NCBI GenBank assembly: GCA_013265495.1
Contig: MU057651.1
Coordinates: 806,001-870,000, forward strand
Direction: 5' to 3'
DNA length: 64,000 nucleotides
Source: Vicugna vicugna
Taxonomy: Eukaryota
Shown: positions 1 through 64,000 of the stretch, piece by piece
How positions within the stretch are numbered: position 1 is the first letter of the stretch
Layout of the letters: each line of letters starts with the position of its first letter
Program-made: the position numbers and the translations under genes
The notes under the pieces: generated by a model
Told to the model about the DNA's origin: nothing
What the model saw: the letters and a program-made list of their open reading frames with translations, nothing else
Database searches by the model: none

Positions 1-324
1 TCATTCTACACACGCAGGAAGGAGAGTCTAGGGGGCTGAAGTGACTCATCCAAGTTGACCCAGCAAGATACTACTGACAGCCTCAGCGGGAAACGCTCTT
101 GCCCAGTGTTGCCCAAAGAGTGTTCTTCCTCACACCAGCCCAGCCAAATGCTTGTTGGTACACCAGGTTCTGTGGGCAAATATGCCTGGGAAATGCTATA
201 TCGGCTATGCTCCTGGAGAGTCACAATATACACTAGCCCAGTGAAGGCTTTAAGAAGTTCTGCAATAAACAAACCTGTTTCTGTTTAAGCAAGAATTTCT
301 CAGAGTAAACTTGACCACAAAACT

Positions 325-406
325 CTGTGTGTGTGTGTGTGTGGTGTGGTGTGGTGTGTGTGTGTGTGGTGTGGTGTGTGTGTGTGTGCTGTGGTGTGTG
401 TGGTGT

Positions 407-445
<39 letters not shown>
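325..445. repeat. Compound (TG)n/(TGG)n microsatellite
   Basis: Directly visible TG dinucleotide run with TGG interruptions. Confidence 0.95.
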
Positions 446-447
<2 letters not shown>

Positions 448-1704
448 CACCTACTAACATCCTATGGAATGAGTCTTTTTTGGAACCCACATTGGGAAGC
501 ACTGTCCTAGCCCCTAGACTAATCTGAGTATCAGCATAGCAAGAGAGCAAATTCCATTCCAGCCTAAGCTGTGGGGGAAGTTTTTTAGAGATATTGCCTG
601 ATACCCTGGTATTGACAGCCAATGAGTAAAGGACCTTGATGCACCCAAAGGGCCCCAGGCTATCTTTTCCTCTGCAGCAGGGCATTGGCCAGACCAGGGA
701 GGAAGTCGATTCAAGATCACCTCTGTCTGCTGGCACTCCTTTCAAATAGAACCCAGGGCTATTTTTGGTCTTCATTTAAAGGAGGAGATGCTCAGGATGC
801 TGGTCCAAACCCTCAGAGCCCACACTCATTTAATGAGCAGAATTTTGTGCCCACCAGGCACTTCCAGTAGAAATCATCCATCTCTTAGGTTCGTTTTCAG
901 GGCCATCCATCAGCCCATGCAATCAGCACCAGCACAACGAAACAGGAGACTCGGAATGTGCCCCTATTCTGGCTTAATTGCATGAGTATTGGAGCAGTCA
1001 TCGTATCCCCATTTCAGAACTAACATACGGCACAGAAATCTTCTGCTATTGTTAATTACCAGTGACACTACTAAAATTACCTAAAATGTAAAACTCCCTG
1101 AAGATCCTGTCCTGATTAATTTGTATTTTATATTACAATTCAAGTGATAAAAAAATCACAATGGATTTAATATTTATCTCTGCCATTTTCATGTTTTCTT
1201 TTAGTATTTATTAGACATCCACCATGAGGGAGATGCTTCCTTTGAAACTGGTAAATTTGTGTGCAAAAAGTAAGTGTAATGCGAGTATACCTTTCTGTCT
1301 CTATCCACTGTCTATGTGAACAATTCTGTGTAAGTGGATTTTTGGTAAAAATATTCACTGTAAAGGTCACAGGGGCACCGTTATTTAAGATGATCTGATT
1401 ATGAATCCTTGGGTAAAGCAACAAATTCTGCAATGTTCTCTTACTGTTCATCTAGTTCATTTGCCTTGTAAATCCATACTTACACATATCACATCTGCTT
1501 CAAGCAAAACCCACTAATATTAACAAGTGAGCTAGACATTTCTTAAGATGAGGATGTGCTCTGATCCTTATCAGTCTGCAGCACTGGCTCCTTTTGGATT
1601 CACCATTAATCACCATCCCAGCCCAGGGAGATTCATTCTGAGTTTGTTGAGAATGTGACAGTAACACTTCTGAGAATTCCCTGTAGTCTTACTTAACTAT
1701 GACT

Positions 1705-2040
1705 CCTCTGCCTTTATACATGCTGTTCCTTCAACTTAGCCACCTGGTGAATTAATTCTTCAAGATTCACTCAAATGTTACTTGCCCTGTGAAGCCTTTC
1801 TTGATCGTACTCCCCACCCCCAGCCAGGCATCCCTCTTCCATGCTCTCAAAATACCCTGCCTGGCTCTTGTCATCCTCTCCTATAATTATCTGTTTACAC
1901 ATTCTATCTTATCTATCAGACTGTGCACTCCCTGCGAGCTGAGATGATGTTTTATTCATTTATTCATTTCTGTGCTTCCAATCCCTAACACCACTGGCAC
2001 ATAGCAGCTGTTTCATAAATGTCAGTTGTTTGACTGAATG
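1705..2040 (+). mobile_element. LINE2 3' end fragment
   Basis: L2-like motifs (ttcaagattcactcaaatgttac...tgtgaagccttt; gcacatagcagctg...ataaatgtcagttgtttgactgaatg tail). Confidence 0.7.
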
Positions 2041-2676
2041 GTCACTGTCCTTAACAGCACATTTTGAGACCCTGAAAAGCAATGCTTTATTAAAACCAGA
2101 AATTAAAATGTCAAAGAGAAGGTTTACCAGTTTTGTTCATTTTTCCTGATTTCTTCTCTCTTTGATTAAAGAAAAAAATGACCCTGCCAATTCACACCTT
2201 ATGGGTCAAGGAAAAAAACAAATTCACAACTAATACCTAGTGCTTCTGGTATGTCCTTTTTTTTCCAAACATACAGCTACATCCTAGCCCACCACTAACA
2301 CCACTGCGGTGGAGACATGAGGATCCACTAATTAAATGGGGGGTGACGTGGGGGGGGTTACTGTAGGGATCACTGTAAGAGCTTTGTATCCTCATTGGCT
2401 AAGAGAGGGAAACCTGCTAAAAAAGTTGGGCATCTTGAGGGGAATAATAATGATGTCCAGTAGGACTTGGTCAACCTGGCTAGAAATTCTATATCCAGAA
2501 TGTCTGAGCAACACCCCCAGCTGAGGGGATTTCCATCACTTTGAAACCATCCTTACCCTTCCAACGTGGGCAGAACAGGTTGGACCTGATCCGCCTGCGT
2601 GTTACTGCAATCTGGCTTGGCATGGGATGATACCCAAGGACATGTAATGCCAGGAGTGGCCCAGCCCCATGGCGCA

Positions 2677-2677
<1 letters not shown>

Positions 2678-2720
<43 letters not shown>
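2678..2720. repeat. (CA)n microsatellite
   Basis: Directly visible. Confidence 0.95.
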
Positions 2721-2723
<3 letters not shown>

Positions 2724-2765
2724 CACTCCAACTCACACTCACTGAATCCCACACAAAACCCTTAC

Positions 2766-3400
2766 CATCTCCCACATCTGCATTCCTGGGTGCCCAGCCA
2801 CACACGGGGAGTGCCCCCTCACAAGCCCTCACTTCTCTGGTTTGCTCGGCCCACACCCCCACTCTACCGGCAGACTGCAGCCGGTTTTGTTGTATGTAAC
2901 AAAGCCCCATGCACCCAGGTGCCCAGCTCGATCGACTCCATCCATCTCTCCCCGCCCCCATCCATCATCTCCCAGAACAAGAGAAAGCTCAGCTCTGGGA
3001 AGTGGATGCGGGGAGTGGGGGCGCAGAGAAAGGGAGCTTTAGGGGTGGGCGGGGGCAGGAGTCCGGGCGGCTTCAGAGCTCTCTCGCCATGAAGCGAGAG
3101 GGACGGCGAACAGGCAAAGGGACCGAGCTGCCTTCCCAGCCCATCGCACCCCATCTATTCACAGAAAAAGACCAAAAACTGAAAAATAATCTACCCTCCC
3201 GTCAGTCCCCTGCCCTCCCAGAGGCTCTTGGGGCCACTGGCGCTCCAGTAGCCCGCAACAAAGCGCCCCCGACACAGACCTGTTCCAGCCCCTTCGTGGC
3301 CGGAGCGGAGGGGAAGCCGCTGCTGGGTTCTGCCCTTCGCCGCCGGGCAGCAGGCGCCGGGGATGGGAGGAGCAGGAACTGGGAGAGGAAGGAGGACGAG
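2766..3400 (-). other. Candidate non-coding first exon of a minus-strand gene (possibly TRPC5); 5' boundary unknown
   Basis: Minus-strand donor ATG|GTAAGG (exon ends 2766, intron starts 2765) at the edge of the CpG island. Gene identity is inferred only from the remembered head-to-head TRPC5/RTL4 layout. Confidence 0.4.
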
Positions 3401-3597
3401 AGGGGATAGAGACGCAGCGACGGCGGCGGCGGCGGTAGGAGGAGGAGGAAGAGGAGGAAGAGGAGGAGGAGGAGGCGGTGGCGGCGGCTGCTTCTGTGGC
3501 AGCTGCGGAGGATGCTCTTGAGAGGGGCAGGGCTGGGTGCACGGGGCGTGGGCTCACGTGCGCCCCATGGCCCGGGGATGCGCGCGCGTCTGGGTGT
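3400..3597 (+). other. Candidate non-coding first exon of a plus-strand transcript (possibly RTL4/ZCCHC16)
   Basis: Donor TGT|GTAAGA at 3597/3598; alternative donor CTT|GTAAGC at 4100/4101. Identity is inference. Confidence 0.3.
3413..3490 (+). repeat. (GGC)n-(GGA/GAA)n-(GGC)n compound trinucleotide repeat in the CpG island
   Basis: cggcggcggcggcggtaggaggaggaggaagaggaggaagaggaggaggaggaggcggtggcggcggc. Confidence 0.9.
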
Positions 3598-4469
3598 GTA
3601 AGAGCATTTGGGTGTGTTTTGACTGATTATTCCAATTCCGACCTAGTCTGGAACTTGTGGTTCCTGCAGCCAGGCGGAAGTGATACCTTTTTAGTCTCCC
3701 AAGCTTGCCTGTACTGGCCAGGGGATGGGGGTTGAGGGTGAGGGAGGGAGATGGGGCAAAAGGGGCTCAGTACTAGGGCTCCAGGCCTGCCATTAATGTC
3801 CACACCCCTACCTTCAGTCTTCTTTCTGAGCACTGGTGAATTGCATTCACATGTATCTTTGGAAAGCCTATAGCAAAGGAGAATAGAAAGAAACCAAGAG
3901 ACCAAGGACAGTCACCATCACTATGACATTGTATTGAGTGAGCACTCACATGATGCTCAGTGCTGTCTGGACTATCCAGAAGGCAATTTCTGTTCTAACT
4001 TGAGATTTTCTTTCATGAATTGAGGTGTCCATAACTTCATATAGGATCTACTTTCCGCCTTTTCTCCTGTCTCTCATTTCACTGCAAAATCTCCGTGCTT
4101 GTAAGCAAGGTGGCTTTTTATTCTGCTTACCCAGCAAGTATTATCCAGATCCCTGGCTTCACTGGTGTAAAGGGGCCACTTAATCCTCATGCCACTCCCC
4201 CTCTAGGAGTGGGGTGCTTAATTTAGATGAGAACCAAGGCTGATTTCCTGGAAGTCAGAGCACTGAAGATCATCTTGGATCCAGCTGGAGACTCAGTTTG
4301 GATCTGCACGTCTGAAGTTAAGAAAAGAGGAAATCAATTGTGAGAGGCACAGTTCTTCCATTTGATTGAATCCTTAGTGAACCCCTTCCTGGGAGCCCTG
4401 CTGAAAGTCTCCTTCCTATTCGTGACTTTTTGAGTACCTCCCTCATCCTGCCTAATGGCTTATGCTTAT

Positions 4470-4670
4470 AGAGCACTTTGGAATTTACACAGCACTTCCT
4501 AATAATGAAATCCCTACCATATCATCTCTGTGAATTAGGCAAGGAAAATATCATTATTTGTATTTTACAGATGAGGAAATAGATTCAAGCAAGATTAAGT
4601 GGACTTGCCTAACATTATAGGCTAATAAATGGCAGATTCAGAATTGAGAGTCAGGTCTTCGGGTTCCTAA
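4470..4670 (-). mobile_element. MIR SINE
   Basis: Reverse MIR core ttttacagatgaggaaa...aagtggacttgcct. Confidence 0.75.
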
Positions 4671-6279
4671 GGCAAAATTCATTTTTAGTTGACACCTTGG
4701 AAAGAAATTTCAGACGCATCTATTGATCTCCACGTTGGAGAGTAACAGTTTAGTGCCTTCGCTAAATTGAAATTATTAACTAAAACGAGATTTTGAAAAC
4801 AGTACTTCAGTTAGGTCGATACATTCAGGTGCAACTCACAAATTAGTAGGCAGAAAAGAGTTAACAACTTTTCGACCTCAGCCCCAATCGGCAGACATAA
4901 CTATTCATTTGATTCTGCTACCAGCTACTATAAGAATACTTTGAAATGACGGTACAGAAAGGACAATAGAAAGAGAGTCTATTTGAATTTCCTGGGGCAA
5001 TAATCTTGGAAGTATTTCCCCCAAGAGCTAGATCTTTGTCCTCTAAGTCATGAGCATGAATCATTGTTTAACACCGGGGAGGAAAACTCTCCCACACAGC
5101 AGCCTAGACAGTCCCAAGAATGTGCAGATGGATATCAAGGAAAAGAGGCAGGCTAGTGCAGTGGGCAAAAACTCCACTCTGGAGCCAGACATCCCTAGTT
5201 GGAAAATCTTGATGAATGACTCAATATCAATGATCCACTTGTAAAATAGGTAGAGAAGTCTGAGAACGATATGCAGTGATACAAGTGCCTGAGACATAGC
5301 AAGGCTCCATAATGATAGGTATTCTTATTAGAGAGAAGAAAAGCAACAACTACCTGAATGGGTCTTTCTTCATTAGAAGCAGAAATCCTTTGTTACTAGT
5401 GGTACATTGAGAGAATGCAGAGGAAGAGATTGCTTTTCTCCAGGAAAGAAGAGACCAAATGCTGATGATAGGAGATAGATGTGATGAACAGTTAGAGAGG
5501 AGGGATTTTCTGCAACTACTGAGGACAAGCATGGAACTAAGAAGAGAACAGGATCAGAAGAGGATGATTAAGAAAGGGCATCTAGGATTGGGCAGGGGAT
5601 TGTGACCAGAGTCTTGCTATGCATGGTTATTGTGATAGATTGGGAGTATATGCCTGCTAACGGTTTTGTAAAAATGTACATGGTTCACTCAAAGGGGTGT
5701 TTGGGCTCTTCTAAACAAGTTCCTGCTTATCAAAAGACGTAATAAAAACTCCATTCAGAATCTTTCAGAAATACCTGAATCTGAATTAGTCCCTGAATTA
5801 GCCAGGGACTCCCTGTTCTGATTTGGTACCAAATAGAGATTATTCTTGTTTGAGCATTGCCAAGCACAGAGAGGTTGAGTCATAACAATGCTCAGAGCCA
5901 AGCTGCAGAAAAATTGTGAAGGAGGTGAAATCTGTCTCAGACACCCTTTCAGTCTCTCTGTGTTGCACATTTTTCTTCCCACTTAAAAATCTCTGGACAT
6001 CAAAATCCCTGCCTTTCCCAACCAGGACAAAGTGACCTGATTTAGTCATTTATACTGAAGTGCCTTTATATGTTTCTCCTCTCAAAAGGAAGACTAGCAG
6101 GAGGAAACAACGCTAAACCCAATGAAATGGATCATTAACGGTTGAAGTTCAGGCATTCTGGGTGGTAAATATCCCTTGGGTGCCCTCAAGTCATTTAGAG
6201 ATGAGATTCTCTATGGATAAGACCAGACCTTGGAAACTTACATTCACATTGTAACAGAAACGCAGCACAGTAAGAGGCA

Positions 6280-6425
6280 TTAGTTATTCTTTCCAGTCCA
6301 ACCCTTTTGTTTCACAAGTGATTAAACCAAGGTTCAGAAAGGTTAAGTGACTCTTCCAAGACCCCGCTTAGCTCCAAAGGAGAGCCAGGACTTGAATTCC
6401 AAGCACAGGGCTCTTTCCACTACAC
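6280..6425 (-). mobile_element. MIR SINE inside unit A gag
   Basis: aaccaaggttcagaaaggttaagtgactcttccaag MIR core. Confidence 0.7.
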
Positions 6426-6734
6426 TGTACTACTACTCCATCCTCTGGGAAGAAAACCAGGAACAATTGCTTAGAACTGATATTTGAGATTTTATTCCAG
6501 GAACATAGGGATGGCATGGAAATAAACATTGAGACCAAAAAATGAAAGTGCAGTCCTCTTTCTTGCTTCCTTTAGCTTTCTCCTCAAAAGTCATTTTTTT
6601 CCTAATAGCTATTTCAAATGAGACTGACATGTAGAATGAATGGTCTGTGTGATTCCAGGCACCTGAAACTGGAACTGATATTAGAGGTATAAGACTAGGC
6701 TGAGGGTGTACAGAGTCCAGGTCACTCCCAGAAT

Positions 6735-8940
6735 CTTTTTTTTTAATTGTGGCAAGGACATTCAACATGAGATCTATCCTTTTAACAAATGTGTAAGTGT
6801 ACAATACGATATCACGAACTATAGGCACAATGTTGCACAGCAGATCTCTGGAACTGAGTCATCTTGCATAACTGAAACTTTGTACCCTTTAAATAGCACC
6901 TCCTTATTTCCTCTCTGCCCAGTCCCTGGCAACCACCATGCTACTCCCTGGATATTGGCACCCACTGGGGTACTGGTAAGGATTGCATTTAATCTGTAGG
7001 CCACGTTGGGTTATCTGGACATTTTAACAATACGAAGTCTTTTTAATCTGTGAATACGAGATGTCCTTCCATTTATTTGTGTCTTTTTATATTTCTTTCA
7101 TCAATATTTTGTAGTTTTCAATGTACCAGTCTTTGACCTCTTTGGTTAAGTTTATTCCTGAGCATTTTATTAGTTTTGAGGTTGTAGAGGGTATTGTTTT
7201 CTTATATTCCTTTTTGAATAGTTCATTGTTAGTGTATAGAAATGCAAATGATTTGTGTATCTTGATTTTGTATCCTGCAGCTTCACTGAATTCATTTATT
7301 AGTTCTAACAGTTTTAGAGGGGAGTCTTTAGGGTTTTCTACATATAGGACCATGTCATCTGCAAAGAAATAATTTTACTGCTTCCTTTCCTATTTGGATG
7401 CCTTTTTTTGTCTAATTACTCTGGCTGGGACTGCCACTACTATGTCAAACAAAAGTGGCGACAGTGGGCATCCTTGCCATGTTCCTGATTTTAGAAGAAA
7501 AGCCTTCGGTTTTTCACCACTGAGTATGATATTAGCTATGGGCATTTTGTATATGGCCTTTATTATGTTGAGATGATTTCCTTCTTTTCCCCAGCTTTAT
7601 TAAGTTATAATCAAAAAACAAAATTGTATATATTTAAGGTATACAACGTGATGTCTTGATATATGCATACACTGTGAAATGACTACCACAATCAAGCTAA
7701 TTGATACATCCATCACCTCGTATAGTTATCTTTCCTTGTGTGTGTGGTGAGAATGCGTAAGATCTACTCTAGCAAATTTCAAGTATACAGTACAGTATTA
7801 TTTATAGTCACCATGCTGTACCATTAGATCCCCAGAACTTATTCATCCTGCAAAACTGAAACTTTGTACCCTCTGATCAAGGTAATTTCCTTCTATTCCT
7901 GGTGTGTTGAGAGGTTTTTATTATTATTATTATTATGAAAGGATGTTGAATTTTGTTAAATGCTTTTTCTTCATCTGTTGAGATGATTGGGTTATTTTAT
8001 CTTTCATTCTGTTATTGTGGTGCCTCACATGAATTGACTGTTATATATTGAACCATCCTTGTATCTCAGGAATAAATCCCTGTGATCCTTTTAATGTGCT
8101 ATTGATTCTGATTTGCTAGTATTTTGTTGAGGATTTTTGCATGTATGTTCGTCAGGGATATTGGCCTGTCATCTTCTTTTCTTGTGGTTTCTTTGTCTGG
8201 CTTTGATATAAGGGTAATGCTGGCCTCATAAAGTGAATTTGGAAATGTTTCCTCCTCTTCAATTTTGGGAAGAGTTTGAGAAGAATTGGCATTAATTCTC
8301 CTTTAAATGTTTCATAGAATTCACCTGTAAAGCCATCTGGTCCTGGGCTTTTCTTTGTTGGGAGATTTTCAGTTACTGATTGAATCTCCTTACTAGTTAG
8401 AAGTCTATTCAGATTTTCTATCTTTTCATAATTCAGCCTTGGTGGGTTATATATTTCTAGAAATTTATCCATTTCTTCTAGGTTATTCAATTCATTGGTG
8501 TATAATTGGTTTCAGTAGTCTCTTATGATATTTTTTATGTGGCATTGTTAGTCTCTTCTTTCATTTCTAATTTTATTTGGGTTTTCTCTTTTTTTTTGTT
8601 AGTCTAGCTAAAAGTTTATCAATTTTGTCTATCTTTTAAAAAACTCTTAGTTTCATTGATTTTTTTTCCTATTGTGTTTCTATTCTTTATTTTGTATATT
8701 TCTGTCCTGACCTTTATTATTTCCTTCTTTCTGTTAACTTCTGGCTAAGTTTGTCTTATTTTTTTGGTTCCTTGAGGTGTAAAGTTAAGTTGCTTGAGTT
8801 CTTTTTTAATGTGGGCACTATTGCTAAAACTTCCCTTTTAATACTGCTTTTGTTGCATCCCATAAGTTTTGGTATGTTGTGTTTTCCTTTTCATTTGTCT
8901 CAAGATATTTTCTAATTTCTCATTGATTTCTTCTTTGGTC
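6735..8940 (-). mobile_element. L1 fragments (3' end, ORF2 portion, nested L1 3' end ~7595-7880)
   Basis: Minus ORFs 7087-7353 (MVLYVENPKDS..KLLELINEFS) and 8152-8490 (LEEMDKFLE..KSPGPDGFTGEFY) are L1 ORF2; poly-T at start. Confidence 0.92.
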
Positions 8941-9799
8941 CCTTGGCTGCTTAGGAGTCATTCCATGAATCTTGCATTTTTAGAATAAATCCTTGTTATG
9001 AACATATTATAATGAGCCTCTACTCAAAACAGGGTACCAGGAAAGTTTTTAGTTAGTGAAAGTTTCCAGTTTGTTGGGGTCCTGTTAATTAAGGTTTTAC
9101 TATAATCTCAAAACACAGAAAGGATTTAAAACAATCTGACCTTTAAAAAAATAGAACATAAAACTCACCACTATTTAGTCTTGCTTTCCTCTGTTTTATT
9201 GCCATGTTTCCTATCTACGCTGTTGACGGTTACTTGGGATTAAAAAGTTGTCACAAGATTTATTAACTAGTTTCTCTACTCCTATATGTGTTTGAAATTT
9301 TCTACAATACAAGCATTAAAAAAAAAAAAGACATGATCTCGGTCCTCTAAAAACTGGAACTCAGCATTGGATTGATCTTGGACATCAATTAGTGCTATAT
9401 ACAGATTAATCAGTCTAACTTTTCTGGAGGACAAGGTGGCAATTTATATCAAAATTTTTTAAAAGTCAGTGTGACAAAAAAAAAGTTTCCCGAGACAATC
9501 TCCTAAATTCCATAATTGGAAAAATAGTCAGAAGGCCTGGTTTCTCTTCCCGATTAGATGACTTATTTCTATGGACAAGTTCTTTGTTTCAGGACCCAAT
9601 TTCTTGATCTACAAAATTGATAACAATTTTTTAAATACATGTTTCCTTGCAAAATTGGGAAAGATAGAAAGCTTTGGGAAGAGTGCCACATAATCCATGC
9701 TTTTCAGATATTGATGCTGGAGGCAAAATATAGTGAGTGTGGATAATGTATATGGCCCTTTGAAAGTTACATTATAAAGGAAATGGAAAAGTATTAATT

Positions 9800-12030
9800 T
9801 TAGACTATTTAAAGCATACATGTTAAAATGGCAAGAGTAATCAACAAAAGTATAGATATGAAATATATAACTTTCAAATTGGTAGAGAGAAAAATGGAAT
9901 ACAAAAGAAAAAAATGCTTAATTCAAAAGAAGCCAAGGAAAGAGGAAGAGGGAAATGAAACTAAAAAGGACAAGTAAAAATCACATAATAAGGAGATAAG
10001 AATAAATACAAATATCTAAGTAGTCACTCTAAATATAAATTGGTTAAAGTACTCAATTAAAATATCAAGGATTGTCAGAATGAATAAAAAATAAATCCCA
10101 GTTAAATACTGTTTATAAGAGAAATACTTTCATTTATACTTCAATGTAAGGGCATAGAAAGACTATATTTCAAAAGATGAAAAAATATTACTGGGCAAAA
10201 GCTGACCAAAAGAAATATGAAGTAGCTATTTAATATAGTATTTTTAAATGTAAGGCAAAATCATTACTAGAGATGAAAAGAGTCACTTAATGAAAAAAGT
10301 AAATTCAAGCAGGAAGATATAACGTTTCTAAATGTGTAATTGCTTATTAACATGGGTGAAGTTTTTTTCAAAACAATAATTGACAGGTCTACAAGGAGAA
10401 ATTGCTAAGCCCACTACCATAGTGGGAGATTTTGACACATCTTTTTTAGTAACTGATACGTCAAGCAGAAAAAAAAACCCTAGTAAAGATGTAAAAGACT
10501 TGAACAGCATAATTAGCAAACTGATATAATAGATACATATTTAGAAAATTTCAGCAAACAATTAGAGAATATACATTACTTTCAAGTACATTTGGAGCAC
10601 ATACAAAAATCAACAAATTTTAAAGATTTGGTGTTGTACCAGACCAACTTCTCTAGTTACAATAAAATTAAGTTATAAAGCAATATAAAAATAACTAGAA
10701 AAAAATTAATTTGTTTGGAAATTTAAAACACAATATTAGACAACTTATAGGTAAGAGAAAATTTATAATGAAAATTAGACATGGAGCTGAATACTTGGAT
10801 GTGAAAGATAATGAAAATACTGCATATCAAAATTTGTGAGATGAGCTAAAATGATATTTAGAAGGAAATTAATAGACTTAGAAGCTTTCACTAGAAAAAA
10901 AGAAGGCTCAGAACTAATCAGTTAGACATTTAATTTAAGAAATTAGAGAAAGACCATCAGACTAATCCTCAGGAAAGCAGAAGGAAGGAAATAATAAGGA
11001 TATAAGTAAGAATCAATGAAATATAAAACAAATACATAGCAGTATCAACAAAAGCAAGAATTATTTCTTTGAAAAGACTAATAAAATGCAAAAACCTCTG
11101 GCAAGATTAACCAAGAGGCAAAAAGGACAGATAATGCAAATATATATTTTGGAATTTAAAAAGTGGGAACCAGAGGTTAAACAGAAACCAATAATATAAT
11201 ATAAAGAAATTCATATCAATATATTTGAAAATGTGGATTTAAAAATAGATATATTCGTAAAAGAATACATTTTAGTAAAAATGACTTAAGAAATAGAGAA
11301 TTCAAAGAGTCCTGTAACCACTAAAGAAAATGAATCAGTACATAAAATTGTTCCCACAAATAAAACACCAGATAGGCTAGCTCTACTAACCTTTCAAGAA
11401 AACTATCATTCAATATTATCCAAATTTTTCCAGAGAAAAGAAAGTTAGTAACACTCCCCAAATTATTTGGTAACAAAATCTGACCAAGACTATATATAGA
11501 AAAGAATGTTACAAGTCAGTCTCACTCATGGTTATAAATATTTAAAAATTAGCAAACTAAATTTAGCAATGTATAAAAAGATGATGAATAGTTACCAAGT
11601 TGGGTCTATACCAGGAATGCAAGGTTGGTTTGAAGCATTAATTAACATATCTCATCATATTAGCAGATAAAGAGGAAAAATAATGATCATTTTTACCAAT
11701 ATGGAAAACACATTCAATAATATTTAGCATTTATTGATGATTTTAAAAGTCCCTTAGCTAATTAGGAATAGAAAGATTCTTCCTATACCTAATAAAGGGC
11801 ATCTATGCCAATAAGTATAGCAGACATCATACTGGGGAAATGCTGAAAGTATTTCCTGTAATAACAGAAACAAGACAAAGATGCCGCCTTGTTCAGTCAG
11901 TGGAAGTTCCAGCAAGTGCAGTGAGACAAGAAAAAAGATAGTTTAAGGAAAAACAAGGAAAGAAATGGTAATTATTTCAAGTTTGTGCAGTATATTTTAT
12001 ATCTGTTATACCTCAGTAAAGTAGTTTAAA
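9800..12030 (+). mobile_element. Old degenerate L1 (ORF2 endonuclease-to-RT region)
   Basis: A-rich; L1 ORF2 hallmarks gtgggagattttgacaca, ccaggaatgcaaggttggttt, gaaacaagacaaagatgcc. Confidence 0.85.
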
Positions 12031-12714
12031 AAACTTTCTGCCTTGAACTTGGACTAACCTGAGCCAATCTGTCCTTACACAATTTAAACTAACACTTCTA
12101 GTATTGAGGCAGATTGATCCTAATACAAGAAAATCACAGCCCAAGTACTTCTAACTATATGCCTGTCTCTTACAGAAAATGGCCCTAGTTGCCATTAACT
12201 ACTTGGTGTAGGAAGAGGAAATGCTGGCAATTAGAGCTGCCTTTGAGGCATGGTTTCTCTGCACCTATAATGATACAGTACAACCTGTGCATTATGATGC
12301 CACTGAAGCAAAATTTGATGCTCAATTTTGCCAGATGAAATGGCATTGTTCTAGAAAAGACAGACTTTTCATAGCCGCTCTGTCCCATTGAGTAGATATC
12401 CAGTCATGTAAGTCTGGGTGCAGCCAAGACTTCACCCTAAGAGAACCTCTGATCTGAGAGTTTTACTGTCATTATTGTCAGTTGCACCTAATTGAGGCAA
12501 GTGAAACAGACAACAGACAGATATCGTTATGCAGGAGCACTGGTGATGGACCGGTTAATGCAAAGCGGACAGAGGGGTCTGTACTAACTATTTGCTGGTA
12601 ATATGTCCTGGTACGAGCACTGACTCTGTCACGGTGCCCTATTCAAAACCTTGAATGCAAGGACTTATGATGTCCCTTTATCTGCCATCAGCACTTGAAG
12701 AATTTACACTCTGA

Positions 12715-13215
12715 TCCATTGACAGATGATTGGATAAAGAAGTTGTGTTATACATATGTAATTGAATACTATTCAGCCATAAAAAAAGAATGAAATAATG
12801 CCATTTGCAGCAACATGGATGGACCCAGAGATTATCATACTAAGTGAAGTAAGCCAGAAAGAGAAAGAAAAATAACATATGATATCACTTCTAGTGGAAT
12901 CTAAAAAAAAAAAAAAGAGGAGACAAATGAACTTATTCACCAAACAGACTCACAGACAAACTTATGGTTATTAAGGGAGGAAAGTGGGTGAGGGGTGATA
13001 AATTGGGAGTTCAGGATTTGTAGATACTAACTACTATATGTAAAATAAACATCAAGGTCCTACTGTATAGTACAGGAAAATATATTTAATATCTTACAAT
13101 AACTTACATGGAAAAAGAATATGAGAAGGAATATATATGTATAATTGAATCACTATGCTATATACCAGAAACTACCACAACATTGTTAATTGACTATACT
13201 TCGATTTAAAAAAAA
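12715..13215 (+). mobile_element. L1 3' end (relatively young)
   Basis: ataatgccatttgcagcaacatggatggacccagagattatcatactaagtgaagtaagccaga; A-tail. Confidence 0.9.
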
Positions 13216-13389
13216 GGAATAGATCTGAAAAGACCAACAGACTAATATACTCATTACCAACTCTCAAACACATCCTTGATACCATTGCTGTGGGTTTGAT
13301 TAAAATCCTACTTTCTCTTTCATGATCATAATACTATCTTAGTTGTAGTGTAGTGTAGACATCTTTACCAAAAGGCCATCACAATTGGC

Positions 13390-13555
13390 AGTGTTGCATA
13401 ATGATTAGGGGAACGGGCTTTGGAGCCAGAGAGCAGTTTGAATCTCTGCTTTCTCCTTTGTTAGCTATGATTTTGGATGAGCCACTTAACCTTCCTAAGT
13501 CTAGTTTCCTCACCTGTAAGATGCAGATAATAACAGTCCTCACCTCACAGAATTA
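13390..13555 (+). mobile_element. MIR SINE inside unit A integrase
   Basis: ggctttggagccaga...ccacttaaccttcctaagtctagtttcctcacctgtaagatg. Confidence 0.8.
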
Positions 13556-13654
13556 TGTACAATATGTGTAACACATTCTTATGTGTTTAATTTTTACACA
13601 AATAATACATGAATATATTCTCATTGGAAAAAAAATTAAAATACATAGCAGATG

Positions 13655-14125
13655 TACAAAAATTTGTATGTGCATATTTGTAGTAACTTTATTCATGATA
13701 GCTAAAAAGTGAAAACAACAATACCAACTGATAAATGGATAAATAAAATGTGGTATAGCCACACAATGGAATACTATTCAGCAATAAAAAGAAGTGATAT
13801 ACTAATACATGGATGAACCTTGAAAATATTATGCTATCTTGTATAATCCTATTTTTATGAAATGTTCTGAATAGTCAAAGTCATTGAGACAGAAAGTAAA
13901 TTGGTGGTTGCCTAGGGCTGGGCATGGGAGCAGGGTTGAGTTGGGAAATGGGAAGTGATTGCTAATAGGTAAAGAGTTTCTTTTTGAGGTAATGGTAATG
14001 TTCTAAAATTGACTGTGGTGATGGTTGCACAACTCTGTGGATATACTGAAAACGACTAAATCACACACTTAAATGTGTGAAGTTTATTTTATGTGAACTA
14101 TATCTCCATAAACCTGTTATAAAAA
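13655..14125 (+). mobile_element. L1M 3' end
   Basis: acaatggaatactattcagcaataaaaag...gatggttgcacaactctgtg. Confidence 0.85.
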
Positions 14126-14199
14126 TATGTAGCAGATAAAGACCCCCTTCACAATCATCTGTGTCCTCCTTCCCCTTCTTTTCATAGGAAGTCTGGAAT

Positions 14200-16540
14200 G
14201 TATCACTCTAGATCATTTAAATAAGTGTTCATACCTATGTGTACATATACAAATATATGGTTTTATTTTGTTTTAGTATAACATTGTGCATTTGTTCTGT
14301 AACTTGCTTTCTTCATGTACCAATGGAGTTCAATTCTTTTTGTGTCAGGACACATAGCTCTACCTCATTCATTTTACATGCTATATTCAGTGTAATGTAG
14401 TTGATGGATGAATCATAGTTTATTCACCATTCTTCTATTGCTGGACACTTAGATTGTGTCTAATTTTTTGCTATCATAAACAGCATTTCAGTAACATCTG
14501 TGTACATGCTTATTTGTATACATGAAAAGAAAGTGTCTAGAAAAATATAGTACTTCTAAAGGACATGTTATATTGAAGAATGAAGTACATTTAATTTTTT
14601 TTTATTCTAACAAACTGGCCTCCAAATGGGCTATATCAAACTACATACCAACAAACAGCTTATACATATAAATTTCTCCTCACCCATTGTCTATTTTTTG
14701 AGTTGTTTTGTTTTGTATATTGAGATTTGATAGTTCTTTGTATATTCTGGATGCAAGTCACTTCTCAGATATGTGATTTACAAAGATATTTTTTCTCATT
14801 CTCTTAGGAATGTTTTTTGAAAAGCAGAAGCCTCAACTTTTGTAGAAGATTAATTTTTCAATTTATTCTATTATGGATCATGTCTTTGTTGTTGTATCCA
14901 AAAACTCCTTCCCTAACCCAGGGTCACAAAGATTTTTCTCCTATGTTTTCTTTTATTAACCTTATAGATTTAGATTTTACATTTAGATTTGTTATCCACT
15001 TTTAATTTTTGTATATGGTTTGAAGTTCATGTTTTACATGTGAATATCCAATTATTTCAGCACCATTTGTTGCAAAGACTATCCCTTCCCTATTGCACTG
15101 CCTTTGCACTCTTGTAAAAAAAAATCGGCTATCCATAGTGTATGTGTAGGTCTATATTTGACTCTCCATTCTGTTTATTTCTTCAATTTTCCTTTATGCC
15201 AATACCACACCATTTTTTTTACTGTACCTTAGTAATAAGTCCTATAATCATTTAGGGTTAGCCCTCTAATATTTTTCTTTTTTAAAGTTATTTTGGCTAT
15301 ACCAGGTCCTTTGGATTTCTATATGAATTTTATAATCAGCTTGTCAATTTCTATTTTTAAAAAAGCTTCCTGGAATTTTGATTGGAATTGCCTTTAATAT
15401 ATAAATCAATCTAGGAAAACTTGATATCTCAACAATATTGAGAATTCATCAATGGAGAAGGTATATTTCTCCATTTAATTAAGTCATCTTTAATTTTGCT
15501 CCACAGCTATTTGTAGTTTTAAGTGTACAGTTCTTTCATATCTTCTAGCAGATTTATCTCTTTTTCATATTTTTGTCCTACTATAAATATATCTTCTGAA
15601 TTTACAATTACTGATTGATTTACTTGATTTCTGCCTCTTGATTCTCTGGCAACATTGATAAACTCATTTAGTTCTAATAGCTTTTTTATAGATTTAATCA
15701 AATTTTCTAAATAGATAATCACATCATCTGTAAATAAAGACAGCTTAATTACTCTCACTGTCCAATATGGATACCCTTTATATCTTTTTCTTGCCAAATT
15801 GCACTATCCAGAAGCTCCAGTACATTGTTGAATAGAAGTGGTGAAAGCAGACATCCTTGCCTTGTTTTTGATCTAATGGGAATAACATTCAGTCTTTCAC
15901 CATTATATACGATGTCATATACAAGTATTTCTCAGATGCAGTTATCAGGTTGAGGAATTTCACTTCCATTCCTAGTTTTACTGAGAGTTTTTTTTTTAAT
16001 CAGGATTGGATGTTGGGTTTCATCAAGTGCTTTTTCTTCATCTATTGAGATAATCATGTGGTTTTTCTTCTTTAGTTTGTTAATACAGTGAATTACATTT
16101 AAACCAACCCTGCATTCATGGAATAAGTCTCACTTGGCAATGATGTTTATACTTCTAATATACAGTTGGATTTGATTTGTAAACTTTTTTAAAAGACATT
16201 TTTCCATCTATACTCATGAGGAATAGTGGTTGGTAGTTTTCCTTTTTTGCAGTGTCTTTTTCTGGTTTTGGTATCAGGGTAATTCTGGCCTCATAGAATA
16301 AGTTGGGAAATAACCCTTCCTCTTCAATTTTCTTGAAGAAAATTTGTAGTTGATTTAGTATTGTTTCTTCTTGAAATATTTGGTAGAAGTGAAGTCATCT
16401 GGGCCTGGAGATATATTTATGGGGCTGATTTTAACTACAATTCAATTTCTTTAATAGATCTATGGCTATTCAGGTTATTTCTTTTTCTCTCAAAGCTCTG
16501 TCAGCTTTGATAGTTTGTGTCTTTCAAGAAGTTTATTCAG
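14200..16540 (-). mobile_element. Degenerate L1 (3' region and ORF2)
   Basis: Minus ORF 15519-15797 (IKLSLFTDDVIIYLEN..KKLLELNEF) is L1 RT; T-rich. Confidence 0.88.
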
Positions 16541-16590
16541 GAGGAGGGTATAGTGAGGAGTTTCAGTGGTAGAGTGTATGCTTAGCAGCC
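16540..16590 (+). mobile_element. Truncated camelid tRNA-derived SINE
   Basis: ggaggagggtatag...tcagtggtagagtgtatgcttagc matches the head of the 47052 copy. Confidence 0.6.
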
Positions 16591-17091
16591 AGGGTTCTCT
16601 TAAGTTAGACAGGCATCGATTTTTGGTTTTTATGATATTGGTTTGGATGGTGTAGGGCTATCTATGCCTAGGAGGCCAGAGATGAAAAGTGGCTCCAGCT
16701 GCTAGAAAACTAGGACCATAATGAGAACCAGGTAAACCCTTTTCTCTCTTGCAAAGGTTAATCTGAAAGTCAGTGAGTGTGGTAAAATGGGGTGGAAGAC
16801 AGCAATGATATTCTACAAACTTCAGATATCAATAGACCACTTTGATTGACCTGGGAGTCCCAATCTGGCATGACTGGCACTTTGTCAGGCACTATGTAGA
16901 CAACTTGGGTGGCCAATCCTTTGCTCAAAAAAGCTATTTTTGAGCTTTTCAAGGTCTTCCCAGAGATGGGGCTACTTCAGATGGCTCAGAACTGCCCTGA
17001 CTTGGGGTTCTTTCAAGGTCAGCTCACGGGGGTACATTAGGATATCCTCCAGGTAGGTAAAAAACCCTCTGTCAATGAGGGTGTATAATAT

Positions 17092-17470
17092 CCAGGGTCA
17101 GCCAACTATAGCTCATGGGCCAAAATCAAGCCACTCTTTGTTTTCATTTGGCCCACAAGCTAAGAATCGTTTCTACAGATAAATATTTGCAATTGATTTA
17201 ATGGTAGGTAATGGTAACTCTAAAACCCAATTAAGTGAAATGTTACTTCAAAAAAAAAGATAACCATTTTTCTCATTAGTAGGTTTATATTATCAAAATG
17301 TATATCCAATCATTATTGCATTTGGAATTTTTTCCAGTAAAAATTTGTGGAAATTCTTTTACTTTCTTATGATATAAACACCTACATATTATCCTTGAAT
17401 TTGCTCTTGGCCTCCAAAGCCTGAAGTATTTACTGTCCGGCCTTTGCAGAAGAAATTTTGCTGACTCTTG
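17092..17470. mobile_element. hAT/Charlie non-autonomous DNA transposon (MER58-like)
   Basis: Ends cagggtcagccaactatagctcatgggccaaa ... ctgtccggcctttgcagaagaaattttgctgactcttg. Confidence 0.7.
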
Positions 17471-17499
17471 TGTAAGATAATAAAGGTAACAATAACTAA

Positions 17500-17750
17500 T
17501 GCTAGCTAATATTTAGTGGGTGCTTATTATGTACTCAGGCATCATTCTAAGAAGTTTTCCTGGGTTATTACCTTTATTCCTCACAGTCTTTCTATTTGCT
17601 ATTATTTTGATTGTGTTCATTTTACAGTTGTTAAGATGGAAACACAGAATAGTTACATAACCTTCCCAAGGCTGCAAAACTAGAAAGTGGCGGAGCCAGG
17701 ATTTGAATTCACAGTCTACCTCTGGAACCCAAGCTGCCAACCGCTGATCT
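17500..17750 (-). mobile_element. MIR SINE
   Basis: Reverse MIR: cattttacag...gcggagccaggatttgaattca. Confidence 0.75.
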
Positions 17751-18989
17751 ATAGACACAACGTGTCAGGCCTTACACGGGCCCAGAAGCTGAACAGAACA
17801 TTCAGACTGGTCAAGGTTCCTGGAGAAAGTCGGCCTCTACTCCTTGCTCTGTCTGTTCAAGTTGTAGACCTCTCCAAGGTCAGCCCAGTGCTCTGAGAGG
17901 TCGGCGATCAGAGGAGTAAGTGTACTACAGCTGCCGGAATCATGGCAGAGAGGCAGCATCCTGTTGTTCTTTTCCACAAGGAGCGGCAGAGATTTTGTGG
18001 GGGTTGAGAAGCTTGGGGAACCCCTCCCGCAGACTGGCTGCTGCAGACATTCAGAAGACCCAGGTGTTGGATTCTAAGGGGACGTGTTGGGCAGACAAAT
18101 GAGCCCTGAGTACCAGGATGATCTCCGATCACATTCACGAGAAGGCCATGGTTAATCTTCCTCTGTGTTCTCAAACACCCCTGGGCCCAGGTGTTCAGGT
18201 GACAGATGGGTTAGGCCCCAGAGTATACAAATAACCCTGGAAGCAGGATACAGAGGTAAAGTGAAGACTATGAATTTTCAGAGTGAAAGGGCATGAAATA
18301 TGGTTTTTCCAGCCAGCAGAAGCCAAGGACCAAAGGTAGTTCTTTCTGAGAAGCTGAATTAGCAGAGTCGAAACCTCTGACTTAAGAAATTTGAGGCTCT
18401 CTAGGCCCACTCTAGTTATTGGGGATAACCTGGTATAGCCAAGTCCAGAGCTTTAAGGAATGGCCCTGGTGCTCTTAGGGTGAAAAAAAGACTTTGGGTT
18501 TTCATGAGTTTAAAGGATTTAAATATTGCTGAGTCAGAGAGACACAACTTCAGGCCCCAAAGGCTACACCAGCAGATCTCAGGAGCTCATTCAATGCCCC
18601 AAACACAACCTGCATGGCCTTTTTCTGTCCTCACCTCCAAACCAGCAGTCTTCAGTATGCCTTGTAGCAACAGTCATGCTCCCTCCAATAGGAAGAGCTC
18701 TGTATGCCCGGTGTCACTATTACCACGGACTTGAACTCTGACCTACTTTCCTCTTAGGATCCCAACACAACAATAATAATAAACAACACAAATACTTGAT
18801 AAAGCACTTAATATGTCCCATGCACGGTTTTAAGCAATATGTGTGTATGTGTGTGTGTGTGTGTGTCTTCCAACATCATCTCACAAAACTGGGTCATTGC
18901 TTCTCTGTCTCAAGGGCCTACCTGGATCAGGCACCAGTACTCCTCATCCTGGGATCTTCTGTCTTCACAGGCTACCTTGAGGACAGGAA

Positions 18990-19195
18990 CCAGGCACACT
19001 TATATTTGAGTCCAGGCCTTGCTAGTTCAGGAGCTGTGTGCCTCCAGGCAAATTACTTAAGCTACCTGAGCCTCAGTTTCCTCATCTGTAGAACAGGGAT
19101 AACAATAGTTCCTACTTGTAAAGGTTGTTGTAAAGACTGGATTAAAGAAGTTAGTTTATCTAAAGCACTCAGAACAGTACCTCGTAACACACATT
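18990..19195 (+). mobile_element. MIR SINE
   Basis: ggcaaattacttaagctacctgagcctcagtttcctcatctgtagaac. Confidence 0.85.
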
Positions 19196-19539
19196 AGCTC
19201 TTGTTGTTACAGTGCATAAGATACTGTGTGAGATATAGGGACTGCATATCTACTTGGATGTATTTCCCACTAGACTATAAGCATGGTGTGATGATAGATG
19301 CTTAACAATACACTCCCTTGGGAAAGAAAAAAACCCCTGAATTTGTAAAGCTTAGTGATTTACATGGAATAAATACTCTGACAGTGGCCGATTTTAGATT
19401 TATCAACCTGATGTCACTTGAACAGAGCTGGAAAGGAGTGTTACTGTAAGTGACTTGAAGGCAAGGCCCTGTTTTCAGCACTGAAAGTTTTAGCTCTCAA
19501 CACCCCATATCTTGAGGAAATTGGGGTGGTTGATCACCC

Positions 19540-22500
19540 TAGGCTGACTTGAATTATTCAAGTAGTAGACTCAGCTGTTCAAGAAACATGGACTTGAATG
19601 ATTGCTAGGCATTTTGTGGGATATAGCAAAGCAGGTACTCCCAGCTTTGGCGCATGTCTGGTGGCCCAGTGTATGGATTTGGGCTTCAGACACTGGCTCT
19701 GCTACCTAATAGCTGCTCTGAGCTTCAGTTTCCCCATCTGTATAATCAGGATAAAAGTACTCACCTCCTAGGGGTGCTGGGAGGGTTAAATACAGCGAGG
19801 AGTAAGAAAGTGCTATGGGCATTTCCTGATTCACGGCATTCAAACAGTTTCCACTGTGCCTTTCTCTTTTTTCCCCTCAGGCCATACCATTGAGGATTTA
19901 TTTTATTCTTCTGGTTTCATTGACTCACTGCATTTGGATTAAAAGAGAAAAAAAATGAGATGAAGCCAGGAACTGGAGACAGATAGCAAGCTGGAGGAAC
20001 CAGAATGGGACTTGCTTTGGGAGCCCAAACTTCACATGGTTTGGCAGAGTGGACATCACCCAAGATAATCTGAGGGGCCTCCCTGACCCAGGGGCCCCCA
20101 TGGGCACACACAATTCCTGTCACAGGTTTCTCCCAAGAGGGGCCAAGCTATATGGGAAAACAGGTCTTAAAGGGACCACATCTTAAAATGCATAAACCTG
20201 CATCTCAGGTTAAAAAAAAAACATAAACAAAGATTCAGGACTTACGGGAATAAACCATGGGATCCTGGAGTGCGGGAGAGGGGAGAGAAATGGAAAGGGA
20301 AAATGAAAACAGCCAAAGACACATTTCTCAACTAACTCAGTTTTGCTGAAAGCTGTCCCTGATGACACAAATACAGAGCTTTCGCCTTTTATTTTGTTTT
20401 GTTTTTAGCAAGATATGCTTTTCTGAAGAGCAAAAGGAAAAAAAAATCCCAATTCTCCAGAGTTAGCCAACCGTGCTGCCGAAATAAGAACTGACATGTG
20501 ACCCATACCCAACCTAGGGGAACGTCTGGAAATCAGCATGCCACCGTTTTTTTGCTGGAGTAAATACCTACCAAGTGAGGAGACCTCAGCTTGAAAGGAG
20601 AAGACTGACACTTCTGCCATGCCAGGTGACAATTGCATCTCTCCTAGTGCTGGGGAAAGAAGGCTGCAATCAAATCTTTCTCACCCCACCACCTGCCATA
20701 TGGTGTGTGCTAACTGGAGTGAGAGAAAGTCCCATTTGAGAATGTGACACAGAGAGCTTTCCTAGCCTCTGCCTGTCAGTTCCTGGGTTCCCCTGGGATA
20801 AAAATATATACCATTCATTGTAAAAGTGGCAGTGCCTTACTGTGTAATTGTGGAAGAAATTGCAGGGAAATAACAATAGGTAACATTTATCAAGTGCTTA
20901 CTACCTGCTGGGCACTTTATATTTGTCTTATTTAATCCTCATAACAACCATGGGAGATATTACACCCATTTTACAGAAGAGAAAAATGAGGCTCAGTGGA
21001 GGAAGGGCAGTAAAGCTGCCTGAGATTGTACAGCTAGCAAGCGGTGGCTGTGGGATTTGAACACCGGCCAGCCTTGCCCTAGAGTTTAGCCCATTACTAT
21101 TATGTTGACCTTCACCACCATGTAAACCCAGGGAGCCCTTTTCTCTACGCCTTCCAAGAGCCCAGTCATACCCTTCATATCTGGTGCTAATGATGTACTG
21201 CCCTGGGCAGAGAAGAAAGAATTGACATTCCTCAGCTTCTTTCTGGGTTGTCTTAAATGGCTAAAAATAAGGTGGGGAAAGTCTCAGCGTCCACACTTGG
21301 CTACAGGCTAGCCAGGGCCACCACAAATAGATGCGCATTTCTTGCATTCCACAAATGCACCCAGCCAAGCTGGAACAGGGGGCAAACTGAAACAGAAACA
21401 AAGCCCTTGCCCCACTTGTCAGGCTAGTGGGAGGGGGCTTTTCTGTAATTTGTCCACTGGGTGGGGGGTAGTCTTTTTGTCATTGGTGCAAAGTGGTGCT
21501 ATGGGCTAGCTTGAAAACAAAACAACCTGTTGACACGCTGATATTCACTATGTCAAAATGAAGTCCTGGTGGTGTAAGGGCTGCCTTTGTAAATCTGTAA
21601 GTCTGCACTCCAACCCTCCTCCAGAAAGCAGCTTCCTGATCTTCCCAGCTCTGTCCCTCCACTTTTCTGCCCTGAGCAATGTCATTAGTGATCTCCAAGC
21701 TAGGGTGCCCACCAGCACAGATGGCGTCACTGGATGAATTACAAAAAGGCAGCCCTGCTAGGAGGTCAAACTAGGGGAAAGATGCCCCTTTCTCAGGGCT
21801 GATGCAGACCCAAGCCAGAGCACAGAGCTTGGGAAATGGGGGTGCAGAGTGAATTTCAGCTCCCACTCACCTCCCCTCCAGCCAAGTGCCCTTGTGGAGG
21901 AGACACTGACTTAATCTGTTACAGTGGCCCTGCTCCAGGCCCATCACTGCCAACCCACAAGGGTCTCTTCAGCTTTTGATGTCCAAGAACAGTCCATATA
22001 TTTGAGATTTAGAAAATGAATTACTTTGAAATCATCTCTGGATTACTCCCCAGCTAGATCATAAGGCTATTGAGAGCAAGACTGATCAGGTGTCTATTTC
22101 TATACTCCTCACAGCACCAGCCCTGGTCTGGGTGTCCAGGAACCCGTTAATAAATATGGAAAGAAACAGAACTGTGGTCTGGCGGGGTGGGGGACACACA
22201 AAAACGGGAATTGTTTGTGCCCAGAAATGATGCTGCAGATACATTCAGAAGCATCTGCCTATACCTGGTCCACCCCACCCTACCCTGCCATCATCTAACA
22301 TGCTGCTGCCCATGTCCAGCCTTCTTATATAACCTAAGTCTCCCCACTTCATATTGAGCTAAAAAAAAAAACTTAATTAAAGGCAAGTTCTCCCTGGGAA
22401 CCACAGAGGCTGTGACTGGCCCAACTCTTATACAGCAGATTCAAGTGTCTTTTGTTGTTCTCTTTGGAGACCAGGGATGAGTGATTGGCATTTTGCTAAT

Positions 22501-22790
22501 ATCCAAAGGAGCCTCCATCTGCCAGGGCCCGTGTAACTCAACCACTTCTGCATGTGCTCACTGTAGCAGGAAACACAGACTACTGTCTATAAAACAGGAG
22601 AATACCTCCGGGAAATGAATACTCCTGAGAATGGCAAGGTTCATATCTTGAAACTACATTTGCAGGCACTGAGGAAATCTCTACTAATCAGCTGAAATGG
22701 AAGTCCATTTTATTTCAGAGTTCGACTGTAGTCAATATCTGAAAAGGTTTTCAAACAATGAATCCTATTAAGCACTGAATTAGGTACCCA
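19540..22790 (+). mobile_element. Fossil Ty3/Gypsy unit B (gag, RT and RNase H remnants)
   Basis: gag EEP.. and knuckle-like NFTWFG(Q)SGHHPR (~19990-20070); RT KNK.G.SL.RPH.GYR, LVRLVGG, STDGV(S)LD (~21260-21750); QLLMSKNSPYI*DLE (~21970); RNase H ACAHCSRK, QLKW..FISEFD..ALN (~22545-22790). More decayed than A or D. Confidence 0.55.
20870..21100 (-). mobile_element. MIR SINE
   Basis: tttaatcctcataacaacc...cccattttacagaagagaaaaatgaggctcag. Confidence 0.85.
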
Positions 22791-22934
22791 AGTGCTAGAT
22801 GATGGTGGGGTATATAGCCCTGTGGGGTGAGAAAGGACATAGTGTGTTCCTAGGTGTTTAAAGAACTATTGGGGAAAAGAGAAGAAAGCCCTAAATACTT
22901 CCACTCCTACTCTACGTTGAAATTCTTTCTTTCT

Positions 22935-23190
22935 TGGGATTTTTGTAAATTGTGGTAAAATACACACAACCCAAAATATACCATCTGAACCATTTTAAGT
23001 GTACCATTCAGTAGTGTTAAGTAATTCCCCTTATTGTACAACCAGTCGCCAGAAATCTTTTCATCTTACAGAACTGAAACTCTGGACCCTCATTCCCCCC
23101 TCCCTTCAGCCCCTGGCAATCACCATTCAACTTTCTGTCTCTATAAATTTGACTACTCTAGGCATCTCATAAAAGTGGAATCACATACTT
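22935..23190 (-). mobile_element. L1M 3' end fragment
   Basis: ttgtggtaaaatacaca...cccctggcaatcaccattc. Confidence 0.8.
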
Positions 23191-23339
23191 CCTTGGGATT
23201 TTTATACAGACAGTAGAGATCATTTCTTACAAACATTTCTGGCGATAATGCCTGAATTTGAGTCTTAATAAGCCTCCCTTTGGCAAAGCCTTTAAAGCCT
23301 AACAGATTCTGTCTGTAAGAAGTCTTCCTTTTCTGCCTC

Positions 23340-24390
23340 TAAAATGTTAGTGATTATTGAGCCTGTATCTTTGGTCCTCTGTTCTTAATCTACAGGTCTT
23401 TCTGAGCAATTTTATCCACCTCCCCGCACCCAAGGTATCCATATACTTTTTGGCTTTAGCCTCCTAAATTCATACTCTCCATCCTAGGTCTCCCTCCTGT
23501 GCTCTACATCAGTATGTTCAACTGCCTACTTGACATCTACACTTGGGTGGCTCTTAGGTTCCTCAGACTCAACATGTCCAAAGCTGAACACATCACCCAC
23601 CCCACTGCAATTTGCTCTTCGAGATGTGTTCCTTAGGTCAGTGAACAATTCTATCCACTTGCCTATCCAAGCAAGAAAATTAGGACCATCCTTTTTTCCT
23701 ACCTCTCTACAACCTCTAGTATCTACTCAATCATCAAGGCCTATAGATCCTACCTTCTCAATCTCTTGCTTATCGGTAACATCTAAGAATAATGACATAT
23801 ATGGTATTTGTTTTTCTCTGTCTGACTCACTTCACTTAGTATGATAATCTTCAGGTCACCCATGTTGCTGCAAATGGCATTATTTCATTCTTTTCTATGG
23901 CTGAATAGTATTCCATTGCATATAGATATATATATATATATACACACACACACATATACCATATGTTCTATTTCAATTTTTTTAAAAAAAAGGATGATGA
24001 CACAAGGAAGAGCATAATTCACTCCACATGGAAAGTAGGCAGAGAGGGCCTCACAGAGCAGATGCTTCAGCCAAGTACTGAAGAATGAGTTGTAATACAC
24101 TAGGCAAACAGGTGGCTGGATCATTCCAGGCAGACATAGGAACCCCTGTAAAGGTACATAGGGAAGAAACAGCATTTGCAGAGAACATCAAATAGTTCAG
24201 TGTCACTGGAGCAGAGAGTGAATGTTGGGACACGTGAAGGGAAATGTTATCATGCATGGTTCCTGGAGGGCTTTGCACACGGTGTGTTGGAGTCACATTT
24301 TTGCAATGGAGAAACAGTGAAAACTTTTACAGAGTCATAAGATTATGATTCCAGATTTCTAGTGGTAGCCCGGGGTGTGAGTTGGAAGGG
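23340..24390. mobile_element. L2 fragments with a nested short L1 piece (~23790-23985)
   Basis: L2 motif actgcctacttgacatctacacttggg...ctcagactcaacatgtccaaagctgaac; L1 piece catgttgctgcaaatggcattatttc. Confidence 0.7.
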
Positions 24391-24574
24391 AACACCGTGA
24401 TGCTAACACTCAACAAATAAGGACATCTTACATCACTTACTTTTTCATGCCCCACATCCTGAAGGATTTCTCTATGTCCTGTTGTACGCTTCACTTTTGA
24501 AATTGTACCTCATTTCCTTTGACTCCTACCTCCTTGCCTTATCTCCTATTTAGAGCCTTCCTCTCTATCTTTAA

Positions 24575-26089
24575 ACTTGATGCTTGATATTATCCCTCAG
24601 GCACTGGACTTGATGGCACTAGTTGGACTAGCATTCCTACTTATTGAACTCAACCCCTGCCCCAACACATATTCAAACACAGAGGAGTCTGTGGGTCGTC
24701 TGCTGGGATATCCACCAAGTGTTTGGCAAATAGAAAGACCAAGTCCGAAGGCTCAGAGTTAGGACTGGAGGGGGTATACAAAGCAAGGGTTTCAAAATGA
24801 GGCTGAGATGAGATCAAAGCAAGAGGAAACTAAAGCAGGGTTGGGCTAAGGTGGGGGAACTGTGCTGAGTAATTGCTGCAAACAGTTTTTTGGTGTCTGA
24901 ACCTTGATCTTATAATCTGGCTAGTGATGGAAATGTCAGTGTGTTGGGTTAATTTGAAAAACAGAAAGCAGGGTAAACTCTTCCAACCCTTGGCCACAAA
25001 CCCCATTGCCAATATGGGCTTGAGCTTCCTTGGGTCTATCTGGTGGAGGAAAGGGACCTACAATAGCTCTTCTGGGCCTGCTTTGTCTCATGTCTTTCCT
25101 CTCCACAGCCCTTTAAGCTGAACTAACCCATCTATGCACTGCTTCTCCACAGGTCTGTAAAGGCAAGCCACAAACCCCTACTATATAGAAATCAGTCTCT
25201 GATCCTGATTACTCATTTCAAACCTTGTTCTTATTCTAATTTTATGTCCGTCCAGTACTAAACTTTTCTTGGAACCACTGTCTTGATTTCTGCTAAGCAT
25301 TGGGCCTGGTCTGCTAAGCATTGGGCCTCGGTGGCATTAAACCTTCAACTCTGCAGAGTGAATTGTGGCTTAACTGCCCCTCTAGTTCTTGGGACCCTTG
25401 GCTATGAAAGGAAGACTCCATTTATACTTTGGCCCTGCAGAATCCAACCCAATTTGGACCATAGAAATGACTAGTATATTAACTAGCCTGGGAATGTATT
25501 ATCTCTCCATTGAATCCCCCCGAAAGGAGGATGTGGATAAAAACCCTTCCATGTGTACCTAGTTTTAAAGTTCATGGAGTCAACAAGAGCCTACCATTTT
25601 GGGATGTCCAGACTAGCTGGGAGGATATGTGGGGGTGGGTGGGAGGCTGGGCAAAGGCACAGTGGTAAAGAGTGGGAGGAGAGAAATCTTGACAGGAGAG
25701 GAATACAAGAAAAAAGTGGAAGATTTGGTAAATGTACACAAACTGTGATAAAGACCAAATAGCCCAGTGTTGAATAACTTAATGATATTGAAAAGCCCAG
25801 GAAAAGAAATTAGGTATTAGATTAGTTGTACAGCTATAGCTGAAGAAGGGGCCAACAGTGTCTTAAGCTTGAGTCTATGGCTAGGTGCCCAAGATGGCTT
25901 ATGTTTTGTACTATTCCTTGGAATCTTAGAAACTGTCCTGTGGTTCTGCCCAGGTTCAGAGACAGAAGGTAGTAGAAGTAGAAACCATGGTTGATGTAGA
26001 ATAGTTTGTTCTTTTATAAAAGTCAACTTTATTGAGGTATAATATGTATATAATAAATACAAAAATAGAATATATATTACAAATGTGAC

Positions 26090-26122
<33 letters not shown>

Positions 26123-28100
26123 ACATATAATAAGCTACAACAAATATCCATGCACATATTTTTGCATGGGCATATCTTTTTTACTTGTGTAGATGTGCCC
26201 AATCTTGAACAGTATCTTCGCTTAAGGAGATGAGATACACTGACTTAGGCTCATGTTCTATGGCTGTACCTAGAGTCCGTGGTTTGGACTCATCTAATCC
26301 ATACAGAGAGGATGTGGGGTGGGGTTGGATCCTCAAGAAGAGGGAGCAGATATTGAGGAGACCAGCTTTAAATGATCATCATCACAGTGCTTATCAGGAA
26401 GCATTTGTTTCATACCCTCTGGCCATAGTTCAGGTAGGGGATGGGCTGTGGATAACTGGATATGGAAGTGTGAGTGTAACGTGCCATTGCACGTCAATAA
26501 AATTTTCTGAAATGAGGTTTCTTGGAACTTTCACTCTTCCCATGGGAAGGAAGCTAAACATCTCTGTCTAATAATAGAACTGGCCTCCCTAACTTGCCAC
26601 TCCAAGGGACTTCTATCAGCACTACCACAGTCTCCATATTGTTGCCCATAACTACCAATCCTTAATTTCCTAAACCAGCTGAATATTAGGCACTCGGTAA
26701 ATAACTGTGGGATAAAGGAATGAATGGCCTTCCAAGTGTGCTCATGTCAACTTGAGAACTAAGTGTGCATATATCTTCTCAACTCTGCATTGTCACATGC
26801 ATCGTGTGAAGTGATGTCACATCGATGTCACTTCAGTCATCCATAATAGTATTTACACTGCGAAAATTGTCAAACACAGAATGTGACAATGAATGTATGT
26901 ATATTCATGCATAACTGAAAAATTGTGCTCTACACTGGAATTTGACACAATATTGTAAAATGACTATAACTCAATAAAAAATGTTAAAAAAAAGAAAATT
27001 GTCAAACACTACAAATTCGTTTGCCCCCCTGGAGGGCCAGTTGTTACACATTGATCAGCAAACCACAGTTTATACCCTTTACCTCCCCATTTTTAATAAG
27101 TCCTATTTGATTTTTGGAAACATATAATTTCCTTTTCTCTGAACCTACAATTTTTGAGGATGTTGCTTCAGGGAATTGCTTTTTTTTTAAGTGGAAACAA
27201 GTCCTTTTTTAAATTGAAGTATAGTTGATTTACAATGTTGTGTTAGTTACTCACAGACAGAAAATGAACTTATGGTTCCCAAAGGGGAAAGCTTGGGGAG
27301 GGATAAATTGGGGGGTTGGGATTAGCAGATACAAACTACTATATACAGAATAGATAAGCAACAAGGTCCTACTGTATATAGCACAAGGAATTGCTTTTTT
27401 TTTATAATAATTTATTTTCTATCTACCAAATGTGTTATTCTTTTTTTAAACATTTTTTATTGATTCATAATCATTTTACAGTGTTGTGTCAAATTCCAGT
27501 GTTCAGCACAATTTTTCAGTCGTTCATGGACATATACACACTCATTGTCACATTTTTTTCTCTGTGATTTATCATAACATTTTGTGTATATTTCCCTGTG
27601 CTATACAGTATAATCTTGTTTATCTATTCTACAATTTTGAAATCCCAGTCTATCCCTTCACACCCTCCGCCCCCTGGCAACCACAAATCTGTATTCTCTG
27701 TCTATGAGTCTATTTCTGTCCTGTATTTACACTTTGTTTTTGTTTGTTTGTTTGTTTGTTTTTTAGATTCCACATATGAGCGATCTCACAAGGTATTTTT
27801 CTTTCTCTTTCTCGCTTACTTCACTCAGAATGACATTCTCCAGGAGCATCCATGTTGCTGCAAATGGCATTATGTTGTCGGTTTTTATGGCTGAGTAGTA
27901 TTCCATTGTATAAATATACCACATCTTCTTTATCCAGTCACCTGTTAGGAATTGCTTTTTGATTCCAAATGATGGCACAAAGGGGCAAAAAGCATCCTGC
28001 CACTTTGGCCTGTCTGAGTATAAGGGACATCCCCCTGATCAGAACCACAGTAATCCTTCTGACTCAACTAGTCAGAGGAAAGGTATCAGAGAAGCTTTAG
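24575..28100 (+). mobile_element. Fossil Ty3/Gypsy unit C (PR, RT, RNase H, IN C-terminus, chromodomain; gag not seen)
   Basis: PR-like LDIIPQALDLMALVGLAFLLIELNP (weak); LTAPLVLG..TPFIL (~25370-25430); RNase H KFMESTRAYHFG..WEAGQRH; GPY/F VQVGDGLWITG..CTSIKFSEMRFLGTFTL (~26428-26540) then H-VSILLP; chromodomain ELLFDSK*WHKG..YKGHPPDQNHSNPSDS..GIRE (~27948-28100). Confidence 0.72.
27200..27945. mobile_element. Nested L1-type 3' end insertions (young copy ~27445-27945 on - strand)
   Basis: Minus ORF DWIKKMWYIYTMEYYSAIK..MPFAATWM..ILSEVS is the L1 ORF2 C-terminus; flanking repeats of ggaattgcttttt. Confidence 0.88.
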
Positions 28101-28369
28101 AGTCCACCCAGCTCTTTGGGGCTTCTATTTACATTTCCCAGAGGAGGGCTGTGGCAATGTTGTATGTAGACACCCTGCCAAGTGACAGCCCAGCTTTGGA
28201 ACTGTGGAGTTTCAGTATCCAATCCTGAGCCTTTGTTGCCAGAACACCCACTCCTGTAGAAAATCACTGGTGATGGCTAGCAGTAGTCCTGCTTCCATGG
28301 AAGACATTCTGTTCAGGGAACGTTGGACATAGTACATAACTAAGGTCTTGATTGGCAGATAACAAAAAT

Positions 28370-28632
28370 GGTAACAAATGCTCACATAGTTTTTACTATG
28401 TACTAATCATTATTTTTAGTGTTTTACCTACATTAACTAATTTAATCCTCACATGAACCCTAAAATGGGTACTATCATATCCCTATTTTACAGATGAAAA
28501 CATAAGGAAGCGTAATGAACCATAAAATCTTAAGTAACTTGCCTAAGGTCGCATAGCCAGTAAGTAGCAGAATCAAGATGTAGACCCAGGCAGTCAGCCT
28601 CTAGATCTTATACTCTTGGCCACTACACCATG
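28370..28632 (-). mobile_element. MIR SINE inside unit D gag
   Basis: tttaatcctcaca...tattttacagatgaaaa...taagtaacttgcctaaggtcgcatagccagtaag. Confidence 0.8.
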
Positions 28633-29184
28633 GTGCCTACTAACACGACAATGTGGACAAGTCTCCTGCCAAGGCAAACAGTGCACCCTTTGACAGAGCC
28701 ATCATGTGCTTAGCACTTCCATTCAGGAAGATCTTGTCTGCTAGGGAATTTCAGTTCCCGGCATGGAGCTGAAATGAAATGATTTTTCCTCCTGAGCACA
28801 GTTCTGAGACAATCTCAAGAGTACAGATCCCCAGCCACCCTCACCACCACCCCTGAATTTCAAAAATGGCAGACCCAAGGATAGAACACATTAAGGGTTG
28901 ACTTGCATTTTCCAATGCAGCTGTTGACATTCCCCCTCCAACTTGCTCTAAACTCAGCTGCCTGCACATACCACTCATTGGCAAGTGTGGACAGTGTGTG
29001 CGCAAAGGCTGGGAAAGCATTGTGCCTGTTTTCCAGAGGGTCTGGTCCAGTTGTGGACTGGAGCTCACTTGTACTTGCTCATGAAAACCATTGTTGAATT
29101 TTGATTAATGTTGCAAGCTGGTTGTAAAACACTACCATCATTAAAAATTAAATCATATAAATTTTCAATTTAAGTATAAATAAA

Positions 29185-29320
29185 GGAGGGTATGTGCTTA
29201 GCATGCACGAGATCCTGGGTTCAATCTCCGGTACCTCCATTAAATAAGTAAATCAATAAATGAAAACCTAATTACTCCCCCCCCAAAATAAAAAAATAAT
29301 AAAATAAATAAACTTAAAAG
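29185..29320 (+). mobile_element. Camelid tRNA-derived SINE, nested in an older repeat
   Basis: gtgcttagcatgcacgagatcctgggttcaatctccggtacctccatt plus A-rich tail. Confidence 0.85.
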
Positions 29321-29849
29321 AACCCAAAAGCCATAAATCCTCAAAATTCATTACATCCTAATTATTTCACTACCTTGTATCACTATCTATGCTCCTGAGG
29401 TGCATGGCTGTTGTAGCAGTACGGTGAAAACAGCTATGATGGTATGCTCTTCTGTATCTCTTCCCAACTCTATGTTTAGTGATGTCATGTTGGTAGCTTG
29501 ACGCATGATGGCTTGAAACTGGCTACAGTGGGAGGACTTATACAACGAAAATCAGCAAACAACAAATTGGGGCTTTTCCTTCTGGAGCTGATTGTTAAAC
29601 ATTTGCCAGGACACCACTAGTTCCCATGTCCCGATCTACAATGGCATTGCCCTCTCTCACTAGGTACACGTTCAGCCCAACAACATGGAACATACAGGCC
29701 CATCTGCTAGCAAGTAGGAACTCAGAGTAGCACGCGGTGCTGTACCTCCAGATCAAGGCTTGGACGTTCCTACTTTCCCAACACAAAGCCTCACTGATCT
29801 CAGATGACATAGCAATGGCAGTTAGTCCCCAAATAGCCACCTGCTTCCT

Positions 29850-30225
29850 TCCACGTACCAGCTACTGTTTTAGGTACTGGTGATAGAGCTGTGAACAAAA
29901 CAGAATTTTGTCTGCTAAATTTCTTCTTGGGGTCTCATTCTGGCTGAGGGTGGAGGAAGACACAAAATAAACAACTAAGAAAATATATAAATAAGATGAT
30001 TTTGTGTAGTCATATGATACACATAGGGTTGAAGGGCTTTGGGGCAGTCACTTTAGATTGGGTGATCAGGACAGTCCTTTCTGATGGAGTGACATTTAAG
30101 CTGAGATCTGAATGATGAGAAGGAGGCATCCAGGTAACAATCCAGAGGAAATTATTTCTAGCAGGAAGAAAAGCAAATACAAAGAACCTGATTCAGGAAT
30201 GAGCCATGCTTGCTCCCATCCTAGT
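29850..30225 (-). mobile_element. L2 fragment inside unit D protease
   Basis: taggtactggtgatagagctgtgaacaaaacag...gtgacatttaagctgagatctgaatga. Confidence 0.75.
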
Positions 30226-30230
30226 GGTTA

Positions 30231-30867
30231 TGATGCAGGAAAACAGATGTGGGGCATAAGGAGGGCCGTGTCCCAGGCTTCGGTTGAGCCCCTGGGATGT
30301 GCCCCACCAAGTGTGGGTCCTTGGCTTTGCACAGGAAAGAATTCAAGAGTGAGCCACAGTTGAGTAAAGGTAGATTTATTTAGAGAGATACATACTGCAT
30401 AGAGTATAGGCTGTTTCAAAAGGTAAGAGGAAAGGCCAAGATGTGTAGGGGTTGGGTGCTCAGATTAGAGTAAAAGTGGGTACACACTCCATAGACAGTG
30501 TGTGGGCCATCTCCGAAGAGGCAGAGAGAGAGAGGGGCAGCCAGGAGGTGCCTTGTTGCCAGTTTTATGGACTTGGTAAGTGGAAGGACCAGTCTAACTA
30601 GCCTGGGGAAGGGGCTAGGATTCCCAGGAAGTCAGCCATTTCCCACTCTTTGACCTTTTGTGGCTAGCCTTGGGATGGTCATGGCACCTGTGGGCATGTT
30701 TTTTATTGTGCTAATATGTTACAGGGAGCATATAATGAAGCTCAAGGAAGTCAAATCTCCTACCATCCTGAGCCTCAGGGCCTACTGGGGGTTGAATCCT
30801 CAGTCACCCTGATGTTAATTGTTGTGTTGTTCCTTGACTGGCTGTGCCCTGCCCCCTTCCTGTCTCA
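30231..30867 (-). mobile_element. Solo LTR, ERV1-class
   Basis: TG...CA termini, 4-bp TSD GTTA (30227-30230 / 30868-30871), reverse AATAAA near 30375. Confidence 0.85.
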
Positions 30868-30899
30868 GTTATGAGGGCAGGTTCTGAACTGGGCCCACT

Positions 30900-31090
30900 T
30901 GGGACAGTTACTGACCCCGTTATCCACTCTGTGACCCTAGGCAAATCATTTAATTTCTCTGATTTAAATTTTCTTATCTTTAAGTTAGGGATAACTGTAA
31001 AACAGGCATCATAAGTAGCTATGAGGCTTAAATGAAATTACGTAAGGTCCTTAGCATAGTGCCTGGCACGGAGTAAGTAATCAATAAAGG
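30900..31090 (+). mobile_element. MIR SINE
   Basis: gtgaccctaggcaaatcatttaat...cttagcatagtgcctggcac. Confidence 0.75.
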
Positions 31091-31139
31091 TCACCTGTTG
31101 TAACCATTATTTTTTTAAAAACTTGATATTTACTAAGAT

Positions 31140-31942
31140 TTGATTTTTCAAGCCACTTCACTGAGGGAAGATCAACGTACAAAAAGCTATACATATGTAA
31201 GGTACGAACTTGATGAGTTTGGTTATAATTATACTCCCATGAAACCATCACAACACTCAAGGCCATAAACTTACCCATCACTCTCTAAACTTTACTCGGC
31301 CCCCTTTACTTTTTAAAATTATTTTAAAAATCAAATTTTTTTCTTTTGCAGTAAGGTCATTTATAAGGTCGTTTATAACCTACCTTCTTAGTAAACTTTT
31401 AAGTATATTATACAGTATTGTTAACTATAGGCCCTATGTTGTACTGTAGACCTCCAGAACTTACTCATCTTGCATAACTGAAACTTTGTACTTTTGACCT
31501 ACACTTCTCTATTTTCCCCTCTCCCAACCCCTGGTTACCACAATTCTAATCTTAGTTCTTTGACTCTCAACTATTTTAGATGCCTCATAAAAGTGAGATC
31601 ATGCAGTGTTTATTTTTGTGTGTCTGGTTTATTTCACTTAGCATAATGTCCTCCAGATCCATCCATGTGGTCACAAATGTCCTTCTTTTCCCAGGTTGAA
31701 TAACATTCCACTTCATGTATATACCACACTTTCCTTATCCATTCATCTGTCGATGGACATTTAGGTTGTTTCCATATCATGGCTGTTGTGAATAACACTG
31801 CAGTGAACGTGGGGATACAAATATCTCTTTGAAATCCTGATTCTAAATTCTTCAGATGTATACCCAGAAGTGAAACTCCCAGATCATATGGTAGTTCTAT
31901 TTTTCATTTTTTGAGGGACCTCCATGCCAATTTACATTCTCG
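31140..31942 (-). mobile_element. L1MA-type 3' end
   Basis: ttatccattcatctgtcgatggacatttaggttgtttcca...tacccagaagtg. Confidence 0.88.
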
Positions 31943-32619
31943 TCTTATTACTGTTATTGACAGAACTGATAGGCACTGCCTGTGGAGGGGACAGGCAACT
32001 GTGGAGACCTTCCATTAAGCTGTGAATGAGAGAACGTGCCCAGGGGCTGGTACACCCTTCCCCTGGGCCCTCAGGTTTTTGTGGCTAGAGATCCTCAGAG
32101 TGGTTACCTCCTTCAAAATTCAGGTTTTTCAATTTATAACAAAACAGTATAGCTACCCAGTGCCTCGTGTGCCCCCTCAGCCCTGGATCACACAAAACAC
32201 TGTCCATCCTGGGGAGGTTGGGGGCACCAAGTAGAAAAACTGTCCTTACACCGAAGGCACAGTTCAAATATTCCGTGTTAGACCCCAAGGATGAGATACC
32301 AACCTGCTGCAGGGATTTATCTGCTTTCCTTAACGAGACCCTGGCTTGCGTTCTAACTTGGAAAAATGAAGAGTTCTACACTTACCTGAATGCAGGTGAC
32401 ATGAACTTGACATGAACACCACTACCTGCTTATGCTGATTTCCAGTCTCCGGGACCAGCTCTGTGAGGCATCATTATGAAACGGGACCTCTAGAGGCCTA
32501 CAGTAGTGTTCGTTTCCTGGGGGGTGACAAATAGAAGTTGCACCTCAGCCAAGGCATATTTAGCGCAATATGATTTGGCCTAACCAACATCCTGAACATC
32601 TTTTAGCACCTAGTGGAAC

Positions 32620-32830
32620 AGAAGAGAGCACAGCATTTGAGACTGGTTCAGCATAGTTGCTCAGAATATGGCTTCTAATTCCAGACTGCCTTGGTTCAAA
32701 TCCCCACTCTTCCAATCACTACCTATATGACCTTTGGGCAAGTTACTTAAGCTTTCTGGGTCTTAGTTTTGCAATCTACAAAATAGGGATATGAATATGA
32801 CCAGGGATATAATAAGTACTCAATAAAGGT
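32620..32830 (+). mobile_element. MIR SINE inside unit D RT
   Basis: ggttcaaatcccc...tgacctttgggcaagttacttaag...tctacaaaataggg. Confidence 0.8.
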
Positions 32831-33042
32831 TATACATTATTTTAATGATCAACAGCTCATATGACCTCCCGCCCAGTCTGTTCCCTATCTGGATCTCGTT
32901 ATATTTTATTTTCTGACCTGCTTTCAGAAACAAAGCAAAGTAAAACAAAGCGAATATATAGTCTGGCAGGTCCATTACTGCCAGGAGTGGCATCACCCTT
33001 GAACATACACTGCAGATTCCAAAGTCTAGAGTTAGAATTCTT

Positions 33043-33967
33043 CTTTTTTTCAACTTCATTGAGGTAAAATTGAAAAAAAAATTGTATATATTTAAGGTTA
33101 AGACATAATGGTTTAGTATACATATATACATTGTGGGATGATTACCTCAGTCAAGTTCATTCACAAATCCATCACCTTACATGCGAGAACACAAGATCTA
33201 CGCTCATAGAAAATTTCAAATATACAGTACTGTATGCTCAAGCCTCCCAAGATGGCTGTTTGTTTGCCCTCTTTACCATCCCCTGCCCCGCCAGTCCCCA
33301 CTTTACCTGCACCCCACTCACATAACTGACATTCCCCTTAATCTAGAACCCAATCAGTAAATACCTACATATTTGCCCTCCAGCCTCAGCTAGTGATTGT
33401 TCTAATCTTTAGATCAAAAAGGCTCCCCTTTGATAGTTTAACAAAGGGAAGACCTCCGCCCTATGAAGGCACATAGCCCGAGGGGCTATAATGAGTGCCC
33501 TGCCCCTCTGCTGGTTTCCCTGGTAATTGATGGGCCATTCTGAAATCAATTCCCCCTGTAACTGGTATTCTCTTATTCTCCCCCCCACCCAGCAAAGACT
33601 GCTGCTGTGTCCTGCCTGCTATCTGGCATCCATGGTGGGCTGTCGCTCCAGGACCCTTTTGCTTCAGACATTTAAGATCCACCATCTATTAAACTGTTGA
33701 TGTCTCTGTCACTGACTCCAGACTCTTTCTTCGGTCTTGAGGCTGGGCAAATACAGGGCTTGCAGGCCTGCCAGGTGCAGCCCAACCAGTACAGTATTTC
33801 CTAGTAATCATGCTGTACATTAGATTCTCAGAACGTCTTCCTCTTATAACTGGAAGTTTGGAGACTGTGACTAACATCTCACCATTTCCCCAACCCCAAA
33901 CTCCCATTAACCACCATTCAGTAAGAGATGGTCTCTTGTTCTATGAGTTCTACTTTTTTAGATCTCA
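33043..33967 (-). mobile_element. L1 3' end inserted in unit D RT
   Basis: Poly-T start, L1 3' UTR motifs, approximate TSD gagttagaattctt / gaggttgaattctt. Confidence 0.8.
33231..33788 (+). mobile_element. Solo LTR, ERV1-class, nested in the L1
   Basis: TG...CA termini, 4-bp TSD GTAC (33227-33230 / 33789-33792), ATTAAA near 33688. Confidence 0.85.
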
Positions 33968-34170
33968 GAGGTTGAATTCTTGAAGCAAATCCTGTCTGGC
34001 CTAGATACCTACCAGGTATAATAACTCTTGAGCAAGCATGTCTATAAATGCCTGGAGTTCACCAAATACTGCTGAGTATTTATTCACCACTTCTCGGTTC
34101 TGACCTGGCTAATGGGGGGACCTCTTATCTAAGAGGAATGGATCCTCTACTCTATGATCATAACCATGTT

Positions 34171-34555
34171 TGTTGCCAGCGATCAGATTGTCTCGTCACA
34201 GAAAGAATTCAGAGACGAGACGTGGAGGTTAAAGTAAAGTGAGGATATATTAAGGGATAGATAGTATGCTCTCAAGGGGAGAGCAGGCAGGCTCAGGTGA
34301 GCAGCTGCCCTGAGTTTCTTTGGCAAGTTGGTTACATAGTGTGTAAAAATGAATGAGTGGAATATTTATTGGGAAGGGAAGGGTTTGGGGTCTTATTCCC
34401 TGATTTTCATCCCAATTCCACCTTCCTGAGGGGAGGGGGGATTTTTGGCCTTATTTAGTCTGGATTAGAAGTGTCATGGCGTCAGTGCATGATGGGTACT
34501 TCTAATCTGCAAGGCTAATTTTATTGAAATGAGGGCACAACGAGCAGGGGGTATT
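34171..34555. mobile_element. LTR fragment inside unit D
   Basis: Starts tgttgccagcg; LTR-like composition; interrupts the RT-to-IN colinearity. Confidence 0.6.
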
Positions 34556-35019
34556 GTGGTTGTCAAGACCCAGCCACAACTAGCACAGGTGGCTCAGCAG
34601 GGGCTGCAAAGGGTTGACTGTGTAGAAAAGCACCTCCTTGAGTTTCAGGATCACTCATAGTTGGCCTTAGGAAGTGAGGAGCATCCACTTCCTGACATTA
34701 TTTCATATATCCAGTTGTTTGTGGCTTATTCCGAACCTAAATATAGGGCCTTCAGGAAACCCTGCAACTGATATGACACGCTCAGAATACCATGGACTCT
34801 GACACCTGTATCCAGGTCAAAGATAGGTCCAAGCAACTCAAAGACTAGTTTCTTCCACTCCTGACACCAAAATGCTCCTGGGACACCATCACAATCAAGT
34901 TCCTTCTTAATCTGGACCTTTCTATAGCTACAAAGCCATCCTTGTGATGGCAGTGGGTATCCTAGCAAAAAATGTTATATATTATATCCTGACTCTGACT
35001 CCCATCCATAGCAGCCATT

Positions 35020-35210
35020 CATTCTTCTGAAGGATGAAAAGAAGCAAGCCATACAAGGGACATGCAAGCAGAGGGAAGAGCAAGTGCAAAGGCCCAATGG
35101 CAGGAGAGGGACTAGGTTTCAGGAACAGAAAGAAGAGGCTGTAGTATGGTGAGTGAGTGGGAGACTGGCACGAAATGAAGATGTAAAGGTAGGCAGAGGC
35201 CACCACCACC
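35020..35210 (-). mobile_element. L2 fragment inside unit D integrase core
   Basis: gcagagggaagagcaagtgcaaaggccc...tttcaggaacagaaagaagagg. Confidence 0.8.
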
Positions 35211-36444
35211 TTGTTTATCTTACAAGATCCTTTGCCTCTGTGGACTTCCCAGCCATCTGGCCCAGCTTCATCCATCTGTGTACCATCCACCTACAGACAG
35301 ACTCAAAGAGTTTAATCAGTCCAGTGCTAGAAGAATTTCTCTGCTGCTATTCCGCCTACAAGCCACATGACTGATCCACCTACTTCACCGTGGCAGAAGT
35401 TGCCTGTAACGTCTCACTGTGTTCCTGGTTTGGAAACACCTCTATTCTAGCAACTAGAGTCTTATCCTTCACTACTTTTTTCACTTCTAGCATCAGGGAC
35501 ATCCTTATAGGCAGTTTGTACCCTGGGGGAGCTGTACGATGCCTAGAAATCCCCTTAGGGCATCTGTTGGTAGGCCAAAGACCAGTACAAAAGATAGACT
35601 TACTGGGACTGGGCATGGGGTGGGAGAAGATTGATGGGAAACTTGATATGGAAAACAATGTCTGGGTTGCCTCTAGTCATGTATTCACCATGCAAGCTTA
35701 AGGATTACTGCTTGTAACCTTTTAAGAATATCTATTATCAACCCTATAGCTCTCTGACACCAGCATCTTTCTGACTCCATGCCCTTTGGTGAGCATCAAA
35801 GCTTTCTAGACATGTTCCTGCTACACCAGACCTATGAAGAGCTCATCTTCCATTTTGCACTCGGTGGCCTTCCCAGATAACCTAGGATGAAAAATAATAA
35901 TGCATCACAGAGAGAGAAGGTATAGGGCTCATGTTGATAGCATGGCTAGAACTATACCTGGCCTGATGGGAGAGTAACAACCAGTCTTAGGATTCAACCA
36001 TGCACCTCTTGTCAGCAACAGGCCAGAACTCATAAGGCAAGTGCAAGAAAATCCTGGTATCCATCCTTTGTCAGAAGAAATTTGGAAGAAAATAGTGTCC
36101 ATTCTGTTGTTATCTATTTTAATGCTTCCAGAAGAACCACGATGGTGGTCATGGGACCTGATGAAAACCCACGGAAATCATCTGCATTCTGGCATGGTCA
36201 TTACTCCAGGCCTCCTTCCCACCCGCCTTTCTGTGTACACAATCTAATCTCCGTTGATTTCCATCTCCCTCAAATTCATACCTTGACTGCTCCTCTTGGT
36301 TTACACGCATGTGGATTAGAAACTTGATTTTGGACTGTCTTTATGACTCTGACCTGGAATTCCCTTAGGACAATTCTTCCAGTAACTTCTCCTGGACTCC
36401 ACTCAGTGCAATAATCATAATGAGGAAGAATAAAATGGGGAGGA

Positions 36445-36690
36445 GTTAACATTCATTGAGCTAGTACTAAGTATCTGGCATGGTGCTAAGCATTTCCTGT
36501 TCATTATCTCATTTAATCTTTGAAAATCTCTATGAAATACTTACTATCATTATCCCCATTTCATAGATGGGACATGTGAGGCTCACTAAGCTTAAGTGAC
36601 TTGCCAAGATCATACTGGTAGTTAGAGACACACAGAGCTAAGATTCCAGCCCAGATTCATTTGACTTCAGAACCCCTACCCTCAACCATA
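36445..36690 (-). mobile_element. MIR SINE
   Basis: tatccccatttcatagatggg...taagtgacttgccaag. Confidence 0.8.
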
Positions 36691-37529
36691 TTTTGTCCCT
36701 GCCACATGTCCAGCCTGGCCTGCAGCAGAGGAGGGGAATCAGACACACCACAGCCGCATCTAATATTGCATCCCCTCTAAATGTGGCCAGCATGACCATC
36801 TCCAAGGCCATGGGCACTGCATACAAGGCTGCTAATCAGTGGATGAAGGAAAATAATTCCAGGTTTGCCTGCCTCCCACCCCTGCAAACCCCTTGTCTTG
36901 GCCTCTCTTCCAGTTACCTTTGTGTCTTGGGTTCCAGCTTTCATCCAGACCCATTTGTGTTTAGTGACCTTGTAGTCCTAGGTATTACCACTTCCAGTTA
37001 CCGGCTGTAGGCTAAGCCTCCTAAAAACGTAGGTGAGAAGCACTGTGGCCCCAGCATCTAGCCTAGAGATATGAGATGACTCTCACACCACATGCTCAAG
37101 GGTATCATAATTTGCTCTGCAGAAACCACTGGAACCAGGGAACTTGTATGGCTTCCTGCTCACAACAATTGAAGCTGAGTGTCTGTGCTTGCAGTCCAGT
37201 TTGTCTGTCCATATCTTCTGCACGTATCAAGAACATGGCTGCCATTTATCCTATCTGTAAATTAATGACCTGTTCTGCCAGCCACCCTATGAGGGTCAGG
37301 CAATGACAGATAACCCCTGATGGCCATGCCTGGGAATTATAAGATGGCCATATCAAGGTGAACATGAGGGAGCACAACTAAAGATATTTTTCATGGCCAA
37401 TTTTTATCAACTATGGTTAAACTTGATGAAACAGAAATTGGATCATCCACTACTCTTTTTAAATCTTTTCATCTGGAAATGTCCAAATGAGTGCATACAG
37501 CTTCCTAGGCACTGTATGACAGTAGCTTT

Positions 37530-37672
37530 CTTTTTTGTTTATTTGTGGTTTTTTAGGGTAGGGGGAGGACTAGGCTTATTTATTTACTTATTTTAACCAA
37601 GGTACTGGAGATTGAACTCAGGATCTTATGTATGCTAAGTTCACACTCTACCACTGAGCTATACCCTCCCCT
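37530..37672 (-). mobile_element. Camelid tRNA-derived SINE
   Basis: ggtactggagattgaactcagg...actctaccactgagctataccctcccc; TSD tgacagtagctt on both sides. Confidence 0.9.
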
Positions 37673-37989
37673 GACAGTAGCTTCCAAATGTTTTTTAGGA
37701 TCGGCAGTAAAAACTACATTTTACCCACTGTTCACCTTTCCCCTTGGTCCTTCAGGGTTTTGGTGCTGGAAGCCCACAACTTTAAGCCACTTTCTGAAAA
37801 CACCATGTTCTTCCCTTCATGTTGTCTCCTCTTCTCCTGGGCTCTATCTTATTTATCATAGCTCTGGAACCTTGAAAGTAATTTTACCATGAAAGCAGAC
37901 CTGCCTCTGAGCCCAGGTGTCTATGTACCCATCTTGCTCTCTAAGCCAAAGACCTAAGCATTCTGAGTACCCGAGCAACTGGTACTCTA

Positions 37990-38425
37990 TAGCTTGATGG
38001 TTAAGCACAGAAATTTTGGGGTCAGTTAGACTAGAGTTTGAATCCTGGCTCAGCTTCTCATTAAAGTGACAGTCTCTGCCTCAAGTTTCTCCTGTAAAAT
38101 GGAAATGATGATAAGAATTGTGCCTCTTTCATAACATTGTTATGAGAATTATAAGAACTAATTCACAGAAGTCCCCCAGGGTCTTATCAGTCATTTAGCC
38201 CGATTCCCTCATGTTTATAAGTGAGAGTGCAGGCTCTGCAATCAGATAGACCTGATTCAGAGTCCAGCTCTTTCACTTGTTATCTGTGTGACTTTTGGCA
38301 AACTATTTACCTCTGAGCCCTTCTCTTTCCCTGTCAAATCAAGGTAATAAGAGAGCTGTTGGGAGGATTAAATAATGCATAGTAAAGTGCTTAGCATAGT
38401 TTCTGGCACTCAGGAAATTTTAGCT
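37990..38425 (+). mobile_element. Two adjacent MIR fragments
   Basis: gtttgaatcctggctc...; gtgacttttggcaaac...gtaaagtgcttagcatagtttctggcac. Confidence 0.75.
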
Positions 38426-38549
38426 ATTGGTATAATTGTAATAATCACTATTATTATTACTATCACTACTATTGTTACTATTATTAGTATAGTGATGTGT
38501 TGAGGGAGTCCTCAAGTCCACCATCCTCATCAAAAAAAAGGCTCAAAGC

Positions 38550-40490
38550 TATTATTTTTATTTTTTATTACAGTAAAATGTACACACAACAAAATTTACC
38601 ATATTAACCACTTGAAAGTGTATAAATCAGTGGCACTAAATACACTCATAATGTCGTGAAATTATCACCACTGTCTAGTTCCAGAACATTTTCATCACCC
38701 CAAACAGTAACTCCGTACACATAAAGCAGTCACTCCCCATCCTCCTTTCCCTCAGCTCATGGCTAGCACTAATCTGTTTTCGGTTTATATGGATTTGCCT
38801 ATTTTGGATAGTTCATATAAATGGAATCGCATCATATGTGGTCTTCTGTGACTGGCTTCTTTCACTTAAGATAATGTTTTCAAGGCTCATCCATGTAGCA
38901 TGGATCAGTACTTCATTTATTTTTAAAGCTAAATAATGTTCCATTGTATGTATATACCACAACTTTATTCATCTGTTGATGGACATTGAATTGTTTCCAC
39001 CTTTCGGGTATTTTGGCTATTGCAAATAGTGTTACTATGACCATTTGCATACAAGTGGTACAAGTATTTGTTGGAATTCCTGTTTTCAAATCTTTTAAAA
39101 AATGTTTTCTAAATTTTTTTTAGGGGATGGACCTCATGCATGCTAAACAGACACTCTACCACTGAGCTATATCCTCCCCTCCCTGTTTTCAGTTCTGTTG
39201 GGAGTGGAATTACTAGGTCACATGATAATTCTATGTTTAATTTATTAAGGAACTATCAAACTGTCTTCCACAGCAGCTGCACCTTTTTACACTCCCATCA
39301 GCAATAAATAAGGGTGTCAATTTTTCCACATCTTCACCACCACTTCTTGTTTTCTATTTTTCTGATTATAGCCACCTAGTGGGTGTAAAGTGGTATCTCA
39401 CTGTATTTTTGATTTGCAGTTCCCTAATAACTAATGCTATTTTGCAACTTGTCATGTGTTTGTTGGCCATTTATTTATCTTCTCTGGAGAAATGTCTATT
39501 CAAATCCTTTGCCCATCTTTTTATTGTAATTGGATTGCTTCTCTCTTTTTTTCTTATGCATTATAAGAGTTCTTTATATATTCTAGATAAAGACTCTTAA
39601 CAGAAATATGACTTACAAATATTTTTTCTCATTCTGTAGGTGTCTTTTCACTCTGCTGTTAGTGCCCCTTGTACACAAAAGTTTTTACTTTTGTTGAAGT
39701 CCAGTTTACCTATTTTTCTTTCATTGTGCTTTTGGTATCATATCTAAGAAAGCATTGCCAAATCCAATGACGTAAACATTTATCCCTATGTTTTCTTCTA
39801 AGAGTTTTAGAGTTTTAGCTCTTATGTTTGGGTCTCTGATCCATTTTGAGTTAATGCTTGTATACAGTATAAGATAAAGACCTACTTCATTGTTTTGCAT
39901 GTGGACATCCAGTTGTCCCAGCAACATTTGTTGAGACTGTTCTTTCCCATTGAATGATTGTGACACCTATATCCAAAAAGCAATTGACCATAGATGTATG
40001 AGTTAGTTTCTAGACTCTCTGTTCTGTTCCATTGATCTATATGTCTATCCTTATGCCAGTACCACAATGGTTTGATTATTATAGCTTTGTAACAATTTTG
40101 AAATCAAGAAGTGTGAGTCCTCCAACTTTTTCAAGATTTTTTGGCTTTTTGGGACCCCTTAGAATTCCATATAAATGGAGAATAAACTTTTCCATTTCTG
40201 CAAAAGGACTGTTGGGATTTTGATAGGAATTGTATTGAATCTGTATATCACTTTGGGGGAGTATTGTCACCTTCCAATCCATGAACACATGACATCTTTC
40301 CATTTATTTAGGTCTTTAATTTCTTTCAGCAATGTTTTATAGTTTTCACTGTACAAACCTTGCTCTTATTTGGTTAAATTTATTCCTTAGTATTTTAGTT
40401 TTTCTGATGTTACTGTAAATGGAATTGTGTTTTTAATTTCCTTTTCAGACTGTTCAATGCTAGTATACAGAAATTCAATGATCTCTTGAA
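38550..40490 (-). mobile_element. L1MB-like 3' region/ORF2 with nested camelid SINE fragment (~39110-39182)
   Basis: Minus ORF WYWHKDRHIDQWNR is L1 ORF2. Confidence 0.92.
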
Positions 40491-41239
40491 GAAAAATATT
40501 TCAAAGCTCTGCTTCTTCCAGGACTACCTTGATTCTAATATTGTCACCTACAATCTCATCTTTGTTTGGAAATTGACAATGGAAAATAGCCTATAAGAAT
40601 GTCCCAAGTAGTCTGAATACACTACCATGCCCTTTGATCTTTGTAATACCCAGTCATTGTCCATCAACAAATAATCAGTATTCTACACAACCACTTGGAC
40701 AGAAGGTTATTGTCTAGTTAGAAGACATTCTCAACCATCCCTCCCTTTGGACCAACCATGAGATGTTCGTATTTAAAAGACGTGAAGTCTAAATCCTGAG
40801 CCAAGATTTATTCAGCTATGATGTCAGGGGTCAAATGACATGTGTCAGCCTTGCTGGAATTGCACTCACCTGAGACCATCTAGACATTCCTTGGGATTTC
40901 TGGGGTATTAGCAAAGATTCAATCTTTACTTCTACACCATGACTGTCTATATAACCAGACTCATCAAACAAGGGAGGAGTTTATCTGTATCATGACCTTT
41001 TGTATCCACCCTTATTATCTTGTCCCCTTTTACCATCACCTGATCCTAAACAGACAAAAGCCTTTCACATTGCAGTGAGAGCCATCCTGTCTGAAAAGGA
41101 CTTAGTGACATCCATCCCTACACTTATTTTTTTGGGAAGCTTCTTCTGGAGTTAGAGCTGTTTGATCACCAAGGTCACCTGATGTTGGTGTGCTCTCAGA
41201 CCACTGCAGCCTGGAGCATAAGAGATGGAGGCATACCAT

Positions 41240-41538
41240 GAAATAACAAGTGTTGGCAAAGCTGCGGAGATAAGGGAACCCTTGTGCACTATTGGTGGGA
41301 ATGTAAATTGGTACAACTGGAAAACAGTATGGAGGTTCCTCAAAAAATTAAAAATAGAACTACCATATGATTCATCAATTCCATTTCTGGGTATTTATTT
41401 GAAGAAAACAATAACTGTAATTCAAAAAGATATTTGCACCTCCATGTTCATAGGAGCATTATTTACAATAGCCAATATATGGAAACAATCTATGTGTCCA
41501 ATAACAGATGAATGTATAAAGAATATATGATATGTGTG

Positions 41539-41572
<34 letters not shown>

Positions 41573-42095
41573 GGAATGTTATTCAGCTATAAAAAAGAAT
41601 GAAATCTTGTCATTCAGGACAATATGGATGGACCTTGAGGGCATTACCCTGAGTGAAATAAGTCAGATAGGGGAAGACAAATACTATATGACTGCACTTA
41701 TATATGTGGATTTTTTTAAAAAAAAAACAAACTTGTAGACACAGAGAACAGACTAGTGATTGCCAGAGGCAGAGGGTGGAATGAAGATGGGTGAAATGGG
41801 TGAAGAAGGTCAAAAGGTACAAATTTCCAGGTATAAAATAAATAAATCATGGAGATGTAATGATGTAATACACAGCATAGCAACTATGATTAATAAACTT
41901 GTAGTGCATATCTGAAAGTTGCTAAAAGAGTGGATCTTAAAAGTTCTCATCACAAGAAAAAAATCTGTAACTCTGTTTGGTGATAGATGTTAACTAAATT
42001 TATTGTGATGATCATTATGCAATAAATGCAAATATTGAATCATTATGTTCTGAAACTAACATAATGCGTATGTCAATTATACCTCAATAAAAAAT
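41240..42095 (+). mobile_element. L1MA-type 3' end inside unit E RNase H
   Basis: ORF ..WKTVWRFLKKLKIELPYD..; A-tail. Confidence 0.92.
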
Positions 42096-42284
42096 GGTTA
42101 AGAGACAAAGCCATAAAATCACCTTGTACCAGATAAGTCATTCTAGTTTCTTCAAACATGTGATCACCAGCTACAATTTCAAGTTGTTCCTGGGTTGAGG
42201 GGTGGTTCTGCTCCATTTTGACCACTTTATGGACCCATTCCAGCAGACTGACACTTACATGTAGCATATCAATGAAATTTTAGA

Positions 42285-42510
42285 ACAGGATTTCTCAGTT
42301 GAGGTGCTATTGATATTTGGGCCAGAAAATCCTTTGTTGTGGAAGGTTGTTGTGTGCATTGTGGGATGTATACCAGCACCCCTAGCATCTACCCACTAGA
42401 TGCCAATAGCACCTCCACCTCCACCCCATTTATGACAACTAAAAATACCTTCAGACATTCCCAAATGTGCCCCAGGGGGGCAAGTTCACCCCTGGTTGAG
42501 AACCACTGTA
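42285..42510. mobile_element. MER20-like hAT transposon
   Basis: caggatttctc...ctacccactagatgccaatagcacc...cctggttgagaaccactg. Confidence 0.85.
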
Positions 42511-43379
42511 TTAGAGGAATACCTCTTCTGCCATACCACCTAACAAAACACAACTTCCCTCAATGCAACAGAGATGCACTTAAATCACTGCAGCCCATCT
42601 CTGAAAACACCCTCTTTCATAGCAACCATAGTTTCCACTGCTACTATCCCACACTCACGGGAGTCAGACGATCCCTGTAGAAACTAAGGGCTGCTCTGAA
42701 AGACCCTCCACCTTGTCAAACATTGGTAGAAGGAGGATGCCAACTAGAACCAAATCACAAGGAAGGCCATTTGAATGGACCATACCCTTGGGTCCTCTTC
42801 CAGCCACTACTCTCTACTCATCTGTTCTAGAATCTAGAGGGTTACGATTTGGGACTGAGGTGACAAAGGTTGTCAAGTCCAAGCTCTTCCAGCTCAAGCC
42901 AACCTTATGCATATCCAGCCAGTCTTGCCTTCCCGCTAGCACGCCAGCAAGAGGTCAACAATCTGAGTTGAGAAATGTGAGTTTATTAAGCAAATGATGC
43001 TGGGTTCAAGAAAAGCTCTAGGAATTGGCACCCAGAAAGTGGTAAAGTCCCCAGAAACAATCAAAGAACCCAAATGGCTCTCCTGGAATTGTGCAGTACA
43101 CAGCATGCCTTTACAGTTTGCAGAGATGCATTCTAATCCCTGGATCCTCCCAGACACTTTAGAACCTTCTACCAGGCAAATTCTGAGGGAACGATGGCTC
43201 ATTCCACCTGCAGCAGAAGCCCGCAAAGAATGAGTGAGGTTCTTTACACATCAGTCCCTTTAACTGCTCCCAGCATGCCTGTGCCAAAGGCCCCGACAAG
43301 TGTCTGAATGCAAGCCAATTCTTCTGGGTTTTATCCTGCCTTTTACCAGCTTCAAAGCTCACATAATGGCCTCCCTTGG

Positions 43380-43870
43380 CCCTACCTGTGTCTCTCATCT
43401 CATCCCATGCCACTCTTTCTCTTTGATCATCATACTCCAGCCACAATGGTCTCCTTTTTATTCTTGAACATGCCAAGCCCTTTTCTTACCTCCAGGCCTT
43501 TGCATTTGCTGTCTTCTTCCTGAGACTCTCTGTCCCCATACACTTCTGACTCCTATTCATCCTTAAGGGCTCAGCTTAAAGATTACTTCCTCAGAGAGTC
43601 TATCCCTGACCTACAGCTTAAATCACTATTCTCTCCTGTACCCCCACCCCACTCTTCCCTCCCATAGAGCTCTGTACTTTTCCCTGTAGCACTTACCACA
43701 CTCATTCAGATTTTGTTTGCTTGTTTGTTTACTGTCTCTTTCACTGGCTTGAACTCCGCAAAGGAGGCGATGGTGTTGATTTTTGTTCACCATTATATTG
43801 TATCTTCAGTGCCCAGCACTGTGCCTGACATATGATATACTCTCCAAAAATTATTCTTCAAATAAATGAA
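43380..43870 (+). mobile_element. L2 3' fragment
   Basis: ggcctttgcatttgctgt...cccagcactgtgcctgacata...aataaatgaatg. Confidence 0.85.
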
Positions 43871-45219
43871 TGCGTACAATTCAGAGTGTCTTCCTTATGA
43901 CACATAGATTAAATTAGCTGAAATATTTAATTTTGAGAAGATCAACTGTCAATCTGTATTTAATTTGACTCCACCATCTTTTCCACGGCTAATTTGATCT
44001 CAGGTGGTTAAACTTTTTGATGAAACACAAATTGGATCATGTCATTACCTTGCTTTCAATCCTTCAGTAGCTTGCTGTGGCCTACAGAAAAATGTCCAAA
44101 CACGTTAGCAGGGTTGACAAGTTCCTCTGTGACAGTGGATTTCAAACATTTTTGACTGTGACCCACAGTATAAAATAGACTTAACATTGCAACCCAGTAC
44201 CCAGCACTATAAATATGTATATAAATAACTTGAAAATTAAAAATATTTACCTTTACTACAGGCAGTGCATTATATTTTGTATTATATTCTAGTCCGTATC
44301 ATTTAATAAAATGGTCGCCATGACTCACCAAATTAATTTCACAACACACTAATGGGTTATAAGCTGCAGTTCAGAAACAGTGCCGTGTGACTTGAACTCC
44401 ATCTCCAACCCCTCAAACCATGCTCAGCTCCTCACAGTGCCCCTCTTAGGCCATGCCATCTCGCCTTTATTCACACTGCTCCTGCCACCCGGACGACACT
44501 CATTTCTCAAAACTCAATTCAAGGCTCAATGAAGCTGCTGGCATCTCCAAGGAGAAGTGAACGCCTCCTCCTCCAGGTCTACCTCGTCTCACTTTTCAGC
44601 ACCCGCTATCAGTATCCTTTATCAGAATACTTAATAAAAGATGTTGTTTGTGTTTACTTAGCTAGTTCCTCTTCAGCTCCAGGTTGACTAGGTGGGGGTA
44701 AAAATGCATTGAATAATGGAAAGCTCTTGGTCCTTTTTTGTCTAGCAAAGCCATTCAGTGATCCTTGGGGATCATGAGGTATCCTCATTCTGATTCCCAT
44801 TCTTCTACCCTTACTACCTTGTTAACAAATCACTCATAAAAGTGACAGACTTGGTTTGTGTTCCAGTGGAAGAACTTAATGAGCTCCCATACATTGCTGG
44901 AATGGAAGGTGAGTTCTTATACTTTTTCTTCCATACTACACATTTACCATTGGGTCTAGTATTCTTCTCCAGATGGCTAAGGGCTGGTGAGAAGATGTAA
45001 TAGACCCGTGGTGGTGCCTAGGGGACTTGGGTTGGACATAATGGTGGGCTCAAGTTTGCCAAGTCAGTACCATTCTGACTTTGGACACTGTTTCTTGGTT
45101 TCGGTTCTGTTCTTACCCTTTGCAATTGAAACGTTTACTTGGTTTCCTTGGCTTGACCTTTCGTACTCCATAGGTTTAGACCCTCTGCTGTAGCCCTTTA
45201 TGTTCCTGACTGTCTCAGG

Positions 45220-46730
45220 GTGAGGAATGGAAATGTCCAAAATAGAACTCCATCTCTATCCCAAAGAACCTTGTCCTCCCTAGATTTCCCACTATCAATT
45301 AATGGCAACTTCACATTTCAAGTTGTTCAAGCAAAAAAACTCAGGCTTATCTTTGATTCCTCTCTTTTCCACACCATACCCAGCATGTCAGCAAACCCTG
45401 TACTTTGCCTTCGAAAAAAATCCACAATCCAATTACTTCTTACCGCCTCTACTGTTTTCATCATAGTCCAAGCCTGCATCATCATGATAAAAAACAGCTT
45501 TACTGAGATACAATCCATGTACAATTTACCCATTTAAACTATACACTTGAATCATTTTTAGTATGTCCATAGTGTTTCATAACCATCACCAACATCAATT
45601 TTAGAACACATTCATTAACCTCAAAAGAAATCCTGTACCCACATATTTGTCCATCCCCCAACCCCTCTCAGCCTTAAACAACCACTAATCTACTTCCTGT
45701 TTTTATAGATTTGCCTGTTCCGGACTTTTCATATAGAGTCTTACACTGTGTTGTCTTTTGTGATTGGCTTCTTTCATTTAGCAAAATGTTTTCAAGATTC
45801 ATCCATATTATAGCATGAATCAGTACTTAAATTCTTTCTATGCCTGAGTAATATTCCGTTAGATGAATACATCACATTTTGTTTATCCATTCATCAGCTG
45901 ATGACACTGGGGTTGTTTCTACTTTTTGACTATTGTGAATGATGCTGCTATAAACATTCATGTACAGGTTTTTCTGTGGATATGTTTTCTTTTCTCTTGG
46001 GCATATGCCTAGGAGTGGAACTGCTGGGTCACATGGTAACTCTGAGAAACTGCCAGACTGTTTTCTAACTCTGTCCTCTTTTGCCTGAACGAGTTCAATA
46101 GCTTCCTAATTGTTCTCCCTATACTGCTCTTTGGTTTATTCTTACACAGTAGCCAGTGTGATTCTGTCATAACCTAATTCAGATATCTCCCGTATAGGAG
46201 GAGGCAAAATCCTAGAAGCTCTGTATGATCTGGTACCTCAATTACCTCCCTGACTTCATCTCCTGTTACTCTCCCCTGCATTCACTTTGCTGCAGTCATG
46301 ATGGCCACTTCCTTATTCCTCTAATACACCAGGTATTCTCGTACCTCAGAGTTCTTGTATGTGCTGTTCCTCTGCCTTAAATGTTCTTCCCCTGTCTGCT
46401 CCATCACTGCCTTCTGGCCATTGCTTCAGTGTCATCTGCACAACAAGATCTTTCCTGGCCACCTTATTTTTACCTCCAAATACATCATATCGCCACTTCT
46501 CTGCTTAATTCTTTTTTCTTTAGCACTTACAACTATCTTCCACACTATGTACTTCACTTATGTATCTAGTTTATTGTCTGTCTCCTGTACTAGAGTGAAA
46601 GTTCCATGAAAGCAGGGATTTTTAAATCTATTTTGCTCATGTTCACTCTGCGTACCCAATACCTAGACCACGTTCGTCCCATAGTAGACGTTCAACAAAT
46701 CTGTGAATCAATAAATGAATGAACGATTGA
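45220..46730. mobile_element. L2 (+) interrupted by an L1M 3' end (-, ~45490-46065)
   Basis: L2 motifs on both flanks, tail aataaatgaatgaacg; L1 3' UTR motifs inside. Confidence 0.8.
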
Positions 46731-46734
46731 ATGC

Positions 46735-46925
46735 ATAGTTAAGAGCACGAGCCTTAGAGCCAGACAAACCTAATGTCATATCTCAGCTCTGCCACTTACT
46801 AGCTGCGTGACCTTGGCCAAGTTTCCCTGAGCCTCAGTTTCTGGGATGACTCACAGGGCTGATGTAAGAATTTTAATGAGATAATCTACGTGAAGCCTTC
46901 AAAATAGCTCTTGGCATACAGGAAG
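46735..46925 (+). mobile_element. MIR SINE
   Basis: ctctgccacttactagctgcgtgaccttggccaag...gagcctcagtttc. Confidence 0.85.
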
Positions 46926-47051
46926 TATCAGTGGCCTATAAAATGAATAATTATGAAATATTTGAAAACACAGAGGATGAATTCCTCAGCCTTGTCTGGT
47001 TGAGGCTGGACATGGTGTCCTCAGATGCAAAATGGCAAGAACCCTAAACAG

Positions 47052-47210
47052 TGGGGGAGGGTGGAGCTCAGTGGTAGAGCGTGTGCTTAGCATGCACGAG
47101 ATCCTGAGCTCAATCCCCAGTACCTCCATTAAAAAAATAATAAAATAAATAAATCTAACTACCTACCCTCCCCCAAAATAAAAAAAATAAGGCTACAAAA
47201 TAAATTTAAA
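47052..47210 (+). mobile_element. Camelid tRNA-derived SINE (Vic-1-like)
   Basis: gggggagggtggagctcagtggtagagcgtgtgcttagcatgcacgagatcctgagctcaatccccagtacctcc plus A-rich tail; A and B boxes visible. Confidence 0.9.
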
Positions 47211-47627
47211 AGATAGCATCCTGAACCAGCAAAAGAATAAAGAATTCTTGGTGGCTATAAAGTATCACCTGGGGGTCTTGGGGTCTTGTCCACTTTCCTA
47301 GTTTAAACATCTCTTTCTGCATGATCTCTAGGAGAAGAGACAAGGCTTCATCTGACTCCAGCTATGTTTGAAGACTATTCACCTCCACACAATCCTTACA
47401 CATTTTGACTTGGCTCACTCATTCATCCTTTGCTATAGTGACCATCCTGTCACAAGAGAATCCCTGAGAGGGATCTTCCCAGAAAAATGTTGTGAGTCTA
47501 ACTTTGCTGGAATTTCCTCAGGAGGCAGCAGGAACTGACTTCTATGCCCAGGAGCAACTGGTGAGAATTCAGAATTATAATGATGTGGCGTTTAAGGGGT
47601 GGGATGTGGGAGCACTGACACCCTAGC

Positions 47628-48090
47628 ACAGCGGCTTTCAAACTTGAGCCTGCATCAGAATCGCATGGAGGGCTTGCAAAAACACAAATTATTGAGTTCT
47701 ACCTCCAAAGTTTCTGATTCAGTAGGTCTGGACTAGGCCCCAAGAATTTGCACTTCTGACAGGTTCCCAGGTGCTGTCATACAGCTGGGGAGCTGGGGGA
47801 CACACTTTGAGAATGACTGCTCTAGTCCAACCTCAGCCCTAAGCTTAAGAATCCGATTCAGTAAGTCTGGGGCCCTGCCGGGAACCTCCGTTTTAAGCAA
47901 GCACTCTAGGTGGTTCCGATGCAGGTGTTCTTTGGACCCACTACACTTTGTGAAGCCTGGTATTTGTGATGTCCAGACCCTATTCCTTGAAGATATCGGT
48001 TGAGTAAGTTCTGGAGTGGAGCCCAAGAATCCATGCGCTGAACAAGCCCTCAGATGGTTCTGATGTACATTTAAGTTTGAAAGCCATTGG
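47628..48090. mobile_element. Cluster of MER5-like hAT elements
   Basis: tttctgattcagtaggtctgg...ccaagaatttgcacttct...cacactttgagaa. Confidence 0.75.
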
Positions 48091-48799
48091 CTTATCCTGT
48101 CATCAGTTAGCTGGACTGATGACACAGCTCTTTCCTGTCCTTTGAAAGGCACAACCAGGAAACGTAAAGAGAAGGGATGTCCACATTACTTAGCGAGGGC
48201 TTGCATAGAAAAGGCCTTTGACAGAACTACTTTGTGGAATAAGGGCCATTGTACAGGTTGAGGCAGCGAAGAGGATGAGGTAGTTAAGTAGCTTCAAGGC
48301 ACAAGCAAGGTGTACCAGGGAGACCGATTTTTAGCCACTTGGGCAAGAACTGCTGTGACAGACTGCAGGCAGACTCTGATTCGTCCTTCAGGACCCTGCT
48401 CTGAAGTATCTGATGCCTGACACTGACCTTTGCAGCTTCCCTAGGGCCAGTTCTAAGTTGTCTTTTGGACAACCCTTCATAGAGAATTCTAACAAACCAG
48501 GATTGAGAGGAACCTCAAAGTTCATGCACCTAGCTTCCCCTTGTGGCATTAGGGATATGGAGACTGAGGCCCAGAGAGAGAAAGGGACCAGGGAGATAAT
48601 AAAAGGCCACACCCCTGCCAGGAAAGGTGTCCTGCACATGATCTAATAATAGCAGTTAGGAACTGTGTTAGGTATTTGACATACATTATCTCATGTAATA
48701 ATCATCACAATCTCATTGACAAAGCACTACTGTTATCTCCCCTACAGCCTAAGACCTAGAGAGCTTGCTACAAGGACGTAAGTTGGAGAAAGCAACAGC

Positions 48800-49100
48800 C
48801 TAGTGAACAGTGCCAGTCCCCTGATTGGTCACAGCAGTGAATTCCAGCCACCTAGCAACCGTATTTGGGGAGGAAGGCGGTAGCGACTTCATGACAGGGG
48901 CCTGGGGAGGAAAGGAGACAAAATGGTAGCCCGCGTGATAACTGCGCATGTGCAGTAAGGGGAGAAGGGGGCAGCTTCACATCCAAAGGAGGCTTTCCTC
49001 TGCCCAGAGTGGGAGGGGGGGAGCGTGTACATTTGGGACTGGGTTAGGGAACAGGGAGGTCTGGGGGCCCAAGCAGCAAGTGGGCGGTGATACATTTGAG
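48800..49100. promoter_or_regulatory. Promoter-like motif cluster
   Basis: ctgattggtc (CCAAT), cctagcaac (RFX half-site), aaaatgg (YY1-like), actgcgcatgtgcagt (NRF1-like), G-rich boxes, locally raised CpG. Confidence 0.35.
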
Positions 49101-49899
49101 GAGTCGGGGCTTCACACAGCTAGGGAGCAGCTGAACTAGGGGTTGAGCTCAGATCTCTCTGAAGCCAAAGCTTCCGCTCTTAACCTTTACATCAGTGCGT
49201 CTCAAGATTTAGTGTGCCCCAGAATGGCTTGGAAAGCTAGTTATAAATCCATGTCCCAGGGCCAAACCCACAGAAATTCAGGTCCAGAGAGTCCTGGATT
49301 GGGGGTCAGCCAGCCCCTCCAGGAGATTCTGCTGCAGCTGGCCCATGGCTCATAATCTGAGATTTACTGTCTTGGACGTTCTAACAGATCAACACCATTC
49401 CCAGGCCACAAAACGGTGATCATCGTAAACATCCACACGAAGACAAGCCACGTCTTCCCTTGTCCCCTGAGCTCTGCACCCTGATGTCTTCAGCCCTGGT
49501 CATTACCACACTGTTCACCAGAAGGGCACTACGCCTCAGGGTCTTCAGAACCAAAAGCTCTGACCACAGACCCCAACTCATGGACTTTTCCCTCTTGATA
49601 CAAAACGGTACATGGTGATCACAGATGGCACATGCTTACTGATAACCCATTAATATTTCTGGAATTTTGTAATTCACACACGGTAAAAGAAAACCCAAGA
49701 AGGTGGGAAAAGCCAGAAAATTAACTGTAGGGACTTCTTTCTCACTTCCCATCCCTCATCCCTACTCATTCCCTCTAAAGAAAACCACCATCAATAATAT
49801 CTTGTGTAGCCTTCCAATATTTTTCCCTTATCAAGCACTGACTTTGGGGGCACTTTTCAAATCTACCCGTGTGCTGTCCACAGCTGGGTAATTAGAGTT

Positions 49900-50375
49900 A
49901 ACACTGAGTAAGCCTTCCATGTGTGCCAGTCATTTTATACAATCATTTCATTTAATCCTCACAACAGCCCTGTGAGTTTCCGTAGTGTATCATTCCCATT
50001 TTACAGATAGGAAAACTGAGGCTCAGAGAGAATAAGTAATTTCATTTGCCCAAAGTCACTCAGAAAATGCATGGCAAAGCTGGGACCTAATTTTCTGTGT
50101 GTCCAGAGTCTACATATTTAACCACTGAGCTCTATTGCCTCTTGGTAGCATATAATAACAACTGCTAATATATAGTGCATTTATACCACATGCCAGGCAC
50201 TATTTTAATTACTTTACCTGCATTGCCTAATTTTAACTCTTACAGTAACCTGTGGAGATGGGTATTATTTTTGTCCCCACTTTACAGATAAGGCAGCAGC
50301 GGCACAGAGAGGTTAAGCAACTTGCCCAAGAACACACAGCTGGTAACAAGCAACACTGGGATATAAAGCTGGGCA
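49900..50375 (-). mobile_element. Two tandem MIR SINEs inside unit F integrase
   Basis: cccattttacagataggaaaactgaggctcagagag; gcacagagaggttaagcaacttgcccaag. Confidence 0.85.
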
Positions 50376-51431
50376 GTGTCCCTTACACACAATGTGTGCG
50401 GCCTCCTTAGGCAGAAGGAGCACATAAATAAGACTCATAAAGCTTCAGACCTCAAAACAGATGAATTCACAAATAACCGCTCCTGCTGTCTCCTGGCCAG
50501 AACTTCCCCTGTCACAGCAACTGTGACACCATGCAATGCTTTCCCGCACCCTCAGAGGACCTCATGATAAACCTCTGAGGCCAGCTGACACACCTGCTGA
50601 TCCACAGCGGCCGGCTGCATGACCCAGATCGCATCAGGATAACGACCTGGCAGACTGCTCTGCTCCAGCTCTGCCAGGCTGTGGCCTTCTGGCATTCCAA
50701 TCCCTTGATTGGCTTCTTGCGCAGCCTCTGGATCTTAAATGTGGGTTTGGGACTGAGTCTTTCTAGTACCCCAGCTTTACTGTTCTCCAATGGAAACTGC
50801 CTTGGCCAGTCTTCCAGGGTTTATGGTCCAGCTTATCTCAGTAGGAATGCCTACTCTTCCTCTAGAGCTGTAGGACCAAATCTCAACCCCGGCCGCTTTC
50901 CCATCTTTCTGGGTGGGCCAGCCTCAGCTTCCAAACCTCATACAGTGGGGACTCAAATAAGTTGCCTCCAACTCAGTGTTGCTTCGCAGAGCTGTCACTT
51001 GCAGTTTAGGGGAAGGAAAAGGCCGATTTCGCTTGACAGGTGCTCATTCTGGCAGCTGAGTTGGTCACGGATTGACCAGAGTTACTCCTCTGCGGGTGGT
51101 GATGCCTGGGGTGCAGCTGCTAAGGGCTCTGAACCCTGCCCCTACGCCACCTTCTGGAGAAAAGAGGGAGTGATCTCAGAAAAAAAAAAAAAAAGAGAGA
51201 GAATCTAAAGCTGCAGCAATCTCTGGCCCCCTGCCCCAGTTTTCCTGCTTTGTGCAGGAGCCTGAACATGGGGGTGTAAGAAGCAGAGAAAGGGGGCTGC
51301 TTTAGCAGCTGGTCAGATTCCTTTCAGAGTATTCTCTGGATTTCCAGATCCCCCTCATCTAAAAGCCTCCTTGAGAGGGGTTAGCCAGCACTGCAGTCTG
51401 CAGCCCCCTAGCCCAGCGATGCTCTAAATGC

Positions 51432-51950
51432 AGGGCTTCTTAACCTGGCCTCCACACATGGGGTTCATCCACAGACAGCATTAGAGAATCTGATACAGAA
51501 AACACATTTTTGTCTTTACTAACTTCTAACTTCAGTTTCCTTTCATTCAATGTAGTGTTTCCTTCCATTATAAACAAGCAACAACCCGTGGTGGTATTAG
51601 CAGTGCCTGTGACTTTGTCATCAGTGGAAGTCACAGATGGCTGCCTATCACATTACAGCAGCTGCAGATATCTCCAAGTAATGTCCGTGCTCATCGCTGC
51701 TTCGAAATTATGGTAGTAATGAGACCTGCTACTAGATCTTGTTATTTAATGTGTGATAGAGAAGCACATATACTGCTATATTGCAATTCATTTTTAGTAT
51801 TTTGATCACTGCATTTCAGTACAATAGGTTTCCTTTTAATTTCTATATATTCTGTCTTATGCACTTAAAAACATTGTTCTAAAAGGGGGTTCTGTCAGCT
51901 TCATAGGCCTACTAAAGGGCTCTGTGGCACCCCAAAGTCAAGATCCCAGC
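51432..51950. mobile_element. Probable hAT/Charlie DNA transposon between the two unit F chromodomains
   Basis: cagggcttcttaacctgg start; AT-rich interior; ends near gtggcaccccaaagtcaagatccc. Confidence 0.6.
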
Positions 51951-51973
51951 TCCACTCCCCACAGCACGGCGCA

Positions 51974-51990
51974 TGCCACCAGATGGCGCC
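51974..51990 (+). promoter_or_regulatory. CTCF consensus site
   Basis: TGCCACCAGATGGCGCC matches the CTCF core CCAC(C/T)AG(A/G)TGGC(A/G). Confidence 0.65.
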
Positions 51991-53699
51991 ATTGTAGGAG
52001 CCAGAGGCCCGGAGGGTACCCAGCACCAAAGGATCCCACGTGTAAAACAGTCTATCTAATAGTCACTATTCCCAAGTTGCTCGTTGTCCGGGCCCAGTTA
52101 GGACCCTCAGAGGGCTGAAAGCCCTGAAAAGACTATGGTGTCCCCTTCATACGTAGTTCAAAACAAAAGCAAAACTAAACTGTAAATGATTCTACTGCAA
52201 GTCCAAGGACTGATTGTGAAATTCCGGCTAAGGCCTTTGAAGTTGAACATCTCCTGTGCCCTGGGTTTAGTCTACCTATTAGGAAGCCCAGCATGGCCTG
52301 CTGGTAAAGGGGTAACTAAGCCAAATCCTGCTCTGGACCCCAACTGAGCCCTAGCACCCCTCCCTCCAGTCACAGTGTGTCGGCCACCAGCAAATTCTAG
52401 GACATCTGGTAACTACTTCCAGATTTCTAAGAGATTAAGGGGCTTTGGAAAACTCTGTGGACCCTGCCCAGCCAATTTACATGGCTTAAGCCAGCTCCAG
52501 CTGGGGTGAAACCCTCACTGTGATTCAGAAAAAGAATAACCACTGAAGTACACGTAGGAGTCCACACCTGGCATTGTGCAAATGTTCTGGCCAGACATAA
52601 GGTCACTTGCAAACCTTACATCTCAGCTTCAACCCGCTTCTTGGTCCCTGGCCTCTCCAAACGATGAAGCCAAATTTCTATCATCCTCAGGGTTACTGTA
52701 GCCTGTACATCTCAGAATTTTGCTTGCATTTGCCTCTATGAACATTCCAGCATGAATTGCTGCCAAGCTTCATCAGACCCTCTACCTCCCCAGCAGGGGC
52801 TCAGTACTCTTTGTAGAAGGAAAAATCAAGAACTCTAGCTCTGCTAGGACTCTGTAGTGTCAGTTCTGTGATGATATGAAACCCTTCCTAATTTGGATAA
52901 TTCCCAGCTTCCTTGACAAACCCCCAGGGAACCTAAGGCAGTGTAGAGTTAGACTTCCAGGGCATTACACCCCTAATCAAATCCAGGAGGGTGACCAAAA
53001 ACCTCCACTATTTCAGAATGATTCCAGACAATTCCTGTATCTGATAATGACCGGCAGCTTGTACCACACCTCAGCTTTTCAAACAACTGAAGAACCAGGA
53101 TCCCACCAGACTCTCTGTTTTCAGACTCTCTGGCTTCATTGTTACTGCTTCTCTACACCATCAAGTCCTTGATTCAGCTGCCCTGGACCTGCTACAGCAA
53201 TGCTTACACTGGTACATGAATATTTTACAAATGGAGAGTTCCTTGACCTCTTTCTACCTGCCCAGGGCGTCTGCTTGGAGTCTGGTAAGAAAGAAATCCA
53301 CTAATTTGGAGAAGGAGCCCTCTGAACCGGGCAATTCCTGCCTTCCACCGGGTACTCTTTCAGCTTTCTCTGCTTGCTGTTGTCCTGATCCCTCCAAGTA
53401 CCAGGAAGCAATTTAGTTGGGGCCAGAGCCTACACTGGAGAGGGCTAGAGCCTTCTATCACACAAAGCTGGAAAAGGCTACCTTTAGGAAGGCTGGGCTT
53501 GGGAAGAGGGTAGCAGGGGTGTACTCTAGCCCTTTGCAACCTGGAGCCTTCAAGCCAGCTGGCGGCTCCTGCCCCATGCGGGCCACTGCCACCCATCAGC
53601 AACACCATTCTGGGTCCACCCTTTGTTTACAGCCTAGGTACAATCTACCTCCTTACAGCTCTGTGCTCAACCCTATGTTTTTAAAATGTTAAGTATTCT

Positions 53700-53940
53700 A
53701 ACAAATACTTTTCGTGACACCTATGTGCCAGGCCCCATTCTAAGCTCTTTACAGATAATAAATCATTCTATTTTTACAACAATTCTCTGCCATAGGTACT
53801 ATTTTTATTTCCATTTTAGAGATGGGGAAACCAAGGCACTGAGAGATAAAGTAACTCACCTGAGATTAAACCGCTGAAAGCAGCAGTCAGAATTCAGACC
53901 CAGGAAGCCTGGCTCCACCTTCCAAGGGCTTAACCACCAT
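53700..53940 (-). mobile_element. MIR SINE
   Basis: ccattttagagatggggaaaccaaggcactgagag. Confidence 0.8.
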
Positions 53941-54099
53941 GTGGGGCGATGATTTCCCTTTTAAGTTCTAGCCCACAATTCCCACTTTGCGTTTCATTTG
54001 TTCCCACCCATTCTAGAAAAGTGTCCTGCCTCTTGCCACCCAGCCACCAAGACTTCACCCAAGCAGAGTGTCAGGAGAACTGGTCGTCTCTCCCCACCC

Positions 54100-54480
54100 C
54101 TCGGCCCCCAGGTGTAGTGAGGCTCCCTGATTGGGATTCAAACACAGGCGCGGGGACGAGGGGAGGAGCAGGATGCGGGGCTGAACTGGAAACCCTGGCG
54201 GTGGGGAAGAAGGAGAGGTAGCAGATACAAGAGGAATCTCCTAGGAAAAATCAGTGGGATTGTGAGGTGTGAGGAGGAAGAAATCAAAGAGCATCTCCAG
54301 ACTTCTTCAGAGGTCATCTTCTGGCTTGGGTGACTGAGCAGGTGGGTGGTGACGCCAGACGGAAGAGCTTATTGGCAGGGAGGGGCGTGAGAACAGCAGG
54401 CACCCACGGCGCATGCGCCATCCCAGGTTGCAGGCGGGCACTGATCGGTGTGCTCATTTCACCGACGGAGGGCATGTGAG
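54100..54480. promoter_or_regulatory. Small CpG-enriched promoter-like region
   Basis: Perfect NRF1 palindrome GGCGCATGCGCC (54408-54419), ATTGG at ~54130 and 54371, GC box gggaggggcg, GTAAGT donor at 54518. Confidence 0.45.
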
Positions 54481-55621
54481 CCTCTGAGATTCGAAGGAAC
54501 TTACCCAAAGCCACACAGTAAGTAGCCAGGCCAGAATGTAAACCCAGTTCTGTCTGACTTCACGTCTGCGTTTTAACCAGCTGGATGGAAGGAAATCAGC
54601 CTGTATTCAGACCCCTCCCCTCGCTCTGCTTGCCCCCGTCAACCCCGGTTGTCGTCTGTCTTAATGCTTCCTTATTTGCTGCCTTTCCAGAGCCTTAATT
54701 TTGGTTTAGGCCCCGACACTGGCTGCCTACCTGGCTGTGACTCCTAGCCTTTCTCCAATCTTCAGCGTGTGGATAACTGCCCTCCTACCGTCCCCCCCAG
54801 CCCCCGCGAGTCCCCACTCCACCCCTTCCCCGCATTGCTTCATCCAGACTCATGACTCAACGGGATCTACAAGTTCTAAGACCCTTCTCCATCCCTCCCC
54901 ACCCCAACTCTGAGTCTCCATTCTTGGATTCTTCTCTTCCAGCCTCACCCTGTTAATGCCTCTCAGGGCTCTGACTCAGTTTCCCCCTTGAAATTGTCTG
55001 TATCAGGGGATTCTCGAATCCGGTGCTCTGCATGTATCTGAGTGTGCAGGGATTGGTTCCACAAGGCGGGGAGCCCTCCTAGTTATCTAGTAAAGAGAGG
55101 CTAGATGTCCTCAACATCGCTGGACCGTCCCACACAGCAAAGAATGCCCTGGCTTCTGCCTAACTTTTGAATGCCCCCTCCCGCACCCAATCTGTCATGT
55201 AGATTTAAAAAAAAAAGTCTGTTTATAATGATCTGTGCTTAGAACATAACTCTGCTTTACACATTAACACAAAACATTTTTTTGCATGGTTTTAGTATAT
55301 GCTTGAAATTTCCCAGAATACAACTAACCATGTAAATTGAGAGAAAATTGAACTTTGTTTTGTTCAGAACTTTCCCAAGAGCTATTTAACATTTTTTAAG
55401 ATCAAGTGGCTGACAGCAATGCTGCTTATGGTAATTGAGTCACTAATGCAATGCCCTGTGAGGGTCTGCATTTGTAGCATAACTTGTACTTGTGGTGTTT
55501 CTACCCAAAGGTGCAAGTTTCTTCCTGTTTCCTTAGGTCTTCTAGTGTGGTGTGGCCTAAACCTTTACTGATGGGTTAGTTATAAACACTTTCCTTTATT
55601 TCTCCTTAACACCACAGGTAG

Positions 55622-55624
<3 letters not shown>

Positions 55625-55671
<47 letters not shown>

Positions 55672-55682
55672 TTCTTTCTCTC
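55625..55682. repeat. (CT)n microsatellite
   Basis: Directly visible. Confidence 0.95.
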
Positions 55683-55839
55683 ATGCATACACATATACAC
55701 ACAAATACATAAAATTATGTGTATAGTAGGTACACTACATTGTCCATGATTTTTCTTGTTTCATTTCAGGATAGCAAAAGGGTTGTGGCAAATTATTTGT
55801 TAAAAATGCCAGCACAGTGCCCAGCACTGTTTCAAATTC

Positions 55840-56342
55840 TTTTTTAATTAATTAATTTTTATTGAAGTACAATCAGTTTACAATGTTGTGTCAATTTCTG
55901 GTATACAGCATAATGTTTCAGTCATACATGTACAGACATATATTCGTTTTCATGTTCTTTTTCATTATAGGTTACTATAAGATATTGACTACAGGTCCCT
56001 GTGCTATACAGTATGAACTTGTTGTTTATTTATTTCATATATAGTAGTTAGTATCTGCAAGTCTTGAATTTCCAATTTATCACTTCCCACCCCCTTCCCC
56101 CAGTAACCATGTTTGTTTTCTATGTCTATGAGTCTGTTTCTGGTTTGTAAATAAGTTCATTTGTGTCTTTTTTTTTTAGATTCCACATATAAGTGATATC
56201 ATATGGTATTTTTCTTTCTCTTTCAGGCTTACTTCACTTAGAATGACAATCTCCAGGTCCATCCATGTTGCTGCAAATGGCGTTATTTTATTCTTTTTTT
56301 GCTGAGTAGTGGTTTAATTGTATAAATATACCACAACTTCTT
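55840..56342 (-). mobile_element. Young L1 3' end
   Basis: ttagattccacatataagtgatatcatatggtat...catgttgctgcaaatggc. Confidence 0.9.
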
Positions 56343-57134
56343 TTATATGTATATCTCACTTAATCCTCACAAAAACCAAGTGAGATGAGGATTATTTTCA
56401 CTTTTATTTTGCAGATAAAGAAATAGAGGCACAGAGAGGCAAAGTAACTTGCCAAGGTCACACAGCTCGTAGGTGATAGAGTAACAATCTGAACCCAAAT
56501 CTGTTTGACTCCAAATGCAGTGAGCATTCAGTTGTTGGCATATGCAGTAGATTATCTGTCCTGTTTCTTATTAGTGTTAGAACGAACTCAGGACAATTCT
56601 AAGGGTAATATATTGCAAAATTCTTTGAAGATTCCTAGCAAAGTACAGAGAACCCCAGGAGGATGGCAAATACTCATGTGTACATTTGGGTATGTTTCTT
56701 TAACACGGATACAGCCAGTCAAGTGACTTGAGTCAGATTGAAAGCTGTCTTGTTCCTCAATTGTTTCTTGCATCCAATCAGATAGTATCAGGCCCAAAAG
56801 TAGCTCTGTGCCAACCACACGTTCCATTTGAAAAAATAAGGTATGTTATTTGATGTTGAATGTGACCGAACAGATTCCATTTGGACTCTCCTGGGAAACC
56901 CCCACCCCATCAGCAACCAGCCGGGTCCATAGGACTTAGGTGACTCCTAATTGAGATACTCAAACCTTTATTGTTCTCAATTAGCAAGATATATCGGGTG
57001 AAAATGCACGTCACACATTTGCCTTATTCAGAGAAATTGGCCATTCATCCTGTTCTGTGTAGGTGCAGCCTCAGCGGTTTTCTCCACGCCCCAAGGGAGA
57101 ACCGCAGAGCTCATGCTCAAGCATCTCTGAACTC

Positions 57135-57152
57135 TACCACTAGATGGCAGCG
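57135..57152 (+). promoter_or_regulatory. CTCF consensus site
   Basis: TACCACTAGATGGCAGCG. Confidence 0.6.
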
Positions 57153-57359
57153 TTCTCCAAGCTTTGAGTCGCATAAAAGGCCAGCTTTATTTAATGCCAT
57201 TTTTTTCATGCGTCATAGGTCGAATTAACAATCTTTCCTGCCACCAGAAGAATGCCCAGATGTTTTCCAAGCTGCAATTTCGGGAATGTAACTTGCCTTT
57301 GGCAACTTGTTGACGTTGGAACAGTAACCTTAATCCTGTTCGGTACAGCTGGGTTTCCT

Positions 57360-57780
57360 CTGTTTTCGTTCAAATACTCATTGAGCACATACTATGTCGC
57401 AAACACTACGCTAGATTTTGGGGGTACAGAGATGAAGCCAAATAGGTTTGGCTCTTAAGAAAAGCACGGTCTAGTTGAGGAAACTGATGCCTGAACAAAA
57501 CATTTTTATAGTAATATCCTAAGCACGGGATGGGGTACCCACCTCAATCTGGAGGCTCAGGGAGGTCCTTCTGGAACAGGTGACACTGAAAGCTGAAGCT
57601 TGAATAATGGGCAGATATAAGCAAGGGAAGAATATGGGAATGGGGATTTGGGGCAGAGGAAACACAGAGCAGAAAGCTTGCAAGCCTGTGGTGTGTGCTG
57701 AGGAACTAGGTGGGAAATGCCAGGCACAATAAGAGAACACTGTATGAGGGTTCGGGGTAGGTAGAGGTCTCGTCGAGGAA
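57360..57780 (-). mobile_element. L2 fragment
   Basis: ttcaaatactcattgagcacatactatgt...aggtgacactgaaagctga...gcagaggaaacac. Confidence 0.75.
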
Positions 57781-57929
57781 TGCAATAATCATGTCACAAC
57801 TAGGTACCGATTTATAAGACCATCTGCTCCTCCCATCTACTTCCTGAGATAAGAGCATCACAATCTTACCTTGAAAAGGAGCGATCTCTTCATTTCTCAC
57901 AACCCCGTGTTGCAATGAAAAATAACTTT

Positions 57930-58465
57930 GGCAGACGTGTCTTGAGCCTTTGCTAAGTACTGAACACTGTGCTACGAGCTGCTTCATGCCTGGCTTTTTT
58001 TCATATCAGCAATAATTCTATGAGGTGGATACGCTGATGCTATTTTTAGCTTCATTTTACAGATGAGGAAACCTAGGTTCAGAGAGGTTAAGTGACTTGC
58101 TCAGGATCACACAGCCAGCAAGTGATGGAGCAGGAATTTGAATAGAAGCATTTATTAGGTACAGAGGAAGTACAGGAGAGAGAGAGAATCACTGATAATG
58201 TCAGTAAGCATGGGCTGACAGTGACAAGGAAGACTTTCTGGCAGAGGTAGTGCTTAAGCTGGGTTTAGCCAAATGGATAATAATAATTAATGAGAATAGT
58301 TAATATTTTTGAATATGCAGAGACTCTGTGCTGAGTGTTTTATAAGTATGACCGTTAATCGTTACGACAACCCTAGTATTCTCCCCATTTACAGATGAGG
58401 ACACTGAGGCACAGAGAAGTTAACTAACTTGTCTAAGTTCACGTGGTCAGTAAGTGGCAGAACCT
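57930..58465 (-). mobile_element. MIR SINEs with an intervening L2 piece
   Basis: cattttacagatgaggaaacctaggttcagagaggttaagtgacttgc; acagatgaggacactgaggcacagagaag. Confidence 0.8.
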
Positions 58466-58612
58466 GGTGGGGCCAGGAGGCCTTGAGTGAGTGGTGGACA
58501 TGAGTGAGGACATTTCAGGAAGAAGATTCAACGGCAGGGCATGATCTGACCCGGAAGGTTGGGAACTCAGAGCAACTTGGAATGGCTTGAATAGAAAGGA
58601 GGCTGCTAAGAG

Positions 58613-58676
58613 GTCAGAACTGTGAGACTGGAGAGGCTCGCGGGGTCAGAACTCTGAGACTGGAGAGGCTCGCGGG
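58613..58676. repeat. Tandem duplication, 2 x ~32 bp
   Basis: gtcagaactgtgagactggagaggctcgcggg followed by gtcagaactctgagactggagaggctcgcggg. Confidence 0.9.
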
Positions 58677-59669
58677 AGCTATATTGTGAAAGGCCTTGGG
58701 TGCACCTTGGACTTGACATTCAAGGAGCAGGAGGTGGGGAAGCCCCGGAGAATTGTCAAAGGGGAGAGATCTAATCCTCCCGATACAATTTTTTCCTTTC
58801 ACCTGCAGGTAACTCCTCCTGCAACACAGACATCAGGCCAAAGCTTGTATTTTTTCTAAATGTGCATAACTGTACATTTCCAGATGCTAACCGTGGCAGC
58901 AGTGCTCGAAGACAGAGGTGCTCCCCATGAGGCCCCTGGCCCAGCAGCGTCGACCTCAGCTGGAAACGGGTTAGAAGTGCAGTTTCTCCAGCCCCATCCA
59001 GGACCTACCGAAACAGGAACTTCAGAGGGAGGGCCTAGCAATTTGTGTTTCCACGAGCCTTCAGGTAATTCTGAGGTACACTAGTACTTGAAAACCACTA
59101 TCTTCTACTGTGGCTTCAATATCACATGTGTGCGAGATTTATTTCCTCTCCAGCTCCTTGAGGTCAAGAGCCATGTCTTTTATCGCCTGGCCCTCCACCT
59201 CCATCTCCTGCCCCGTGACCCAGAACACCATGCATATGCCAGCTCTGGTGCTGACTAGCTGGGTACAAGTCCCTTATTCTTTCTATGCCCCAGTTTAATC
59301 ATCTGTAAAATGGGAGTAATAATAATAATACCTAGCTCATTCGGTTGTTGTATCAAAAGAGTTAATGCAGGTAAAGCTATTAGGGCAGCTTTGCTTTTCT
59401 CACATTAAGTACTTAATTTTATATATGATGCATTAGTGGTACTTGGTGTTCAGTAGGTATTAGTGAATTGATTCAAGGAGAGTAGGTTTAAACAAAGAGA
59501 GGAGAGACCAAGAAAAGTCAGATGGGCTAGTAGCGCAGAGAAAACAAGACAAGAACATGTGTTTCAGACAGATTCAGGCTGCCCCACAGGCCATCCTAGC
59601 TCTCCGGGACCCTTTGCAGGGAGTCAGAGAGAAGGAGGAAGGGAAGAGAGACCAGAGAGGCCTGGTTTC

Positions 59670-59920
59670 ATTGTATGAAATATGCAGAAGAGACAAAGCT
59701 ATGGAAACAGAAAGGAGGGTGGCGGGTGGGACTGGAGTGTGTCTGCTGGTGGGTAGGGGGATTGCTTTTGTGGGGGACGAAAGTGTTTGGGACTAGCTAG
59801 TGGGCGTGTTTTCACTTCGTGAATATACTCCAAGCCACTGGACTGTAGACTTTCAAAGGGTCGATGTTACAGTGTGTGAATTCTATCTCAATTTTTTTAA
59901 ACTGTTAAAAAAAAAAAACA
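59670..59920 (+). mobile_element. L1M 3' end
   Basis: gtgtgaattctatctcaattttt plus A-tail. Confidence 0.7.
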
Positions 59921-61397
59921 ACCCAAATAAGCCTAGTTGAGCTGAGAAGAGAAGTCAGGACCTTTTCCATTAAGCCCCAGGAAACCAGGCCCAGAGCAGG
60001 TGCAGAACTGAGACCAAGAAAGAAAGAGTCTTGTGGCTGGATTTTGTTCTAATTTATTTGCTTGCCACCTAGGGGCACCCAACTCATTTCCTGTGTCATT
60101 ATTTCTAAAGACATAAAGAAAAGCCTGACGTGTTCATTAAGACCCACCATATCAATGTCATAAAATTGAACTGCAAGAGAAAGGCATAACCTGATTGTAA
60201 TAAAAGTGCAACCCCAGGTTGGCACATCATGGGGAATCTCACAAACGTGCGTCACGTGCATGAGTTCAACGTGGGTGAAAATATCAATCTTTATTCTTTC
60301 CCCTAAGGCCTCAGGCAGCATAACCTAGTCAAATAGTCCTGGAAGATCTAATTATATCCCCACTTAATTTTCCCTCCCAGCTTTTTAGAGTTTCCAAGAA
60401 AATCATTCAACGATTACTTTGCTGAGTGATAAAAGCAGCCTCATGCCTTTGTAATACAGGATGGATGAATTAGGACTTGGGGAACTTCTGAAGTTTTGAT
60501 ATATGCTCAACATTGTTAATTGTGGTAGGAGAGGCCACTTTATTTTATTAAAGATAGTCTAAACATGTCTGCTTTATAGAACCTCTCTGTGAGAAGATTG
60601 CTTACTGCCAAGAGAGTTCTACCAGGAAAATCTAAGACACGAAGCAATGAATGCTGGGAAAAGTAATTTAAATGAAGGCAAAGAGGAGGACATACAGTCT
60701 AGTGGCTAAAGGAAAGGATGCCATGTGCCACAAACCTAATTTTATTAGGTCTCAATCCTAAACCAAACTAAAAAATATGAATTTGCATAGTATAAGGGTT
60801 GAGCACGTGGATTCTAGAATTAGGCTGCCTGGGTTCAAATATTGATTCTGTTCTCCTGACTTCCCTAAGACATTAGTCCATTTCTTTCTTTCATAGTCAT
60901 TTCCATAATCTTTACTGTTATGACCTCAGTCCCACTAGATTCTAAGTTCTGTGGATAAGGCAAGGGGCATGTCTGCCTTGTCATATAGTAAATACTTAAA
61001 AAATATTTGTAGAATTGACTAGAACCCTTAGTTTTGTGTCCTGGGCAACTTACCTCCCTAAGTCTTGGGGTGTTTTTCCATCTATCAATTGAGGATGATT
61101 GTCATAGCCACTTAATAGGGTTGTTGAGAGAAATCTACATAAAAGCACAGTGCCTGGCACCCAGCAGGAGCTCCAAAAATGTTCCCTATTGTTATTATTA
61201 TAAAGGAGATTTTCTACATAAGCAGTACACGGCTACTGGAACAGGCAACTGAATAGGCTGGAATCTTTTCTTTAAAAGTGGTGTTTTCTTTGTTTGAAAA
61301 AATCATCTGAAACAACCCTACAAAGAGTGTTAACACATAAATTCTGCATCATGGATACTTTGGTGTTTTATTTTCGTATTCTCTATATTTTAATATG

Positions 61398-63487
61398 TGT
61401 GGTAGTTTTAAAATGTGTGGCCCCAAAATCTTTGACACTTTTCCTATAGATAAGGGGGTGACTGTCTCCTCTTGTAGCATTTTTTTTGTTGTTGGTATTT
61501 TCAAATTGTGCTATTTGGTTATTTTTTCCTCACTGTATTGGGTTATAATTGACAACATTGTACTATATATTTAAAGTGTACAATGTGATGATTTGATATA
61601 TGTATACACTGTGAAATGACTACCACAATTAAGTTAAGTAGAACATTCATCACCTCACGTATTTATCTTTAGGGGGGTGTGTGTGTGTGTATGTGTATGG
61701 TGAGAATGCTTAAGATCTTTAAGTCTTTCTTTCTCCATTTGGCTTATTTTACTTAGCATAATATCCTCTAGGTTCATCCATGTTCCTGTACATGGTACAA
61801 TTTCATTTTTTATGGCTGAATAATATTTCTCTATATATGAATTCATATCTATTCTTATTCATGTATATATATCCAAAATGTGCATCTGTACCACAGTTTC
61901 TTTATCCATTCGTCTGTTGGCTGATACTTTAGGCTGTTTCCATGGCTTGGTTATCGTGACTAACGCTGCGATGAACATGGAAGGGCAGATAGCTCTTCAA
62001 GATACTGATTTCTTTTCCTTCAGATGTATCCCCAGAAGTGGGATTGCTGGATCATAGGGGAGTTCTATTTTTATTTTTTTGAGGAATCTCCATTACTATT
62101 TTCCATAGTGGCTGCACCAAGCTACATTCTCACCAACACTGCACGAGGGATCCCTTTTCTCTTCGATAACACTTGTTATTTCTTATCTTTTTGGTAATGG
62201 CCATCCTAACAGGTGTCAGGTGTGAGGTGATTGATTTGCATTTCTCTGATGATTAGTGATGTTGAGCATCTTTTTGTGTACCTGTTAGCCATCTGTGTGT
62301 CTTCTTTGGGAAAATGTCTGTCTAGGTCCTTTGCCCAATTTTAGTCAAATGATGATGATGATGATTTTGCTATTGAGTTGTAGGAGTTCCTTATAACTTC
62401 TTATCAGTTAGATGACTTGCAAATATTTTCTCCCATCCCATAGGTTGCTTTGCACTCTCTGTTGATTTTTTCCTTTGCTGTGTAGAGGCTTTTTAGTTTG
62501 ATATAGTCCCACTTGTCTACTTTTGCTTTTATTGTCTCTTCTTTGGTGTCATATCCAAAAAAATGATTTCTAAGACCAACATCAGGGAGATTTTCCCCTA
62601 TGTTTTCTTCTAGAAGTTTTACAGTTTTAGGTCCTACATTTAAGTCTTTAATCCTTTTCAAGTTAGTTTTTGTGAGTGGTGTAAGATAGGGGTCCAGTTT
62701 CAGTATTTTGCATGTGGATATCCAGTCTTCCCAGTACCATTTATTTAAGAGACTATCCTTTCCCCATTGTATTTTCTTGTCCCCCTGATCAAAGATTAGT
62801 TGAACATATACACATGGATTTATTTCTGAGCTCTCTATTCTGTTTGATTGGTCTGTGTGTCTGTTTTTATGCCAGTACCATACTGCTTTGATTACTATAG
62901 TTTTGTAGTGTAGCTTGAAATCAGGATGTATGATACCTCCAACTCTGTACTTCTTTCTCAAGGTCATTTTAACAATTTGAGGTCTTTTGTGGTTTCATAA
63001 AAATTTTAGAATTCTTGTTGAATCTTGCAGGCTCATTGTACCCCATAGGATGTTGTGGGTGTGACTCTATGTAGGTTCTGAGGCTAGATTATAAAAGATG
63101 ATTTCATTTCTATTTCGCTTGCTGGAACACTTATTCTTGGAGCCCTGAGCCACCATGTAAGAAGTTTGACCATCCTGAAGCTACAGGACAGTAAGGAAGC
63201 CAGTCATGTGGATAGGACACATGTAGGCACTTTGGTTGGCACTTCTAATCTTTGAGTCTCCCCAGCCCAGAAACCCAGCATGTGAGTGGACAAGATTTTA
63301 GATGATTCCAGCGCCTGCCATCAAGTCACCCCCACCTTTCAAGTTTTCCCAGTGGAGGTACTCCACGTCATGGAGCAGAGAAAGCTCTCCCCATTGTGCC
63401 CTTTCTAAATTCCTGACCTGCTGATTCCATGAGCATAAAATTATGGTTGTTTCAAGCTGCTAAATTGGGTGGTCATTTGTAACAGCA
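61398..63487 (+). mobile_element. MLT1/MaLR LTR split by an L1 insertion
   Basis: 5' piece tgtggtag...tctttgacactttt (61398-61470); 3' piece ~63020-63487 with ggagccctgagccaccatgtaagaag...gttgtttcaagctgctaaattggg...ttgtaacagca. Confidence 0.75.
61520..63015 (-). mobile_element. L1 (ORF2 C-terminal region and 3' UTR)
   Basis: ORF 62404-62967 ([35 protein letters not shown]) is L1 ORF2. Confidence 0.93.
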
Positions 63488-63519
63488 TGTTTGAAATATT
63501 TCATCATTTTTTTCCCAAT

Positions 63520-63885
63520 CTGTATTTATTTTAAAAATTGAGGTATAATTGACATGTAACATTATATTAGTTTCAGATGTGCACTATGATTTGATATTTG
63601 CATATATTGCAAAATGATCACCACAATAAGTCTAGTTAACATCCGTCACCATACATAGTCACAAACATTTTTTTCCTTGTGGTGAAAACTTTTAAGATCT
63701 CTCCCAGCAACTTTCAAATATGCAATACAGTATTGCTAACTACAGTCACCATGCTGTACATTACATCCCCAGAACTTATTTATTTTAAAACTGGAAGTTT
63801 ATACTTTTTAAATGTCTTTACCCATTTTGCCCACCCCTCATTCCCTGCCTCTGGCAACTGCCAATCTGTTCTCTGTATCTAGGAG
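63520..63885 (-). mobile_element. L1MA-type 3' end
   Basis: aattgaggtataattgaca...ctctggcaactgccaatctgttctctgtatct. Confidence 0.85.
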
Positions 63886-64000
63886 CTCATTTTAAAAAGC
63901 ATTATTATTTCATAATTTAAAAGGAAGATCATTAAAGGACCAGATTCCCTCTCATGCCACCACCTCAATTCAGATTCGTGCACGAGGTAAGATATGCCTC

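What the first reader, a model, noticed from the sequence alone, without database searches (positions are those of the whole stretch)
2760..4110. Bidirectional CpG promoter, possibly TRPC5/RTL4, directly upstream of the array and in the same sense
Seen: CpG island with a minus-strand donor at 2766 and plus-strand donors at 3597 and 4100; the array starts within ~2 kb and runs in the + sense. Known (from memory): human TRPC5 and RTL4 (ZCCHC16/SIRH11) lie head-to-head on Xq23, and RTL4 is a sushi-derived gag gene with distant non-coding 5' exons. Inference: the array may sit in the 5' intron of RTL4, and the RTL4 ORF could be the surviving member of a local tandem amplification that came under this promoter.
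Basis: inference. Interest (0 to 1): 0.7.

Follow-up and report, generated by a model that had tools for sequence, protein, structure and literature searches.

The report
CpG promoter beside dead gypsy retrotransposons
This is an ordinary mammalian gene promoter whose gene could not be named, and 8 to 50 kb away lies an unusual cluster of at least four very old, broken Ty3/gypsy retrotransposon copies that may, but is not shown to, be the source of a gene such as RTL4.

Summary
The CpG island is real but smaller than stated (2917-3746, CpG o/e 0.63 against 0.20 for the window). The three GTAAG donors exist, but three are no more than chance gives (2.07 expected), and only the minus-strand one at 2766 is strong. 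Mouse CAGE data confirm that Trpc5 and Zcchc16/Rtl4 start head-to-head about 600 bp apart. That this island is their orthologue is unproven: three published promoter guides match it only at chance level without gaps (about 30% odds). No gag array starts within 2 kb. What lies downstream is a cluster of decayed sushi-type (chromovirus) pol relics: four reverse transcriptases, one RNase H and integrase pieces, from 12.0 to 53.2 kb. One copy is on the minus strand, and all are full of stops and split by old repeats. No gag was detected, but the test had little power. Best reading: an ordinary promoter next to a dead cluster that it does not serve. The claim that RTL4 is the cluster's survivor could not be tested (about 10%). 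The cluster deserves the follow-up more than the island does.

The parts
2917..3746 (.). CpG island, TATA-less promoter type
   Evidence: GC 0.63, CpG o/e 0.63. GC boxes at 2957, 3047, 3065; E-box 3555; NRF1-like 3579; CCAAT 3632; ETS 3674; no TATA (motif patterns recalled).
2760..2768 (-). Strong splice donor, last exon base 2766; likely end of a minus-strand first exon
   Evidence: Top 31 of 6701 GT sites. Use in RNA not shown.
3595..3603 (+). Weak candidate donor, last exon base 3597
   Evidence: 784 of 6701 GT sites score as well.
4098..4106 (+). Middling candidate donor outside the island, last exon base 4100
   Evidence: 365 of 6701 GT sites score as well.
12037..12253 (+). Decayed Ty3/gypsy RNase H relic (profile positions 806-878)
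   Evidence: 40.0 bits against reversed-sequence maximum 25.7; 6.5 bits hmmsearch against control 3.6.
16669..17091 (-). Copy A, RT C-terminal half (663-809)
   Evidence: 55.4 bits; tblastn hits from 18 loci, best E 1e-4; phmmer hit to an amphibian RT, P0004.
17768..18181 (-). Copy A, RT N-terminal half (495-652), separated from the C half by a 670-bp insert
   Evidence: 44.5 bits.
32206..32615 (+). Copy B, RT N-terminal half (517-660)
   Evidence: 39.0 bits; 58% DNA identity to copy D.
34034..35763 (+). Copy B continued in order: RT C part 34034-34153, integrase zinc domain 34789-34976, integrase core 35272-35763
   Evidence: 23.4, 29.1 and 46.2 bits; 0 of 40 shuffles reach each.
35947..36153 (+). 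Possible second integrase zinc-domain piece (weak)
   Evidence: 20.3 bits; 1 of 40 shuffles reaches it.
40546..41232 (+). Copy C, RT to start of RNase H (617-884)
   Evidence: 47.8 bits; 59% DNA identity to copy A.
42508..42750 (+). Probable integrase piece of copy C, beyond an L1-type insert
   Evidence: 62% DNA identity to 35324-35609, score 3952 against null maximum 2418. The protein profile alone does not find it (12 of 40 shuffles reach it).
52745..53200 (+). Copy D, RT (543-699), best preserved
   Evidence: 63.1 bits.

Best explanation
Two neighbouring but functionally separate things. (1) A TATA-less CpG-island promoter. It probably starts a minus-strand transcript with a non-coding first exon spliced at 2766, and may also fire on + (inferred). 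Its gene is unnamed; TRPC5/RTL4 is a minority candidate (about 0.3). (2) From 12 to 53 kb, a cluster of at least four copies of a sushi-type chromovirus retrotransposon that once carried RT, RNase H and integrase (shown). It most likely arose by local head-to-tail duplication of one insertion plus a later inversion (inferred). It died very early: each piece has 2 or more stops in every frame and is split by old dispersed repeats (shown). Any + transcript from the island would cross the cluster as intron. The promoter does not make a product from it.
For: Island and motifs. Seven relic pieces at 39-63 bits against a control maximum of 25.7, with copy B colinear from RT to integrase. Stops in all frames and dispersed repeats inside the relics. 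Copies only 51-62% alike. No Pfam family above its cut-off in 445 of 474 stop-free frames of 45 aa or more outside L1. Gap of 7.9 kb and one minus-strand copy. The vertebrate chromovirus profile scores 7 of 8 pieces higher than the metagenome-derived profile.
Against: No RNA was laid, so strand, start sites and splicing are unshown. Gag detection has low power at this decay (0-3 of 12 distant and 2 of 4 near simulated gags found), so gag units may exist unseen. Pfam also missed the real RT and RNase H pieces. One human TRPC5 guide has a gapped match on the expected strand just upstream of the 2766 donor (5-8 sites in the window score as well), which keeps the RTL4 link open. Local duplication is inferred from density and orientation, not from shared breakpoints.
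Confidence: 0.6

Rival explanations
1. The island is the shared TRPC5/RTL4 promoter, the cluster lies in the long 5' intron of RTL4, and the RTL4 ORF is the gag of one member of the same local amplification that came under this promoter through new non-coding exons.
For: Mouse CAGE: Trpc5 (-) 144,688,319-350 and Zcchc16 (+) 144,688,945-959. Sirh11 has 7 exons with the ORF in the last and at least three first exons (PMC4581854, passages). Real sushi-type relics, mostly on +. One gapped guide match at the expected place. No exon-like coding frame in the 60 kb downstream.
Against: Three guides give 0 matches at up to 3 mismatches and best ungapped 12, 11 and 12 of 19, equal to or below the shuffle median. 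Two further human guide stretches gave no clear match by eye. The relics are pol, while RTL4 is gag only. The human ORF exon is 372 kb from the promoter. No gag was found.
Confidence: 0.1
2. The island is the TRPC5/RTL4 promoter, but the relics are bystanders in the intron and RTL4 came separately, for example as a retrocopy of PEG10 ORF1.
For: Same layout evidence as above. Retrotransposition from PEG10 is offered as a possible origin in PMC10604271 (passages).
Against: Chance-level ungapped guide matches. A rare relic cluster inside an RTL gene by coincidence would itself be unlikely (inference).
Confidence: 0.2
3. The cluster is a set of independent insertions at a favoured or well-preserved site, not a local duplication.
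For: One copy is on the minus strand; pairwise identity is only 51-62%; no shared flanks were found among 506 pairwise comparisons of 23 stretches.
Against: Three of four RT copies and all significant integrase pieces share the + orientation. Gypsy traces are rare in mammals (PMC5753468 and PMC3670739, passages). The minus RT ends at profile position 809 and the plus RNase H starts at 806, which fits one copy split by an inversion.
Confidence: 0.25
4. The island drives one gene only (either strand) and the donors on the other strand are chance sites.
For: Three GTAAG against 2.07 expected; both + donors are weak or middling.
Against: GC skew is negative at 2500-3000 and positive at 3300-3900, as two divergent starts would give (interpretation from general knowledge). 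An ETS site lies at 3674.
Confidence: 0.35

Closest known systems
Mouse Trpc5 / Zcchc16 (Sirh11, Rtl4) head-to-head promoter
   Same: Divergent layout is possible here: a strong minus-strand donor at one edge of a CpG island and a long exon-poor stretch on +. The mouse starts are about 600 bp apart (PMC5094855 supplement 2, rows seen).
   Different: Sequence orthology is not shown; guide matches are at chance level without gaps.
Vertebrate chromovirus (sushi-type) Ty3/gypsy retrotransposons of fish and amphibians (P0004-P0123)
   Same: RT, RNase H and integrase similarity, in the order RT then integrase in copy B.
   Different: All frames broken; gag, protease, chromodomain and LTR pairs not detected.
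Ancient mammalian Gypsy repeats in Repbase (MamGyp-int, X1_LR to X4_LR)
   Same: Rare, decayed Gypsy internal sequence in placental genomes (PMC5753468, passages).
   Different: Here at least four RT copies sit within 41 kb. Family assignment could not be tested without the repeat library.
RTL/SIRH/MART domesticated genes (PEG10, RTL1, RTL4 and others)
   Same: Same retrotransposon lineage by description; promoter capture through 5' UTR introns is their known route (PMC3670739, passages; its Table 1 appears to place ZCCHC16 under CpG island/proto-promoter, not bidirectional).
   Different: They keep an intact gag-like frame. The relics here have no intact frame and include integrase, which I recall no RTL gene keeping (recalled).

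Membership tests
CpG-island promoter | 200 bp or more, GC 0.5 or more, CpG o/e 0.6 or more | tested here: met
   830 bp, 0.63, 0.63. Some 500-bp windows pass the stricter 0.55/0.65 rule; their union has o/e 0.60.
Bidirectional promoter | Stable transcripts on both strands starting within 1 kb | not tested
   No reads were laid. Only skew and motifs are available.
TRPC5/RTL4 orthologous promoter | Sequence similarity to the human or mouse promoter | tested here: inconclusive
   3 of the published guides tested by tool: no match at up to 3 mismatches, chance-level ungapped, one gapped match at the expected place. The others were compared by eye only.
TRPC5/RTL4 orthologous promoter | Splicing to TRPC5 exon 2, or synteny with TRPC5 and LHFPL1 | not testable with these tools
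   No genome is held for this window; no coding exon lies in the window.
Ty3/gypsy chromovirus (sushi-type) retrotransposon | RT and RNase H of the Ty3/gypsy type, followed by integrase | tested here: met
Ty3/gypsy chromovirus (sushi-type) retrotransposon | Closer to chromoviruses than to other gypsy clades | tested here: inconclusive
   The only RT among the 4 hits in 1.84 billion proteins is an amphibian element whose relatives carry chromodomains. No non-chromovirus profile was run.
Ty3/gypsy chromovirus (sushi-type) retrotransposon | Gag, protease, chromodomain, paired LTRs | tested here: inconclusive
   Gag and protease not above shuffles, with low power. LTR pairs were not searched for specifically; none shows in the self-comparisons.
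RTL/SIRH domesticated gene | Intact gag-like reading frame | tested here: not met
   No gag family in 445 of 474 stop-free frames. The longest frame outside L1 (209 aa, 50579-51208) does not match the gag alignment (probability 0.3).
RTL/SIRH domesticated gene | RTL4 gag nests among the local units in a tree | not testable with these tools
   No RTL4 sequence could be fetched and no gag unit was detected.

The most novel reading that the evidence does not exclude
The cluster is the fossil of the full autonomous retrotransposon, with RT, RNase H and integrase, that fathered the eutherian RTL/SIRH genes. It amplified locally behind the TRPC5 promoter, and its distal gag became RTL4. This would favour birth in place from element remains over retrotransposition of PEG10 cDNA.
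Probability: 0.1. Interest if true: 0.75.

Novelty: new member of a known kind. Interest (0 to 1): 0.35.

Why it matters
The island alone is ordinary. The cluster matters because the origin of the eutherian RTL/SIRH genes is still open: separate captures from one extinct element, or retrocopies of PEG10 or RTL1 (PMC10604271, passages; PMC3670739, passages). Four pol-bearing copies of a sushi-type element in 41 kb would give sequence from the parental lineage whatever the locus is. If the locus is RTL4, the question becomes directly testable with a tree. Searches showed no description of such a cluster, but the library lacks most subscription papers and the repeat libraries were not available.

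Tried and rejected
Own-genome search: no genome held. Pfam on 445 of 474 stop-free frames: 14 weak hits, all below their cut-offs, none gag; the 29 frames not sent were 5 microsatellite frames and 24 minus-strand frames beyond 55.3 kb. Pfam on 19 frames read through with X: no hit, although these frames include real RT and RNase H, so the negative is weak. PDB search with the RNase H piece: 2 chance hits. Word-index homolog searches with the RT piece and with the 65-codon frame ending at the 2766 donor: nothing. Three of the four phmmer hits are repetitive proteins and were dropped. A 26.1-bit hit at 40013-40635 overlaps an L1 and copy C and was dropped. A first DP run scored the CpG island itself through composition bias and was replaced. 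My by-eye gag-like readings at about 5.8, 32.3 and 50.9 kb failed; 32.3 kb is RT. A 59% match between 5614-6264 and 9208-9793 is near the null and AT-rich; rejected as a unit pair. A possible minus-strand integrase piece at 50388-50882 is borderline (1 of 40 shuffles) and is not counted. The mouse Trpc5 guide has its best gapped match at 54405, in the second CpG-rich spot, but by eye the other guides are not colinear there; treated as chance. Rfam gave one tRNA-like SINE head and no miRNA or snoRNA landmark. Supplements with a human TRPC5 promoter could not be read (PMC12766986; PMC8743255) and would have borne directly on the locus name; the readable supplements of PMC11754104 held no TRPC5 or RTL4 row.

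Full report
Setting. The window is mammalian non-coding DNA (GC 0.41, CpG o/e 0.20), rich in L1-type and SINE-type repeats. A tRNA-derived SINE head at 47057-47128 resembles camelid SINEs (recalled). No genome is held. No Pfam family passes its cut-off in 445 of 474 stop-free frames of 45 aa or more outside L1.

The island. It spans 2917-3746 (GC 0.63, 51 CpG, o/e 0.63), about 0.5 kb shorter than the stated span, whose overall o/e is 0.51. It has GC boxes, an E-box at 3555, an NRF1-like site at 3579 and an ETS site at 3674, and no TATA box. GC skew is negative at 2500-3000 and positive at 3300-3900. This is the usual anatomy of a CpG-island promoter and is compatible with divergent starts (inference). 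Only 2766 is strong (31 of 6701 GT sites score as well; 784 for 3597 and 365 for 4100). No RNA was laid, so strand and splicing remain unshown.

Is it TRPC5/RTL4? The recalled layout is right. The TSS table of PMC5094855 (supplement 2, five rows seen) gives mouse CAGE starts for Trpc5 on minus at 144,688,319-350 and Zcchc16 on plus at 144,688,945-959. In human it gives TRPC5 at 111,325,207-229 and ZCCHC16 only at its ORF exon, 372 kb away. PMC4581854 (passages) places Sirh11 between Trpc5 and Lhfpl1, with 7 exons and the ORF in the last. To test orthology I used promoter guides from PMC9829409 (supplement rows). Three were run by tool, one human and two mouse. None matches the window at up to 3 mismatches. 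Their best ungapped matches in the island are 12, 11 and 12 of 19, with a shuffle median of 12; for a true orthologue at 80% identity, 12 or fewer has probability 0.07, and at 70% it has 0.33. With gaps, the human guide matches the minus strand ending at 2830, about 65 bases before the 2766 donor. That is where TRPC5 exon 1 would put it if my recalled exon length is right, and 5-8 sites in the window score as well. The remaining guides, compared by eye only, give partial matches under two mutually inconsistent offsets, and the human upstream stretch gives none. The evidence is mixed; I put the identity at about 0.3.

What lies downstream. A short-motif scan suggested an RT on minus near 17.0 kb and an RNase H on plus near 12.2 kb. 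Chromovirus-type elements from 120 metagenome loci (Pfam domains checked on 5 frames) confirmed the RT piece (18 loci, best E 1e-4). A phmmer search of 1.84 billion proteins gave 4 hits, three repetitive artefacts and one amphibian RT, which led to 120 related proteins, mainly from fish and amphibians where named. A frameshift-aware codon profile built from 61 of them scored seven pieces at 39-63 bits against a reversed-sequence maximum of 25.7: RNase H at 12037-12253 (+); copy A RT at 18181-17768 and 17091-16669 (-); copy B RT at 32206-32615 and its continuation 34034-35757 (+); copy C at 40546-41232 (+); copy D at 52745-53200 (+). Copy B runs in order through RT, integrase zinc domain and integrase core, each beating all 40 shuffles. 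DNA comparison adds a probable integrase piece at 42508-42750. So there are at least four RT copies in 41 kb, three on plus and one on minus, and the nearest relic is 7.9 kb from the end of the finding.

Gag was not found with three profiles, nor in targeted tests of seven stretches, including 4110-6740 and those upstream of each RT. This negative is weak. At the decay level that reproduces the observed RT scores, simulated gags were recovered in 0-3 of 12 distant and 2 of 4 near cases.

Age and history. Each piece has at least 2 stops in every frame, and four of five interrupting stretches tested match dispersed repeats elsewhere in the window; by recalled features these include MIR- and L2-type elements, whose activity ended around the placental radiation. 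Copies are 51-62% alike. The cluster was thus dead very early (inference). The minus RT stops at profile position 809 and the plus RNase H starts at 806, and oppositely oriented L1 pieces flank the block between them (60% alike over 664 columns). This fits one copy split by an inversion of about 12.0-16.6 kb (inference). Gypsy traces are rare in mammals (PMC5753468 and PMC3670739, passages), so this density points to local duplication, though independent insertion is not excluded.

How it most likely works. The island acts as a normal promoter for a neighbouring gene. The relics are passive sequence that a plus-strand transcript, if there is one, would splice out. Nothing in the window links the two functionally. 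The survivor model needs three unshown steps: that the locus is RTL4, that the cluster reaches toward an ORF some 300 kb further on, and that RTL4 gag is related to local gag relics.

Papers seen: passages of PMC4581854, PMC10516033, PMC3670739, PMC4340606, PMC12766986, PMC8743255, PMC4917564, PMC5753468, PMC6212738 and PMC10604271; supplement rows of PMC5094855, PMC9829409 and PMC6303322; an empty supplement search of PMC11754104. None was read whole.

Verdict. The promoter is an ordinary member of a known kind. The relic cluster is a real and unusual member of a known kind of fossil. Interest 0.35; 0.75 if the RTL4 link (about 0.1) proves true.

Noticed in passing
window 54268-54836: Second CpG-rich spot (GC 0.56, o/e 0.51) with an NRF1 palindrome at 54409 and CCAAT boxes; it may be an alternative first exon or enhancer. 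The mouse Trpc5 guide has its best gapped match here.
   Followed up: partly
window 51976 and 57137: Two consensus CTCF-type motifs on + flank copy D and the second CpG-rich spot (motif recalled).
   Followed up: no
window 12037-16668: Probable ancient inversion that split one retrotransposon copy at the RT/RNase H junction, flanked by oppositely oriented L1 pieces.
   Followed up: partly
window 50579-51208 (+): Longest stop-free frame in the window (209 aa). It lies about where the gag of copy D would be expected but shows no gag similarity.
   Followed up: partly
window 50388-50882 (-): Borderline integrase-like score on the minus strand (1 of 40 shuffles); possibly a further inverted relic.
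   Followed up: partly
window 57000-57400: CpG-retaining non-repeat stretch (o/e 0.64) around a CTCF-type motif; possible conserved regulatory element.
   Followed up: no
window 5886-6087 and 48189-48432: Inverted 61% match over 196 columns between two otherwise unique stretches; unexplained, perhaps an old repeat.
   Followed up: no
window 2677-2720 and 3420-3487: (CA)n tract just inside the putative minus-strand first intron, and GGC/GGA triplet runs inside the island.
   Followed up: no
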